Assembly: GCA_964187785.1 (NCBI GenBank)
Contig: OZ076409.1
Location: forward strand, 49,540,001 to 49,604,000
DNA: 64,000 nucleotides
From: Amphiscolops sp. MND2022
Lineage: Eukaryota
Reading direction: 5' to 3'
Part shown: positions 1 to 64,000 of the stretch, in pieces
Numbering within the stretch: the stretch's first letter is position 1
Layout: each line of letters opens with the position of its first letter
Translations under genes and position numbers: made by a program
The notes under the pieces: model-generated
Seen by the model: the letters and a program-made list of their open reading frames with translations, nothing else
What the model was told of the DNA's origin: nothing
The model's database searches: none

Positions 1-732
1 CATATCATGCAGTTTTGCTCTCTGGGCTATACTGGTAACTACCATAATTGAGTGCTATGATGACTAAGAGGCGCAGTCATACACATTACGTTGCTGCTAT
101 AATTGGATCAAACGAACCAAAACAGTTGCTATAACGACTGAAACGACAGGTCGTGCATTATGTTCATATTCGGCATTGATGCTAATTAACACCTGTTAGT
201 GAGGGCAATACGATTGGTTGATACAAAAGGTGTCAAGACGCCGGGACCAGCAAGGCGTCGACACCAGAGAGGTCACAATTACGGAGATATCCATACTGCA
301 TAGTTGACTACTTTGACTTGTTGAATTTTACTTAGAATTACATTAACCTTTTCGTGATTATAAATATTGTTACACAATAAACCTTCAAAATCCCATCATT
401 TTGTTTATATGGTAACTACCAGGTCACAGAGTAGTAGAAATTTCCAAACTGAAAATATAAATATGGATCGAATAAGCGACAATGAAAGCGAAGCGAGTTT
501 TCCGGACGTCTTATCTAGAGAACAAATGACGGTTCGTTAGATAGTGACAATCTCCTAAACGACCGAAATAACGTTGAAAGGAACGTGATCGATCAGAGAT
601 TCTACGAGATGAAGAGACAAATTGGAGAACTGACCGACTTAGTTCTCGCACTGACACAACAGATATCCTCTAATCATAGAGAAGGGAATGGACTTAACAT
701 GGCAAAGCCTAGTGCCAATGGTCATTCCGACA
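1..732 (+). repeat. 5' LTR (partial)
   Basis: Matches 8940-9670 with about 6 differences by eye (5 substitutions, 1 indel); ends ...CCGACA. Confidence 0.95.
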
Positions 733-745
733 TGGTGACAGGAGT
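733..745 (+). other. Primer-binding site (putative)
   Basis: TGGTGACAGGAGT immediately after LTR-terminal CA; primer tRNA not determined. Confidence 0.7.
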
Positions 746-1933
746 CCAGAACCCACAACCGTCAGGCTTACGAACGACCCCACCAAACGCGACCCCCAGA
801 AGCGATGTCAGCGCACCACAATTGACCGACGTGATGACCGAAATTCACCACCTTCGAAATACAATGGGCGACAAGATCACCCAACCGAAAATACAAACAC
901 AAGTACCGCTATTCAAAGGAAACAGGGAGAAGTACAACGAGTTCGAGCATTTGCTACTCAACCATTTACGGCCGCATGCTCACAAACTCACAGAAGAACA
1001 GAAACTCAACTATTTCCAGAGCCTCCTGAGAGACGATGCCATTGAATTCTGGCAAACGTTAAAGATTACAACAGAAACCACTCTACGAGATATACTGGCC
1101 GCCTTCAAGAAAGAGTACGCTAAGGAGGAACTAACCGAAGTCTCAAAATTAAAATTCGATCAGCTCCGATACGATCCAACCACCGAGTCATTCAGCACCT
1201 TCCTCGCAAACTACAAGAAAGTCGCGAAACAAGCCTATGGAGACAAGGCACAGGAAATAGTCCAGACATTCCTATTCGCGAAACTACCCATTCAACTTCA
1301 GAACGAATTAGCAAATGCTGGTAAACATGACGCCAGCATCGAAGAAAAAAAAACGTTTGTCCAGAGGCGATGCCAATATGCCCAATTACTGCCTAACCAA
1401 CAGCTTCTCCAGCCATTCAACCTAGCCGTTCAAACACAAGAAGCCCCAAGCAAACCGGTCATCCAAAAACAAATTGAGGCCGACAGACCTCCTGTCAAGA
1501 AGAAGTTCGACGGAAACTGCCGATACTGTGCAATCTACGGACACAAATGGGCCGAGTGCCGAAAACGACAACGAGACGCGGCAGCCGGACACAATAACTC
1601 CCAGGCTCACAGAACGTCTGAACAGCAAACGAACACCCAAACAGAAACACAACCAAAATTTGACGCCAAATTAGTGTGCCAATTTTGCGGCTACACAGGA
1701 CATTCCGCAAAAGATTGTCGGTTCCGAATACCGAATACTTCAGCATACGGGAGTGTGCCATACAACCGACAATCCACAACGGAAAACATGGACTTTCGAC
1801 GTGACTTCAGACGAGCTCAAATTGAACACTACCCAGCCAACGAAATGACAGATCACACACCAACGGAATAAGGAGCAGAGACAAGTGATACCTACTACCA
1901 ACAGGAATATGTCGACAACTCTACCAATCAGCC

Positions 1934-1940
1934 AAAAAAC
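1934..1940 (+). promoter_or_regulatory. -1 ribosomal frameshift slippery site A AAA AAC
   Basis: X XXY YYZ heptamer in the gag frame two codons before the gag stop; pol fragments all lie in the -1 frame. Confidence 0.75.
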
Positions 1941-4900
1941 TTCTGAAGCCACGTCATCCGAACGACTACTACAACTACAATGTGCGCAACAAAAACACTC
2001 ATTACTACACCAAAAACTACAAAACACAGGCAACTGATCATCGGCAGGACCAGGAACCTGTTACTACGACTACTGACAAAACGACAACTGACGGGGAGTA
2101 TCCTTCTGACCCTCTCCCACAATCGGCAAATACTTCACTCCAAACGACGGAAGACAAACAACGTCCAAATAAAACTTTCACTGCGAACCACAAGACAAGG
2201 GCCCCAACACGGAAAAAAGACGTGGCAATCCAGCTGCTAACTGCAACACTCCAATTGAACAAATAGGACAGAATGTTATACGTCCCCCTCCAATTTCGCC
2301 AATATGAGAACCATGGTCTCCTTGACACAGGAGCAATCCAGAGCGCCATGTCAGAAGACGAACTAAGACGAATCACGGCAGCTCACCCAGCAGCTCTTAT
2401 AGAAGAGTACCCAGCACCGGATTTCAAAGTCCAGATTGCAAACGGGAGCATCGTTCCAGTCCGGAAACAGGTACTCCTTCTCTTCTTCATCGGGGGCAAG
2501 ATTTTCGAGGAGACCTTCATGATCCTCCCCACCATGGGTAACATCTTGATTGGCATGTCTTTCTTCAAGAAGTACTCAGTCACGCTTGACCTTGCCGACA
2601 ATGTAGTCAAATTCCCAGATATTACCCTGCAACTCAAGCCAGAACGCGGACGATACAAAATCCAAATGATAGAACTGCGCACAACAGAGAAGACAGTGAT
2701 ACAACCTGACCACCAACTCATTGTTCCTGTCCTAGCGGAAAGGGACCTAGGCACAATCCAGGGCACAGTAGAAGCCTTTCCCTCATTTGAAAGGAAGACA
2801 CAACTACTGGTGTCCCCAGCCCTAGCGCAAATTACAGAAATGAAAAGTCATGTCCAAATCACCAACTTAACGAGCCACACGATTACAGTCAGCCCGAATA
2901 CGACAGTGGCCACCTTCAGGATAGTGACCCCGAACCAAGCAAAAAACCTTCAACCGATGTCAAATGAACAGTTAACATTGATAACCAAATACCCAGACGA
3001 AGCCAACCACGTGCTGAACCAACTATTCCAGGAACCGGGCACAAACACCGACCGACGGTGGTACCCAACTCCGGAAACCTGTGATGATCCGTCAAAACTG
3101 AATCATATTGAAAAGCGAATATACGACGAGATCACCAAACTCCGCGAGGAAGCAAAATTAGACCCGACAGCAGATGACGAACAACGCTAGGCCTTCCTTG
3201 CCAACTTCCAATGGGAAATCTCAATCCTGACGGAACACGAACAACAACGAATTGAGAACCTCCTAGTAAAGTACAACAATGTGTTCGCCAGACACCGCCT
3301 TGATATAGGCATCAATACTGACTTCAAGATCAAACTCACGCCGAAGCACGATGAGCCAATCTACGCGCAGAGCCTCCCAACACCCACTAACCTCAAAGAC
3401 GACTTACTCGTCGAACTGGCCCTGATGCAAGAGTACGGCATCATCACGACGTTGCCGTACAGTAAGTACTCTTCGCCCATATTTGACCAATGCAAACCGA
3501 ATGGTAAACTCCGCATCTTGGTCGATCTGCGCAGAATCAACCACCTTCTGAAGAACGATTACAACCAGCATAACCAACCAGTCACTACTATTGCCGACGC
3601 CGCCCAGCATATGGCTGGGAAGAAGTATTTCTGCAAGTTGGACTGCTCACAGGCGTACCATTGCCTTCAGATGGCCGACGAACAATCAGTACAACTGCTA
3701 GCGTTCAACTTCGGGAGCCGTACCTTCGCCTACCTGCGGCTGGCACAGGGACTCAACCGATCCCTCTCGGCATTCAACAGCACAGTCCGAGAATACGTAG
3801 ATGCACTGGTGAAAGCTGACAAATGCGCGCAATACGTAGATGACATTGGAATTGCCGCGCATAACGTCGAAGAGCTACTGTCAAACATTGAAGCCGTCTT
3901 TCAGCAAATCCAGAAGGCAGGCTTAAAACTGTCAATGTCCAAGTGTGCATTCGGACACCCTCAAATCGATTTCCTCGGGAGAAGTATTACTTCCAAAGGG
4001 GTAGCACCACTTGAAGACAAGATTGACAAGTTCCTGAAGACAATAAAGCTGCCGACATCAGTCAAGTCATTACAGCGGTACATCGGATTAGTTCAGTTCT
4101 ACAGGCAGTACATCCCACGCCTGGCAGAAAAACTCACACCGTTATACAAGCTGCTACAAAAAGACGTCAAGTTCCAACTGACCCAACAACACAAGGACTT
4201 GATCTTCGAAATCAACGAAAACCTCGCAAAAGCTGCAAAACTCTCACTACGACTGCCACTACCTGATAAACAACTCGTTATAATGTGTGACGCCAGTTAA
4301 CATGCAGCGGGCTACGTTCTTTTGATCGAAGACTACACCGAAACGAACGATGGCCCAATGAAGTCATACGCCCCAGTATCATTCGGGTCCCCACGATTTA
4401 CAGAAGGCCAAATGTCCTTGACAATGTACGCAAACGAGTTCCTGGCAATGCATTTTGCATTCGACGAATTTGCACACACACTCTGAAGTGTCAAGAAACC
4501 AACCATAGTGATGACTGACAACAAAGCACTTGCCAGGTTTTTTCAATCCAAACGGATTCCCCCGAAGCTGTGGAATTACTGTGATCAGACTCTTCAATTC
4601 GAATTCGTTCTTGCCCATGTTCCTGGAACTGAAAATCCTGCTGCAGATTACTTGTCACGTCTCGACATCCGACCAGAAGAACGGATCCATCTCAAACTTC
4701 ACGACGAGATACCAGTTTTCCACGTCGAGATCGACCTGGCGTCTAAAACACCCAAACAAGACGAAGAAGAAGAAGACTACATACCTGATGACGACACCAC
4801 CACCACCCAACAAAATGATGCCATCAATGCCATACTGGACCAGGTCCCCAAGTGCAATGACGAATCGAGTGAACAGTTTCTCCAGAGGATAGAAACCATC

Positions 4901-5645
4901 CGTCATCAGATCACACCCATCATCACCGGGCAGCATGACGAGATGACGTTCACCAGATTCAGACAACGGCATCATGACAACGTGGTAAACCAGTTATGCC
5001 CCAATGGTGCTTTTCAAACAGTCCAGGACCAACTCCAAAACTCAGACATCCGACGCATGGTTAGAATTTTGAGCCAAAATGAAACGCCACCTAATCTTGC
5101 TAACTTTGAAAGCCAGTTTTTTCAAAAACTAGTCAAAAACAAAAAACGACTTGAAGTAGTAAACAACGTTTCGTACAGGAACTTTTTTGACGGTACAGGT
5201 AAAATTAAGTGCAAACAAATTGTTGTCCCCCCTGACACTATCCACCAAATCGTCCAGTCACTACACAACGACCCTCTGCAAGGCCATCCAGGCAGTAGCA
5301 AAATGTTACATCAACTCCGCAAAAAGTATTACTCACCTAACTTGTCTGAAATAGTTCTGCAATACGTTTCAAACTGCCAAGACTGCATCCGTTCGAAACC
5401 AGTCCGAAAAGCAGAAATCACACCCCCATTACAACATATATACGACCCTTGTAACGGGCCAGAAGACGTACTAGAAATTGACCTAGTGGGCGAACTCCCA
5501 CCCTCCAACGGATTCACACACGTATTGACAGCCTGTGACTATTTTTCTAGATACCTCTTCGCAGTACCTATTCGCAAACCAGACACCAAATCAGTTGTAG
5601 AAGCACTCATGCAAATTTTCACACAACACTCAAACATACCAAAAC
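1934..5645 (+). pseudogene. pol: Pol polyprotein (protease, RT, RNase H, truncated integrase) with 4 in-frame stops
   Basis: LLDTGA protease; YVDD RT; CDAS/TDNKAL/N..ADYLSR RNase H; H-H-C-C and EIDL integrase motifs; ORFs at 1982, 2273, 3281, 4508 share one frame; stops at 2264, 3188, 4298, 4484. Confidence 0.93.
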
Positions 5646-5680
5646 GAAGTATACATAGTTTTCACAAAACCACAGACGCT

Positions 5681-6277
5681 TCACCTAGAAAAACAACGAA
5701 CGACGACAACTACCTGACATCCACTGTGAGTCAGCGAATGCACAGCAAGTCGAACTTCACCACGAAGATTGTCTGCCCATCTCTCCATGAAATTCACTAC
5801 GGGTCCAAATCCAGTCATTGACACGAAACAGTTTATGAAGTTACACAACCACAGATAGGCAGCACTCTCATCAGACAACTTCCGTCTTTCCGCTGACTCT
5901 GCCTCTGTAACTTCAATGGCGATGCGCTCTTCAACAGTCAACCCCAATTCAGACTCCAGATACACAGGGGGTTCGAACATTCGTTCCATCCGAATTCTCT
6001 GATCTTCCTCCTTTGAAACGGGACGACATGACCGGTCCAGCAGAAGCCTATTCATCATAATCCGGTACTTCTGTTCTAAGCGAGTGTGTTCCCGCCCTCT
6101 CCAGTGGTCCCATATGTTATGCAAACCTCGTCCAGCTATGCTCAGGTCTACTTTGCACAACAAACAGCGAGCGAAGCTATCGATGACCCTCTTGTTTCTA
6201 GGGAACCCAACAAAATCCCCGACAACACCAGACACAAAAAAGGATGGCTTCAACGTCTTGATAGGTCTTTTGCGCAC
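5681..6277 (-). CDS. Antisense accessory ORF of the retrotransposon with BED-like zinc finger
   Basis: ARCLLCKVDLSIAGRGLHNIWDHWRGREH; acceptor-like TTTAG at its start; lies between integrase remnant and PPT. Confidence 0.55.
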   Translation of the reverse strand: MRKRPIKTLKPSFFVSGVVGDFVGFPRNKRVIDSFARCLLCKVDLSIAGRGLHNIWDHWRGREHTRLEQKYRIMMNRLLLDRSCRPVSKEEDQRIRMERMFEPPVYLESELGLTVEERIAIEVTEAESAERRKLSDESAAYLWLCNFINCFVSMTGFGPVVNFMERWADNLRGEVRLAVHSLTHSGCQVVVVVRCFSR

Positions 6278-6380
6278 TAAACCAAAACAAGACTACTCTA
6301 AAAAAACCAATTTTATCTACGCCAGTTTACTTTAAGCTACGCCTTTAAGCTTAACTGATCACTTGATCACACCATTATAA

Positions 6381-6836
6381 CTAAAACCCCTCACGTGATC
6401 TTTGGAGATTCTTACCAGGTTTTGACGATGACGGCGAAATGCGGACACCAGATACTGAAGGGTCTCCACCACCATGCCCAAACTCAGACGGCACCACTGA
6501 TGACTCCGAGGGACTTCTTACTGACGTCCCAGCAAGACTCCCAGCCACACACCTCGAACGGGATACACTGGGCATGGACGGCAACCCTGCATTGGACTCA
6601 ACCAGCGGACGTCCTGCCTCCTGCAATGCTGTTTTCAACTTGGTCCAGAAATCTTCTGCTGCCAAAGCACCCACAGTCCCGAGGTGCCCCAACGTTGACT
6701 CAACAGCAGCCTTTACCCACTGATTTAGCTCGCGCTCTATCCGATTGAACAACTCCGATAATGGCCCAACGGCGACTTCAGCACGCACTCCAGCATCTGC
6801 AAATAACAACAAACACCAAAAGCTATAATTCCCCAT
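6381..6836 (-). CDS. Antisense accessory ORF/exon, unknown function
   Basis: 151-aa ORF, helical N-half and Ser/Pro-rich tail; TTTGCAG acceptor near 6797. Confidence 0.35.
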   Translation of the reverse strand: MGNYSFWCLLLFADAGVRAEVAVGPLSELFNRIERELNQWVKAAVESTLGHLGTVGALAAEDFWTKLKTALQEAGRPLVESNAGLPSMPSVSRSRCVAGSLAGTSVRSPSESSVVPSEFGHGGGDPSVSGVRISPSSSKPGKNLQRSREGF

Positions 6837-6936
6837 TGGAACCCGTTACTAGATGGACGTACGCAAAATAAACCCCCAGACCGAGAGCATCCAGCCCAGG
6901 TGACTGTTATTTAACAATGACACAACACACGATTCG

Positions 6937-7497
6937 CTAACCGAGAAGCGACGCCAGAAAGGCATCCAATCTGCGGAAAAGCTCTACAGTCCCGACTTCT
7001 CCACTATCACCGCTTCCAGACTCAACGCACCGACGGAACTGTCGCATGTAACTGATGAGCTCAGGCATGGTAACATCAGCTGAAGCAACGCCAAAGTATT
7101 TCCAAAAACCCTTTCTTACGAATGTTAACTTCCCAGTAGGCACACGGGACAAACGTACCCTTAATCGACACCGCAGACATACTGACACAAGCAAAATGAC
7201 TGCTACGGACAGACCCTACAAGGAACGGGAAAATTGCCACATAAATCAAAAGCACTCACCGAATTCTTGAGATAGTACGAGATCCAACAACTCGCCCAAC
7301 CCAGCGACATTAGATGCAGTAACACGCGTGGATAACTGACAACATGGACTGGCCTCCAACATTAAATCAGGCAGGTTTAACCCAACGCCACTCTCCTCGA
7401 AAGTAGGGGCATCCAGCCCTGCCATTTGGTTCGCCACTTCTGACACTAAATCAGACAACGAGGCACCAAACGCTAGGGCATCTTCGTTCTCAGACAT
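6937..7497 (-). CDS. Antisense accessory ORFs/exons (7246-7497, 6937-7194)
   Basis: ATG-started 83-aa ORF containing a GTGAGT donor at 7259, next to an 85-aa ORF; splice phase not cleanly resolved. Confidence 0.3.
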
Positions 7498-8352
7498 AAG
7501 GAGGACAGATCAACAATAAACGAATAACCACTGAATATCACGATCGATGACGACTACAGTAGCTCATTTTTCCATCACAAGTTGAGATAAGCTGATCAAT
7601 TATTTCACATTTGTTATGATGGGACCCACACCCTACCCAAACAGGCCTACACAAATTGACTGGACATCCAACAGCGGTTTTTATACTAATTATAACCCAA
7701 ACGTTAAAGGCATCTGTACATGCCGATCAAAATGTAGCCGAGCTTCAGATCACGATATCAATTAAAACAAAAAAAAGAGTGCAATCCCCCAACGAAGAAA
7801 TATGATGTTCACAATTCAACACCCCCACTACCTTAGCACCCACCGGCAAAAAACATCAGCTGAATGAAACCAAAAAAGTCGTCGGTAGAGAAATGAGCAG
7901 CGCAGTTACTTTGCAAAGGAAGTAAGAATGAACAACTATAATGTAAAGACAATAAACGGGAACAATTTATAGCAACTGATTACAACTCGACCGATTTTCC
8001 AACTCTAGCATTCTCCAATCATTTAACTGCCGACGAATGATACGAATCTGCATGAGTAAGCAAATACCACAAGACGCACAACAGGACGACGTGACTACAC
8101 AAATGCTTAAACAAACAACCTACTATTCTTTACTCTTGTTTCCCGCCATTGCCATTAATGAAAGTTGTTCACGCTTCCGAGAACACACTCGCTTGCAAAA
8201 ATCTACATGGATGATTCTCAAATTCCATCACGACTACCATTTGCCAAATGACTCATATTGGATGGCTACTCTCCTCCGCCCCAACCTGGAACTTAACACC
8301 ACAACATTTCCAGTACGTTTCTGTCCTCTATCCCCGCACTCTGCTCTCTCTC

Positions 8353-8366
8353 AAGAAAGGGGGGGA
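8353..8366 (+). other. Polypurine tract
   Basis: Pure-purine run (AAGAAA, G-run, A) abutting the 3' LTR TG. Confidence 0.9.
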
Positions 8367-9670
8367 TGTCATGCCCGAACAGCAAGAAGGAAGGAGTGGG
8401 AACTCGAAAAACTGTTTCATTTAAATAAATACCTTGAATTCCAAGTTGTCATGTACCGTTAAAAGCCATAATTCATTTGCTAAGCAGTGCTGTTAAACAA
8501 ACGACGACTGGCTTAACCAGTCGTCAAATTCATATTTACTGGCGCAACGACCACCACTTTAGTTAATTACATGCAAACATGACTGAAATATTCAGTCGTC
8601 AAAGTTACTCACCACTATCATGATGTTCCTAGTGACGGTGCACTTATATATTGATATAATAACGACTGGGATTGTCAGTTGTTAATGAGTATCTGTACCG
8701 TCATCAATGTCTATTATCCCGATTTGTCTAAATATACATGTAACCATGACTGAAGTTATCAGTCGTCAACAACATATTTCACCAGTTCAATACATTAAAT
8801 CTCATATTTGACCAAGTATCCACACATGTAGGACTGAAATACTCAGTCATCATACCCGTTATTTTAAACATGATTATGTACTTTATTAGATTTCAACATG
8901 TACACATTCGTTTCACTAGTATAAAATAACCATGACAACCATATCATGCAGTTTTGCTCTCTGGGCTATACTGGTAACTACCATAATTGAGTGCTATGAT
9001 GACTAAGAGGCGCAGTCATACACATTACGTTGCTGCTATAATTGGATCAAACGAACCAAAACGGTTGCTATAACGACTGAAACGACAGGTCGTACATTAT
9101 GTTCATATTCGGCATTGATGCTAATTAACACCTGCTAGTGAGGGCAATACGATTGGTTGATACAAAAGGTGTCAAGACGCCGGGACCAGCAAGGCGTCGA
9201 CACCAGAGAGGTCACAATTACGGAGATATCCATACTGCATAGTTGACTACTTTGACTTGTTGAATTTTACTTAGAATTACATTAACCTTTTCGTGATTAT
9301 AAATTTTGTTACACAATAAACCTTCAAAATCCCATCATTTTGTTTATATGGTAACTACCAGGTCACAGAGTAGTAGAAATTTCCAAACTGAAAATATAAA
9401 TATGGATCGAATAAGCGACAATGAAAGCGAAGCGAGTTTTCCGGACGTCTTATCTAGAGAACAAATGACGGTTCGTTAGATAGTGACAATCTCCTAAACG
9501 ACCGAAATAACGTTGAAAGGAACGTGTCGATCAGAGATTCTACGAGATGAATAGACAAATTGGAGAACTGACCGACTTAGTTCTCGCACTGACACAACAG
9601 ATATCCTCTAATCATAGAGAAGGGAATGGACTTAACATGGCAAAGCCTAGTGCCAATGGTCATTCCGACA
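8367..9670 (+). repeat. 3' LTR (~1304 bp, TGTC...GACA termini)
   Basis: Starts TGTCATG directly after the PPT and ends CGACA, where identity to the 5' copy stops. Confidence 0.93.
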
Positions 9671-10953
9671 GTAAATTCAGTTGTTCAGTTCGATGTTAGT
9701 TTTAGTCTATCTAGGCGACTGTTTTTAGAAAAACGATTTCGATCGAAAATATTTTTGTTACAGCCTTAAATTTTTTAACAAACGAATTTAGATCATCAGA
9801 ATCTAACACTTACATCAATGCAAGATCCATGAAATATTCAATATGATTTGAGACATCGACTGTTTCTCTCGAAATTACTGTTTCTCTAATGTCAAGGCAT
9901 TTGGAGTTTGCTTTAGAACATTTTTGCTTCAAGCAAAGTCAGGGCCTCGTTTTCTCACCTGCATTCATCAATTATGTATTTTAAAGTGAGCACGCCTTTA
10001 AATAGATTATATTATGTATAAAATTGATCTATACATTTAATATTGATTTCCAAGAGAGTCAAACTGATGGAACAAATCACGCTGAGCTATTTTCAACTCT
10101 ATGCCGCACAAAACTTGGAAATTTAATCCGCAGGTGTTTTGACATGTGAATCAAAATATACCTTCATAATTTGCACGGGAAAACAAAATGCCACGGTACA
10201 ATCCCTATTAAAACCATGGCTGGTTTATTATGATAATGGGACAGATAGAAAAGAGTGTTCAAAGGTTCTTGCGGCGGATTTTTACGTTTCAAATTCATTT
10301 TTATGCTTTTTAACTAGCTTCAATTTTATCACTTTATTTATCGTCTGACGCGTGTATTGTTTTACGCAACTTCTACTTTATCTCTTGATTTGTTAAACCT
10401 GATTATAATATAGCTTTTGGTCCATTTTAACTATGAACCGAGTCGCGATTATATTCTTTTGATGGCACTGTTCATCATTCGAGTGAGCGCGCTCTAAATT
10501 TACCAAACTGTACTTGAAATTTGTTTATTTGCTGTGACTTTGAATATCTTATGGCATTTAGCAAGCAACCCTATCTCCGAATATTTTTTCTTCCTTATCA
10601 ATATGAGTTGTAATCTACCAACAAATCATGATTGCCAACGAGTAAGTCGTGAAACCATGGATACGATGATTACGGGATAATTAATTGATTAATTAATTAC
10701 ACCAATTAATCACAAGGTTTTACACGGTAATGTATTTTAAATTTCCGGTACTCCTGACTAAGTGTGGTCCCTAAAAAATTTATGCAGCCGGCCTGAGAAC
10801 TCCTGACTAAGTGTGGTCCCTCGCAAATTTAGAACAACGTAAAGCAAACATAACATGTAGTTCGAAACAGCAGAATTCAATTTACTACTTTTAGTGCGGT
10901 TACAGCCAATATGTATGGTACTTGATTTGAAGACGTTAGCATATTTGTTGTAT

Positions 10954-11908
10954 GGTGACTATTCATAGCTCCGAATTTGAAATCCAGTGCCATAGCTCCG
11001 AAATTAAAATCTAGTGCCACAGCTCCGAAATTAAAACTGAATTTACTTCATTTATTTGAATTCAATTACATTGATTTACAAACAAATGAAACAGCTTTCC
11101 AATAATCCATTACAGACCGGTTACCTGCAGTCAAGGAAAACTTCAAGACATCAACGCACTAATATTTTTGGGGGGTTGGAGGCGCGGAGCCTCGTACAGT
11201 GCTAATTGCCTAAAGACAACCCTCTCCGTGACTTTTTCTGAGTTGTGTTTAGCCAATGTTGTTTTTAAGTTTTAAGGGATAGTGCATAATAACTTTATCA
11301 GCCGGTGCAACCATTCAGAGCAAACATTAAGCAAACATTGTTATTAGAGCAAGTGTTATTAACAATTAGCACTGTATTATGAAAAAATTGCAGAAAATCT
11401 TCTAATTCAATGTATTTTGGATTTTCTGAAGCATTTCAGTATTTGCAAAATGCGGGGCGGACCGGAACGAGAGCACCAGTTGAATTTTCATTCTTAGCTT
11501 GATTCGCTTATTTTATCAACTAAAATTATTTTTCGGAGTTATGGCGCTCGATTTTGTGGTACTCCTGACTAAGTGTGGTCCCTACAAAATTTATGCAGCC
11601 GGCCTGAAAACTCCTGACTAAGTGTGGTCTCTAGAAAAGGTTAGCATATTTGTTGTATGGCTCAGTCGCTTCGCTCCCTTCGCCAAGTAGCCACATTGAG
11701 GCATGGCCACATGGCACGTCGCTCCGCTTCGCTTCGTTCCTGCATTTAGGGCACTAGGGGTATGTGAACATAGCTGAAACTATGCAGGGACCACACTTAT
11801 AAAATAGGGACCACACTTAGTAAGGAGAAATCGATTGGGACCACACTTAGTCAGGAGTACCGATTTTGTTTTCGGAGCTATGGATATTCGGAGCTATGGG
11901 AAGTCACC
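10954..11908. mobile_element. Second TIR element nested in the first (9-bp TSD)
   Basis: GGTGACTATTCATAGCTCCGAA / TTCGGAGCTATGGGAAGTCACC; TSD TTGTTGTAT; subterminal CATAGCTCCGAA repeats. Confidence 0.8.
11558..11861. mobile_element. 304-bp MITE of the same family as the outer element (innermost)
   Basis: Perfect 25-bp TIRs; TSD GATTTTGT. Confidence 0.88.
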
Positions 11909-12487
11909 TTGTTGTATGGCTCGGTCGCTTCGCTCCCTTCGCCAAGTAGCCACATTGAGGCATGGCCACATGGCACGTCGCTCCGCTTCGCTTCGCTCCT
12001 GCATTTAGGGCACTAGGGGTATGTGAACATAGCTGACGACGTAATATAAAATTTCCGACAAAATATGCAGGGACCACACTTACATTATAGGGACCACACT
12101 TAGTAAGGAGAAATCGCTTGGGACCACACTTTGTCAGGAGTACCAAATTTCCTATTCTATTGCTCATCTTATGGAGACATTTCCTAATGACATTTCAATG
12201 AAGCATGTTTTGACGCACAGAGTTATATGATCAAAATCTAATTAAAGTTGGCAGATACAATTTTACGTGCTTCTTAGACTTACAAATATATTCATGTCTC
12301 AGAAAGAATGCCAGCTTTGTCAGTGGAAAATACCAATCATTACAAAGCACGTTTACTCGTTTTTCAATCACTTTCCTGCGCCAATTTTGACCGGCCCTTG
12401 TTTTGAGGTCATCAGCGAATGTAAATATGTTTTCAAATTTGAAAATTTACCTGTGATTGATTCCAATTATCTATCTCCAAAAACAAG

Positions 12488-15400
12488 ATGACTGCTTCTG
12501 GCAGACCCCCAAACAGGTACATGAAGATCTCCCAGCCCGCGAAAGTCTTGCCCCATAACAAGAGCTTCAGATGTTCGGCTTCAAGCGATAAACATCGCAA
12601 GAAAGACTACTCCCGAATACTCAAAAACTACCAAGACTCGTCTGATGACTCAGGTTACTCTTTAGATTTTTGCTTACATCATAGAAAATGTATGATAAGA
12701 TGAAAATATAAATTGATCTATCCATAGAACTCAATTTATGACAGATTGACATACTGTTAGATTTTTAAACCTTCTTGTTGAATTTTTTCTGACGCAGTCG
12801 TACAAAGACGATTGATGCTAAAAATGGAAGTCAGCACACGCAATTATATATTGAATCTGGAAAATGTAATAGTTACTTTCTGCACAAGAATTATAAAAAA
12901 ATTACAAGGTGCAAAACATATCCACAGATGTGTTTTTTGCTGGTAATCAGGGAGGTTCGCAAATAGTTTTGGTGGGTCCTCTGAACACCCACGTAAACCA
13001 AATAAAGCGTACAGAGATAAATATTAATTTAAAAAATAGAAATAATCACAGAAAAAGCACAAGTTTCTAAAAAAGGCCCAAAAACCAGGTCAACCAGAGG
13101 TGTTTCAAAGAAATTTTTCTCTGATTCTAGTTTTCTTTTACAAATTAACCAACTGATCTGGTAAAAAACTGGGGCTAGCCAAAAAACTAGGGTCAAATTC
13201 CAATTTTTCACAATTTTAGAGCACTTTGTTTCAGGCTAATCTGACGTATTTTTCGCAAAAATTCTTAAATTACATTTGAGGCGCCAATAATGCCTATAAA
13301 TGATACTCAGCTCTTTCAAACAACTATGACAGATCGCAAAATTTTCGATTTGGTCCCATCTCTGCCCTTTTTTAGTAGATCGCAATTTACTTCGAATATA
13401 TTGTCAAAAGCTCAGATATCGCGTTGTGGGCCATATAACCTCAAAATTTGAATACAGCGTGGAATTGGTGTCCTTTCATTGAACTTCTGCCTCCTCAGTA
13501 GTGAAACGCAATATTGTTATTTTCCGACCCCACATTTTTTAAATGGGGGACGAAAATCATGGTTCATGATGCGTTTTTTTTCCAAATTCAGCCAAATTTG
13601 ACTCACTTGAGTCACCAGACTATTTTAGTTACTTGACTATTTTAGTTACTTGACTATTTCAGTTACTTGACTATTTTATGGGAATAATATCTAAATTCAA
13701 AAAAGAATAAAATCTAAAGGGAAAAAGATCTAAAATTTCAGGACGAGAATAAAATTTCTATTCCCCCCTCCCAAAATAGTTATGGCTCAGTTGGCGAAGG
13801 CGAAGAGGGCGGAAAATATCCCGATGCTTAGCGGGCGTCTTCTTTGAATATACTTTGAGAAATTCGGATAAAGCGCATTATATACATATACCTATACATT
13901 CTCTTTAGTGAGATGCAAAAACACGAAAAATTTGCTGACTGAATCAGTGGCTCGAACCCGCGACCGCTGGGTTCGCACTAAATCGAATGACCCCTACACC
14001 AAAAAGTAGTACATAAAGAGTGAGCTCGTTTGTCTGACGAAAAAAAAGCAAAACAGGAAGGTAAGAAATCGGCTATATCTAAGGCTCAAAAAGCGTAGTT
14101 TTTGAAATATGCGTAGGTCGTTTCCATGAAAAACTCTTGTTTTCGAAACTCCGCCTCCTCCTGAATAAAACGCAATATAGTTCGGATATTAAGTCAAAAA
14201 TCTGGATAGTATTGAATAAAAATTATGGGATATATTTTGACAAAACCTAATATCAGAAAAAAATGACATTTTTGAAACCGTCTTATAGTGCCGAAAAATC
14301 TGAAAGGGGACCGTTTCGTTGCAAAATAACAAAAAACCCTTTGAAGACATTGAAAATTTTTTGGAAAAGTCTCACAGTGCCAAATAAAATTGAAAGGGGG
14401 GACCCTTTAGTGTCGTCCGGGTTTGTAGGTGACGTTAAAAAAGTAAAAAATGAAAGAGGGACCATTTGCGCTAAGCTTCCACCCGTCGGACTTGGCCTCA
14501 GTAGTTTTAGTAGTTTCTGTGAAAAGTGGACCGATCAGTGTGATCTGGTGAAAAAAAGGGTCACTGTAAGAGTCGGACTTTTTTCCTTTAAAGGAAAATG
14601 CGCTGAATAAAAAAAGGGTGACTGTAATAGTCGGGCATTTTTTGCTAAACAAAAAGCGCCGACTAAAAAAGAACCAAGCGAGGACGGCCCAAGTCGGCGC
14701 CCCGCGAATAACACGGTTCCAAACAGTTTAAAAAATTTATTATGCAACAGGACACTATTGCTATATTTTTATGACTCGAAAACTTTTGCTTCAACTGGAA
14801 ACAACAAAAACCCACTTCTTTTTGAGAAAAAATCCAATATTTTTTCTTTCAGAAAAAGCCTCATGATGCCAAAAACCCAAAAAGAGAACCATTGAATTCG
14901 CCAAAAACTTATTACAAACCAAAAACTTTCTGAAAAGTGAAAGACGTACCATTTTACCGATAGAGAAAAGGTCGCACAGTGCCCATAAAGATGGTTTTTT
15001 GCACAAATATTGAGAAAACTCTCATCAGTCTCACAGGACTAAAAAATTATCAGAGGTTGCACTTAAAACTAGAAAAACGGTTTGCTTAACCAAAAACCTC
15101 TCAAAAACAAGAAAAAATGAATTATTTTTTGGAAAAAAATTCCAAAAATGTCTCCGGTAAATCGCATAGTGCCGAAAACTTTAAGGAATCCTCAACGCTC
15201 GCAAAACGGTTTGTTTGTAGTAAAAATTGATGTGTGCTTCGATAAAGACAAATTAGAAAAAAGTCGCATAGTACCGAGAAATAGCCGGTCTTAAAAAAAT
15301 TCGGAATGTACCGCAATATTTTCGATATAGCGCAACCTCGGCGTCCTCCTTAGTAATTTACGCAATTTACTTCAGATATATCATCAAAATTTCGGATATC

Positions 15401-18400
15401 GCTTGTCAAAAACGCCCATTATAAACACAATTCAATTTGAATAGCTCAAAATGGTAGCCATTGGCAACATTCAAGCTAACAGGCTGAATGAACCAGCTAG
15501 AACTGTCCAATACCACATGCAGAAATTGTGAGAAGGATCTTTATAAACCAAAGGCTTCTCAACAAAACGAACAAAATAATTACTAGGGGGAGTGACAGAT
15601 TTCGTCCCAAACAGATTTCGTCCCACATGGAAATTTTGACAGATTTCGTCCCACACAGATATCGTCCCATTTTTTAACATTAAAACAGATTTCGTCCCAT
15701 TTTTGACAGATTTCGTCCCAAATAATTATTATAACGTAGTCAGCTATGTTCACATACCCCTAGTGCCCTAAATGCAGGAGCGAAGCGAAGCGGAGCGACG
15801 TGCCATATGGCCATGCCTCAATGTTGCTACTTGGCGAAGGGAGCGAAGCGACCGAGCCATACAACAAATATGCTAAAATCAAGTTCCATACATATTGGCT
15901 GTAACAGCACCGAATGAAGAATCACCGAATAGATTATACCGATTAGCGCTTAATTTTGTGTTAGGCATAGAATAATTTCCCATACTATTAGTAATCCGGG
16001 ACAAAATCTGTCAAAAATGGGACGAAATCTGTCAAAAATGGGACGAAATCTGTTAAAAATGGGACGAAATCTGTTTGGGACGAAATCTGTCAAAATTCGA
16101 CGTGGGACGAAATCTGTCTGGGACGAAATCTGCCACATTCATTACTAGGACATAAATAACATGTTCAGGCGAAATGAGCAGCTGAATTTGTTTGAGATTT
16201 TTTCAGCCTTTTCTACCAGAAAAAATGGTTCCCAATGTTGGCAAAAAGTTATTTTTGGACATGTCCAAAAATAACTTTTTGCCAACATTGGGAACCATTT
16301 TTTCTGGTAGAAAAGGCTGAAAAAATCTCAAACAAATTTTCAAGCGAAGTACAAAAGTTAAAATGGATGCATCCATTTTAACTTTTGTACTTCGCTTGGA
16401 AAATACTGAACATTCTTTTTTTTTTCAAAATACTTTCAGATAATTCATATTGAATACGAAAAATTGACTACTTCATCAAAGGTTCTATGCCAGGAATTTA
16501 TTAAATTGCAATTCTGGACCATATTTCCAATTTTACCTAATCAATTTTTCCATCAGTCCGTTGTTTATTAATTATATTCCACTGCTCATCTGTCAATTTT
16601 CAAAGGAAATGAAGGCACGCCTAAGTTGGCGATGAAATTCGTGAATTAATTTTAATCAAAGGGTCTTTCAGAGACGTTAAGTCATTTTGATGGTGATTTA
16701 CTTTGAAACTGGTTTTTCTATTATTAACTACAACAAGCTAATAACATCATTGAACAGCATTTTTTGCATCACATATTTTCTTTTATTTGTTTGATGTTTC
16801 AGACCTTTAAAGTATATCCCCTGCAAAACGTGGGAAGGCCAAGCAGCCGCTCAAATGAATTCCATTTGAAAGGAAAACGAAATTTGACATGTTGCAAATC
16901 GTGAATCTAATAGTCAAAGAGCCAAATAGTGATTCAGATGCAAGTAAAAACCAAATATACAAAATAAGTATCACGTCATATTAAATATATCACAACCCCC
17001 CTCTTCTCCCCTCATTTTCTGATTGGAGCTACCACCGTCGACTGAATATAACAAAACAATCGAACACCTGTTCGGTTGTTATAAAATCCGTTTTGCTTAC
17101 GTATTGATTAAGCTTTGTTGATCGGATGCATTTTAAAATACCTTCAAAAGCTATTTATTCTAATGGCTCCCTTTCAAAAATCTTAATCTCATCGATTTTC
17201 ATTCTGGCCTATTGTTTGTCAAATACTTCACGAAAGGACCTAAAAATTTCAAACCCCCTTCACTTCACTTAACTATGGCAAGTGTTTAACTTAAATTACC
17301 AGTAACAGATGCCTGCGGGCACTTAGCCAGACTTAGTGGAAGCCAAATTTATTAAAATCTGAGTTGGAAAATATCTTCTATTATATTTTATCCAGATTCA
17401 GACGACTGTCAGTGTTACTGGTGCAATAAACACGATCTGGCTGATTATCCGGAAGAAACTACCGTCGACCAAACCGGAGCTGCTCTGGACGATGCACAGA
17501 TCCGCATATCTAATTCAGGAGGACTGAGCAGCCAGCTGCTGGACCAGTCGTTTCTAGAACCAGCTCAACGACCTTATGATTGCAAACGTGCTGTCAGCCA
17601 AACTGAACCAAATTGTGCCAACCAAAATATGATCCGAGAAGAAAACGAGCCAGAGTTGCAATCCAGGCATACGGGTTCCATGCCGATGAAAGAATTAATT
17701 GATTCTGTAGACCCACCAACTGGGGATCAAATTCCAGAGGAGGAAAAAGCTGCCCCGGATGTTAGAATCCAGTCGTCTATGAGCTCGGTGACTCACATCG
17801 ATGAGCCAGTCGCAGCTCTGGAAGACTTGGAGCCATGTTTAGAAAACGATGACGCAGAGCTACAGGTCGTAGCTGAAGCAAACGAACCCGAAGTTCTAAA
17901 TGATAATGTAATCCACGAGGACGATGAACAAAATCCAGATGTTGAGAATGAGCCACTTGTTGAGAAAGAAATGAGTGAGTCAAATGATAAAGGCAATGAC
18001 AAAATATTTGATGCTGCTGAGCAAACCCATCCCGAAATCCCAAACGAGGGACAAGCTATTTTTCCTGACAGTGTTTATGAGCCTTTCGCGAGAAAGAACT
18101 TGAAGTCTAAAACTAGTGTTCAATTCACTGCCTCGCCTCCTAGTGCTGAAAAACCTGATAGAACGGTTTCTAGAAGAACAACCAGTGCTGTTAACCCAAA
18201 ATTGGTCCATAATGAATTTGAATCACCGCAAACTGCAGTTTTCAAGTACTTTTCTCGCCAAAACAGTTTTCCCGCTATCATGCAAACCTCCACATTTGAC
18301 CCAATTAACATAACATCAGAAGACCCCGAATTTGCAAAAATTTTCAAAACTGGATGTCACAATAGCCCCGAGAGAGGTCGAAGTCCGGTAGAACCTCAAG

Positions 18401-19998
18401 CAATGGCGTTGCAAACTGACGAAGTCACCAGTGTAGAAGCGTCACCAGATGTCGGTGAGCTTGAAGCTAACATTGAGAACATAGATCCTGAGGTTGCTGA
18501 GGAACCTGAGGAAGTTGAATTGGAAGAAACGGAGCAAGATGTCCTGAAAGAAGAACCAGGTCCCAGTATTTCCAATTACGAGCAACCCAGAACCCATCGC
18601 TTTACAGTACCCATAAAGTTGCCCAAAAGTCATACTGATAGTTCACCCATAGTTACAAACCATTTCTATGACGGGTCATATGTTGCGGAATCCCCACAGA
18701 ATGGACGCGCTTCTAAATCTACAGTTTTACCCGCCTTGAAATCTTTGAACGGTAAAAAGGGCAAGTCATACTCGATTGATGAGCCAAGTAGCGGGGGAGG
18801 TATTATACTCCCAAACATTGAACCCCTAAAAGCGGGCATGGAAGGACCTCGAGGAGAACTAAGAAAGCAACTTTCATTGCATAATATGGGAAGTAGCAGT
18901 CCAACAAAGCAGAAAATTGGAGCAAACCAGCGCCAGAATTCCAATAAAGAGTCATCGCCAACAAGGCCAGAAAGACCCGAAATAAGCACCATTCGAGGTC
19001 CGCACCCGAAATGGCTGGTGAATCATAACCACTTGCAGCAGAAGCGAACTAGTATTCTATCTGAAAGTTTGCCTGTAGAGGAAAAACTATTGAAGCGACA
19101 AAGATTCATGATGCGAAGTAAGAGATTCCAAGACCCGTTGAACAACAGGTTAAGCCTAGTACCAGGTTTGACTGAGAAAGAGAACTCCTCATTCCATGAA
19201 ATCAGACAGAAGTTGGGTCAAATTGAAAACAAAATTGAGCACATAATTAAACACTCCTCACATCTCTCAAGATCAATTGACAGACCCAATTCAGATAGTT
19301 TTGTGGAAACAAATCGACAACTTCTGATTCCCAGAAACCATCAAGTTTTCCTACAACAGACTTCCATGCTAAACGGAGGACATGGAGCGTTCACTCACTA
19401 CTTTGATCACTGTAAAAACAATCGCGATGAGGATTCTTCAGCCGGGGAAGGCTTTGAAGATGACAGAAAACTCAACGTCGTCAACATTGTTTTGGAAGGT
19501 GAAAACTCCCAACCAGGAACTGAGAGACACAAAAGTTATCCCTTTTCCTTTGCAATGGAGCCTGGGAATGTTCTCCATCAAATACACCAACAATATCACC
19601 ACAGATCTTTTGCACCCAGTCAGACCCACACCCCAGTGAGCCCTAACCACAAGGTACCTCTTCTCACCCGGGCCCAGCAAGAAAACGGAGCTAAGAGTTA
19701 CATCAGTGCCACGTCACACCCCTTGCACATCCGCCAGCCTACCCAAAGTCTAGGAAACTCTTCGACACCTCCAGGACCTCCTTCCACAAACGTACCCAAG
19801 GTTCGCAGGAAAGACCAAACGTATGTGAAAAGCAGTAAAATTAACAAGACGAGCAATCAGAAAGGAAAAGCGAGTTTGACGGTGAAGATCCATAATAATG
19901 ACGACAGGGCCAGCGAGACAAGCAGTGAAGGCAATCGAACCATTGACGAGACTGTTGTCTTGAGAAGCCATGGCGAAATTGAACTGTCCCCGTGGTGA
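12488..19998 (+). CDS. Probable host gene, ~922-aa low-complexity protein of unknown function; exons 12488-12653 (tentative) and 17396-19998
   Basis: 2.6-kb open frame preceded by TTTTATCCAG acceptor; upstream ATG exon ends CAG|GT in matching phase 1; Glu/Ser/Pro-rich, no recognisable domain. Confidence 0.6.
13900..15330. repeat. Dispersed repeat family (CATAGTGCCGAAAAA / GAAAGGGGGACC motifs); related pieces near 21250-21600 and 62960-63170
   Basis: Recurring degenerate motifs and A-runs; boundaries approximate. Confidence 0.45.
15588..16140. mobile_element. Foldback-type TIR element with 9-bp TSD (Mutator/Merlin-like)
   Basis: Arrays of ACAGATTTCGTCCC on the left and inverted GGGACGAAATCTGT on the right; TSD ATTACTAGG. 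Confidence 0.82.
16185..16398. repeat. Two adjacent perfect spacerless palindromes (16185-16338, 154 bp; 16341-16398, 58 bp)
   Basis: Centres GGACATGTCC and GGATGCATCC with exact arm complementarity. Confidence 0.92.
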
Positions 19999-22900
19999 TC
20001 AAATGATTATTCGATCTTTAACTTCATCTATATCTACACAGTATCGATATTTCTTTCATACACAAAAGCATTAGATTTTCAAGCAAAAATATATATTTTA
20101 TATTCTCCAGTTTCTTGTTCAACAAAATGTATACTTCCAACAAAATGAAATAAGTAGAAATATAATATACACGAGGTGTATATGAAGAAGAATCGCGAGG
20201 TGTTTCATCAGTTTTTTTAAAAATTTACTCATTGATTTTCAAAAATATTGGATTTTTTTTATTCAACCAGAGTATTCAATTTTGGTGGAAGTTGATTGTT
20301 GATATGGTCGAAACCAAAATGCTGTAAAATTGAGAACATAAGAATGCTTATGAATAATAAGGAAGATGTGAATGAAAAAAAAACGAGAAATGATTTTTTT
20401 CTTCATCCTAGAACTTCATATGTTTCAACGGCGTTTTTATGTTCGAGGTAAAAAGGAGAAGAGGAGCAACAATGCTAAACAGCATGAAATTAGACACGTT
20501 ATACCTTTATTATTTCACACCATTGAAGGCCAATAAAATTTTTGACTATAATGAACATATAATTACATTATTTCTTATTCTACGAAGAGAAAGGCATTTT
20601 TAAATGCAACTTCTAATTTCACATGATAGGGCAGAGCAATTCAAGTTTGACAAGAGTGAAATATTGAACTATAGGTTCTAGCTATACTAATGTACCAAAA
20701 AACTAAAGTTACTTGACTTCGCTCACAAAACCCTATGTTTCAAAAAAATTCCATATAACCATTTGACAGAAAAATCTAAGAAGCAATACTGTCAAATTCT
20801 GAACAGAATTACGTGCTTTCAACCGGAAATTACAAAAGTTATAACACTTAGCTAAAATTGGCTTTTGGTTTTCCACAAACTTATCATACAATATCTCTAA
20901 AACAGTTGTTCGTAGCAAAAAATGTCAGAGACAAACTTTGCAGCTTTGATTCAGTGTTTTAATTTTTGATGTACATAAAAACCTTCCAAATATACACCTC
21001 AAGAGCGTCAAAAAAGCGAATAGCCCAAATCTTTCCGCGTATTACTGTTTTTACGAAGCTACACTAGTTCTGTTCACTTTAAAAAAAGTAATATAAGACA
21101 AAAAGTTGGAAACCTTAGGTTGGCTAGCTTTCCTCTTACGTTTTTTCGTTTCAGAAGAGAATACACTTCGACACATTCTTTAGTCAGAGCTTTTAGAATA
21201 CAAGAGCCCGACTATTCAAATGCGGCAAAATTTTTATTCCGTTTGTTCAACTAAACAAATACTTCGAAACGCATCTATGTTAGTGCAAAGGGTCTCCCTT
21301 TCATTTTTCTTTTTCTAACGTTACATTCAAAACCTTACAAGACTGAAAGGTCTCCAAAGGGCCCTTCAATTCTTTGATTATTTGCAACAAACTGAATGTT
21401 ACAAAAGCCCAAAGGTCCCATTTACCGGCATTGTGAGATTTGTCAAAATGATTACTTCTCGTCCGAAAAACTTTATATTATCTCAGCATATACCCCCTGC
21501 AATTTTTTTTCAAAACTATCAAGACAAATCGAAATTTTTTTGATAACTTTTGATTTTTCTGCATTCCAGGTATGTTTTCCGCTTTTCTTTCCCACATCCA
21601 CGAAAACATAAAACACTGACTGATTCACTTGCGATTGTTGATTTGTTAATTTTATTGTTTGCTCTTTTATTTTGATGGTATGTGTGTTGTTATTCTTTCC
21701 TAGTTCGTTCAATGGCCAATGACCCCAAGCAAGCCAGAAAGAACGAATTGATTGTGGCAGACCCAACTGACCGACTGGTGGTTTTTCGTTTTATTCTTGG
21801 AGGTCCTTCCCTGCGGCGGGTTCTCTTGAAGAATATTTGAAATCGGGAGTCAATGCTTTACTTCGCAAAATTATGCACAAGGGGTCTGCATAATGATGTG
21901 ACGCAATGTGATGTCATCTTAAACGCTCAGCAGTCGTTCTTAGGCTTACACAGGCCATCCAGGACAATGATCTGATCTAGAAAAACAATGTGATCGGGAG
22001 ATAAAGTAACATCGCTTCAAAGCTTTGTGCTTGGACACATACCTCTGAAAAAAATAGAATTGTTGGTGTTCATCAGTACTCAACTCAGCATTGTTGTAAA
22101 TCGATATAGACAAATTGAAGTATCTTGGGACTGATTCTAGCACCGAAAATATTGTCCATTGCACCGAAGACACACTCAGAAAGCTGTCGTCGGGGCCCTC
22201 TTCCTAAAATGCATCGCTGCTGAAGGTCTCCAAGGAATGTTTCTCCGCACCCATTTGGTGCAGAGTGAGCGTTTTTGTGTCTCGCAAAAGAAAAAAAGCC
22301 ACCCCTTTTAGAAAAACGTTTCGACGTCGCAAAACGGCCATTGTTTCGTCTGCTGGCAATTTTTGTCACTCGGTCCGGGTTTCTTTTCTTTTTTTTTTCG
22401 ACCGAAAATTGTTTTTATTTCTAGATCTTCTAAATGAATCTTCTTGTCAATGACATTGTTCAAGACGTAGAAGCGATATTTGGGATACTGCGTGCAGCAA
22501 AAGCAATCACTTTTGAAATGCTCGAATGGAGCGTCCTAAAAATTGAGCCCAGAGACAAGCCTAAACAGTAACATATCAAGAATCTACTGCTGGCAGCGAT
22601 TGACATAGCAACTCTTTACGATGAAAAAACTCCTAAAAGCGTGACAACAAATGAACTCGTTTCTCCCGTACGCGAAAAATGTCATCGTGCTGAGAATAAC
22701 TGAAAGCAAGCTCTGCAACTTTAATTAGTGCAAAAAAAAACTCCCCAGCCAAAACAGATTCACTCTCAACCCCGTCCATCAACTTTCACTTATTAGTTCA
22801 TGCTGTACCAACCCATTATATGACCGAAACTTCAATTCCTGTCTCTCTTGCTCAAGTTTAACAATCAGATGATTGAAAAAGTTCAACAATGAAGAAAGTC

Positions 22901-24737
22901 AATTGTCTCAAGCCAAATGTAGTAACAATGACCGTTGCTTCACTTTTTCTAATACAGGAATCGCGACCCAAATCCTGGCAATGTTACAGGATTGCCAAAG
23001 AAAATTTTTAATCTAAATCCCAGAACTTTGGCTGAGCTGAACTTGAGTTTTCTGAGAGCGGATAATTTCATAAGACAAAGATTAACATCACCAAAAAAGC
23101 AAAACTCGGTGACTAACTTTTCTGTACGACCGTCTCTCCGAGATGCTAAAATGTGATCACTTTATAAGGAAAATTTCTCAGGTGTTAGTGACGGAAACAT
23201 GATTACGTCGTGAACTTTCAGTGCTATCGTTACAAATGTTCGCGTTCAGCGTCTGTTTTGTAATTTTTCAGTTCTGAGATTTCTTATATCATTTACCCTT
23301 AATGTTAGGAAATATCACACGTCACGTAACGGTTATCCTGAAGTTTTGTCGAACCTTGTCTTTGTTTATTCAGTTTTTCCGTTTTGGTCAACTCAAGTTC
23401 CTCATTTTCCGATGAGAAACTTTCGATGATTGCACTTTTACTCGGGTTTCTCGAACTCAATTTCCCACTTATCTGAAACTCAGTTTCGAAAGATTGCAGT
23501 TTTTGTTTTTGAACTTTGGTAACTTTGTCAGACTTTTGGTTTACACCTTTTGGTTTCTTTATTCCATGCGTTTAATGCTAGAAGGTTTCTGAGATTTCAT
23601 TCCACCCTTTCTTATCAATCAGTCTGGTTAGTTTTGCAGTCTTTCCAGTTTTTCGATTTTAGTTGATTCATTTCCCCAGTTTTGCGAACAGTTGTTTCAA
23701 TTGTTTGCAGTTTTTGCTCTGTTATTACACTTTCGACTGTTAGACGTTCAATATTCTGGTTTCCTCACTTCAATGTTTCAGTAAAACTGTTGGTTTCGAT
23801 TTTTAGGTTTACCATATATTAAAATGTCTCAACATTCTAGGAAAGCCTTTTTCATTGAATTGTTATTCGATTGATCATGATTTCAGAGTGTTTTGTCAAG
23901 CATTTTTTGACGTGTTTTCTTGTTCATAGGCTTTTTAGGATCAACGTAGTTTTATAAGGTGATTCTCTGTGATGTACAATCTTTTTTTTTCAGACTAAAT
24001 CGCATTCTCATCAATCATTGAAGTGCACGAAGTCGAATCAATTGTGTCGGAAGCAAGTTTCTTCCCATACATGCAAATTGAGATGTCACATCAATTAGCC
24101 CAACGTCAATCAATATATGGCTCGAAAAGGGCGGTTTTCTACAGCGTCTTTGAAAAACTAGACTCCTTAACTGTCGTATCTCTTTGGAGGTTCATTATGT
24201 GTGCTGTGGTACTTTTTTCAGAAACGCACCACGCGTAATACATCATTTTTCAAGCAGTTTCTGCCAAACCATTTATATTAAACTCATGTACAAAAATTGA
24301 TCTGACGAAGAATAAATACTACGACCACCAGTACGCAAGAGAGTGTAATTCTTCAACTCTTTCCAAACACCGAAAACCCTTGATGTTGCCAAGAACCACT
24401 GCTGTTATAGAAGAACACGTGTTAAACAAAGTGAGTTCTACAAGGGGGTCGCATCACCTATTAAAAACCAGAACAGCATGACACCCTGATGCTAGAAAAA
24501 CTGTTTTTAACAAAATTCTCCTAGCTCATAGAGCCGATAGAAACGAATATTCTTATGCTTGGGAGGAGGAAAAAAGTTTACAATACGGATGTTTACTGAG
24601 AAAAAGTAGCGCCTAACTTTTAGGGATCACTCCGAGAGACATTACGGTTGAAATGTGTAGAAAAACTTCGAGAGACGTGACGACTGGAAAACGAAACCGA
24701 ACTAAAACGACAACTTTGAAAAATTTTCATCTCAGTT

Positions 24738-27650
24738 TTGAAAGAGCTCTTGCATGAGAAGTATGTCACAGCTTTAAAACAGCCGTTGCATGAGAAGTAT
24801 ATCACAGTTTCGAAAGAGCCAATGCATGAGAAAAACGTGACAAAATTTAAATTGTTAATAAATGAGAAGTACGTGACAGAATTGGAAGAACCTTTGCACG
24901 ATAAGTATGTGACGAAATTGAGAGAGCCGATGCCTGGGAAGTATGTAAAAGTTTTGAGAGAGCTCCATTGTGAGGAGGACATCGACGTTTTCAAAAAACC
25001 TTTGCAAGAACAGAAATTGCAAGCCGAAAAAAGCTTGTTTTTTGAAAAAACATTGGACTCTTTCCGGAACAGTATGAGAGTGGGTCTGACCAACATATAG
25101 GTTTAGTGAAACAAACTCCGCGTCGAAGATGGAGTTGCTACAATACCAGATAAACTCTGACTTAAACAGTTCTGTTGAAAAATTGTGTCCCGGATTTTGA
25201 ATTTCGAGTGTCAATTTTATTTCGATTTCCCTGTGTTGGTCCCAACCTGCATGTGGAACCACTGCCTCCTGGTCCTTGTTATTACAAAATTGAGCAACGA
25301 TTGAAACCAAGTATCTGCTCTTCATCAAAACTTTTCAATTTCTAAAGTGAAGTAAGTCAACCATCAAAGATGGAGCAAAAAATGTTTTCCTGACTGATAA
25401 TGATACGCAAACAACTACACAATTGCCACACTTTTCGGATGAAGCGTATTTGGTCAGTATAGAACTGAAGCGCTTGACGCCTTTGAGGAATTTTCTCTCG
25501 CTATAGTTAATTCGTCCACTAGTGCTCAAAAAAGAGCTACAGTGGTCACAGAAGGAAAGGAATGCCCATTATTTAGGCATCAATTTCATCACTGCAGTTG
25601 AAAACAACGACGATAACGATTTGACTCCTGAGTCAATTTCAAGAGAAACAATCAAATCCCGAAATTAGGTTTGCGCCTCAAAACACCGTTGAAAAGTTAA
25701 TTACCAACAAATCACTGGAATCCTAGGTGCACTTTGACACTATAATTCTAGCACCAGATTAATACAAGCGTCACACCAGCTGTTTGGTTGATAACAACTT
25801 TGAGAACAAATCGTTCCTTCGCTCTTTTCCATTAGCGGAAAAAACTCATTCAGCAAAATGTCAACAGAAAACAATCACAAATCAGTATTCTACACGAAAG
25901 ATTCTGAATTCAAGTTTGCGTCTGACAATGGGTGCCTTTACGCCGAGCAACAGTGGGTAGAAAGAAGGCACTTGGAAACAAACAATGCAATCTCTTCTTC
26001 CGAAAGGGCAAAACCTAACTAATCAATGAATGACAAATTATTCACCGTTGACTCGGTTCGACTTCCAACCAGACTTTCAACGGTATCGTGGCGCCAATCC
26101 TTACTGGCGATAGGCACGAAGTGAACCTCTTGCCGAAACAAAACAGCTTGGAACTTTTTCAATTCTTTAAACTATGCGCTCTGCTGAGTTGATGATTACT
26201 ACTTTTGATTTACGAGGACATAAATTTTCACTTGCAGCGTCTTCTCAATCAGTGGCTCTTTCAATAAAATTTCTCATGATGTTATGTCCGTCGACGAAAT
26301 TGGTGTAAAAAACTGAATTTACGCACCGTAGTTCTCCATATACGGATTTTCGATCAGCGGGTCAAGTCTTATTCAGAAACATCCTGAAAAACACAGTAGC
26401 ACGAGAAGTACGACGCACACCCAAGGTTGCCACTTGTTGGATCCCCTTTTCCTAGCGTCTTCGTCTTACCTCGGCGAGAGTGCAAGATTGAATCCTATCT
26501 TGAACTGTTCGTACCATGTGAACTGCCCAATGAGGAGGACCCGTTTCAATGTACATTTTGTGAAGTGCAGACACAACCACACAAAAACATGTCGCCGCAA
26601 AACAGCATTATGTCTTTTCTGTTACCCACGATTACCTCCCGAACAATTCACTTTTGCTGTCCGTATTTATTCTGAAGACCAACCTGGTCTGGCCGAGATA
26701 CTCAAGGAGTTCTGGACAAAACTTGGACTTTGCTTAGCAGCAAAACCCTCTTCAGACCTCTAAAGACTTCTACTCGAGACTTCAAAACAACTGCGAAATT
26801 TACCATCAGGCCTTCGCTTTCACAGAGAAGTAAAATTGTTGTTCTGAAGTGTACAGCGAAAGAACAACACAGTTATACCTACAGTAAGCAATTAAATTCT
26901 TCCGGCTTGGATTGCGAAAATGAACAAACAACTTTGTTGCGACACATACGCCGTATATCTGCGACAACCTATATAGGCGAATAAACCTATATCTGCGACT
27001 ACTACTCCAAAGACAAATCCGGGATCACGGAGTTGATGAAGCGTGCATTGAAGGACAGTTCTTCCGTGTCGCAAGAAAAATCAAGACAAACTGGTATCTT
27101 TGCCATCGCCAAGTCGGAGCCTGTGAAGCAACCTATTGTCGCATTTGACTTAGAAGTATTTTTTTGTTATTGGTACCCCCGGTTTCCCTGATCACAGATA
27201 CATTATCTTCGGGTATGTAGAACACGAAGACGCAGATTTAACAATTTTTCAAATTGACAGAAGAAACGATGGTTACCATCCACGACAAATACAACAGAAG
27301 ACCAAAAACGCCGGAATCCATGTGTTTAGCCTTATTCGTTTTCACATGTACAACCGCAAGAAATAAACGCACAAACTTACTATTTTCCCGCCAGCAGTGT
27401 CAAAATCTGCCAAGCGCATATCGATTCGTCTCAAGAACAAAGGGTCTTCTGTCTTCAGGGCGAGAAGAGAAAATTCGAAAAGCGTCAATTCTGAGTGCCT
27501 TTCTCTCCTCTTCCTCTGGCGTGATGAAATGTCAGACCTCGTCCACGATAACCCTGCAATGTTTTCATTTTGTACAAGGACTTGAAAAGGATCATCGACC
27601 AAAACAAATGGGCTCCTTTTCCGCAGACAAACGAAGTTGAATTTCTGCAA
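24738..27650 (+). pseudogene. Decayed Helitron/Helentron-type Rep coding region
   Basis: Collinear fragments IELKR...IRP...LQW...NAHY; RGANPYWR*ARSEPLAETKQLG...SAE; HNHTKTCRRK..CLFCYP; YICDYYSKDKSG; RQVGACEA; DKYNRRPKTPESMCLA; many stops and frameshifts. Confidence 0.75.
24745..24965 (+). repeat. 33-bp coding-type tandem repeat (LHEKYVT...), ~6-7 degenerate copies
   Basis: TGCATGAGAAGTATGT recurring at 33-bp period. Confidence 0.75.
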
Positions 27651-30119
27651 CAGTGTCAGTCAGCTGAAAGCCGCTACTAGATGCGACCATAACACATCGC
27701 TCACTCACTCGATCCTCAAGGTGAGCAAATGAACGAAGACAAAAAAATGTGAAAAAAATTTTCTTTTTCGGCAACCTGGTACCGCTCTTCTAGAACCATC
27801 TCGAAGAAAATCCTTCCCAGCCTTAAACTGTTGAACAGAGCGTTTCTGCGAAACGATACGATCGTTCGACACCCAGAAATCCATAAATGCGTCGCCTCCT
27901 ATTTTCAGGGTATATTGAGAGGAAACAAATCTTCCCTGCCTCGATTGATAGTGCAGATCGCTTTTGTGTTTGTTCGCATGTTGGCAGTTACTTAAAAAGA
28001 GGGGAACCAGTTTTTGTAGAGTTGGAGCTGTCCCTTGCGATTAGCCCTGGCATAAACGGGGCACAAAGTAAAAGGTCAAACATTCCAATTCGTCACTTAC
28101 CTGGTCGTCAGCTGCGACAAACCTCTACAACCAGGGCTAGCCCACGTGATGTTAAAAAAGGTTGGAGGATATTGCAATCAAAGGAGCCATCCAATCCGTA
28201 GTATAACCTTCAAAACGTGAGTTTTTCATGTGATCAGATACCGTGCCTGAACGCAAAGAAACGTGAGTTTGAAAAGTGTGCCATCTTGAATCAATGTAAA
28301 AGTCTGCTCTTCACTGAACAATGCGTTTCGAGACCCACAGCTGCTGTATAACTTGTGAACAACTATCATGTTAACAAAGAAAGAAGTATGGGAGTCAATT
28401 TTTTCACTAAAGAAGCACTTGCCACTTTCTGTTCGTCACTGAATGTTACTCTGACTGCTAATGGATTTGCCAATTTTCTCATCTAACGTCATCAAAATAT
28501 CATGAATCTGAAATCTAACAGATGTAGACGGTAATCTCACCGGGAATGTCGCCGTTGTTATTGATGATTTCAGTTTACCTGATGCGAGCCAATCTTGTCG
28601 ATGATGCAACATCAGGGCGTTCAATAAATCGTCCCTTTGAACACGCTCTGGTGCTGGAAAAATTCTTGAGTTGGGTTTGTCAGATACTTTGCCGTATCTT
28701 TCGCCTTGCATCCCATATTCTTCTCTCACCATGAAGGTCTGTGTTTGATAATTTCAAACCATTCAGTGAGTAGATTACAATTGAAGTTTTGGAACATTTC
28801 TTTTCACTATTCGAGTGAGAACCTTTAAAGATTTGCTCCTATTTCGCATTTAACAACTCGGGAACCCTAAAAACATATCACTTCCTGCTGTTTTGTCTTG
28901 ACCATCTGTCACCATCCAACGCGTGGGGCCGTTTGAGCTTTTCTGGACTTGCGCCAGAATGATTACGCCATCTTCCATTCTCAAACCGAAATGATAGAGT
29001 TTCCATAGAAATCAAATACAATTACAAAAAATTGTTAGCACGTCATTGACAAGAGTTTTTGTGTCAGAGACGACCATAAAATTACCAAAGATTTTCATTT
29101 TTGCACCAGGTTTGTCACAGCCCGTCCCAGTCTGGCATGTGGTTGCAGACGAGAAGGCATCAGAAGGGGACATGCCTGCGGACTAAGATTTCCAAGTTGG
29201 TATTTCAATTATAAAACTTGGATCCCATTTTAAAATAAACTGTGAATAGTAACTAGGAACATACGTCTATCTTGCGAAAAATCTCAAATGAAAACGGGTA
29301 TTGGGAACTAATCTGACTAAAATGATTTCATGCTTTTCCGCTGAGACGTTTGAGCCACGACGGAGTTTTGCTCATTACCACATCTAAAACATCATTTTGA
29401 GAAAAATCATAAAAACGATTAGTTCGAAAAACCATAGCCAAATCTATATAAAATAAAAGACCTTACGCAAACCTAAAAAAGAAAAACACTAGGAAGTTAG
29501 GATTCAAAACATTTACGTTTCGTCAAAACAAGGCTAGCTATTTGCCTTTGAACAGCAAATAGTGTGATATAAAACGACGGTATAAAATGCGATATAAAAT
29601 GCGCTAAGTAAACAAAGATGGCAATGAGAACAAACATATGCGTGACGTCACAAAGCCGTAGACAAGTTTGAAATAATGCTTAGTGACGTCACGCTCCCGT
29701 CTATGCTGACTAGAACATCATCCCACTCATCCGCCAGTACAACGTCACTGAATTAGCAGCTAACTAGAAAATCATTTCAAATATCCGCCAGCATGACGTC
29801 ACGGCCTTGGCAGCTAGCTAGACGTTCGTTCTGAAAACTCGTCAGTATTGCATCAACCTAGTCAAGCTATCAGATTTGCCAGGAAAACTCGTCAACATGA
29901 CGTTGACAAGTTTATGAAAATGATTGAATTAGACGCTATTAAAATTAAAACGCTATCATTTTAAAAGGAAAATCAAGGATTTCCCAACACTAAGCAAGTA
30001 CAAACATTAGTCTTGATATAGCAGTTTAATTATCTTTTCACCTCTAGATTTTAATAATTGGAATATGGAAAGTTAATTTGTTTTCCACATAGCTTTGCGT
30101 CATTTCTTCATCGCAACTG

Positions 30120-32025
30120 GAGCTACACTCTCCTTGTCCCGTCTTTTTCGACCAAAAAACGAGGCTAGACTACCAAATCTCCCCTTTTGCCTTGATCACC
30201 GAAACTCGTCCCACTTCCACCCTGAATAAAAGGCTCAGAAACAACAGAAGACGCACGGCAAAACCAGAATCATCACCGGACTGAGATGCACGACCACGTT
30301 GGTTTGCACTACGGAGGCGATTAACGACTCACCCTTCCTCCGTGACAAATAGCCATTAAATAGACTCGTGTAACGATGCACAAAACCACTTTGTCCCCCA
30401 CCCACAGCAAATCCTTTCCCCAGGATCAAAATCATCTAAAGACATGAAAGCACGAGAACTCGTAATTGAATCTCGGACACTCTGCATGGCGAGCTTTGTG
30501 AAGAAAGCCTTTTCCTTGTAATTCGGCGACAATACACAACGCTGCACACCACGAATGCAAGACGTCACCACAAGTTCTGGAACTGTACAATCACTAATAT
30601 CAAGGGCAACAACGGGATACTCACGACGAGGCTTCACCACAACCAAAAAGCAAAACTTGAATACCCGACACAGATTTTTTCGAGCCAGAAATCTGTAATC
30701 CTCCAACAAATGTGTCACCATATCAGGAATCTCCTCAGCATTTCAGTCATTGCTGGCATGTCGGGCACGAATATCAACCACAAAAGTTGAAAACTCCTCA
30801 GACGCAGATTTTGCCTCAATATCACTCACCACTTTGCAGCCTTCCAAACCAAGCACCAAACTATTGAAGAGCCCAAAGATGTATTCATTGCCACCTTCCA
30901 ACAGTAACTCCGGGCAGACACGGTAAATATTGCTCATAAAGTATGAGGAAACACTGTGCAGAGACAAGATCATGTCCACTAGCCGATCAATAAAAACGCG
31001 ACACTGATTACGAAACTCTCGAGCCGCGCCACTCTTGACGCCACGCTAATTGTCACCAAACAAGTAATTAGCCAAAAACTCGGACATCGACACTTTTCCG
31101 AAGCCAGAGACTTTTGATGCGTCCATATAGTCGTCCCAAGAATCCATTGTAGGCAATAACGACCTTTTTCGGCTACGAGACAGCAAACCATACACGAACT
31201 GACTCAGCTCCATGTATGAATGAACACATAATCAGATCGACCAGCGTGCTGCTTCTTGAACAAGCTTCACTAAAACACACCTACGATAAACAAAAGAGAA
31301 AAGCCATGACACAGGCATATGACAACGACATCATGTCGACAACACGACAACAACTATTTACAACCATACACAACTTACCAAGATCCAGGACGTGACCAAG
31401 CCCAAGACGAAGCATATTCGTGTTCCTGCTGCTCACCAGCCAATCCAGTCCTCGCATCTACAACACATAAATACACGAGCACACAGAAGTCTAACCTCTC
31501 TATCCCTAAACAACAACAACAGGAATAACAGGGATAACCCCCTCCTCGAGAAAAGGTATAAGCACTCACCTCATCAACCTCACTCTTGACGTGTCGCGGA
31601 CCAGTGAATCGCACAAACTCGCGCATAACTTTCCAGACAGACATCAGCTCTGCAACAACCACACGCAAATCTTTGAATTGTACATGTCCAACAAGAATGC
31701 AACATCGAAGCGCTGGGACATCCTCAACCCTGGGCTCATGCAGCGCGCATCGCAATCATACCACCAAGAAGTCCACCAGTGAGGTAACCTCGAGTCTGCC
31801 AAAGATTTCGCGATGAACCTGGCGATAGACCTGCAAGAAGACTTCTTCTGAGAAATCCTGGCAAAGAAAGGAACTGACGCCCGTCATCCCGGTTGTCGTT
31901 TAAGACACGCAGCAGGGAAGCACTACCAACTTGACATGACAGAGGCAACTGGCACGAAAATACACTATCCACAATCGGGATATCCCAGCCAGCTCAGCAA
32001 CGGGAACACGTTGATCAGCATCTTC

Positions 32026-32029
<4 letters not shown>
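30120..32029. mobile_element. Degenerate fragment of a second retroelement-like accessory region
   Basis: Same A/C-rich + strand with broken minus-strand ORFs (30356-30721, 30743-30979, 31375-31755) as 5.7-7.5 kb; no gag/pol seen. Confidence 0.45.

Positions 32030-32061
<32 letters not shown>
32030..32061. repeat. (CA)16 microsatellite at a sharp compositional junction
   Basis: Read directly from sequence. Confidence 0.95.
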
Positions 32062-32064
<3 letters not shown>

Positions 32065-32171
32065 GTACGAAGTAGCACTTGGTGGGTCCGTACACGAAAC
32101 GGGCATAAGGTGGGACGTACACACTTTTCCCTTGGTGGGACATACACAAAATCTTTAACTTGGCTATTAAT

Positions 32172-32805
32172 AATACTTATTGACATGCATTGGTGGGACC
32201 TTAACACAAAATCTTTTTGGCGATTTTCAGCTATCAAGAATACTTATTGACATGCATTGGTGGGACCTTAACACAAAATATTTTCAGCGATTTTCAGCTA
32301 TCAAGAATACTTATTGACATGCATTGGTGGGACCTTAACACAAAATCTTTTCAGCGATTTTCAGCTATCAAGAATACTTATTGACATGCATTGGTGGGAC
32401 CTTAACACAAAATCTTTTCAGCGATTTTCAGCTATCAAGAATACTTATTGACATGCATTGGTGGGACCTTAACACAAAATCTTTTCAGCGATTTTCAGCT
32501 ATCAAGAAAACTTATTGACATGCATTGGTGGGACTTAAACACAAAATCTTTTTGGCGATTTTCAGCTATCAAGAATACTTTTTGACATGCATTGGTGGGA
32601 CCTTAACACAAAATCTTTTCAGCGATTTTCAGCTATCAAGAATACTTATTGACATGCATTGGTGGGACCTTAACACAAAATCTTTTCAGCGATTTTCAGC
32701 TATCAAGAATACTTATTGACATGCATTGGTGGGACCTTAACACAAAATCTTTTCAGCGATTTTCAGCTATCAAGAATACTTATTGACATGCATTGGTGGG
32801 ACCTC
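32172..32805 (+). repeat. 67-bp tandem repeat, ~9.5 copies, each containing TTGGTGGGAC
   Basis: Unit AATACTTATTGACATGCATTGGTGGGACCTTAACACAAAATCTTTTCAGCGATTTTCAGCTATCAAG. Confidence 0.95.
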
Positions 32806-33309
32806 AAAACATAATTCTGTTTTCCGAATGTTATTCTTTACGAATGAAACTCTGTCATTGGAGAGAGCAAAGACACAACGAAATTGGCTGGAAATTTATT
32901 GCAGTCATTATATTGACTTTAATTATTAATTGTTCACGCATTTAATATTTTTCAATCCCTGGTGACCAGTCTTTGGGCAATTTTCAAATGGACTCAAGGT
33001 ACTGATAATCATTGGTTTTAGTCAAAGTGACAGATAAAATTTTCTCGGTAACCCCATATTTTTTGTACACCTTCTGAATAATTTTCATATACTTTACTCT
33101 TGACAGTACACAGTTAGCTAGTAACAAGTTGACTGGTAAATTAAAAATCCAAGTCATTGCAAATCTTTTATTCAGCCCAAACAACGTTGTTACAACTCAA
33201 GTCAAGTATCGTAAAACCTGGATTTGTTTGAAAAGGTAAGTTTCATACTCGAGTGAAAGTTCATATGACTTTATCCTTCAATTATTGTTATCCTGTCACT
33301 GATAACTGA

Positions 33310-36300
33310 TCATTTTCTTGCGTCACTGATGGTCATGTTCCGTATTTTATCTTTGATATCCTGCCACTTTGAAGCATGGGGATATTTTTTCATTGCCTCC
33401 AAACAAACTGCTCGGCCAGGCAGTCGTCCTTGCTTCATCTCTTCTCGGAATTGTTTCCTCAGCCTTTTTTCTTGATCCAGCGGCCATGTTCGTCGTGTAG
33501 TACCACCAGGCTTAGGCTTTTTCTTACCACCAGTAGTTTTCTTTCGATTCCTTTTGATTGTTGTATTAAATTCATCCGAAATGTCACCCGTGTCACCATC
33601 GCCTGTTCCAAGTGAGAGACTGTTTTTGCTTCCCGAGGTTGAGGCCTTGGACCTTCTCAGTGAATTTTCTGCGCCGTCACCGGATCTCGCATGATTGGTA
33701 TCGTCTTGGACTTCGGTTTCGTTATCCTTGAAAAAACAAATTCCAATTACTCAAATGAAGTCAACCTGTTTCTAACTAAACGACTTTGTTTTGGCTAAGT
33801 TACTATTTTATAATTTTAAATTCAAAAGTTTTATAGTTTAAAAGTTACAATACTCTTTGATGTTTTGAAAAGAGAGTTTTGAAAAGAAACGCGACGTGAT
33901 AGAGAATAGGCCTGCATTGCCTAGATGCATGTGTATTATGCACAATTAAGATGTGTATTGTTTCGTTGGGAGTATGATCCAAAAGAAACGCAATGTGAAG
34001 AAGAGGTTTGTATTGCTTCAGTAGAAACTTTATACGAAAATAAACGAAGATCCGAATTATCCGGTTACGAATTAAATGAAATTGATTGTACTGTTATCTG
34101 AAGTAATCAGAAGAATCAATGGTTGGCTTTATAAAAAAATAGGTAAGAAAAAATCTATTCTTTCCAGTTGATGACAGTTCCTGAATAGGTTTGAATTTCT
34201 TTTCCGCGTGCTATGTTAAAACTGGACACGAAGTTACTGATCTCTTGAAAATCAATGTTTTCCAGATTTGCCAGATGGAGCAAATAATATTGAGTTCATT
34301 GACTTTGGACGACCAAGTTCTGAAGCAATCGACTTTAGATCACATTGCGTTTCTTTTTAACCAATTCCCAATCAAATATCTTCATCTTCACAAACTAGCG
34401 TTGGATTGCATGTTATGATTATACTTATGATAATTATAACTGAAATTGAATTCCAGCATGTAATGTTTCAGTGGGTTTTTGTTTTTTTCGATAGATTATT
34501 CCCGGACCCGTAGGGGATTTTCTTTATTGCAATAGTACAAATATCAAAACCTATTTTTTTTATTCAATCCGGACTGATATTTTCAAAAACTACAAAACTA
34601 ACCGAGTCGTCCAACTCGCCATCCTCCAGTGTTGGTTGAATTGTGTCAAGGTCTTTCGAATAGGCTTCCTCGAGTTTACCGCTGTCGACCATATACAACA
34701 ATTTTGTAACTTTTGCTAGATTTACGGCATCAGTGTGCATCCTGTAATACTTGTCGTGAACCCTTAAGTCATGACCCAGAAAATCAGCAACCCAAGTCCT
34801 CTGGTGCTGTGGTAAGTTCAAAAACTGTGCTGCTGTCGCCATATACTTTCGAAGCTTCGTTGACCTGAACAAAGGTTTGTTCTCCAGCTCAAAGTCTTTA
34901 GCGAACTTGTTCAGGGCCTCAGCGCTCCGGTAATGCAGTTTTCCACCTTCTGTTTGGAAGAAGTACGTTTCATTTTTCAAGTTGTCATCATTTATCATGA
35001 TATCAATAAGTTTGAGTGTGTCCGGTGGCACCAGCACAGGGACAACTTTTCCTCCCTTACCAGGAAGTCGGAGGAGTGTGTAGACTTCTGCGAACTTTTC
35101 CTCTAGTTTTGTAAGCTTCACGAGCTCGTTATCCGCTGTCTTTGCTCGTTCACTGGCAAGACTCCGTTGTAGTATCATATCTCTTCTTTTGATTCCAGAA
35201 ACTTCACGATCACGCTTCTTGTTGAAACTAACAAGATCAGCTATCACAGTTAGTTTGAGTTCGGCATAGTTATACTTAGTCAGTTCGAGGAGTTCTCGCA
35301 CTTTTTTTCCAATGCTTTGCCGGAATTTAATGATGTCCGTAGTGGGAATAACCAGATGTATGCTCTCATTTTGCTTCTTGACCAACCTAGAAAAACACAA
35401 GGTGATTAGATTTGGGAAAGAAAAGGCTGAAAACGTTTATCAGCTAGTTTTAGGGGGCCTAAATAAAACGTGTGGAGCAACTTTTTACATTGTGGCTTCT
35501 TTTACTTGAATTGTTGAGCAAACCAGACTTAGTGGGACATAAACCCGCTCTTTTACTTGGCCTTGGTGGGACGCACACTAAGTGAGACATAAAAGGTGGG
35601 CCCGCTATAAGGACTAGAGCAAAACGACTGAAATTGGCTAAGTAACTATTTTAGACAAAGTTCCACTACGTTTCTCACACTCCGAAACTACAATTTTTTT
35701 TCAAATTTTTGCCAAAATTCGATACTTTTTGTAAATATTTGCCTCAATAGTTTTTGAATGGTTCCAACTTACTCGTATTTAGCAGGTGCGGATATTTGAG
35801 CCCATTCAGTGTCAATAATTTTCTGAAACTGTTTAGCTTGTTGAGATATCTCCTTCTTCTCCCACACGAAAGCTTGATTTTGCAGAAATGCAGCAGCTGT
35901 TTTCAGAATCGATCCCATTTTCACTTGGTAGGATTTTGCAAAATTTTTTGACACCGCTTCTTTCACTTTTGACCACATGTCTGGTCTGATTAGTTCAATC
36001 AAATATGAGCATTCCAGTTGGAGAACAAGTTTGGCCATTACTCGCATTCTGTCCCTGATCTGATTGTAGCCTTCGTCTGATTTTCGCTTGTTGAAATAAT
36101 ATTCCCCAACATACTTTATAAGGGGGTCATTTCGTATTAGTTCTGCAACTGGATCGTTTCTTAAATTGTTATAAAGGAATTCCTGGAATGGTGTGTTATG
36201 ATTTGCTTTGATTTCAAGCATCAACGCAAAGATGGCAGCTTTGATGTTTTTGTTTTTTCCTTCCTTATGGCTAGACTTGGTAACTGCCGGGCAGTCTAGT

Positions 36301-39300
36301 TTGTGCCGGTACATGGTTTTTCTCATGAAGAAGCCAAAACAATCAGGACAAGGAGCATAGTTATCAGCTGTTGGATTCTCCGTTTCCGTTGGGTCCCTGA
36401 CTACGATCAGTTTGTCAGTGAATCTGTTCGTATCTATGCATTTTTTGAAAACCGCGATGTTATATTTGTACTGGCCTTCATATGTGATCAAGCGGTATGT
36501 TTGCTCTTTCTCTTTATGAAGTTTCCTCAAATCGCGTTCAGTTGTCGCGATTTCCTTACTTCCTTCTAATTCTTCTATTTCTAGATTTATTCGCCTAAGG
36601 TTACTGACGCGGAGCTCTCTTTGATGGAATGATTGCAAATGGCGATGTAATTTGGCGACCATTGTCGCATCTTTGATATCTTCGAAAGGACAGTAAGGAC
36701 AACATTTCTTCTTTTTGTATTTACCTTCAGAGACAACAATCTGGATCTTCCTGAGATACTTTGAGTTGAATCTCCATTTTCCGGAACAATTAGCGTTGAC
36801 ATATTGTTGCATGTCGTCTTCAATGTTATCATAGCCGTCCATAGTGTTTGCAACATCATCTGGTCTTGTAGACGACGTTGAAGCTAGTGCGGTCTGATAA
36901 CTACTCTCACTGATCTGAGAAATGCCTTCTCCCAATACCACTGTCTGATTTGATGAAACTTTATTGGGTGTACTTGGCGCTCTTTCAGCTGTTGATGCAG
37001 TTTCTGTTTCTTCTTCTGAAGACAGTTCCTCGCTACCTTCATCCTCATCAACAATGTAACTTTCACCTGAAGATTCAGATGTTTCCGACGACGAATCGTC
37101 GCTGGAACTCTCGCTTGATTGTTCAGGTATGTTGCTGTGTTCTTCGGCTGAGTCAGAATCCAAATCTTCCTCAGGCTTCGGCGTTAAGTATTCGCGTCCT
37201 TTGTTGAGAATTCTCAAAGCCCTTGATGTTCCCTCAGAGAGCTCCAACTGCTTAAAAAGGGAGAATCTTATTCTTTCGGGAACAACACAGTTCCGAAAAA
37301 AAAATTTCGCTCTAAAACCACAGTGGCTTCCTTTTGGACTAAAATTGTATTGAGGTTATTTCCAGATGATGAAGCATTATAATCTACATTCGTTCACAAT
37401 GCGTTTGTTTTTACATGCAAAATTCTTTTCACATGATTAAACTTAACAATTAAAAAAAAAACTTTTACCAGCATGATTTTAAAATCCTGTGGCACTTCAA
37501 TGAATGAGGTGCATGAAAGCCATCAAATTGTTTTCACTTTGAGGTGCAAACGCAACCAAAAAAAGATTTTTCAAAAAGTCAGTAATTTCAAATCTTAAAC
37601 GGGTAATTAATGAAATTGTGCTTACCTTCTGAGGTATTATACATTCGTTTTTGGCTCCAAAAGGTGTTTTTGGTTTTCTTCCTTCTAGTTCAGTCATTTT
37701 GGCATACGATGCTTCAATGCTTCTAGTTACATTCTTCGGTTTCCGTGGTTGTTTAGAAGCTTTCGCTTCTGTGTCAGTAGTTTTGTTTTTCTCAACATTG
37801 CTAGATTGGTTTTGCGATGATTTTGTTGAGATCCTCGGTTCCGTGTCCCCGTCTTTGCGTAACGGGTTAGGAGCCTTCTCTTCTGTGTCAGTAGTTTTGT
37901 TTTTCTCATTTTTGCTAGATTTGTTTTGCGATGATTTTGTTGAGATCCTCGGTTCCGTGTCCCCGTCTTTGCGTAACGGGTTAGGAGCCTTCTCTTCTGT
38001 GTCAGTAGTTTTGTTTTTCTCAACTTTGCTAGATTGGTTTTGCGATGATTTTGTTGAGATCCTCGGTTCCGTGTCCCCGTCTTTGCGTAACGGGTTAGGA
38101 GCTTTCTCTTCTGTGTCAGTAGTTTTGTTTTTCTCAACTTTGCTAGATTGGTTTTGCGATGATTTTGTTGAGATCCTCGGTTCCGTGTCCCCGTCTTTGC
38201 GTAACGGGTTAGGAGCCTTCTCTTCTGTGTCAGTAGTTTTGTTTTTCTCAACTTTGCTAGATTGGTTTTGCGATGATTTTGTTGAGATCCTCGGTTCCGT
38301 GTCCCCGTCTTTGCGTAACGGGTTAGGAGCCTTCTCTTCTGTGTCAGTAGTTTTGTTTTTCTCAACTTTGCTAGATTGGTTTTGCGATGATTTTGTTGAG
38401 ATCCTCGGTTCCGTGTCCCCGTCTTTGCGTAACGGGTTAGGAGCTTTCTCTTCTGTGTCAGTAGTTTTGTTTTTCTCAACTTTGCTAGATTGGTTTTGCG
38501 ATGATTTTGTTGAGATCCTCGGTTCCGTGTCCCCGTCTTTGCGTAACGGGTTAGGAGCTTTCTCTTCTGTGTCAGTAGTTTTGTTTTTCTCAACTTTGCT
38601 AGATTGGTTTTGCGATGATTTTGTTGAGATCCTCGGTTCCGTGTCCCCGTCTTTGCGTAACGGGTTAGGAGCTTTCTCTTCTGTGTCAGTAGTTTTGTTT
38701 TTCTCAACTTTGCTAGATTGGTTTTGCGATGATTTTGTTGAGATCCTCGGTTCCGTGTCCCCGTCTTTGCGTAACGGGTTAGGAGCTTTCTCTTCTGTGT
38801 CAGTGGTTTTGTTTTTCTCAACTTTGCTAGACTGGTTTTGCGATGATTTTGTTGAGATCCTCGGTTCCGTGGCCCCCCGTCTCTCTTCTGTGTCAGTAGT
38901 TTTGTTTTTCTCAACTTTGCTAGATTGGTTTTGCGATGATTTTGTTGAGATCCTCGGTTCCGTGTCCCCTTCTTTGCGTAACGGGTTAAGAGCCTTCTCT
39001 TCTGTGTCAGTAGTTTTGTTTTTCTCAACTTTGCTAGATTGGTTTTGCGATGATTTTGTTGAGATCCTCAGTTCCGTGTCCCCTTCTTTGCGTAACGGGT
39101 TAAGAGTCTTCTCTTCTGTGTCAGTAGTTTTGCTTTTCTCAACTTTGCTAGATTGGTTTTGCGATGACTTTGTTGAGATCCTCTGTTCCGTGTCCCCCGC
39201 ATTGTTGTGTAATGTGTTAGGAGGTTTTTCTACTGTGTCCGCTGCGTTTTGTATCTCAATGTTGTTAGATTCGTTGCATGATTGCAATGGCACAGGCTGA

Positions 39301-40466
39301 AGTGGAATTGTGAGGTTCTTCGCACTAAGATTGGGATACAAATTGGAAACCTCTTTCACTGGAACTTCAGATTCTTTTCCTTTTCTTTGCGTTGTTGATG
39401 AAATTCTTTTTTCGGAATCACCGGGTTTTTCTTTTTCAGGTCCAGATTGTTTGAAGAGAGTTTCCAGTTTCTTCTTCCTTGTCACTGTTATGAAGGGCTC
39501 GTCCACATTACGAGATATTTTGTTTTTGGAATCAGCGGCTTCTATATTATCTATATTACTTTTGGTTCCCGGAGCTTGAGGATTTCGTCTCCATTCTGCA
39601 TGAGGAAAACCATAATCATAGCGCAACTCCTCACCTGTGAATATGAACGGATAAACAAGAATGATCAATTGAGAATTGTTTCTTTTAATTGTCTCACAAA
39701 AATGACTTCGGTGGAAACTTCGGCAATAGGCAGTGTTTTTCAATTTTCAGATGTCCCGTTAAGGCCGTGCAAAAATAAGGCCGTTTACGATACCAGAATT
39801 GGTGGGACATAGATTCCGTTTTTTACTCAGCCTTGGTGGTACCTCATACGAAACATAGTGCAAAATGCCTGGAATTTGCTACGAAACCGTTAAGGCTGTG
39901 TAAAATAATAGCCTGGTACTTCCAAGTGTGTATTACTGCAAAACCGTTCAATGTATCGTTACGCTTTGATCAACACTTGCTGGGACACTGATACCTTTTT
40001 CACTGGAACTTGGTGGGACTCACACTCAGTGCCTTAAATGGCCTTCTGTCTTGTAAAAAAAAACAAACTAACCAGACTGAATCGGGCGAGTTGCCAGGAA
40101 GATGCAATGGTTTCTACCTTGGTCATCAGTGACCTTCTTCATCCGACAGTTAGCAGCCACTGCTCTGTCCTTGTCGTTGATGAATCGAGCCATTCCTGAA
40201 TTCTTTTCGTCAGAAGTGTCAATGAATACCGCTTGTTTCCCTTCTTGCAGTTCCATCACATAGTCGAAGTTGGACGTTTTTGTTGTACTTCTCGGTCCCC
40301 AGTAAGTGAGCAAAAATTCTTTGTCGTCAAAACTTCTGTTAGCGAAAAGCCCTCACCCCGTGGCCCCGTTTGCAAACTGTACAGTTTTCACTTGGAAGCC
40401 TTCTGGGTCTGAGTAAAGAAAAGAGCTCCAGGGCTCTGCTTTCCGGGCAGCACTTCTTGTTGACAT
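33310..40466 (-). CDS. SET domain - 38-aa repeats - tyrosine recombinase - Myb-like fusion (~1692 aa); exons 40466-40073, 39634-37626, 37247-35773, 35386-34603, 33726-33310; one in-frame TGA at 40355-40353
   Basis: All four introns GT-AG with matching phases; SET motifs G(*)GLFA, MARFIND, GEELRYDYG; YR motifs FNKKR, GKGGKVVPVL, STKLRK, LGH, HDKYY; C-terminal RRTW...LPG...C...W..IK..IRN. Confidence 0.85.
34603..35386 (-). CDS. Tyrosine recombinase catalytic exon (Crypton-like)
   Basis: R (FNKKR), K (PGKGG), x-x-R (STKLRKYMAT), H (FLGHD), Y (HDKYY) in canonical order. Confidence 0.88.
37760..39200 (-). repeat. 114-bp coding tandem repeat, 13 copies (one shortened)
   Basis: DTEPRISTKSSQNQSSKVEKNKTTDTEEKAPNPLRKDG unit, near-identical copies. 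Confidence 0.95.
40073..40466 (-). CDS. SET-domain exon (SETD8/PR-Set7-like), with nonsense codon in the GxG motif
   Basis: MSTRS...ATG*GLFANRSF...FIDTSDEKNSGMARFIND...NCRMK...LATRPIQSG spliced to EELRYDYG..W. Confidence 0.8.
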
Positions 40467-40833
40467 TCAAGTCCTAGAAAGTTACGTTTAAAGAAGTCCT
40501 GACAGACAAGAAATCGTTTCTAACCCCATCTCACTAGTGAACTCGATGTACATTTGTAAGCTTACAAAACATTGAATTAAAAAACCACTCCGAAGAAATG
40601 CTTTAATTACGAAAGACCATTAGTACAACTGATACTTCCAGATTCTGTAAGGTAGTAACAATTGATTTAAGCAAAAACAAAGTTACACGTAGCCTACAAG
40701 TCGGAAGAATCATTGAGCAAATTCAGAGTTGAGGCTGAATTTTTTGCCTCAATTGTTCTCTTGAATTCTCAAAATCCACAACATTTGTACATTCATCATA
40801 AGAAACTTTCGATTTTTTTCTATACCTTGTATA

Positions 40834-41232
40834 CAGAGGTATGACAGCGATAGCGACAATTCAGCATGAATTAGCGATAGCGATAGTTAGCGACAAATTA
40901 AAGCGTTAGCGAACATGTTTTCAACTAGAAATTCAAAATTAACTAATGCAAAAAATTATTGCGAATAACTTGACACATCATTTTGGCTTTTTCCTTTCGA
41001 ACAGTTATTCGATGAGCCCGGCTTTGTAGGCGAAGTACAATTTGCCCAAAACTTCAAAATTTATTAATTTTAAAGTACATTCTGAAATTTTCATATGATC
41101 TTTCTGAAAATCAGGTTTTTAAAATAGTGATAGCGTTAGCGAACCACCCATTTTGTTGTAGCGATAGCGATGAAATCAAGCCATTAGCGATGTTAGCGAT
41201 TTGCGATAAAATTGTTAGCGATCACACCTCTG
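40834..41232. mobile_element. hAT-like MITE
   Basis: TIR CAGAGGTATGA / TCACACCTCTG; 8-bp TSD CTTGTATA / CTGGTATA; internal TAGCGA repeats. Confidence 0.78.
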
Positions 41233-41422
41233 CTGGTATAGTATTTACTACGTAAGTTAAAAAAGTAAGCAAAAGTGCTCAGTAAGTAAAAAACACATGA
41301 CACTAAATAAAGAAAGCAAACTGTTTGCATGTTCATCAGTCAATAAAGAGCCGAAAATCAAGTTTTGAAACTGAAAATGAAGACTTCCTCAAGCTGCACT
41401 TTCTGGACTCTGTTGTTTCTCC

Positions 41423-44400
41423 TCAACGTTGTAGCCACTCCTCAATTACATCCCAATGCAAGTCGCTGACAGTTGCTGCATAGCGATACAAGAACTCTGC
41501 CCAGGGATTTTCCAGCGGAAATTCTTTACCAGTTGGTCGCTCATCAGCTTTTATGATCTGCAGCATCTCACGCATGGCGGCTTTCGTGATAGGACTCACG
41601 CGGTTTTTATTAGCCCATTCCATGTAGAGCTGCATCACTATCAAACCTGGGAAGTTTGGGAACAAGAAACGTCTTGCCAAACCTGCGTCTAGCTCCTTCT
41701 TGAAGGCTAGGGCACTCTGGTGGAGGTGGGTTTCCATAATGAAGTTACACGCATAAGCAATGCTATCAACAGGGGTGTGAACAAAGTGAATCCACTGGCT
41801 TGGTAAGAAGATAGCGTCTCCTTCTTCTACCACAATATGATAGCATGTGACATCTCGATGGAAACCGAAGAAAGTGGAGCTGAAAACAACATTAATCAAA
41901 GTTGAGAGAACTAACTTCTACTTTAAACATCGGAAATTTTCTAAGAAGTTTCAGCCCCTTGAAGGTATCTTGTAACTCGTGAAAAGCAAACCCTTTTTTG
42001 GAAATATCTTCAGTCATAACCTTCAGCTTTTAACAGTTGTTGACAACAATCACATAACCAATTACAACTTAACAATAAGGAAAAAGATCACAATTATTAA
42101 TCTAAACTGAAGTAAAAACTGAGTTTTCCTTTTTACAAACCTTTTCCATTCACTCTCTCGCCATTCGTCAAAACGCTGTTGGGCTTTCTGGGTTGGCTCC
42201 ACGATGAAAAATTCTTTCCTTCCCTTCAACAAAAAGTAAAAAACAGAAGTTCCGGTGAAATCCTGATGCCAATCCGTCTGTGCTTCCTGTTCAGTCATCA
42301 AGAGGTAATTGCTGATGCCAGCAGTGAAGTCAAACTCTTCTCGGATTGAGGGATCCATTCTTGAGGTGTAAGTATGACCCAGAGAATATTCTTTTATCAA
42401 GTTTGGAATCGAAAATGTGTGTTTCATTGTCCTCTGATGCGGACCAATGTCAAGGTCGATGATGTTCATTGGATGAAGATCTCGCTCGCGGAATGGGTCT
42501 TCATGATGCCCCAAAAAACTTGCCAAGGTCATATTGTTCTCCACTTCCTGGAGTGCTGAAAAACACACATTTACTTTCCTGCTGCAAGGGATTCCCTCAG
42601 TTATTTTACGGAAGGTACCGTGTATGGCACTAGGAACAACAAGACCAGCAAGTTTGCCCCTAGCTTGTCTCAAAACTACAGGACATGGTGTACTTCTCGT
42701 CATTCGGTTCTTGAAATCCTGGCGGTTGTTGACAGTGAAACTTTGGGTGACTGGTACTTTCCCTCGAATTAAATCCAAAAACTTTTTTGACCCAACTTTG
42801 GAACGATTGTGTGAACCCCATTTGAAGGAATCTAAATACGGCAGTTCAATTTCCGGTATCTTTTGTTTTTCTTTCAGAGCAGTCTCTTCTTCAAGAGCAA
42901 TCTCTCCTCCGGGAGCAGTCTCTTCTTCAGGAGCAGTCTCTTCTTCAGGAGCAGTCTCTTCTTCAGGAGCAGTCTCTTCTTCAGTAGCAGTCTCTTCTTC
43001 ACGAGCAGTCTCTTCACGAGCAGTCACTTCACGAGCAGTCTCTCTTTCTCTAGGAGGGGTTATTAATTCGGGGGGAAACACTTCACCAGAAGCAATTACT
43101 TCTTCAAAAGTAACTGTTTCACCGAAAAGTTCTCCTAGGGGAGGAACAGACTGTTGCCTTTCTAACTCTGGGCTAACTCTGGGTGTCCTGTCGAGAGAAG
43201 TTGTTGCAGCATCGGGTTCGGGAGAAGGTACATCATCTCCGGTTACATCAACAGGAACATCTACTGGAGTTGTAATACACGATGTGGTTCTAGCTTGCAG
43301 ACCTCTACATTGTTTATTTGTTTGTCGATGACGGAGCAAATCGAAATGTCTCGTTAGTATCTTCCCACAAGAATTGCATTCGAATGAGCCCTTCTGACGT
43401 TCTGAAACAAGTTTTAGTTGATACGTTATTAAAGACTTTCATCTATATATTTATCTGAATTTGTTTTCCCGTAGAATTTTTTAGGTTTGTGATTTGTTTA
43501 TATCACTTTAAATGCGTTTGATTCTTTCATTGGTATGAGTCTTCAATGTAGTCAATTCATCAATATCTTGATAATTCTGGCATGACTGGGTGTTAGGCCG
43601 TGCTTCAATAGTTACAATACCGTGGGGACCAAAACGCACTTGGTGGGACATGGACCTGCTTTTTTACAACATGTCACTCAATCAACCATCAGTACAAAAA
43701 ACCTATAAACGGTAATCAGTGAATACCAATAAGACTTTTTGTTCTGGTGATCATTATAAATACATATCATTTCCAGGAAACTTCTTCACTTGTTTATGCA
43801 AAGCCGGCTTAGTGGGACATAGACCCCTTTTTTAAAAGGCCTTGGTGGGACATAAAAGTTGAGAGCCGCTATGAAACATTTTTACGCCATTATAAACAGC
43901 CCCGTTATAAACAGCTGACCGTGTTTGTTCACTAAACTGTTTGAGTCGAAAAATATTTATATCTGTTTAAAAATATTTATTTAAAAATACTTATTTTTAC
44001 AACCTTGCATAGACCCCACTTTTCACTAGGCCTTGGAGGGACATAAAATGTATATTCATGTACTTCTTTATTGGATTTATTATATGATTATCAATTGTAA
44101 GTGTTTTCCACGTATTGAATGATTTTGTACTCATGTTTTTTATTTCAAACACTTTATCAGGATCTTTTCTGTTTACCAAAGCCAATCCCCCTCACAGTAA
44201 GAGCGAAAATTGTAATTTTCCCCAGAATCAACGATGAGTTTTATTCAGGTGCAGTTAGAGTTACAATAGTGTAAGAAAAGAACTGAACCCTTATTTGTGA
44301 GAAATAATTTGGACTGCATGTAAACATAGCAAGGATAAATTGAATGTCTAAGATAATGGGCATAATCGCCTTAGTTAGCAGATTCTCGTGATTATAATTT

Positions 44401-47400
44401 TATCGGTTAAAAATCTAAAACCGAAAGCATAATTCCCAATCTTTGCGAAAAATAGCTGTGTCCCACGTATTAAGATAGTAAATAAAATGTAATAGAAGAG
44501 AACCCCTTTCAAAAACTATAAAATACCAATTACCTTAATGTAAAAAAAAATGAATGGCTTCAGTAAAGGAAGAAGTGTCTGCCAAATAAATAAAAGTTCC
44601 AAATTAGGTGCCAAATGTTACAAAATTGTCCAAAGTGATGTCCCCTATGCCAATTCAGTAGTAAATACAATCAATCAAAAATGAAATTAAGAAGTTTCTT
44701 CATTATTTGCAAACTTACATTTCAAGTGCGCAACAAAATTTCAGAATGTTTGTTTATTTGATTTTCAAATAACTTGGATGATAGCAGAAATCAGAGCTAG
44801 TTTTGTTTTGGTCCAATTCTTTTTTTACAAATAAGGGTTCAGTTTATTTCTTACACTATTGTATAAATATTTTTTTATTACAAATATTATTATTAATACT
44901 ACTATTTCAATGATAATTTCACTTGACCTCTTAACTGGGGGTATTAAATTGGTGGGGGAACCAGGGGTTGGTAATTTTGTATTGCAATGCAATACAAGCC
45001 TACCAATTAATAATTTTTGTGCTAACAGAAAAGATCCCTTCATCATTTTCAAATGTCAATTATCACGTTCAAGCGCCACTTCATTCGTAACAGTGTGGTA
45101 TGAGGCGCGGCGCGGAATGTATACAAGTACTGTGTATATATATTCCAATTACTTTACTGTGAATAGGGGACTATGGCTCAGAGCAACAGCTTCCGCTTGT
45201 CAGATCACCAAAGTTAAACACTTGGCAGGCGGAGGCGTTTGATATCTGTAACATATCTGTAGATATCTATGGATAGGTCTCAGATATCAACTATATCAAC
45301 TGCTGGCTCTGAGCAAATGTCCCCTTTTTAAAAAATGTTGAAAATCATTTTTGAAATGAAACACTGTACTATTTCAATAAGCGCCAAGAATGACCAAGAA
45401 TGGTTCATTCTGTAACCGAGAAAGTGTGCAAAAAGTGCTCAACGGCGAGAAAAAAATGAAAACTCGGCAATTTATTGTACAATAAATGTATTAATTAATG
45501 TTGTTTGAAAGTTAGAGTATTTAATGAAAATGCCAGTCAAAGTAATGCATTTATTGAATGTAGGATATCCATTAATAATGTATTCTTTTAATACAAATCC
45601 CTGATCGCAACTCCATTGCTCAAAATAGCGAATTTAAAACTCAAATATCTTTAAAATTGTCAGCTACAAAAGTTTCTTAGACTTTTATCTAATTTACAAA
45701 AATGTTTGTTTGAAAATTCTGCGAGAAAAATTACAAAAGTTAGAAATACGAAAATTTGACAAAATTTCAGGATCTTTACTGGTAATCCCCCCACCACGTT
45801 AAGCGGCCAAGAGAAATTATCATTGAATAAATATTAACAACCAATGGAATTGCAGTATTTTATAGCTCTAACTGCAACTGAAACTCATCACTGATAGTGG
45901 TGGGGAATTAAACTTCCGAGCTTACTTTGGGGGAGGGGGGAAAAACAGAAAAGATACAATTTTCATCAAATTTGCACTTTTTCTTGATTTTCACAAAGTT
46001 AAAAATATTTTTGGAAAATTTTCTATCCATCGTTTGCCCCCAAGTCTCCTGCGGATGCTGATATGGTTTCATTGAAAATTTTTTCTATTTAAAATAAAAA
46101 TCGGTACTTTCCTAATGGACCGGACAATTGAAAAACCATTCCTAATAGACCGGACGCACTATATAGAGACCGTACAATCAGTTCATTGACTTAAAGACTC
46201 CGGTTTCAGGAAAGTACCTAAAAATCATCAATTCTCTAAATACAATTCAAACTTTCATTAAAATAGCAACGCGGTGTGATTTTGTGTAATTTCTTGTGAA
46301 ATAGCAACGCAGTGTGATTTTGAGCAGTTTCTTATGAAATAGCAACGCGGTGTGATTTTGAGTAATTTCATCTGAAATAGCAACGCGGTGTGATTTTCGA
46401 GTAACTTCGGTGAAATAGCAACGCGATGTGATTTTCGAGTAACTTCGGTGAAATAGCAACGCGATGTGATTTTCGACTACCTTCGGTGAAATAGCAACGC
46501 GATGTGATTTTCGAGTAATTTATTGAAATAGCAACGCGATGTGATTTTCGAGTAACTTTGTTGACAAGCAATAAGATTAAAAGCAAATTTTAGTTGTTCA
46601 TTTTCAAGGCGCTATGGCCAAATAGTTAGTGCGCTAGCTTTCGAACCATAAGGTCTTGGGTGCGATTCCCGGACAGGTAAAATATTTCCTATTTCGGAAA
46701 TAAGATCTAAATATTTTTCTTGATTTCAGTAAAATAACTTCGAGAAAAGGCCTTGCTATTTGTGTTACTGTTGTTTGCAATTAATTGTTGTCAAATATTA
46801 TTTAATTATTTCGTTCTTTTTGCCGCTTTACATTTAATAATTTGATTGCTTTGTCATCATTGTGGGTTCGAAACTTGGCCTCGAATAATCAAGTATTTAC
46901 TGCTTCTATTTTTGACTCTCAAAACGATCTATAGAGCAGCTTTTCCTATAGCTAATTTCAAACTTCGGTGAAATAGCAACGCGATGTGATTTTCGAGTAA
47001 CTTCGGTGAAATAGCAACGCGATGTGATTTTCGAGTAACTTCATTGAAATAGCAACGCGATGTGGTTTTCCCCAGTGAATTTCATTGAAATAGTAATGCG
47101 GCGTGATTTTCAGTCAATTAAAGTGAAATAGCAACGCGATGTGATTTCGAGTTTTTTCTAATGGGGGCCTATTCATACAGCAGAAAATAAAGCAGCATAA
47201 AGAAGCATCCTGATGGGAATGAATATAAAAACTATTGTTGCGTTTGCAATACGATTGAAATAATCTAGAAGGGGAGACATTTTTGTGTTGTCTTTTGTTG
47301 TTTAAGGGTTCAAAGACGCCACCAAAGACGCCACTGTACTGTATTATATTGATTTATAACATCGATATTTTAACAAGATAACAAGATATATTGAAGAAAA

Positions 47401-48995
47401 AGGAACTATTTTTAGCTCAACGTAGATCATCTAGACACTATCATGAGTCTTATATGTACTGCATTTTATATAAACCTCAGGAAAGTGCTAGTCGAAATAT
47501 GTCAAATCAAGTTTAATTTGGATATTGTTTGCTAATGGCTCCCGCGAACTTATTTCCCTTTTCCCACTTAAAAGTTTTGGATTTTCAGCGTAGTCGTTTT
47601 TTCACTGTTTTGTCAGAGGAATTATCCCAGCTTACTGATAAAGGGCCACAGTATCCCATTTAGTTTTGGTAATGGTCACGAGTTTGCTTAAATTCATTTT
47701 GGATAGAGCCATTTTACGTGTTGACCGGGATCTTAGAAGTGAAAGTCAAGTTGTTCATGCAGCGTGACAACCTTCATTTTCCAATCAATGATCACCTTTT
47801 CTTGTTCACACAAGCGTGGAACGAACCTGACTTCATAGTTTTTGGTTGAAACATTCGAAAGCTTAGATTCAATAATTGATTAATTTCCGTGAAGGTGGCA
47901 ATTTTCTGCAAACACTCTGGGGACAGATAAATTTTCCTGTGAGTGGGGTGGGGGTGGGTATTAGCAAACAAGATCCGTTAATTTATATCAATAATCAGAA
48001 ATTCTTCAATTGTAACACGACGAATTTCGTCTCGGTGCAAAACTGGGGCTATACTGTAGTGTTCATATCGTTTTCATATAGTACCAGTGCGGCGCCGAGC
48101 AACATCACCGTCCAAGTTAATAAACCACTTGACTTGAAATATTTCACTTGAAAGGAAAGTATTCGATGCCTATTCTGATTGAGTGAGACAGTACCAAGTT
48201 CATTCAGTTTTATTCTGTTATGTTTTATTTTCTTTTTCAAATATTACATTATTTTCTCACTCAAAATGCTCCTGATTTTAATTTACCCAACGTTTACGAA
48301 ACCAGAGTTGGTGGGACATAGACCCCACTTTTTACTAGGCCTTGGTGGGACGGAAATAAGGTAAAGTCACTAGTTAAAAAAATAAACTAGTAAAAATTAC
48401 ATTGTCAAGAATTCACAAGAAAAGAACTCACTGGGTTCTGGTGAATACAAGTCGGATGCCTCAATTCCTCGCTCTCTGATTTCTTGCTGACGTCTCAAAC
48501 AAGTGTTTTTTGAAAGGTGTTGCTTGAGTTTTCCAGTGCTGGCGCAAATCAGACCGCATTCAGGACAAGTACAGCGATGAATACTCAAAGTTTTCCGTTG
48601 TTGATGAGCTAAAACAGAATGAAGTTAATATCTCTAGATCTTCAAATAACATAAGATCAAAGAGCATAAAAATGGAATTAGTTCAAATTTTAAATGGCAA
48701 AGCATGAGTTACATAGAAAACACTACTTTGGGCCTCACCTATGATAGCATGAAAAAGGAAAACAATAGTCAACAAATATTCGTTTTCTTTTTGTTTGTTT
48801 CATTCGGGGTTTAAACTAAAACTTTTCCCCAAAACTTGGCTTCAAAAAAAAATTTCGAAATTTCTCATTTTGAAAATATTTTTCAAATCCAACATAATAT
48901 CTGAACTCACCAAGGCATGTAGATTGATGACGCGTGTAGAACCATTGCTTGTTGGAATCAAACTCTTTGAAGCAGTGGATACAAGTGAAGGTCAT
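41423..48995 (-). CDS. 3x C2HC zinc-finger + JmjC histone demethylase (KDM2/KDM7-like), ~659 aa; exons 48995-48911, 48608-48432, 43401-42141, 41879-41423
   Basis: TDWHQDFTGTSVFYFLLKGRKEF and LPSQWIHFVHTPVDSIAYACNF (H-x-D...H iron ligands intact); fingers CIHC..H..C, CPEC..H..C, CNSC..H..C; GTGAGT/GTGAGT/GTTTGT donors with matching phases. Confidence 0.85.
42880..43045 (-). repeat. 15/18-bp coding repeat (EEETAP) in the JmjC protein linker
   Basis: GCAGTCTCTTCTTCAGGA repeats on the + strand. Confidence 0.85.
44187..45940. mobile_element. Degenerate TIR element in JmjC intron 2; related copy at ~61039-61850
   Basis: CCCCCTCACAGTAAG...GCAGTTAGAG inverted against CTCTAACTGC...CTTACTTTGGGGG; right ~150 bp recur at 61690-61850. 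Confidence 0.6.
44264..44861. mobile_element. Tc1/mariner-like MITE with TA TSD, nested in the preceding element
   Basis: ~50-bp TIR CAATAGTGTAAGAA... / ...TTCTTACACTATTG flanked by TA; host TIR sequence resumes after it. Confidence 0.8.
46260..47152 (+). repeat. ~37-bp minisatellite (GAAATAGCAACGCGATGTGATTTTCGAGTAACTTCGGT) in two blocks, 46260-46560 and 46960-47152
   Basis: About 8 plus 5 degenerate copies separated by ~400 bp of other sequence. Confidence 0.9.
46608..46678 (+). pseudogene. tRNA-derived (SINE-like) sequence
   Basis: A-box-like TGGCCAAATAG and B-box-like GGTGCGATTCCC at tRNA spacing; acceptor stem does not pair. Confidence 0.45.
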
Positions 48996-49124
48996 TCTGG
49001 AATCTGCAATCTAGGTCTTTTATTGAAGGTGGTAGAAAGTTTACCAAATGTCTACTACTGCACGGGACAAATGTTCAACACAAACTGAACCTGAAACTGT
49101 AACTTGACTTCGTCTCAGCAGCTC

Positions 49125-49200
49125 AAGATCGACCAATCACGTTAGCCGGATTTTGGTTGATCAACCAATCACAATAGCCGAAATTTGGCAGATTGGAAAA
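49125..49200 (-). promoter_or_regulatory. CCAAT-box cluster upstream of the ZF-JmjC gene
   Basis: ACCAATCAC twice and GATTGG, 135-200 bp upstream of the ATG. Confidence 0.45.
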
Positions 49201-50609
49201 AGATGATGTATGCTGGTGTTTGATGAGCAGGGCGAACAAATAATAACGTAAAAATTACAAAAGTTGATTTGACGATTTGTAGAAAAAAAGACTTTATATT
49301 GACTTTGTGAAAAACATTTGTCGAATCATGCGGTCGCAGGGGGGATAAGACAAATACCATTGTCGACATCGTTTGCGTTGAAACTTTGATCAAGAAAACA
49401 ATTGATGTCGACATAATTGTATACATTACATTGATTGTCAAAATAATGATTTAAAAATAATTTTTGCCTAAATAATTCCAATAAATACAATCAAAGTATT
49501 TTAATGGAACGCAAAAAAAAAATACAAATAACTTACTTTCTCTCTGATAAAATACAAATAATTTATTTTTAGTGTCCAATAATTTTACCAGAAGAACAGT
49601 GTGCATAGGAAATATTTTTTGGCATCCCTCGGAGTTAAACAGATGGTCCCATTTGACTATGAGCCAAAAATCATTTACTGAGTACAATGATTAAACATAG
49701 GATTGAAATAGTTAGAGAGATTTTCAGGCGAAAAGTTTCAATCATTTGCCAAGAGAGGGTGGGTTTATCTTTTAATTCCTTAGAATGTTTGTCACACTCA
49801 TAATTCCCGTTTTTTACTTGATGATACTTCAAATTGATTTCAAAGATAATTTATTGAGGGAATGTATTTCATTGATATATTCAAACTTCTAATGAATACA
49901 AGACGATTTCAATTCTTGAGCTGTTTTGATGAATGAACTGGGTTTCAATTTTGAAAACACATATTATAAAGATATTGACAGTCGCGAGGATCGGTTAAAG
50001 GAGATAGGGCAAGAATGTATTGTAATTTGCAATTTTTAGTCCCAATAAATGATTATAGCATATTCAAAATCATAGCAACATCGACTGAAAAAAAGATCAA
50101 CTTTAATTATTAAAAACAAATAGCTATATACAAAGTTTTGAAAACGAAGTGTTCTTTTGAATAATGTTTGCAAAAGTGCATGTATAACCAATTGGTGTTT
50201 TTGCAAAGATCGACTAATACCGAGTTTCGAACCCTTGACCTTGCGTTTATAATTCAAGCACTGTACCGATTAGGCTATAGTGTCTGAAATAATGTACAAT
50301 TTAAGTTTCATTTATTTGCTACGCAACAAATAGGGACATCAATAAAATTCAATAAATTCCATTTGAATACAATACAAGATTATTTATTGTAGAGGATAAT
50401 TGTTATTCGTGTTAATCAAGGTTAATTTTACGAATCAAATACCAGAACTCCTGTAAACTCCAGCTGTTTGCGCCATGAGAAAATTTGAGCCATCAATAGC
50501 CATTATGGCCATTATTGATGTAAACATTTGTAAACTTTATGGATTTTCTGTTTCGAACAATTAAAAAATAATAGTTTCCATTAATTTTTGAGCACCTCTG
50601 TTACCACCA

Positions 50610-50923
50610 CTTTGTCATTGACGAACCCCCACTTCGTCATTGCGTTGCTTGTTTTTTTATCTTACTTCCATTATGGAAATAAGATAAAAAAGCAACGCAA
50701 TGAGATTTGCGCGCTGACAAGTCGTCAACGTACAATCACATTGCGTTGCTTTTTTTATTTTATTTCCATTATGGAAGTAAAATAAAAAAGCAACGCAATG
50801 TGGTTCTGAGAAAATCCATGGCCCCCCCATGGCCAAGCTAGAGTGTTTTTTCAATTCTCACCAAGTATGTATAGTACAAAAGGGGTCTAAGTCCCGCTGA
50901 GTGCGGATTCGTCAACGGACAAA
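50610..50923. mobile_element. Small TIR element with internal paired hairpins
   Basis: TTTGTCATTGACGAAC / TTCGTCAACGGACAAA ends; two ~65-bp imperfect palindromes CATTGCGTTGCT...AGCAACGCAATG. Confidence 0.55.
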
Positions 50924-51529
50924 CACTCAGTCACATCGTTTCTTTACATCTTTTATTCAGTCACATCTTTTATTCTCTTGCCATATACTATAGTTTCATT
51001 TGGTGGATTACCAAATAACAAGAGCAAATGAGGTGGATTGATAATGCAGGGTTGTCAAAAAATTCGCACCAATTTAAATCGCAATTCAATTCGGGAATTA
51101 GTTCGCCGGTTTTTTCATTGATATTTTTTGTCGAAGGCCGCGTGTTGAATTGTACAAATTGTCTCACGAGAAAGCTCAGAAACGTGAGCTTATGCCAAAA
51201 AAGGCTGAAAAATTGAAATTTTTGATGCGTTTTGTTGAAATATTTAACATCCCTTGTTTTGAAAGAAATTTTCGAGAAACGGTTTTGGAAAAAAATCGAT
51301 TTAAATCGCTATTTTGATTGAAAAAAAACATTAAAAACGACGTTTTTCTAGAAAGAACGTTTTTTTAACCATGTGATTATTTAATAATACTAGTATTCTC
51401 GAAAGTATGCTCCAAAAAATTCAATAAAAAATTCATTGTAAAAATTTTTGACGCAGTGGGACAATCCTTTAATTTTACCAATTACAGCAGGAGAGTCATC
51501 CACTTCGGTCATCCACCCATGTCAGTCAT

Positions 51530-52170
51530 CCCGGTTTTGGGTGGTGAATGAACCAAGTTGAGAGCTTGACATACAAGCTGTTGGTTTGGATTCAATCAAG
51601 AGGGGGCAATCACTAATTTACTTGGTGAATAGAAACAAACAAGATTGCGGTAAAAGTCCCATCAATGCTTAGTAAATTACAGTTTCAGGTCCCACCAAGT
51701 GCATTTTCGAAAACGTCCTATTTGTTTTTCAAACATTAACAACAGAAGCGTCAAGAAACCCTGCCAGCCCCATGAGGTGTTTGGTGGTGAATGAACCAAG
51801 TTGAGAGCTTGGCATCCAAGCTGGCAATCAAGAGAGAGCAATCACTAATTTACATGGTAAATGGAAGCAAACACGACTGTGTTAAAAAGTCCCATCAATG
51901 CTTAATAAATTAAAGTATCAGGTCCCACCAAGTGCTTTTTCGAAAACGTCCTATTTGTTTTTCAAACATTAACAACAGAAGCGTCAAGAAACCCCGCCAG
52001 TCCCATAAGGTGTTTGGTGGTGAATGAACCAAGTTGAAAGCTTGGCATCTAAGCTGGCAATCAAGAGAGAGAGCAATCACTGATTTACTTGGTGAATGAA
52101 AACAAACAACTGCGTTAAAATGTCCCATCAATGCTTAGTAAAGTAGTGACAGGTCCCACCAAGTGCAACA
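51530..52170. repeat. ~235-bp tandem repeat, ~3 diverged copies, each with CAGGTCCCACCAAGTGC
   Basis: TTTGGTGGTGAATGAACCAAGTTGA...GTCCCATCAATGCTTA...GGTCCCACCAAG repeated. Confidence 0.85.
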
Positions 52171-52462
52171 ACCAATCAAATTCAAACTTTTATCCAATTT
52201 TTTTTCAACGTCATTTCTCATTCCATGAGTTAGTATTGCGTTGTTTTGTCGCCTAAGAAGGAAGAAGATTTCCAAGGCTTACAAAATACAATCAAATTCA
52301 TAAGTTCATAGCAACACAAAAGTATTGATATAGCTAGTTCAAACGACACTAGCGTTGCAGATTATACTGCATAGAGCTGAAAGGATTCCAAGGAAGTCTA
52401 CATTCATCAGCTGGTCAAAGAGCACATAGCAAGCCCAGTTCCGAGCTGACATCAACCCTATC

Positions 52463-52867
52463 ATGTTCAATCCCTCAGCAATGCCAATCAGGTCGTGTAT
52501 TCGTCCGATAGATGAACTGCTCTCAAATTATGCACCACCACACAGAAAAAACGTGCATTTTGCCGACTCAACCACCAATCAAACCTCTCCGACACATCCG
52601 AGAGCTTGGAGGATCAAAAGAAGCAAACCCATTCCTGAGACAACCCCAACAACCTCGCTCACTCTAATCTCTTCTCTACGGAGTGAAAATACAAAAAGGA
52701 ACAAAAAACCAGTAACAGTCAAGTTCTCTTTCATTGAAAGAGCTATACTACCAAATGGACAAGTAATGGAGTCCGTGATATGTTTCAATGCACCCAATGA
52801 ATACTGGAAACCTGGGGCTCTGGACGACGAGCCGTGTTATATATTGAACTGCCGAACAACAAGATAG
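52463..52867 (+). CDS. Hypothetical 134-aa intronless protein
   Basis: ATG in ATCATG context; GC-richer island in AT-rich flanks; upstream CCAAT near 52172. Confidence 0.45.
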   Translation: MFNPSAMPIRSCIRPIDELLSNYAPPHRKNVHFADSTTNQTSPTHPRAWRIKRSKPIPETTPTTSLTLISSLRSENTKRNKKPVTVKFSFIERAILPNGQVMESVICFNAPNEYWKPGALDDEPCYILNCRTTR

Positions 52868-53133
52868 TATTTCATGTTACTATTTGTCGTTTTTTGTTTA
52901 CATTTTTCAAAATCAATTGACCTTTTTCATCTGATTCTCCATTTCATGTTTTAAAAGCAAGCTATCTTGGAAAGGTAGAAAGAAGAGTGGCCACAAACAA
53001 AAATTGGAAAACGGATGTTCTGCGCTCACATTTTAAAATAATTTTTGTTCCCGTTTTCTTGATTTCGGAAAAATGATGTCAATAATCTGTAATAAAGGGG
53101 GAAATCTCCTAGGGCTACGCCCTAAAGTCTATT

Positions 53134-53235
<102 letters not shown>

Positions 53236-55723
53236 GTTCGCGGTGACATTTTGCACCACAATTCCAAAATCGTGTACCACTTTGCATGACCTCGAAAAAT
53301 CGCAAGACCGAAATGCACCTACTACTACCAAGAGCAAAATGGTATCAGATTTACTACTAAAACTATGTCCAAGTAGCATGTGATTTTTTAAGTAGTAATA
53401 CAGATCACAAATCTGAGAACCACTTTGCAATGCAAAAACTGTGAATACTCGGAACTCTCTGCGAAACGTATTGAAATGAACTGAAATGAATAGTATTAGG
53501 TTCTGAGGAGGAATCAAATGATAATCGGAAGGCGTACGTTTTTTTGTAGCCATAGGGAGGATTTTGTAGCCATAGGGAGAGTTGACTCCGAGGGCTTGCA
53601 CCTCTCGCACCCCCAGACAAAATGCATTCTCTCATAGCTTTTAAATAAAGTTACCAATCATTTGAATACAAAGTCTTTAGTCACATACTGGAAAAACTTC
53701 AACTCAATCTTGCATGCGAAAAATGCAGAGAGCTGGGATATTGTAGCCATAGGGAGATGACTTTGAAGGGGCCTTTATTTTGCCTTTATTTTACGAAACG
53801 TTGAGCATTACCCAATCTGATGCTTGAAAAAGATTTGTTTGTCAAGGTTCTGGATTGCCACTTTTGATTTGAAATTTGAACAATTTTTCGAATTTGAATG
53901 ATCACATCAATTTTAACAACAGATATACTTTTCAACAGTATTCAACATTTTATAATCATTTGTTTTTAATCAGCCAACTCTGCTTAAAAGATCTACAAAA
54001 ATGAATAAAAATATTGGCATGCTTTGGTTTTCCCTCCATTTTTTCGTTCACTGAGAATAACAGCATGCTTTCCTAACGTATATTGACAAACAAACAGACA
54101 ATCGAATGTTTATTTGAATTCTGGGATCCAGTTAGTCTGAATTGAACTTGCTGTAGATTTCCTTCAATAACAGCAGCTAACTGGTTGTGAATATAGTATA
54201 TTCTTTACTAGGGATTGTAGCCAACAGTACAAGTAATAATAATTCCATATTTCAAGAAACCATATATCAAATGGCTATTCAACAGATATACTTTAGAGAA
54301 ATAGAGAAACCAACTAATTTGCTATTCAACAGATATACTTTAGAGAAATAGAGAAACCAACTAATTGTGAAAATTTCGTTCAGTCCCGGCATGGTTCATA
54401 AGCGGATTTCCAATTTCTTCGTTCAATTGAATTCATTTCAATTCAATTCCAATTTCTTCGTTTGTATTGTAACGTTCGCATTGTAAATCGCAAAAGGCAA
54501 ACAGCAAACAATTCTTATGATGACCAAATAACATAATAGCTATTTACTTCGTATGATTTGTGAAACTCAGTTCAGCTAAATGAATCAAATTCACAAGACC
54601 GAAACAAAAATAGTCTTACAAAAATTTGAAAATGAAATCCATTGTCATTTGTCAAGGAAATTGTCATTAAATGAAATGTCATTGAATCTGTCATTAAATT
54701 AAATTATAAATTTGCACTTATGTTATTTGGTCTACATTCGATGCAGTTTATTGGCAAAAATTGTTCATTGGCAAATTAACTTCTACCATTATTAAATTGC
54801 CATTAATACTTCTTTAATACTTGCCATTAATACTTGCCTTCTTTGCCATTATACTTCTATTACTCCTTATACGGTAAGAACATTTAAAGGGTTACTCCGG
54901 GGTTAAAAGTTTTAGGTAGTGTTGCTATTTTCTTCGAAAACTTATAGAATTAACTGAACAAACTTATGAATTTTTGAAGAAATAAACTTAAAGAATTCGA
55001 AGAAAGTTATTAGGATTCCTATTTCGAATTTGTCCATTGAATTCAACTATCATCAACGTCATAAGATGGGGGGTTTTTAGGTTGAAAGGAGGTGTTGAGA
55101 GAGAGGTGTTAATTCTAAATGAGTGAAAATGAGTCTAACAGGTGAAAGACATCTAAACCTTTGATAATTATCTGAGGTAATGTGAGGAAAGAAAAATAAG
55201 CAGCCAACCCCATCCCCCCACCTCAACCCATCACCCCAACCCATCAGCCCAACCCATCACCCCAACCCCTCTCCATGATTGTTTATTAAAAGTCTAGTTA
55301 AAAGTTCAGTAGAGGAAGTTTATTTTTAGAGTTTAATTTTTTTAAATTTTAGAGTTTTTATTAGTTTAAAAAGCAGAAATTAATGAATTATTGATTAAGA
55401 TGAAAATCAAAATATCTTAGATAAATCAAAATTTTTTAGAGTTTTAATTATTTTAATTAGTTTAAAAGGTAAAAATTAATGAATTATTGATAAAATCATA
55501 ATGAGGACACTTTTCAAGAAGTAAATTACTTTGTGACAATTTTATGCAGAAAAATCAAACATGACCATTGGTTATTCATCAGAATAAGAATTAAAGTATG
55601 ATATAAATTAAATTAAAGTTCCGAGGAAACTTCGATCAAATAGATTTAAATAAAATTGAAGTACGAATGAAACTTCGATCAAAGTTGATCAATTATATAA
55701 ACAACTGAAATCGAAATGATAAC

Positions 55724-55806
55724 GGGGACGGTGGTTCAGTGGTTAAGTGGGCTGGTTGTTCGGGCTTGTTCATCGCAAACCGGGGTTCGAATCCCAGACT
55801 GGGCGG
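55724..55806 (+). pseudogene. tRNA-derived SINE-like head
   Basis: A box TGGTTCAGTGG and B box GGTTCGAATCC; no convincing cloverleaf. Confidence 0.55.
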
Positions 55807-55938
55807 GTTTGGAATGCGAATTTTTATTGCTGTTTTGATCTTTTAAGTGTTTGACTGGAAACACCCTTTTGACTGGAAACACTGAGTCACTGTCCTTTTT
55901 TTGAGGAAACAAGGGAGGGAGGAGAGTCACAGTACTAA

Positions 55939-56667
55939 AATAATATAAATAATCTAATAATAATCTAAGGACCAGATTTCTTTGCCCCCCTTTTTTTCTT
56001 CAGAAGATATTGCTTTTTTGATGTTCTTTGAAAAAAACACGAAAAGTTCTGAATATCTGAATTATTCGTTACTATTGCGCTTTCTTATTGGCCGAGAATT
56101 CAACCAATTAGGCATCTGAATCAAAAGTACAAAGTTTCACACTTTTGAATGATGATTTAAGTTGATTCAAATATTATTTATTTTCACAGTATTATATAAT
56201 TATTATATAACAAATATCATTTTAAAATATTTTTAAAAAGTGTGGGGGGAAAGGAAAAAGTTCCGTTACTATAATCAATTGCATAAACAACATTTTGAAA
56301 AGTGTGGGGGGGAGGACAAAGTTCCGTTACTATAATTAATTGCAAAAACAACAATTTACCCCCACACTTTTTAAAATTATTTTAAAATGATATTTGTTAT
56401 ATAATAATTATATAATACTGTGAAATTAAATAATATTTGAATCAACTTAAATCATCATTCAAAAGTGTGAAACTTTGTACTTTTGATTCAGATGCCTAAT
56501 TGGTTGAATTCTCGGCCAATAAGAAAGCGCAATAGTAACGAATAATTCAGATATTCAGAACTTTTCGTGTTTTTTCAAAGAACATCAAAAAAGCAATATC
56601 TTATGAAGAAAAAAAGGGGGGCAAAGAAATCTGGTCCTTAGATTATTATTAGATTATTTATATTATT
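55939..56667. repeat. Long inverted repeat / foldback element (~310-bp arms, ~110-bp spacer)
   Basis: 55939-56248 is a near-perfect reverse complement of 56359-56667; spacer holds a direct duplication. Confidence 0.92.
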
Positions 56668-56888
56668 AGATTATTAGATTTAATGCATCCGGCTGCAGCT
56701 CAAGCGGTCACTGGTTAGAACCCGGGTGCAACCTAACTTTTTTCATTTGATATTCTCCCAAGAGATTTTTGTATTATTCGAATTTGAAGCTTGTTTTGAA
56801 ACTAAAACGGGTACACAACTGCTTTTAAAAAACGGATGCAGAGTGGTCAACTAATTTTTTCACGAGGTTCCAGGTGTCAAGATGCAAG

Positions 56889-57098
56889 ATGAGACCCAAA
56901 AACTTGAGGCCAACAAAACTTTATAGTAGATGTATTATTTGTTTAGAGGACTTTAGATCAGTAGAATTACAGAGCTTTCATAGAAAACATTCCTTACATT
57001 TAGCATGTAGAGACTGTTTAGATTCCCTTTTTGTATATTCAGATGTATTTAAATGTCCATTATGTAGAATACCTGTAGATAACATTGTATATTCTTAG
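56889..57098 (+). CDS. Small RING-finger protein (or terminal RING exon)
   Basis: CIIC-LEDF...H.H-LA-CRDC...CPLCR; TTCCAG acceptor ending 56873. Confidence 0.65.
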   Translation: MRPKNLRPTKLYSRCIICLEDFRSVELQSFHRKHSLHLACRDCLDSLFVYSDVFKCPLCRIPVDNIVYS

Positions 57099-57140
57099 TT
57101 TTGTAAATTTTGTAGTTTATTTTATTAGTTAATTTACGGA

Positions 57141-57474
57141 CAGGGGTGTTAAAAGTCTCCCTTTTTTGTTATTTAGGACAACATTAGGTCATTACTGCCA
57201 TTTAGTCCATTCACCCATCTGGGTTCAATCTTTCAGTGCATTTCTTTTTGGTTCATTGGATTTTGCATGTGGTGTTAAAAGTCTCCCTTTTTTGTTATTT
57301 AAATCAATCTTAAGTCATTACTGCCATTTAGTCCATTCACCCATCTGGTTTCAATCTTTCAGTGCATTTCTTTTTGGTTCATTTTGTCATTTGGTTCATT
57401 TTTGGTTCGTCATTTTGGTTTGTCATTTTGGTTCATTTTGTCATTTGACTAAACGATAATTTTTAACACCCCTG
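57141..57474. mobile_element. hAT-like MITE
   Basis: Perfect 14-bp TIR CAGGGGTGTTAAAA / TTTTAACACCCCTG; internal duplication; TSD not convincing. Confidence 0.6.
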
Positions 57475-59858
57475 TTTGAGACCTTACAGAGGCCACGTTC
57501 TCGTCGTGGGTCTTGTTAAAGGGTGACACTATGTGATCCCCGAACTGAGAGCCTCTTTAAAATTACAAAATTTTGGGCTAGTGTTATTGTATGTTGTGAT
57601 TTCTGATCAGAACATTAACAAAGGCCCAACATTTCGAAAATGTGTCATTGTGAAAATCAGTAGCAGTGCTGAAATCTAAATACCATATTACATCAATTGA
57701 GAATGCATTATGGGTTCGCGGCGTTGTACCATCTGCAACTTGGAAGCAAAAAATTGAAAAATCATTTTTTTTTCAAAGTTGTGGAAAATTACTTTTTAAT
57801 CATTTTCCTGAAAGAGTTTGAGTTCTTTTTATGCTCTACAGATTTTTTTTTGGTTTACTTGGTCTCAGAATTTTTTTTGAGGGTCGGAAAATTAACTTTC
57901 AATATATGTACGTCAGACAATTCTGTAAAGTTTTAAATGATTCATTTTTTAAATCATAAATGATTTCATGTTTAACGCGTTTCCTCTCCTCTTGAACTGG
58001 GAAGAACAGACAAAATGCCCCTCTTGGTTCCCCACGGTTGAATCTTTTAGGTAATATGTCTAACAAAACAATACACATCAAATCTCAACCCAATCACATT
58101 GCGTTTCCTTCGCTCAGTCCTTTTCCAATTTTTGTCAATTTTCACTGTCTCATAGGAGTTCCCACCTTTCATGTCCCACCTTTTGCCCGTTCCACCAAAG
58201 TTTATTTAAAAAGGGGTCAATGTCCCACTAAGTCTGCTTTCCTCAAATCACACAATCCTCTAAGAATTTTCACTCAGATTCAATTGGTCGTGTACGAAAT
58301 AGACCCCACTTTTTACTAGGCCTTGGTGGGACGGGCACAAGGTGGGACATAATAAGTGGGACGCCATTTCACACATAGTGTTTTCGTTCAAAAACATTTC
58401 TCAGGAACCCTGATCACATTGTAATTCTTTTAGAACATTTTTCTAAGGAAACGATACAAAGATAGCCGGCATTTGAAACCATACTGCATTTATTGCGACA
58501 AAATTCAATTGGCTGACGACGCAATTCATTATAGCGGAATGTTTTTGGCTGGTGAAAACTTGTATTTCGAGATTCGAAAAGAAAATATTATTCCATCGTT
58601 CTAAAAATAAATCGTTTCATTTAACATTTACATAATAGCCTCTTACAATGGAACAAAATGAGGACAGTTTCTCAGCCAGCAGTTGTTACGCCAAGACCCA
58701 CCAGGGCCAAGTAAAAAATATCCTGAAATTAACCTTTATAATAATATCTTATATATTATATTTATTTTTCATTATATTGTTACACACGTGGTACCCTTAG
58801 TCTCTCACTGCGCGTGAGCGTCGTATTTTAAATACTCAATGGGTTCGACATGCATTGGAAAGTTTTTATCAACCGCATTATTGACAGACGATTCAACGAT
58901 TTTTTTTCTAAAAACGGGCTGTCACTTTCTAGTTTGGCCTCGGTGGTGTCCTTAAAATGTTCCTAATTTTTTGACTTTCTGAAGCTGGTGTTCTTATTAA
59001 GGTAATCTTACAAAAACTGGGTGTAGTCTATTCATTGTAGTCTATGCTATAATCAATCAATAACAGTATTTTAAAATAGCTTTATTAAAACAAAATATAT
59101 GTAGAATTGAATAAATAGTTTTGAAAAAAAAACACAAATAGTTAATAAATAATTTCTACTCGTATTTTAGAACGCAATTCTACAACATTTCCATGACACA
59201 TGCTTCTTTATTTCTACTACATACATAGACTTTTTACCAAATTGACCCACTATAAGAATTATTCATAACAAAAACAACAACATGTTAGAATGACGCACTA
59301 TGGACAAAACGAGGTCAATCACCAAAGAAATATACCTTTCTTAGTGGGACATACAACGATAACAGCGACTTCTCCGTCTCATTCCGAGGATGCGGTTCAT
59401 ACCTGATCAAAAACCTGTCCAAATCATGGTACTTGGTGGAGCATAAGGTGGGGATATGCAGTAGTTATTCTAGAAGAAGCAACATAGCACGCGAAAGAAA
59501 GCAAATGAACAAATCTCATTGGCCGATCAAGGTCTCACGCGCTCATTTCATTGGTTGAGAGCAACGTGCAAAACATCAGGTTTTAGTTTTTTGAATTTTT
59601 GACCCACTTACAATTTTTTGATTTCAAATCGTTTCCGACTTTGCTGTTCCTAATTACTTGATTATCTATAGCCGGTTAGGTTACCAAAGTAATTCACTTT
59701 GAACTATATCACAACTGAACACCGAATAATTACTCGCGAATAATTTTGAGACAATTGTGGCTAGGACGTTTTTGGAAGGGGTACTGTGGAACTCCAGTTC
59801 TTTCTCAGTCTCTTTGAACTCAGTCTGTTTAGTCTAGTCTGTAACACCTAATCTACTG

Positions 59859-60200
59859 ATGCCTTGCCACAAACTATTTTTGAACTTACAGTGGGTAGTT
59901 CCACAAGAGCTCAAAAACCTCGATATTGAGGTAGTTACAATCACAAAAATATATTGGACCTTCAGAGGAAAAGTCATCAGAGTTTGTTTCTTTGGAATTC
60001 AATTCAACCGCTCTCATCCGCTACCCGTGAAAAAGACCCCAACCAAATTCAACATACACCTTCACCCTCAGTCAAAAAGTTTCAAGGACTTGTACGAAGT
60101 GCTGTGCTACCATGCTCTGGACAACAAGGATCCACTACTGGAAGAACTGCTGTGCTTTATGTCCAGCAAGGAGATTTCTTTCGAAAAACTATTTGACTAG
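59859..60200 (+). CDS. Hypothetical 113-aa intronless protein
   Basis: ATG-started, protein-like composition, GC-richer than flanks; two CATTGG boxes at ~59517-59555. Confidence 0.45.
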   Translation: MPCHKLFLNLQWVVPQELKNLDIEVVTITKIYWTFRGKVIRVCFFGIQFNRSHPLPVKKTPTKFNIHLHPQSKSFKDLYEVLCYHALDNKDPLLEELLCFMSSKEISFEKLFD

Positions 60201-60539
60201 TCTTTGGACAAATCATTCTTTAACATAAAACTCTAATTGCACGCACTTATTGTGTTTTTTGTTTCCATTTGTATCAGCCTATTCATTTATAAAAAAATAG
60301 TTGTTTGTGTAATTGTTTCAAATATTTGTTCAGTTGATTTTCTGTTTTAGTAGAAACTTTTTGAAAAAATTGTTATTGATTATTTGAATATTGACATTTA
60401 AACATGATTACAAGGTAATGGACCATGTCATCAATCCCCCCCCAAACTGTAGAAAAATAAGACACAAGGTTCAAATACCATTATGTCGACATCGTTTGCG
60501 TTGAAATTTTTAGAATTAGTGAATATTCTGCTTCGTGAC

Positions 60540-60966
60540 CAGGGATACGCAATAAATAATTAACTGCAAAATAACTGCAATATTTCTTCAAAATAATTTA
60601 TTCCTTGACGTAAATATTATTTAAAATTAATTTTCAGGAGTTAGCTATAAAAATAACTGCGGAAAAACTGGGTCAAACTTCTAAATTATTTAATATTAAT
60701 ATTTCTGTGGAGTAATGCGTAAACAGGCGTTGAAAACTGCATATACAAACCTCATTATTCTGCATTAAAAAATAGTCAAACTGTTCAAAGTTTGTTGATT
60801 CCTGATGATAATTAACATTCTGAATATTGCGTTTTGACAAAAAAAAATTTGCAATTAATAATTTTTCAAAACCAAAAATTGTAATAATTTATTCAGCAGG
60901 CCAAAAAATATTAAGTTTTTGCTGCGTAAAAGCAATAGTATTGCAATATTTTATTGCATATCCCTG
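60540..60966. mobile_element. hAT-like MITE
   Basis: TIR CAGGGATACGCAATAA / TTATTGCATATCCCTG; perfect 8-bp TSD TTCGTGAC. Confidence 0.9.
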
Positions 60967-61038
60967 TTCGTGACACCCTACCATATGGTCCAAGGTAATT
61001 TAAAATTTGAAACCAAAATATGTTCTTTTCTGTTACTT

Positions 61039-61850
61039 CCCCCATAGTAAGCGCAAAAATTTTAATTCAATTTTTAAAGAGATGCGGTTACTAGATATAT
61101 ACCTACCTCATGAACCTCCATTACCTATAAAACTGGACCCTATCCGAACGCAGCAGCAAAACAACATTTTGTGGTAGTTATAATCAGATCCAGAAAAGAA
61201 ATTATAAAGAAACGCAATGTGGTTGAGCATGAAAAGGTGTTATATTGACCACGAAAAGCACGCCTATTTTGATTCTCAAGCTAGCTTGTTGCATAGCTGG
61301 AGAATTGAAGTTCATTGAACGACGGAAAGAAGCGCAATGAGATTGAGCATACGTGCAACGGGTCTGCCAAGTTGCCTTTGTTTATTTAATTTACATGTAC
61401 ATGTTGCTCCTAAAACTATAGCTTACATGTACAAGGTAATACAGTCCTGTGATAAAAGAATGGAACCACAAATTGGTAATAATATTTGGAACACCTAATT
61501 TTTCTGCCCATATCTCTGAAACTATTGATATTCAAGAAAAATGTCTCAAATAAAAGTTTCTCAAAATTTAACCTAGTTTATATTTGTTTTTTTGAAACTT
61601 CTATGGCAAATATTGGGGGAAACTAGCTCCCAATACCTCTCTATGTAAAAGTTGGTTTGTCAACCAAGTTTTGAACCTTTTCTGTTTATTCCCTACCAGT
61701 TAAGCGGACAAATGAAATTTTGATTGAATTAATAGTAACAAACAATCAAATTGCAGTATTTTATAACTCTAACTGCAACTGAAACTCATCGCTGATAGTG
61801 GTGGGGAATTAAAGTTTCCGCGCTTACTGTGCGGGGGGGGGAAGGGGGGT
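61039..61850. mobile_element. Second copy of the TIR element family seen at 44187-45940
   Basis: CCCCCATAGTAAGCGC left end; TTGCAGTATTTTATAACTCTAACTGCAACTGAAACTCATC...CTTACTGTGCGGGG right end. Confidence 0.6.
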
Positions 61851-64000
61851 ATGAACAAAAAAGATCCGAAGTTTTTAATTTTTGCCAAACAGTTTTGATT
61901 AGTTTTTGTTTATCTACCGGTTATTAGACGAGTGGAAACTAGACAAAAATCCAAGAAACTTTTGTTTTTAACATATTTCGGAAAATTCGACAGTTTTTGA
62001 GAAATTTGCAATCTCATTTGGTGTTCCCCCCACAACACGAAAGCACTTTTTGTTCTCTAATAAAACAATTTCACTAATAAGACAAAATTATCGATAATCA
62101 ATAAAAACGGCACGAACGGAGCTAAATAGTCGCTCAGGCAGGTTGGATGTTGACTTAATCCTTGGGCTAAAATAAATAATTTTTTTGTATTTATTGAAAA
62201 TTATGTATCAATAAACTATTTATTTTGCACCCCTGGGTACAGTTAGTTCTAAAATATCGCAACTCCTTTGCTTAAAATTTCTTAGAATTTTATCTAGTTT
62301 ACAAAAATGTTTTGGAATTTAAAAAGAGTATTTCATTTCAAAAAAGAACTAATTCCGTTTCTATCTTATACAAAAATCTCCCAAAAGCTATTCAAGTGAA
62401 AGTTTCTCAATTTTTCAATAAGAGTTGAGGCGTTGAGGCAACTAGCGTTGGTGGGACATAGACACCTTTTTACTAGGCTTTGGTGGGACATGCATTAGGT
62501 GGGACATAAAAGGTTCGCCATATGAATGAGTTAAAGTAAACAAATAAGAATTAAAAGCCGAATGGTTAGAGCAATAGATTCGGAGTCTGATGAAGAAGCT
62601 GAAAGTATCTATCGATGTCTTGAATTCTATTTCTGTAGCTTGTTAACCCTAACTGGACCAAGAAAATTCCGGATCCACCCAAAACTCTGGTGCTAAAATA
62701 TTGAGGCCTTTTTGAAATGATCTAGAACAAAATATTTTTGCAGTTTTGCGGGAGGTATAATACTCGGTCACTTGGATTTGTACGTAAACTCTAATATGCT
62801 ACGGCAACTTAATTCCAATTCGTTCAATCATATTTTGTATATCACTGTAGTTCAAATGTGATAGTATCACAAATATTTCTCAAGTTGAACAAAGCAGACT
62901 TAGTGGGACATAGACCGCCTTTTTACAAAGCCTTGGTGGGATGGCCACTTCTTTTGAAAAAAAATATAGGGCCATTGCTTAAAGAGGTGAGCCTTCTCGA
63001 TTCCAGTATGAATTTTTTTATGTAAGAAAAAGACGCTTCTTGTAAAAAGTCGGCGCCAAAAAAGGCGCATAGTGCTGAAAAAACCCTAAGGGCGGACACT
63101 TTAGTCACCCCTCTACTTCTGGAAGCATAAGAAAACTTTGTGGTTTAGTGCCAGAGATCGACAAACCTTTGCAAAACCATGGGACCCGAATAATCGAGTA
63201 CGAAATGACAGCCATGATAATTCGAGCATTGTTTCGATCAATTTGTTTTGGATATTTCCGTCATTTTCTCCCAAAGCCATTGTCTATCAAATTGCAACTG
63301 TTAAATGAACGTAAAAACCTATAGGGTTGTCTTTACAGCTCTTTTGACATTAGCAGCAAACAAGGCTACTAAATTTATCGCTATGTACCAAACTTTATCA
63401 GTTGAAGACAGGAATTGGAAAATATCAATTGCAATTTAATTGATATTCAAAAATGGCACAAAAAATTAATTGCACTTTTCGAAAAACTCCAATTCAATTG
63501 ATCAATTATTTGGCAATTAATTTCAACGAAAAACATTTAAAATTTCATTCATACTATCACAATCAAAAATGATGTTCGGAATAAGCTTTTTACGAAATTT
63601 GCAACAAATTAGCGCCTGGAATTACGTTAATATTTGCCAAGTATGCACTCAATTCATTTAGCTATGTTTGGCTATACAAATATGCCCGAGAAATAGGCTA
63701 AGAGAATTGCAATGTATTGGTTTTCATTGCCTACTTTCCAATCAATTCTTTGACGTCTTAAAATTACCCAATAAAAATATTTTCATTGAAAAATTGCAAT
63801 TTATTGTTCATCAATCAAAATTTTCCAATTCCTGGTTAAAGATTCTTTTCAAATTCTTTTTACCTGGGGGGGTGGAATAAATGACATGGTCTTAAAGTTG
63901 TTCACTTGATAAAAATGATTACGTACCAAACAACATACAAGGTTACCGAAAAAATCATTTCAATGAAAATAACTGCAATCAAGCAATAACAATAATTTAT

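Follow-up and report, generated by a model that had tools for sequence, protein, structure and literature searches.

The window, that is, the whole 64,000-nucleotide stretch of Amphiscolops sp. DNA analysed here, carries on its minus strand a gene in which a SET domain and a tyrosine recombinase (YR) share one reading frame. Its five exons (40466–40073, 39634–37626, 37247–35773, 35386–34603, and 33726–33310) join through four GT-AG introns into 5079 nt, or 1692 codons plus a stop, and the sole internal stop in the window copy is a TGA at codon 38. Exon 1 holds the start codon, this TGA, and most of a SETD8-like SET domain. Exon 2 supplies the end of the domain (GEELRYDYG) followed by an unconstrained linker, in which a 114-bp (38-aa) repeat occurs in variable numbers that preserve the frame; intron 1 splits the SET motif between PIQSG and EELRYDYG, as stated in the original prediction. 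Exon 3 encodes an acidic stretch and a region resembling a Cys/His zinc finger, as well as a family-conserved helical region presumed to be core-binding. Exon 4 encodes the recombinase catalytic domain (R1351, K1403, R1472, H1498, and Y1507), and exon 5 a spacer, a C-terminal homeodomain/Myb-like three-helix domain, and the stop codon.

The in-phase, five-exon frame proposed earlier was recovered, with support from 36 other copies that hold all five exons and from a second family. Canonical splice dinucleotides occur at 283 of 288 sites in the 36 copies, and because they are kept while introns diverge and exons do not, the model stands beyond chance. In the most distant subfamily, intron identity falls to 74–89%, while exons 1, 3, and 4 remain at 93–98%. 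Splice sites and phases are kept across three subfamilies and the second family (70% protein identity), which shares all four intron positions. The codon-38 stop is no general feature: of the 36 complete copies, 11 have no internal stop, and in intact copies the exon 2 repeat-number changes preserve the frame. With such copies available in nature, the stop-repaired one once suggested for assays is unnecessary. We predict from these gene models that SET and YR are made as one spliced protein.

Exon 1 matched the Pfam SET family (E 1e-6), and the SET family profile lay nearest to SETD8 (E 4e-37), with the next families at 2e-26 and 4e-22 (MLL1, 4e-22). SETD8/KMT5A is thus the closest family of solved structure, in agreement with the SETD8-type assignment made at the outset. 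Three observations count against the interpretation favoured below: the window SET exon alone retrieved no PDB chain at E 0.001, the SAM-binding motif reads Asn-Asp family-wide where SETD8 has Asn-His, and some 10 residues are absent from the central SET segment in the window lineage. Retained in the domain are GxG, the Tyr within E-Y-x-G, and GEExxYxYG, and it is 73% identical between two families whose linkers do not align. SET is present in the stored sequence of 29 of the 156 top relatives, many of these sequences being partial, and because most show none, the domain may be dispensable. It is predicted to be a histone methyltransferase, and H4K20me1 as its product would follow by analogy to SETD8 only.

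The catalytic R1351, K1403, R1472, H1498, and Y1507 are kept in 112, 111, 113, 111, and 108 of 115 aligned relatives, respectively. This confirms the residue set first read from the window copy, including the STKLRK that replaces HxxR. Thr occupies the usual His position of H-x-x-R (T-K-L-R) in 107 of the 115 rows, which weighs against the favoured interpretation; another His, conserved in 110/115 and located four positions ahead of the Tyr, may stand in for the tetrad His. An AF2 model of the recombinase exon (pLDDT 80.5) takes a tyrosine-recombinase/TopIB fold, which bears out the proposed structural check: each of the 24 best VIA rows is a protein of the DNA breaking-rejoining (YR/TopIB) fold (Z 10.0–5.3), XerH among them (Z 9.5, rmsd 5.8, 175 aligned). 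Two further results are unfavourable, namely that VIA places topoisomerase IB level with XerH (Z 10.0 vs 9.5) and that Foldseek gave no match to the model at E 0.001, the best being XerH at E 0.015. Exon 4 has no Pfam family at E 0.05, neither DUF3504 nor DUF3435. As for the tail, called Myb-like in the original prediction, its three-helix model lies nearest to homeodomains (best Z 8.5, rmsd 1.6, 59 aligned), Myb domains score Z 5.0–5.5, and no Pfam family matches at E 1. With its conserved Trp pattern, the tail is predicted to be homeodomain-like.

The gene sits at one end of a 50.8-kb multicopy element and reads outward toward that end. The element spans 32062–64000 in the window and continues to about window-equivalent position 82903 (G000:C1:49622903). 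Its inverted ends are a perfect 9 bp (GTGTACGAA / TTCGTACAC), and a (CA)16 target tract (32030–32061, plus strand) adjoins the left end. A subterminal 67-bp tandem array follows (32163–32815, plus strand), each unit carrying the motif GGTGGGAC, which has 45 copies in the element and none in 53 kb of flanks. The counterpart of this motif in the second family is GGTCGAAC. Exact end matches in the genome number 188 on the left and 202 on the right, with none in controls. We scored 146 YR matches, of which 24 reach the top score at 100% identity, and 150 SET-exon matches, 140 of them stop-free. Sequence shared among copies is 98–99.6% identical over 50 kb, and the median length of 29 hand-paired elements is 53 kb (range 25–75). 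More than 100 copies of about 50 kb could, by rough estimate, fill several megabases of the genome.

The copies belong to one element, fixed at both ends and targeting CACACA, that is inserted at many unrelated sites; it occurs at well over 100 CA repeats in the genome. All 27 independent left flanks match CACACA at no fewer than 4/6 (background 4.6%), 18 of them perfectly (background 0.03%), and terminal right ends are followed by RC in 19 of 19 cases. Empty paralogous sites with directly joined flanks were found, and filled sites have gained a few CA units. The two ends of a pair often differ, which led us to reject a fixed 2-bp CA target duplication. Rfam gave no matches in 84 kb, and ARAGORN a single relaxed tRNA-like match. 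The assembly contains no head-to-tail end junction, a point against the favoured interpretation. So is the mutation pattern of young copies: CpG sites account for 3 of 13 C>T changes, 17% of C/G sites lying in CpG, and this lack of a CpG-transition excess leaves DNA methylation not established as the silencing being countered. The SET–recombinase gene belongs to a giant young transposon, of which it is likely the recombinase, and is neither a host gene nor a lone gene.

Beside it lies a JmjC cargo gene (41423–43408, minus strand; intron 42140–41880) encoding a C2H2 finger, acidic repeats, and a KDM7/PHF8-like JmjC domain. Its nearest family is KDM7A (E 6e-12), then KDM2A (1e-7); relative to KDM7A/PHF8, the closest solved structure, the C2H2 finger and acidic repeats are additions, and the stretch examined contains no PHD finger. 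The metal ligands H-x-D...H are intact (DWHQD and WIHFV), as is the gene in 17 of 23 complete copies, and a KDM7-type histone demethylase is predicted. Smaller genes comprise a C2H2 zinc-finger frame (48400–48624, minus strand) that shares 54% identity with a second-family frame, a RING-finger gene of about 70 aa (56889–57098, plus strand; Pfam RING), and a 113-aa frame of no known family (59859–60200, plus strand). For the last, the second family has a homologue at 37% identity, and ESM Atlas gave scores under 0.9 only. A RING paralogue is located beyond the window, at L042:2526-2762, and other copies contain a third. The 39-kb interior holds no frame of 150 aa or more. Among 59 interior ORFs, Pfam at E 0.01 matched nothing beyond two RING frames and a weak repeat motif, and in a selection scan of 290 interior ORFs the RING paralogue pairs were the sole open frames to stand out; a 145-aa frame at 52430 fell outside the top 30 rows.

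The SET domain, the recombinase, the tail, and the JmjC gene are under purifying selection. Between copies L151 and L165, dN/dS is 0.15 for SET (p 1e-4), 0.19 for YR (p 0.002), and 0.04 for the tail (p 1e-4), against 0.9 for linkers; the SET–recombinase estimates rest on two complete copy pairs. The exon 2 linker gives 0.5–0.9, and the C-terminal part of exon 3 gives 0.06–0.12. JmjC constraint is only moderate (dN/dS about 0.5, p 0.0005–0.002) and speaks against the favoured interpretation.

A second family repeats the JmjC-then-SET-YR layout, so that two young families of 35–60 kb possess a common JmjC and SET-YR core. Our literature search yielded no paper describing either a SET-YR fusion or a Crypton of giant size with JmjC; Repbase Reports and DOI 10.1266/ggs.18-00024 may describe part of it. 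SET–recombinase proteins, mostly annotated as uncharacterized, are known from fish, amphibians, and a sea urchin, and Pfam SET is present in 18 of 37 scanned relatives. The similar animal proteins anticipated at the start do exist, many RefSeq models having both domains. Across 18 proteins, distances for SET correlate with those for YR (Mantel r 0.77, p 0.0005), a relation for which host phylogeny could account in part. We found no YR or JmjC relative in viral contigs, no relative in JGI metagenomes, and no match in an exon-3 word search.

Several known systems resemble the element in part. CryptonV was reportedly described by Kapitonov and Jurka in Repbase Reports in 2012. Both it and the element are animal YR DNA transposons found in microsatellites, for which the element's evidence is its CACACA-like left flanks. 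Some CryptonV families are microsatellite-specific, and the descriptions in the available text of PMC8869645, the basis of this comparison, mention no SET fusion, JmjC/RING cargo, or 50-kb size. Crypton A/F/I/S elements, according to the consulted portion of PMC3212892, have introns, lack reverse transcriptase, carry short direct repeats that are not true target duplications, and have a proposed circular intermediate. The element is likewise a YR DNA transposon with introns. It differs in its 9-bp inverted ends, where that portion gives Crypton A/F/I/S no terminal inverted repeats and 4–6 bp direct repeats or none, and in its C-terminal three-helix domain, N-terminal SET, and cargo, the animal members having no C-terminal domain in that account; CryptonA also has a DUF3504-type YR, which exon 4 does not match. 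Excerpts of PMC9406493 present Cryptons as simple one-gene elements whose movement is undetermined. Starships, giant cargo-carrying elements with a terminal YR gene and variable interior, are fungal only in the parts of PMC11162782 and PMC13465315 seen, with a DUF3435 captain as first gene and family medians of 27–97 kb, a range that includes our 53-kb median. The element similarly carries intact cargo (JmjC, RING, and other small genes) at tens of kilobases. However, its YR gene occupies the end toward which it reads, unlike the 5′ captain, and lacks DUF3435; its host has an animal-type genome and its cargo is sparse. Chromatin or DNA modifiers are also encoded by SET-carrying HarbingerS and MuDR (Phytophthora), VANDAL/VANC, and TET/JBP transposons, and are read as counter-silencing in the available sections of PMC12730594. 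Those systems have DDE-type transposases and belong to oomycetes, plants, and fungi, whereas here SET is fused to a YR and accompanied by a JmjC gene. In its workings the element resembles a CryptonV that targets microsatellites but is as large as a Starship, CryptonV being known here by description only.

Other explanations of the locus deserve weight to different degrees. The same transposon and fused protein could use SET as a weak or dead nucleosome-docking module that aids the recombinase at CA-tract chromatin and writes no mark. We regard this as unlikely, although the Asn-Asp substitution in all aligned relatives, the central deletion in the window lineage, and the replacement of SET in other relatives by a chromodomain or another chromatin-related N-terminal domain (P0053, P0030) would suit it. 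The retained motifs, the low dN/dS, and the identity of SET between families with unalignable linkers argue for catalysis instead. That SET and YR are separately transcribed neighbours whose in-phase join across intron 2 is incidental is hardly credible: the unconstrained repeat linker of exon 2 and short KMT5A-like products annotated separately in the same clusters (P0215, P0216) point that way, but intron 2 retains its donor, acceptor, and phase 0 even where its sequence has fallen to 74–87% identity, sites and phase recur in the second family, exon 2 repeat changes stay in frame in intact copies, and many RefSeq models from other animals unite the two domains in a single protein.

An integrated large DNA virus, or its remnant, with a YR integrating at repeats would share the large size, the repeat targeting, and the small RING and JmjC genes also known in large DNA viruses. 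JmjC genes are reported from endogenized giant viruses in part of PMC11244446, and endogenous nimaviruses reportedly use a YR to integrate at repeats (PMC10871703). Against this stand the short interior frames, the spliceosomal introns of the element genes, and the viral-contig scans; moreover, none of the 59 interior ORFs is a capsid, polymerase, or packaging gene, a scan that genes of small exons could escape. A viral origin is disfavoured on these grounds and is very improbable. A domesticated host gene amplified by segmental duplication would explain introns and purifying selection, and YR-derived host genes do exist (DUF3504 genes, in the portion of PMC3212892 available). Sharp common ends with unrelated flanks on many chromosomes refute it, and its probability is negligible given also the empty paralogous sites, the abundance of broken copies, and the intact catalytic residues.

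We consider it probable that the SET–recombinase is the element's transposase, which would excise it and insert it at short CA tracts, and that SET and JmjC modify chromatin to keep the element active. Because the transposase is fused to a predicted methyltransferase and a predicted demethylase is carried, the element likely rewrites its own chromatin to stay mobile. In the proposed cycle, the YR would bind the 9-bp inverted arms and the tail would putatively bind the subterminal motif repeats. The ends would then synapse, the element would leave as a circle, as in the model proposed for Cryptons, and crossover within a few CA units would insert it with no fixed target duplication. The tethered SET might monomethylate a lysine at the ends or target, with H4K20, suggested by the SETD8 analogy, a little short of an even call, and JmjC could erase repressive dimethylation, on H3K9 or H3K27 if KDM7 is a guide. 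End-sequence copies inside the element may allow it to grow and to exchange interior modules. A broader reading, to which we incline somewhat less than to its contrary, makes the element an animal counterpart of Starships at 40–60 kb, combining a methyltransferase-transposase, its own demethylase, and RING ligases in a writer-eraser counter-silencing kit, with thousands of uncharacterized animal SET-YR proteins as its transposases.

Giant YR cargo elements have been described as fungal, and here two young families share a JmjC and SET-YR core. The element offers a likely identity for many fish, amphibian, and sea urchin proteins annotated as uncharacterized or KMT5A-like, and counts of SET genes would be inflated where SET-YR transposases carry the latter name. 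With intact natural copies, exact ends, and a simple target, Crypton-type movement, a histone-marking transposase, and 50-kb delivery into CA repeats become directly testable.

The SET-YR gene (minus strand, window 40466..33310) joins a SET domain and a tyrosine recombinase (YR) in one reading frame, predicted to yield a single fused protein, and purifying selection acts on its domains. The predicted five-exon structure held, with 5079 nt after splicing, GT-AG at every intron and a SET domain split by intron 1; exon 2 contains a 114-bp tandem repeat. The window copy carries a single TGA at codon 38, which is arginine in the four other copies checked, and four further SET-exon matches outside that check bear a TGA. 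From the YR-exon and SET-exon match lists we drew 40 copies, spanning identity classes with a bias toward open YR exons. All five exons were present in 36, of which 11, spread over three subfamilies, had no internal stop, and splice dinucleotides were canonical at 283 of 288 positions across the 36 complete copies. Intron 2, lying between the SET-coding and YR-coding portions, drops to 74–87% identity with donor, acceptor and phase unchanged. Between the subfamilies of two fetched stretches, L151 and L165, dN/dS was lowest in the tail (0.04), followed by the exon-3 core (0.12), SET (0.15) and YR (0.19), and reached ~0.9 in the linkers; in a closer pair, SET changes were too few to be informative. 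Intact copies, retained splice sites and intron positions repeated in a second element family bear out the single SET+YR reading frame.

Structure prediction agrees with the proposed recombinase. The exon-4 model (pLDDT 80.5) matches the recombinase/topoisomerase-IB fold, with XerH nearest in Foldseek (E 0.015) and proteins of this fold filling all top 24 rows in VIA. ESM features placed unnamed eukaryotic clusters first, followed by phage integrase (0.91). Each of the five catalytic residues claimed (R, K, R, H, Y) is conserved in 108–113 of 115 aligned rows, and the first His of the catalytic set is replaced by Thr. A Pfam scan recovered SET in exon 1 (E 1e-6) and gave no meaningful match in exons 3–5. 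A profile built from the SET family scores best against SETD8 (E 4e-37, versus 4e-22 for MLL1), the enzyme that produces H4K20me1. The family has Asn-Asp where SETD8 has Asn-His, and ~10 central SET residues are absent in the lineage of the window gene. The tail, originally described as Myb-like, is modeled with three helices; homeodomains are nearest (Z 8.5), and Myb domains score lower.

The SET-YR gene belongs to mobile DNA, a real and young element. Within its own genome, a search with the YR exon gave 662 candidates; 146 were scored as matches, 24 of these at top score with 100% identity. The SET exon has 150 scored matches, of which 140 lack an internal stop. The sequence that copies have in common begins at window 32062, directly behind (CA)16, and extends ~18.9 kb beyond the window, a shared stretch of 50.8 kb with 98–99.6% identity. 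A pair of perfect 9-bp inverted repeats bounds the element. The left-end and right-end patterns have 188 and 202 exact matches in the genome (controls, 0); 3 of 30 left and 11 of 30 right end matches were internal copies. Manual pairing within the first 100 left and first 100 right ends listed gave 29 elements with a median length of 53 kb (range 25–75). The element contains 45 occurrences of the motif GGTGGGAC, and 53 kb of flanks contain none. Three whole copies from other subfamilies (51–60 kb) keep both ends and the two core genes and differ in their interior; exact internal end copies occur in two of them.

Other repeats were also observed in the window. A (CTA)34 tract inside the element (53134-53235) holds extra DNA in two other copies (~2.1 kb and 19 kb), which suggests an insertion hotspot. 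Of three MITE-like small inverted-repeat elements (15592-16136, 44262-44863 and 55939-56667), two lie inside the giant element. A tRNA-like stretch at ~55734-55805, detected at a relaxed threshold only and without Rfam match, is possibly a SINE head. Outside the element, positions 1-9670 hold by sequence a Gypsy-type LTR retrotransposon whose terminal repeats, spaced by 8.9 kb, are ~99% identical and whose gag/pol frames are interrupted by stops, and an 880-aa open frame without Pfam match (17356-19995, +) is probably a large host exon.

The element targets CA tracts. After removal of three internal left-end copies, CACACA matched at at least 4 of 6 positions in 27/27 left flanks (background 4.6%) and perfectly in 18 (background 0.03%); RC directly follows 19/19 terminal right ends, and RCA 17/19. 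At empty sites, which are paralogues 65–85% identical rather than true alleles, both flanks are joined around a short CA run in 10 of 11 loci for the window insertion and 9 of 9 for a second insertion. The target is intact, with a few extra CA units in the filled site. Comparison of paired ends found no target duplication of fixed length, which would be compatible with a tyrosine-recombinase crossover. In the filled site, (CA)16 stands to the left of the element (window 32030-32061) and ~16 GA units to the right (L042:8906-8940, a fetched stretch), and the empty paralogues have short runs only; in this one case, microsatellites may have lengthened at or after insertion.

A second, related family was picked up with a distant protein as query. 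It is 62–75% identical in conserved SET-YR domains, and the start and all four intron positions of its SET-YR gene match the window family. A JmjC gene again lies upstream; the end sequence, again set in (CA)n, and the repeated motif, GGTCGAAC, are particular to this family, and four copies have at least 35 kb in common at ~99%. An end of one family often lies directly against an end of the other within one CA tract (L065, L076, L083, L089, L094; G000:C1628), and thus the families insert side by side. Second-family copies (e.g., D, G000:C2 ~32815200) carry their own homologue of the 113-aa ORF, 37% identical, plus an 88%-identical copy of the window family's ORF, suggesting cargo exchange. Just outside one copy, a frame in the region of L225:8758-9204 (G000:C13 ~18033758-18034204) resembles by eye a ribosomal protein S5/S2-type fragment.

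The cargo includes a second chromatin-type gene. Upstream of SET-YR, the JmjC gene (window 41423..43408, −) combines C2H2, an acidic repeat and JmjC, with KDM7A/PHF8 nearest. KDM7 enzymes take off H3K9me2, H3K27me2 or H4K20me1. The gene is intact in 17 of 23 stretches holding both exons, with dN/dS ~0.5. Two multicopy ENA-assembly clusters (18 and 4 members) are 45–46% identical with the same domain layout, and their sequence reads through the position of the predicted intron. No frame in the 39-kb interior reaches 150 aa. The interior contains two small RING genes, along with a C2H2 frame and a 113-aa frame (59859..60200, +); for each of these two frames the second family has a homologue. A candidate 145-aa coding frame (52430-52864, +) includes an RVxF-like stretch and is open in another subfamily whose DNA is 77% identical.

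The element resembles CryptonV in its microsatellite targeting (PMC8869645) and Starships in its giant size and cargo (PMC11162782). By the Pfam scan of the SET-YR exons and the published description of Crypton A/F/I/S (PMC3212892), it lacks defining features of Starships and of these Cryptons. DDE transposons that carry SET have been described from oomycetes (PMC12730594). Our literature search, covering sources other than Repbase Reports, found no description of the SET-YR fusion or the element.

Similar uncharacterised proteins had been anticipated in other animals, and the named SET-bearing examples belong to many teleosts, poison frogs, a newt and a sea urchin, mostly under the label "uncharacterized" and often at several loci. 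A profile search returned 13,278 clusters at E 0.001. The SET exon was matched by 29 of 156 relatives compared, several being fused multi-gene models, and Pfam confirmed SET in 18 of 37 scanned, a set including 21 chosen as SET candidates. Among 18 proteins, SET distances track YR distances (r 0.77, p 0.0005), a correlation to which host phylogeny may contribute, and one relative has a chromodomain in place of SET. In the mechanism we propose, the SET domain is part of a YR transposase that moves the giant element; the element would be excised, presumably as a circle, and then cross over into CA tracts. The chromatin enzymes, with their putative activities and substrates, may act on the element's behalf.

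Follow-up and report, generated by a model that had tools for sequence, protein, structure and literature searches.

A transposon-borne zinc-finger JmjC gene and a candidate target motif amplified in the non-coding DNA of its element

The gene at 41423..48995 of the 64,000-nt stretch analysed here (the window) encodes a predicted zinc-finger JmjC (ZF-JmjC) protein, and is cargo of a young 50.8-kb transposon of the tyrosine-recombinase, CryptonV-like type. We propose, with a probability of roughly 0.55, that this KDM7-like enzyme binds a motif amplified in the element's own DNA, strips repressive mono- and dimethyl histone marks, and keeps the element active. What is new here is the amplification of this motif (motif 2, AACG(C/G)nn(T/G)GTG), as tandem arrays and lone sites, in the non-coding DNA of every family with this finger set, including one (family I) with an unrelated recombinase and SET domain.

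The element, a member of family A, has sharp ends, CA-rich targets and well over 100 copies in this animal-type genome, where cargo-bearing tyrosine-recombinase elements measure 40–68 kb.

32030..32062, plus strand: (CA)n microsatellite target at the left junction
32063..64000, unstranded: in-window part of the family A element, with the left end GTGTACGAA at 32063
32163..32815, plus strand: subterminal 67-bp array with one GGTGGGAC (motif 1) per unit
48291..48362, minus strand: internal copy of the element right terminus within intron 2 of the ZF-JmjC gene, 94% over 72 nt
G000:C1:49,622,902, 18.9 kb past the window edge: element right end TTCGTACAC

Five other copies share the identical left end with differing flanks, and a recombinase match lies 6–13 kb downstream on the same strand for 116 of the 150 scored JmjC matches (56 of the 58 top ones), which bears out the cargo status of the gene. 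The left flanks end in CAT in 23 of 30 cases and carry (CA)4 or more in 15 of 30, the right flanks being weaker (4 of 30); both sets of 30 include internal copies of the ends. The ends have a 9-bp inverted sequence, and target duplication was not seen. Motif 1 is a likely candidate for the recombinase site. It was rejected as a target of the fingers, since it differs in family G and is nearly absent from family I while the fingers are conserved; each family I locus holds 0–1 copies of either terminal motif.

The recombinase is encoded downstream of the ZF-JmjC gene, in one frame with a SET domain.

40073..40466, minus strand: SET-recombinase exon 1, SET domain, with a nonsense mutation at codon 38 in this copy
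37626..39634, minus strand: exon 2, end of the SET domain and a 114-bp repeat region
35773..37250, minus strand: exon 3, acidic stretch and two Cys/His finger-like motifs
34603..35386, minus strand: exon 4, tyrosine recombinase catalytic domain
33310..33726, minus strand: exon 5, C-terminal helical domain, no Pfam match, which we take to be Myb/SANT-like

The SET domain is fused to the recombinase in families A and G. Read-through or recoding of the stop in the SET exon was rejected on the basis of a sense codon at that position in five other copies, and a JmjC–SET fusion on the basis of the conserved JmjC stop and SET start in A and G. The catalytic residues R, K, R, H and Y are invariant with fish proteins, the closest named relatives of the recombinase, and the uncharacterised fish SET-recombinase proteins are pointed to as relatives. 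In Foldseek the top rows for the recombinase model are XerA, XerH, Cre and integrases, at E 0.004 or weaker. A Pfam search gave no match to the recombinase, and none to DUF3435, the recombinase of the Starship family, at E up to 1.

CryptonV DNA transposons have been described as encoding a tyrosine recombinase and inserting into microsatellites (PMC8869645, PMC3212892), and the present element resembles these published descriptions in both respects and in the absence of a visible target duplication. It differs in its 50-kb size, in a second gene for a chromatin enzyme, in the SET-recombinase fusion and in its 9-bp inverted ends; animal CryptonA and CryptonI are described in the 2011 paper among these sources as having no terminal repeats. 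Starships, as described, are giant cargo-bearing tyrosine-recombinase elements of fungi (PMC10104507, PMC12134995); in contrast to these, the recombinase here is SET-fused with fish relatives, and the cargo looks self-serving.

The ZF-JmjC gene described in an earlier note on this DNA is confirmed: four predicted exons give an open frame of 659 aa, which begins with the first-exon peptide of that note.

48911..48995 (85 nt), minus strand: exon 1, ATG and finger 1
48432..48608 (177 nt), minus strand: exon 2, finger 2
42141..43401 (1261 nt), minus strand: exon 3, finger 3, acidic 18-bp-repeat linker and JmjC N-half with T463, H466, D468 and K483
41423..41879 (457 nt), minus strand: exon 4, H539, N553, FxFPNF motif, helical tail and stop

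The predicted boundaries have GT donors, AG acceptors before exons 2–4 and phases 1, 1 and 2, and intron 2 spans 5,030 bp; judging from the sequence, the four exons would be spliced together and expressed. An acceptor-like AG immediately before the exon 1 ATG in families A and B suggests a non-coding exon further upstream. The 85-nt exon 1 also occurs in families B and G. Exons 1 and 2 in G retain the sizes (85 and 177 nt) and phases of A at 54% identity and with saturated synonymous sites, and the exon structure is therefore not due to chance; more generally, the sister families, at about 55% identity, have kept the sizes and phases of the exons and the finger residues. Among 379 candidate genome matches to exon 2, 150 were scored, all at least 91% identical.

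The three N-terminal zinc fingers are of the C2H2 type ending in Cys, as had been claimed, with ligands C5/C8/H23/C27, C43/C46/H59/C65 and C96/C99/H112/C119 in exons 1, 2 and 3, respectively; finger 3 is encoded together with the JmjC N-half on exon 3. They match C2H2 families in Pfam weakly (E 0.009–0.022); in the PDB, finger 3 matches C2H2 fingers of the classical kind. Intervals of 15 and 30 residues, neither of them a canonical linker, separate the fingers, and finger 1 contains a two-residue insertion. In A, B, G, G2 and three of four family I copies, helix positions -1 and 6 of finger 3 are both Arg, and position 3 is mostly Asp. Under the finger recognition code, a fitting triplet (GCG or GTG) exists for finger 3 alone; matching of all three fingers to triplets by this code failed for fingers 1 and 2. 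Comparison of A with B gives dN/dS values of 0.19–0.25 for the fingers, 0.23–0.27 for exon 4, 0.56–0.61 for the JmjC N-half and about 1.0 for the linker, and the finger exons are thus under purifying selection, with order and linkage kept between the sister families. The value of about 0.6 for the JmjC N-half corresponds to moderate constraint. An intact frame was present in 13 of 18 A/B stretches tested, and some copies are broken.

In the JmjC domain, H466-D468-H539, T463, K483, N400, Y476 and N553 align with KDM7/KDM2, in keeping with the complete iron triad and T/K 2-oxoglutarate ligands noted earlier, and the metal and 2-oxoglutarate ligands are intact in families A, B, G and I. Pfam matched only JmjC and finger families to the ZF-JmjC protein, the JmjC scores being below the cut-off; PHD, CXXC, F-box and LRR modules were not found in this search, as the earlier note had also stated. 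The KDM2-type modules that would follow the JmjC domain are absent in A, B, G and I, where the stop follows the helical tail, and the JHD family PF17811 matches only the host gene. The best solved-structure matches of the element JmjC are KDM7A and PHF8, with E 4e-23 for a confident family I domain model of pLDDT 84; that model represents a sister protein of 56% core identity, and KDM2/7 rows were part of its alignment. The FxFP[NH]F motif is kept, and the family I model has helices and aligns with KDM7 over about 390 columns. The element JmjC is KDM7-like rather than KDM2-like, which narrows the earlier label "KDM2/KDM7-like". Similarities to KDM7A/PHF8 include the metal and 2-oxoglutarate ligands, substrate-pocket residues, VGSxxF upstream, FxFP[NH]F downstream and the overall fold; unlike these enzymes, ZF-JmjC has no PHD finger, a core identity of 30–35%, a diverged helical tail and a separate long-branch position. 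A viral origin of the domain found no support: matches to viral structures reach E 3e-10 at best, far short of those to KDM7, and none of the 11 stretches on viral contigs that fit the pattern was confirmed. Environmental JmjC relatives occur on short ENA, Logan and NCBI contigs.

Motif 2 occurs throughout the element and is not concentrated at the ends.

46261..46555, plus strand: 38-bp tandem array in intron 2 of the ZF-JmjC gene, one motif-2 site per unit
46961..47152, plus strand: second 38-bp motif-2 array in intron 2
50642..50805, unstranded: motif-2-like sites, of both orientations, clustered upstream of the ZF-JmjC gene
33987..37405, unstranded: three lone sites in SET-recombinase introns, at about 33987, 34341 and 37395
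about 58095 and 61211: further lone sites

The 50.8-kb element holds 37 sites, as against one in 53 kb of flanks and one in 182 kb of background, and the strict motif has 6,480 genome matches versus 5 for a reversed control. Loci of families B, G, G2 and I have 4.7–20 sites per 10 kb, those of D, E, F and H 0–1 per 30 kb; in families with a JmjC gene but without these fingers the motif is nearly absent. Flank contexts number 11 in A and 11 in G2, with none in common. Variation amounts to 22/994 in the core and 40/284 in the two-base spacer, the core positions having been picked after inspection of the data. No site falls in 7,075 bp of element exons, an absence that is not significant because there are only about 11 independent contexts.

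Such a distribution is characteristic of the targets of anti-silencing VANC proteins in plants. VANC proteins of Arabidopsis VANDAL transposons are described as accessory proteins whose short motif is enriched in introns and elsewhere in the non-coding DNA of the cognate element; it often lies in tandem repeats, which differ between related VANDAL families (PMC5735166). ZF-JmjC is likewise an element-encoded accessory protein with a candidate motif in non-coding tandem repeats of its cognate elements, a finding that supports the VANC analogy drawn earlier. In contrast to VANC, it has its own demethylase domain and C2H2-type fingers, belongs to a tyrosine-recombinase mobile element of an animal-type genome and has a motif common to several families, while binding and effect are predicted from sequence. 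Arabidopsis REF6/JMJ12, the product of a host gene, with four fingers and acting on H3K27me3/2, is described as a JmjC histone demethylase whose own zinc fingers direct it to a DNA motif (PMC7105484, PMC6497721). The combination in one protein, with predicted motif targeting, recurs in ZF-JmjC, which differs in being carried in many copies by a transposon, in having three fingers, N-terminal and ending in Cys, and in its KDM7-type domain. Epigenetic enzymes as DNA-transposon cargo include SET in oomycete HarbingerS/MuDR and TET/JBP in fungal DNA transposons; these are writers or DNA oxidases, and neither a histone demethylase nor an own targeting motif is among the cases as that source presents them (PMC12730594).

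In our proposal, the fingers, finger 3 above all, would read motif 2 in the element's non-coding DNA, and the JmjC domain would remove H3K9me2/H3K27me2 (or H4K20me1) at the motif-bearing DNA. KDM7A and PHF8 act on H3K9me2/H3K27me2, and PHF8-type enzymes remove H4K20me1; the substrates named are those expected by analogy. Anti-silencing would operate in trans on all copies, including the present one with its dead recombinase gene. Besides the fingers, further parts encoded by the element could bind DNA. More tentatively, and at somewhat under even odds, this may be an animal transposon anti-silencing system, with a self-targeting histone demethylase and introns seeded with its binding motif, and one of several SET-plus-JmjC cassettes that move from one giant element to another, unrelated one and may each have a finger–motif pair of their own. 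A literature search, with Repbase entries outside its scope, found no published animal precedent. Plant VANC is the motif-based precedent found for the active countering of chromatin silencing by transposons; for an animal transposon, an enzyme and a candidate target sequence are both named here, which makes the question directly testable. As a natural fusion of fingers and demethylase, such a protein would make a compact, sequence-specific eraser of epigenomic marks.

Other explanations differ in the part given to the host gene, the SET domain and the motif. A canonical, single-copy, intron-rich host KDM2/7 gene of the PHD type, matching a PHD-bearing protein, lies separately at G000:C4:53.015-53.043 Mb, and the ZF-JmjC gene is thus not the only KDM2/7 gene in the genome; the 150 candidates scored, of 1,027, included no further host gene of the KDM2 type. 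In the phylogeny, which comprises quick trees only, a long branch (SH-aLRT 100) sets the element JmjCs, as a clade of their own, apart from every cellular KDM2/KDM7/JHD1 row, and they do not group inside the KDM7 clade. With only 35% core identity to the host-type protein in addition, the capture inferred in the earlier note is not supported in the form of a recent capture from the host gene. Cargo status, the separate host gene, selection on the linked finger exons and the VANC-like motif support other parts of its interpretation, in which DNA binding, enzyme activity and anti-silencing are predicted. That ZF-JmjC is the host orthologue, or a passively amplified non-functional copy, is very improbable and, on sequence grounds, largely refuted: its resemblance to KDM7A/PHF8 structures and the broken copies are outweighed by the separate host gene with canonical motifs, dN/dS well below 1, exon structure kept at saturated dS and the separate clade.

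In all the families with a JmjC gene that were examined (A/B, G, I, D/F, E and H), a SET gene adjoins it, and the motif-targeted JmjC could instead form a writer/eraser pair with the element's own SET, setting H4K20 methylation around the element for recombination or replication and not for lifting silencing. The SUV4-20-type SET of family I (E 2e-12), the known action of PHF8-type enzymes on H4K20me1 and the SET-recombinase fusion in A and G fit this idea, which we nevertheless consider unlikely: the partner SETs of A/G and I are unrelated, and the pair is therefore not a fixed one, the family A SET has no PDB match to indicate its specificity, and motif 2 is spread through the element rather than placed at the ends. 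It is similarly doubtful that motif 2 is a hitchhiking minisatellite or the site of another protein (a recombinase finger or C-terminal domain, or a host factor), with fingers that bind protein or RNA and a JmjC domain acting broadly or on a non-histone substrate. Judged by the similarity of their flanks, the family I sites, 42 in all, group with the 38-bp array unit of family A, and motif 2 may therefore have travelled with the gene as a minisatellite; the non-canonical finger spacing, the finger-like motifs and helical tail of the SET-recombinase protein and the long-branched JmjC clade point the same way. Against this, motif 2 persists in family I, which has the same finger gene and a recombinase-like frame and SET that do not match those of A; A and G2 each hold it in 11 unrelated contexts, the host background has almost none of it, and finger 3 resembles classical DNA-binding fingers.

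Among young copies, CpG sites differ 2–3 times more often than other G/C positions (137/10,160 vs 339/58,253). This excess is inflated by the definition of the CpG class, and CpG o/e is 0.86–0.94, so that no inference on DNA methylation is drawn from it.

The ZF-JmjC gene (minus strand, four exons between 41423 and 48995) yields a 659-aa ORF with GT-AG signals and predicted splice phases of 1, 1 and 2, encoding three zinc fingers, then a linker of acidic repeats and, last, the JmjC domain. The finger ligands are as follows.

ZF-JmjC finger 1: C5/C8/H23/C27
ZF-JmjC finger 2: C43/C46/H59/C65
ZF-JmjC finger 3: C96/C99/H112/C119

The fingers look like the C2H2-fold type with Cys as the last ligand; their Pfam matches are weak, and finger 3 has matches to classical fingers in the PDB. 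For each half of the JmjC domain the top match is KDM7A/PHF8 (E 1e-11 to 1e-10), followed by PHF2 or KDM2A. The ORF and the aligned residues H466, D468, H539, T463 and K483 confirm the JmjC enzyme with three fingers, iron triad and T/K ligands described in the earlier note; N400, Y476 and N553 are also present. The protein is KDM7-like, yet lacks the PHD and the tree placement of KDM7.

A Pfam JHD domain search of the genome matched one locus, on C4 (5 candidates), where an intron-rich gene with canonical motifs matches P0168, a protein with a PHD-like N-terminus. This separate host gene is single-copy (among the best 150 of 1,027 candidates). ZF-JmjC is thus not the only KDM2/7 gene in the genome; being the only orthologue was what the earlier note had said would refute its reading. 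Two quick trees, of 53 and 29 rows (P0053 was dropped because it lacks the anchor motif), group the element JmjCs with unnamed environmental proteins in a clade that excludes every cellular row (SH-aLRT 100); neither tree fixes where this clade attaches, and long-branch effects are possible. The proposed capture was therefore an old one. The VGSxxF and FxFP[NH]F motifs indicate that the source was probably a KDM7-like gene. Element-type motifs recur in P0046, P0064, P0071, P0074 and P0078, unnamed JmjC proteins encoded by short contigs in public data; those placed in the tree fall inside the element clade, which may be widespread.

ZF-JmjC is transposon cargo. In the 1.07-Gb genome, where the window spans G000:C1:49,540,001–49,604,000, at least 150 matches to the JmjC exon were scored among 1,290 candidates and at least 141 to the downstream recombinase-like exon among 660, many at 100% identity. 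Among the matches listed, 116 of the 150 best for JmjC have a same-strand recombinase match 6–13 kb downstream; weaker copies are among the remaining 34. The left end of the window's element is common to five further copies with differing flanks, which, with the downstream recombinase, upholds the cargo status.

Family A element (giant tyrosine-recombinase transposon): 32063 to G000:C1:49,622,902, 50.8 kb, 9-bp inverted ends

No target duplication is visible at the family A ends. Exact matches to the two end patterns number 182 and 175 in the genome, internal copies counted, versus 0 for controls, and six pairs of listed ends, matched by position and by eye, give lengths of ~40–68 kb. CAT terminates 23 of 30 left flanks, and 15 of the 30 are CA microsatellites. 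Tandem pairs of elements occur at L053 (C4:19.25 Mb), L047 (C8:8.56 Mb), L121 and L151, where a shared CA site joins an end of family A to an end of a sister family that appears to be G. The numerous internal terminus copies (35512–35572, 39782–39842, 48291–48362, 58160–58380 and 62431–62970) suggest growth via nested insertion or end capture. The giant element also contains small inverted-repeat elements at 40838–41235, rich in TAGCGAT repeats, and at 55939–56667, with arms of >300 nt.

A second gene of the giant element, a SET-recombinase with five exons and 1,693 codons, is interrupted by a nonsense codon in the window copy; among five other copies, three are open and two frameshifted. The catalytic exon has no Pfam match, and nearly everything that its model (pLDDT 66) retrieves is a tyrosine recombinase or a relative, with E no better than 0.004. 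The same layout recurs in fish proteins, two with SET; uncharacterised proteins P0011–P0018, five of them named from fish, have this recombinase and are likely unannotated elements of the same kind. The recombinase and the CA-microsatellite targets fit CryptonV, some families of which insert in microsatellites (PMC8869645). Cryptons have been described as lacking terminal inverted repeats (PMC3212892) and as single-ORF elements (PMC9406493); PMC5753468 and PMC4455052 name CryptonV in tables only.

The ZF-JmjC ORF is intact in 13 of 18 family A/B stretches, two being frameshifted and three not amenable to modelling with the anchors used. Between A and B, the fingers have a dN/dS of 0.19–0.25 and exon 4 one of 0.23–0.27; JmjC-N reaches 0.56–0.61 and the acidic linker about 1.0. 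That ZF-JmjC is a host gene or a dead copy is highly improbable. Family G, to which ~110 of the best 150 scored matches belong by an eye count, has the same 85- and 177-nt exons and the same phases throughout; its fingers are 55% identical, with dS saturated. Family I, an element of about 17 kb with 10 of the best 150, keeps exons 1–3, with a short intron 2 and no intron 3. Its JmjC model (pLDDT 84), for which KDM2/7 rows were part of the alignment, has matches to KDM7A/PHF8 (E 4e-23) and KDM2A (4e-19). The family lies at G000:C5:37.59–37.60 Mb and other loci (L197–L216), and one end of the element abuts a (TA)n microsatellite.

The family A element contains two motifs. Motif 1, GGTGGGAC, has 45 sites in the element and none in 53 kb of flanks. 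Because it lies at the termini and their internal copies, and is exchanged for GGTCGAAC in family G, it is likely the recombinase site. Motif 2, (A/G)(A/C)AACG(C/G)nn(T/G)GTG, has 37 sites in the element, compared with a single one in the flanks and another in 182 kb of background; the element's exons have none, and neither does a 70-kb stretch at the host gene. Its density is 4.7–20 sites per 10 kb at the eight loci counted in families B, G, G2 and I, which carry the ZF-JmjC fingers, and 0–1 per 30 kb in the loci of D, E, F and H, whose JmjC genes have no match to the finger exons. The strict motif has 6,480 genome matches versus 5 for a control. Of the first 100, 97 lie in clusters, either at family A copies among those listed or in DNA that matches A or G; the other three are singletons, one without an element match. 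Multiplying copy number by sites per copy yields a rough estimate of 7,000, enough for elements to explain most of the total. Arrays have a period of 38 bp in A and periods near 57 and 97 bp in G, lone sites occur in both orientations, and blastn aligns no part of family G intron 2 with the family A element. The flanks of 117 sites form 22 clusters, 11 with A, 11 with G2 and none mixed. Variation is 22/994 at core positions and 40/284 in the spacer, with the core defined after the fact and two profiles from one locus.

We propose, at a probability of about 55%, that the predicted fingers bind motif 2 in element DNA and that the JmjC domain would then strip repressive me1/me2 marks across the element, acting in trans on every copy. 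In families A, B, G and G2, and in three of four I copies, finger 3 retains Arg(-1) together with Arg(6), in most cases alongside Asp(3). By the finger recognition code it would presumably read GCG or GTG, both within motif 2; fingers 1 and 2 show no fit to the code. Motif 2 could instead be unrelated to the fingers and the enzyme untargeted or non-histone, which we consider unlikely. Family I is a natural control here, with the same fingers and motif despite an unrelated recombinase-like ORF and an unrelated, SUV4-20-like SET, but all 42 of its sites share flanks with the 38-bp unit of A, so co-inheritance of motif and gene is possible. A SET-coupled role of ZF-JmjC at H4K20 is similarly doubtful. 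The earlier note's reading of a candidate VANC-like anti-silencing factor is partly supported and gains a candidate target in motif 2; a recent capture from the host gene is not supported.

VANC proteins lift silencing and recognise short motifs located in the non-coding tandem repeats of the elements that encode them (PMC5735166), REF6 is a host JmjC protein directed by fingers (PMC7105484), and SET and TET/JBP cargo is known from oomycete and fungal transposons (PMC12730594). ZF-JmjC resembles VANC and REF6 in anatomy and is a member of neither. No transposon-encoded JmjC demethylase was found in the literature searched, judged mostly by title and opening of abstract; Repbase Reports, most subscription journals and supplements may already describe such cargo.

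The variant of motif 2 seen in family I forms an 8-kb satellite-like array at G000:C5:5,445,218–5,453,331. Family E is a 19-kb element with 22-bp inverted ends, a JmjC gene with intact triad, a recombinase-like ORF and a SET gene, in three copies 99% identical (G000:C6:13.43–13.45 Mb, L105–L107; C2:9.60 Mb; C5:22.26 Mb); its own dispersed motif, GGTTTAGAA, occurs 21 times, possibly a second finger–motif pair. In D/F and H, JmjC and SET genes adjoin an ORF with a DIWGDG motif, which we take to be reminiscent of Transib/RAG1 transposases.

Families D/F and H: G000:C1:40.20–40.23 Mb, C5:65.48–65.51 Mb and C7:63.76–63.79 Mb (L102–L104, L108–L110, L114–L116)

Outside the giant element, positions 1–9670 hold a Ty3/gypsy-type LTR retrotransposon with 99% identical LTRs (1–732 and 8940–9670) and stops interrupting its gag-pol region. 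An 880-aa low-complexity open frame at 17356–19998 (plus strand), without a convincing Pfam match, is probably a host gene exon.
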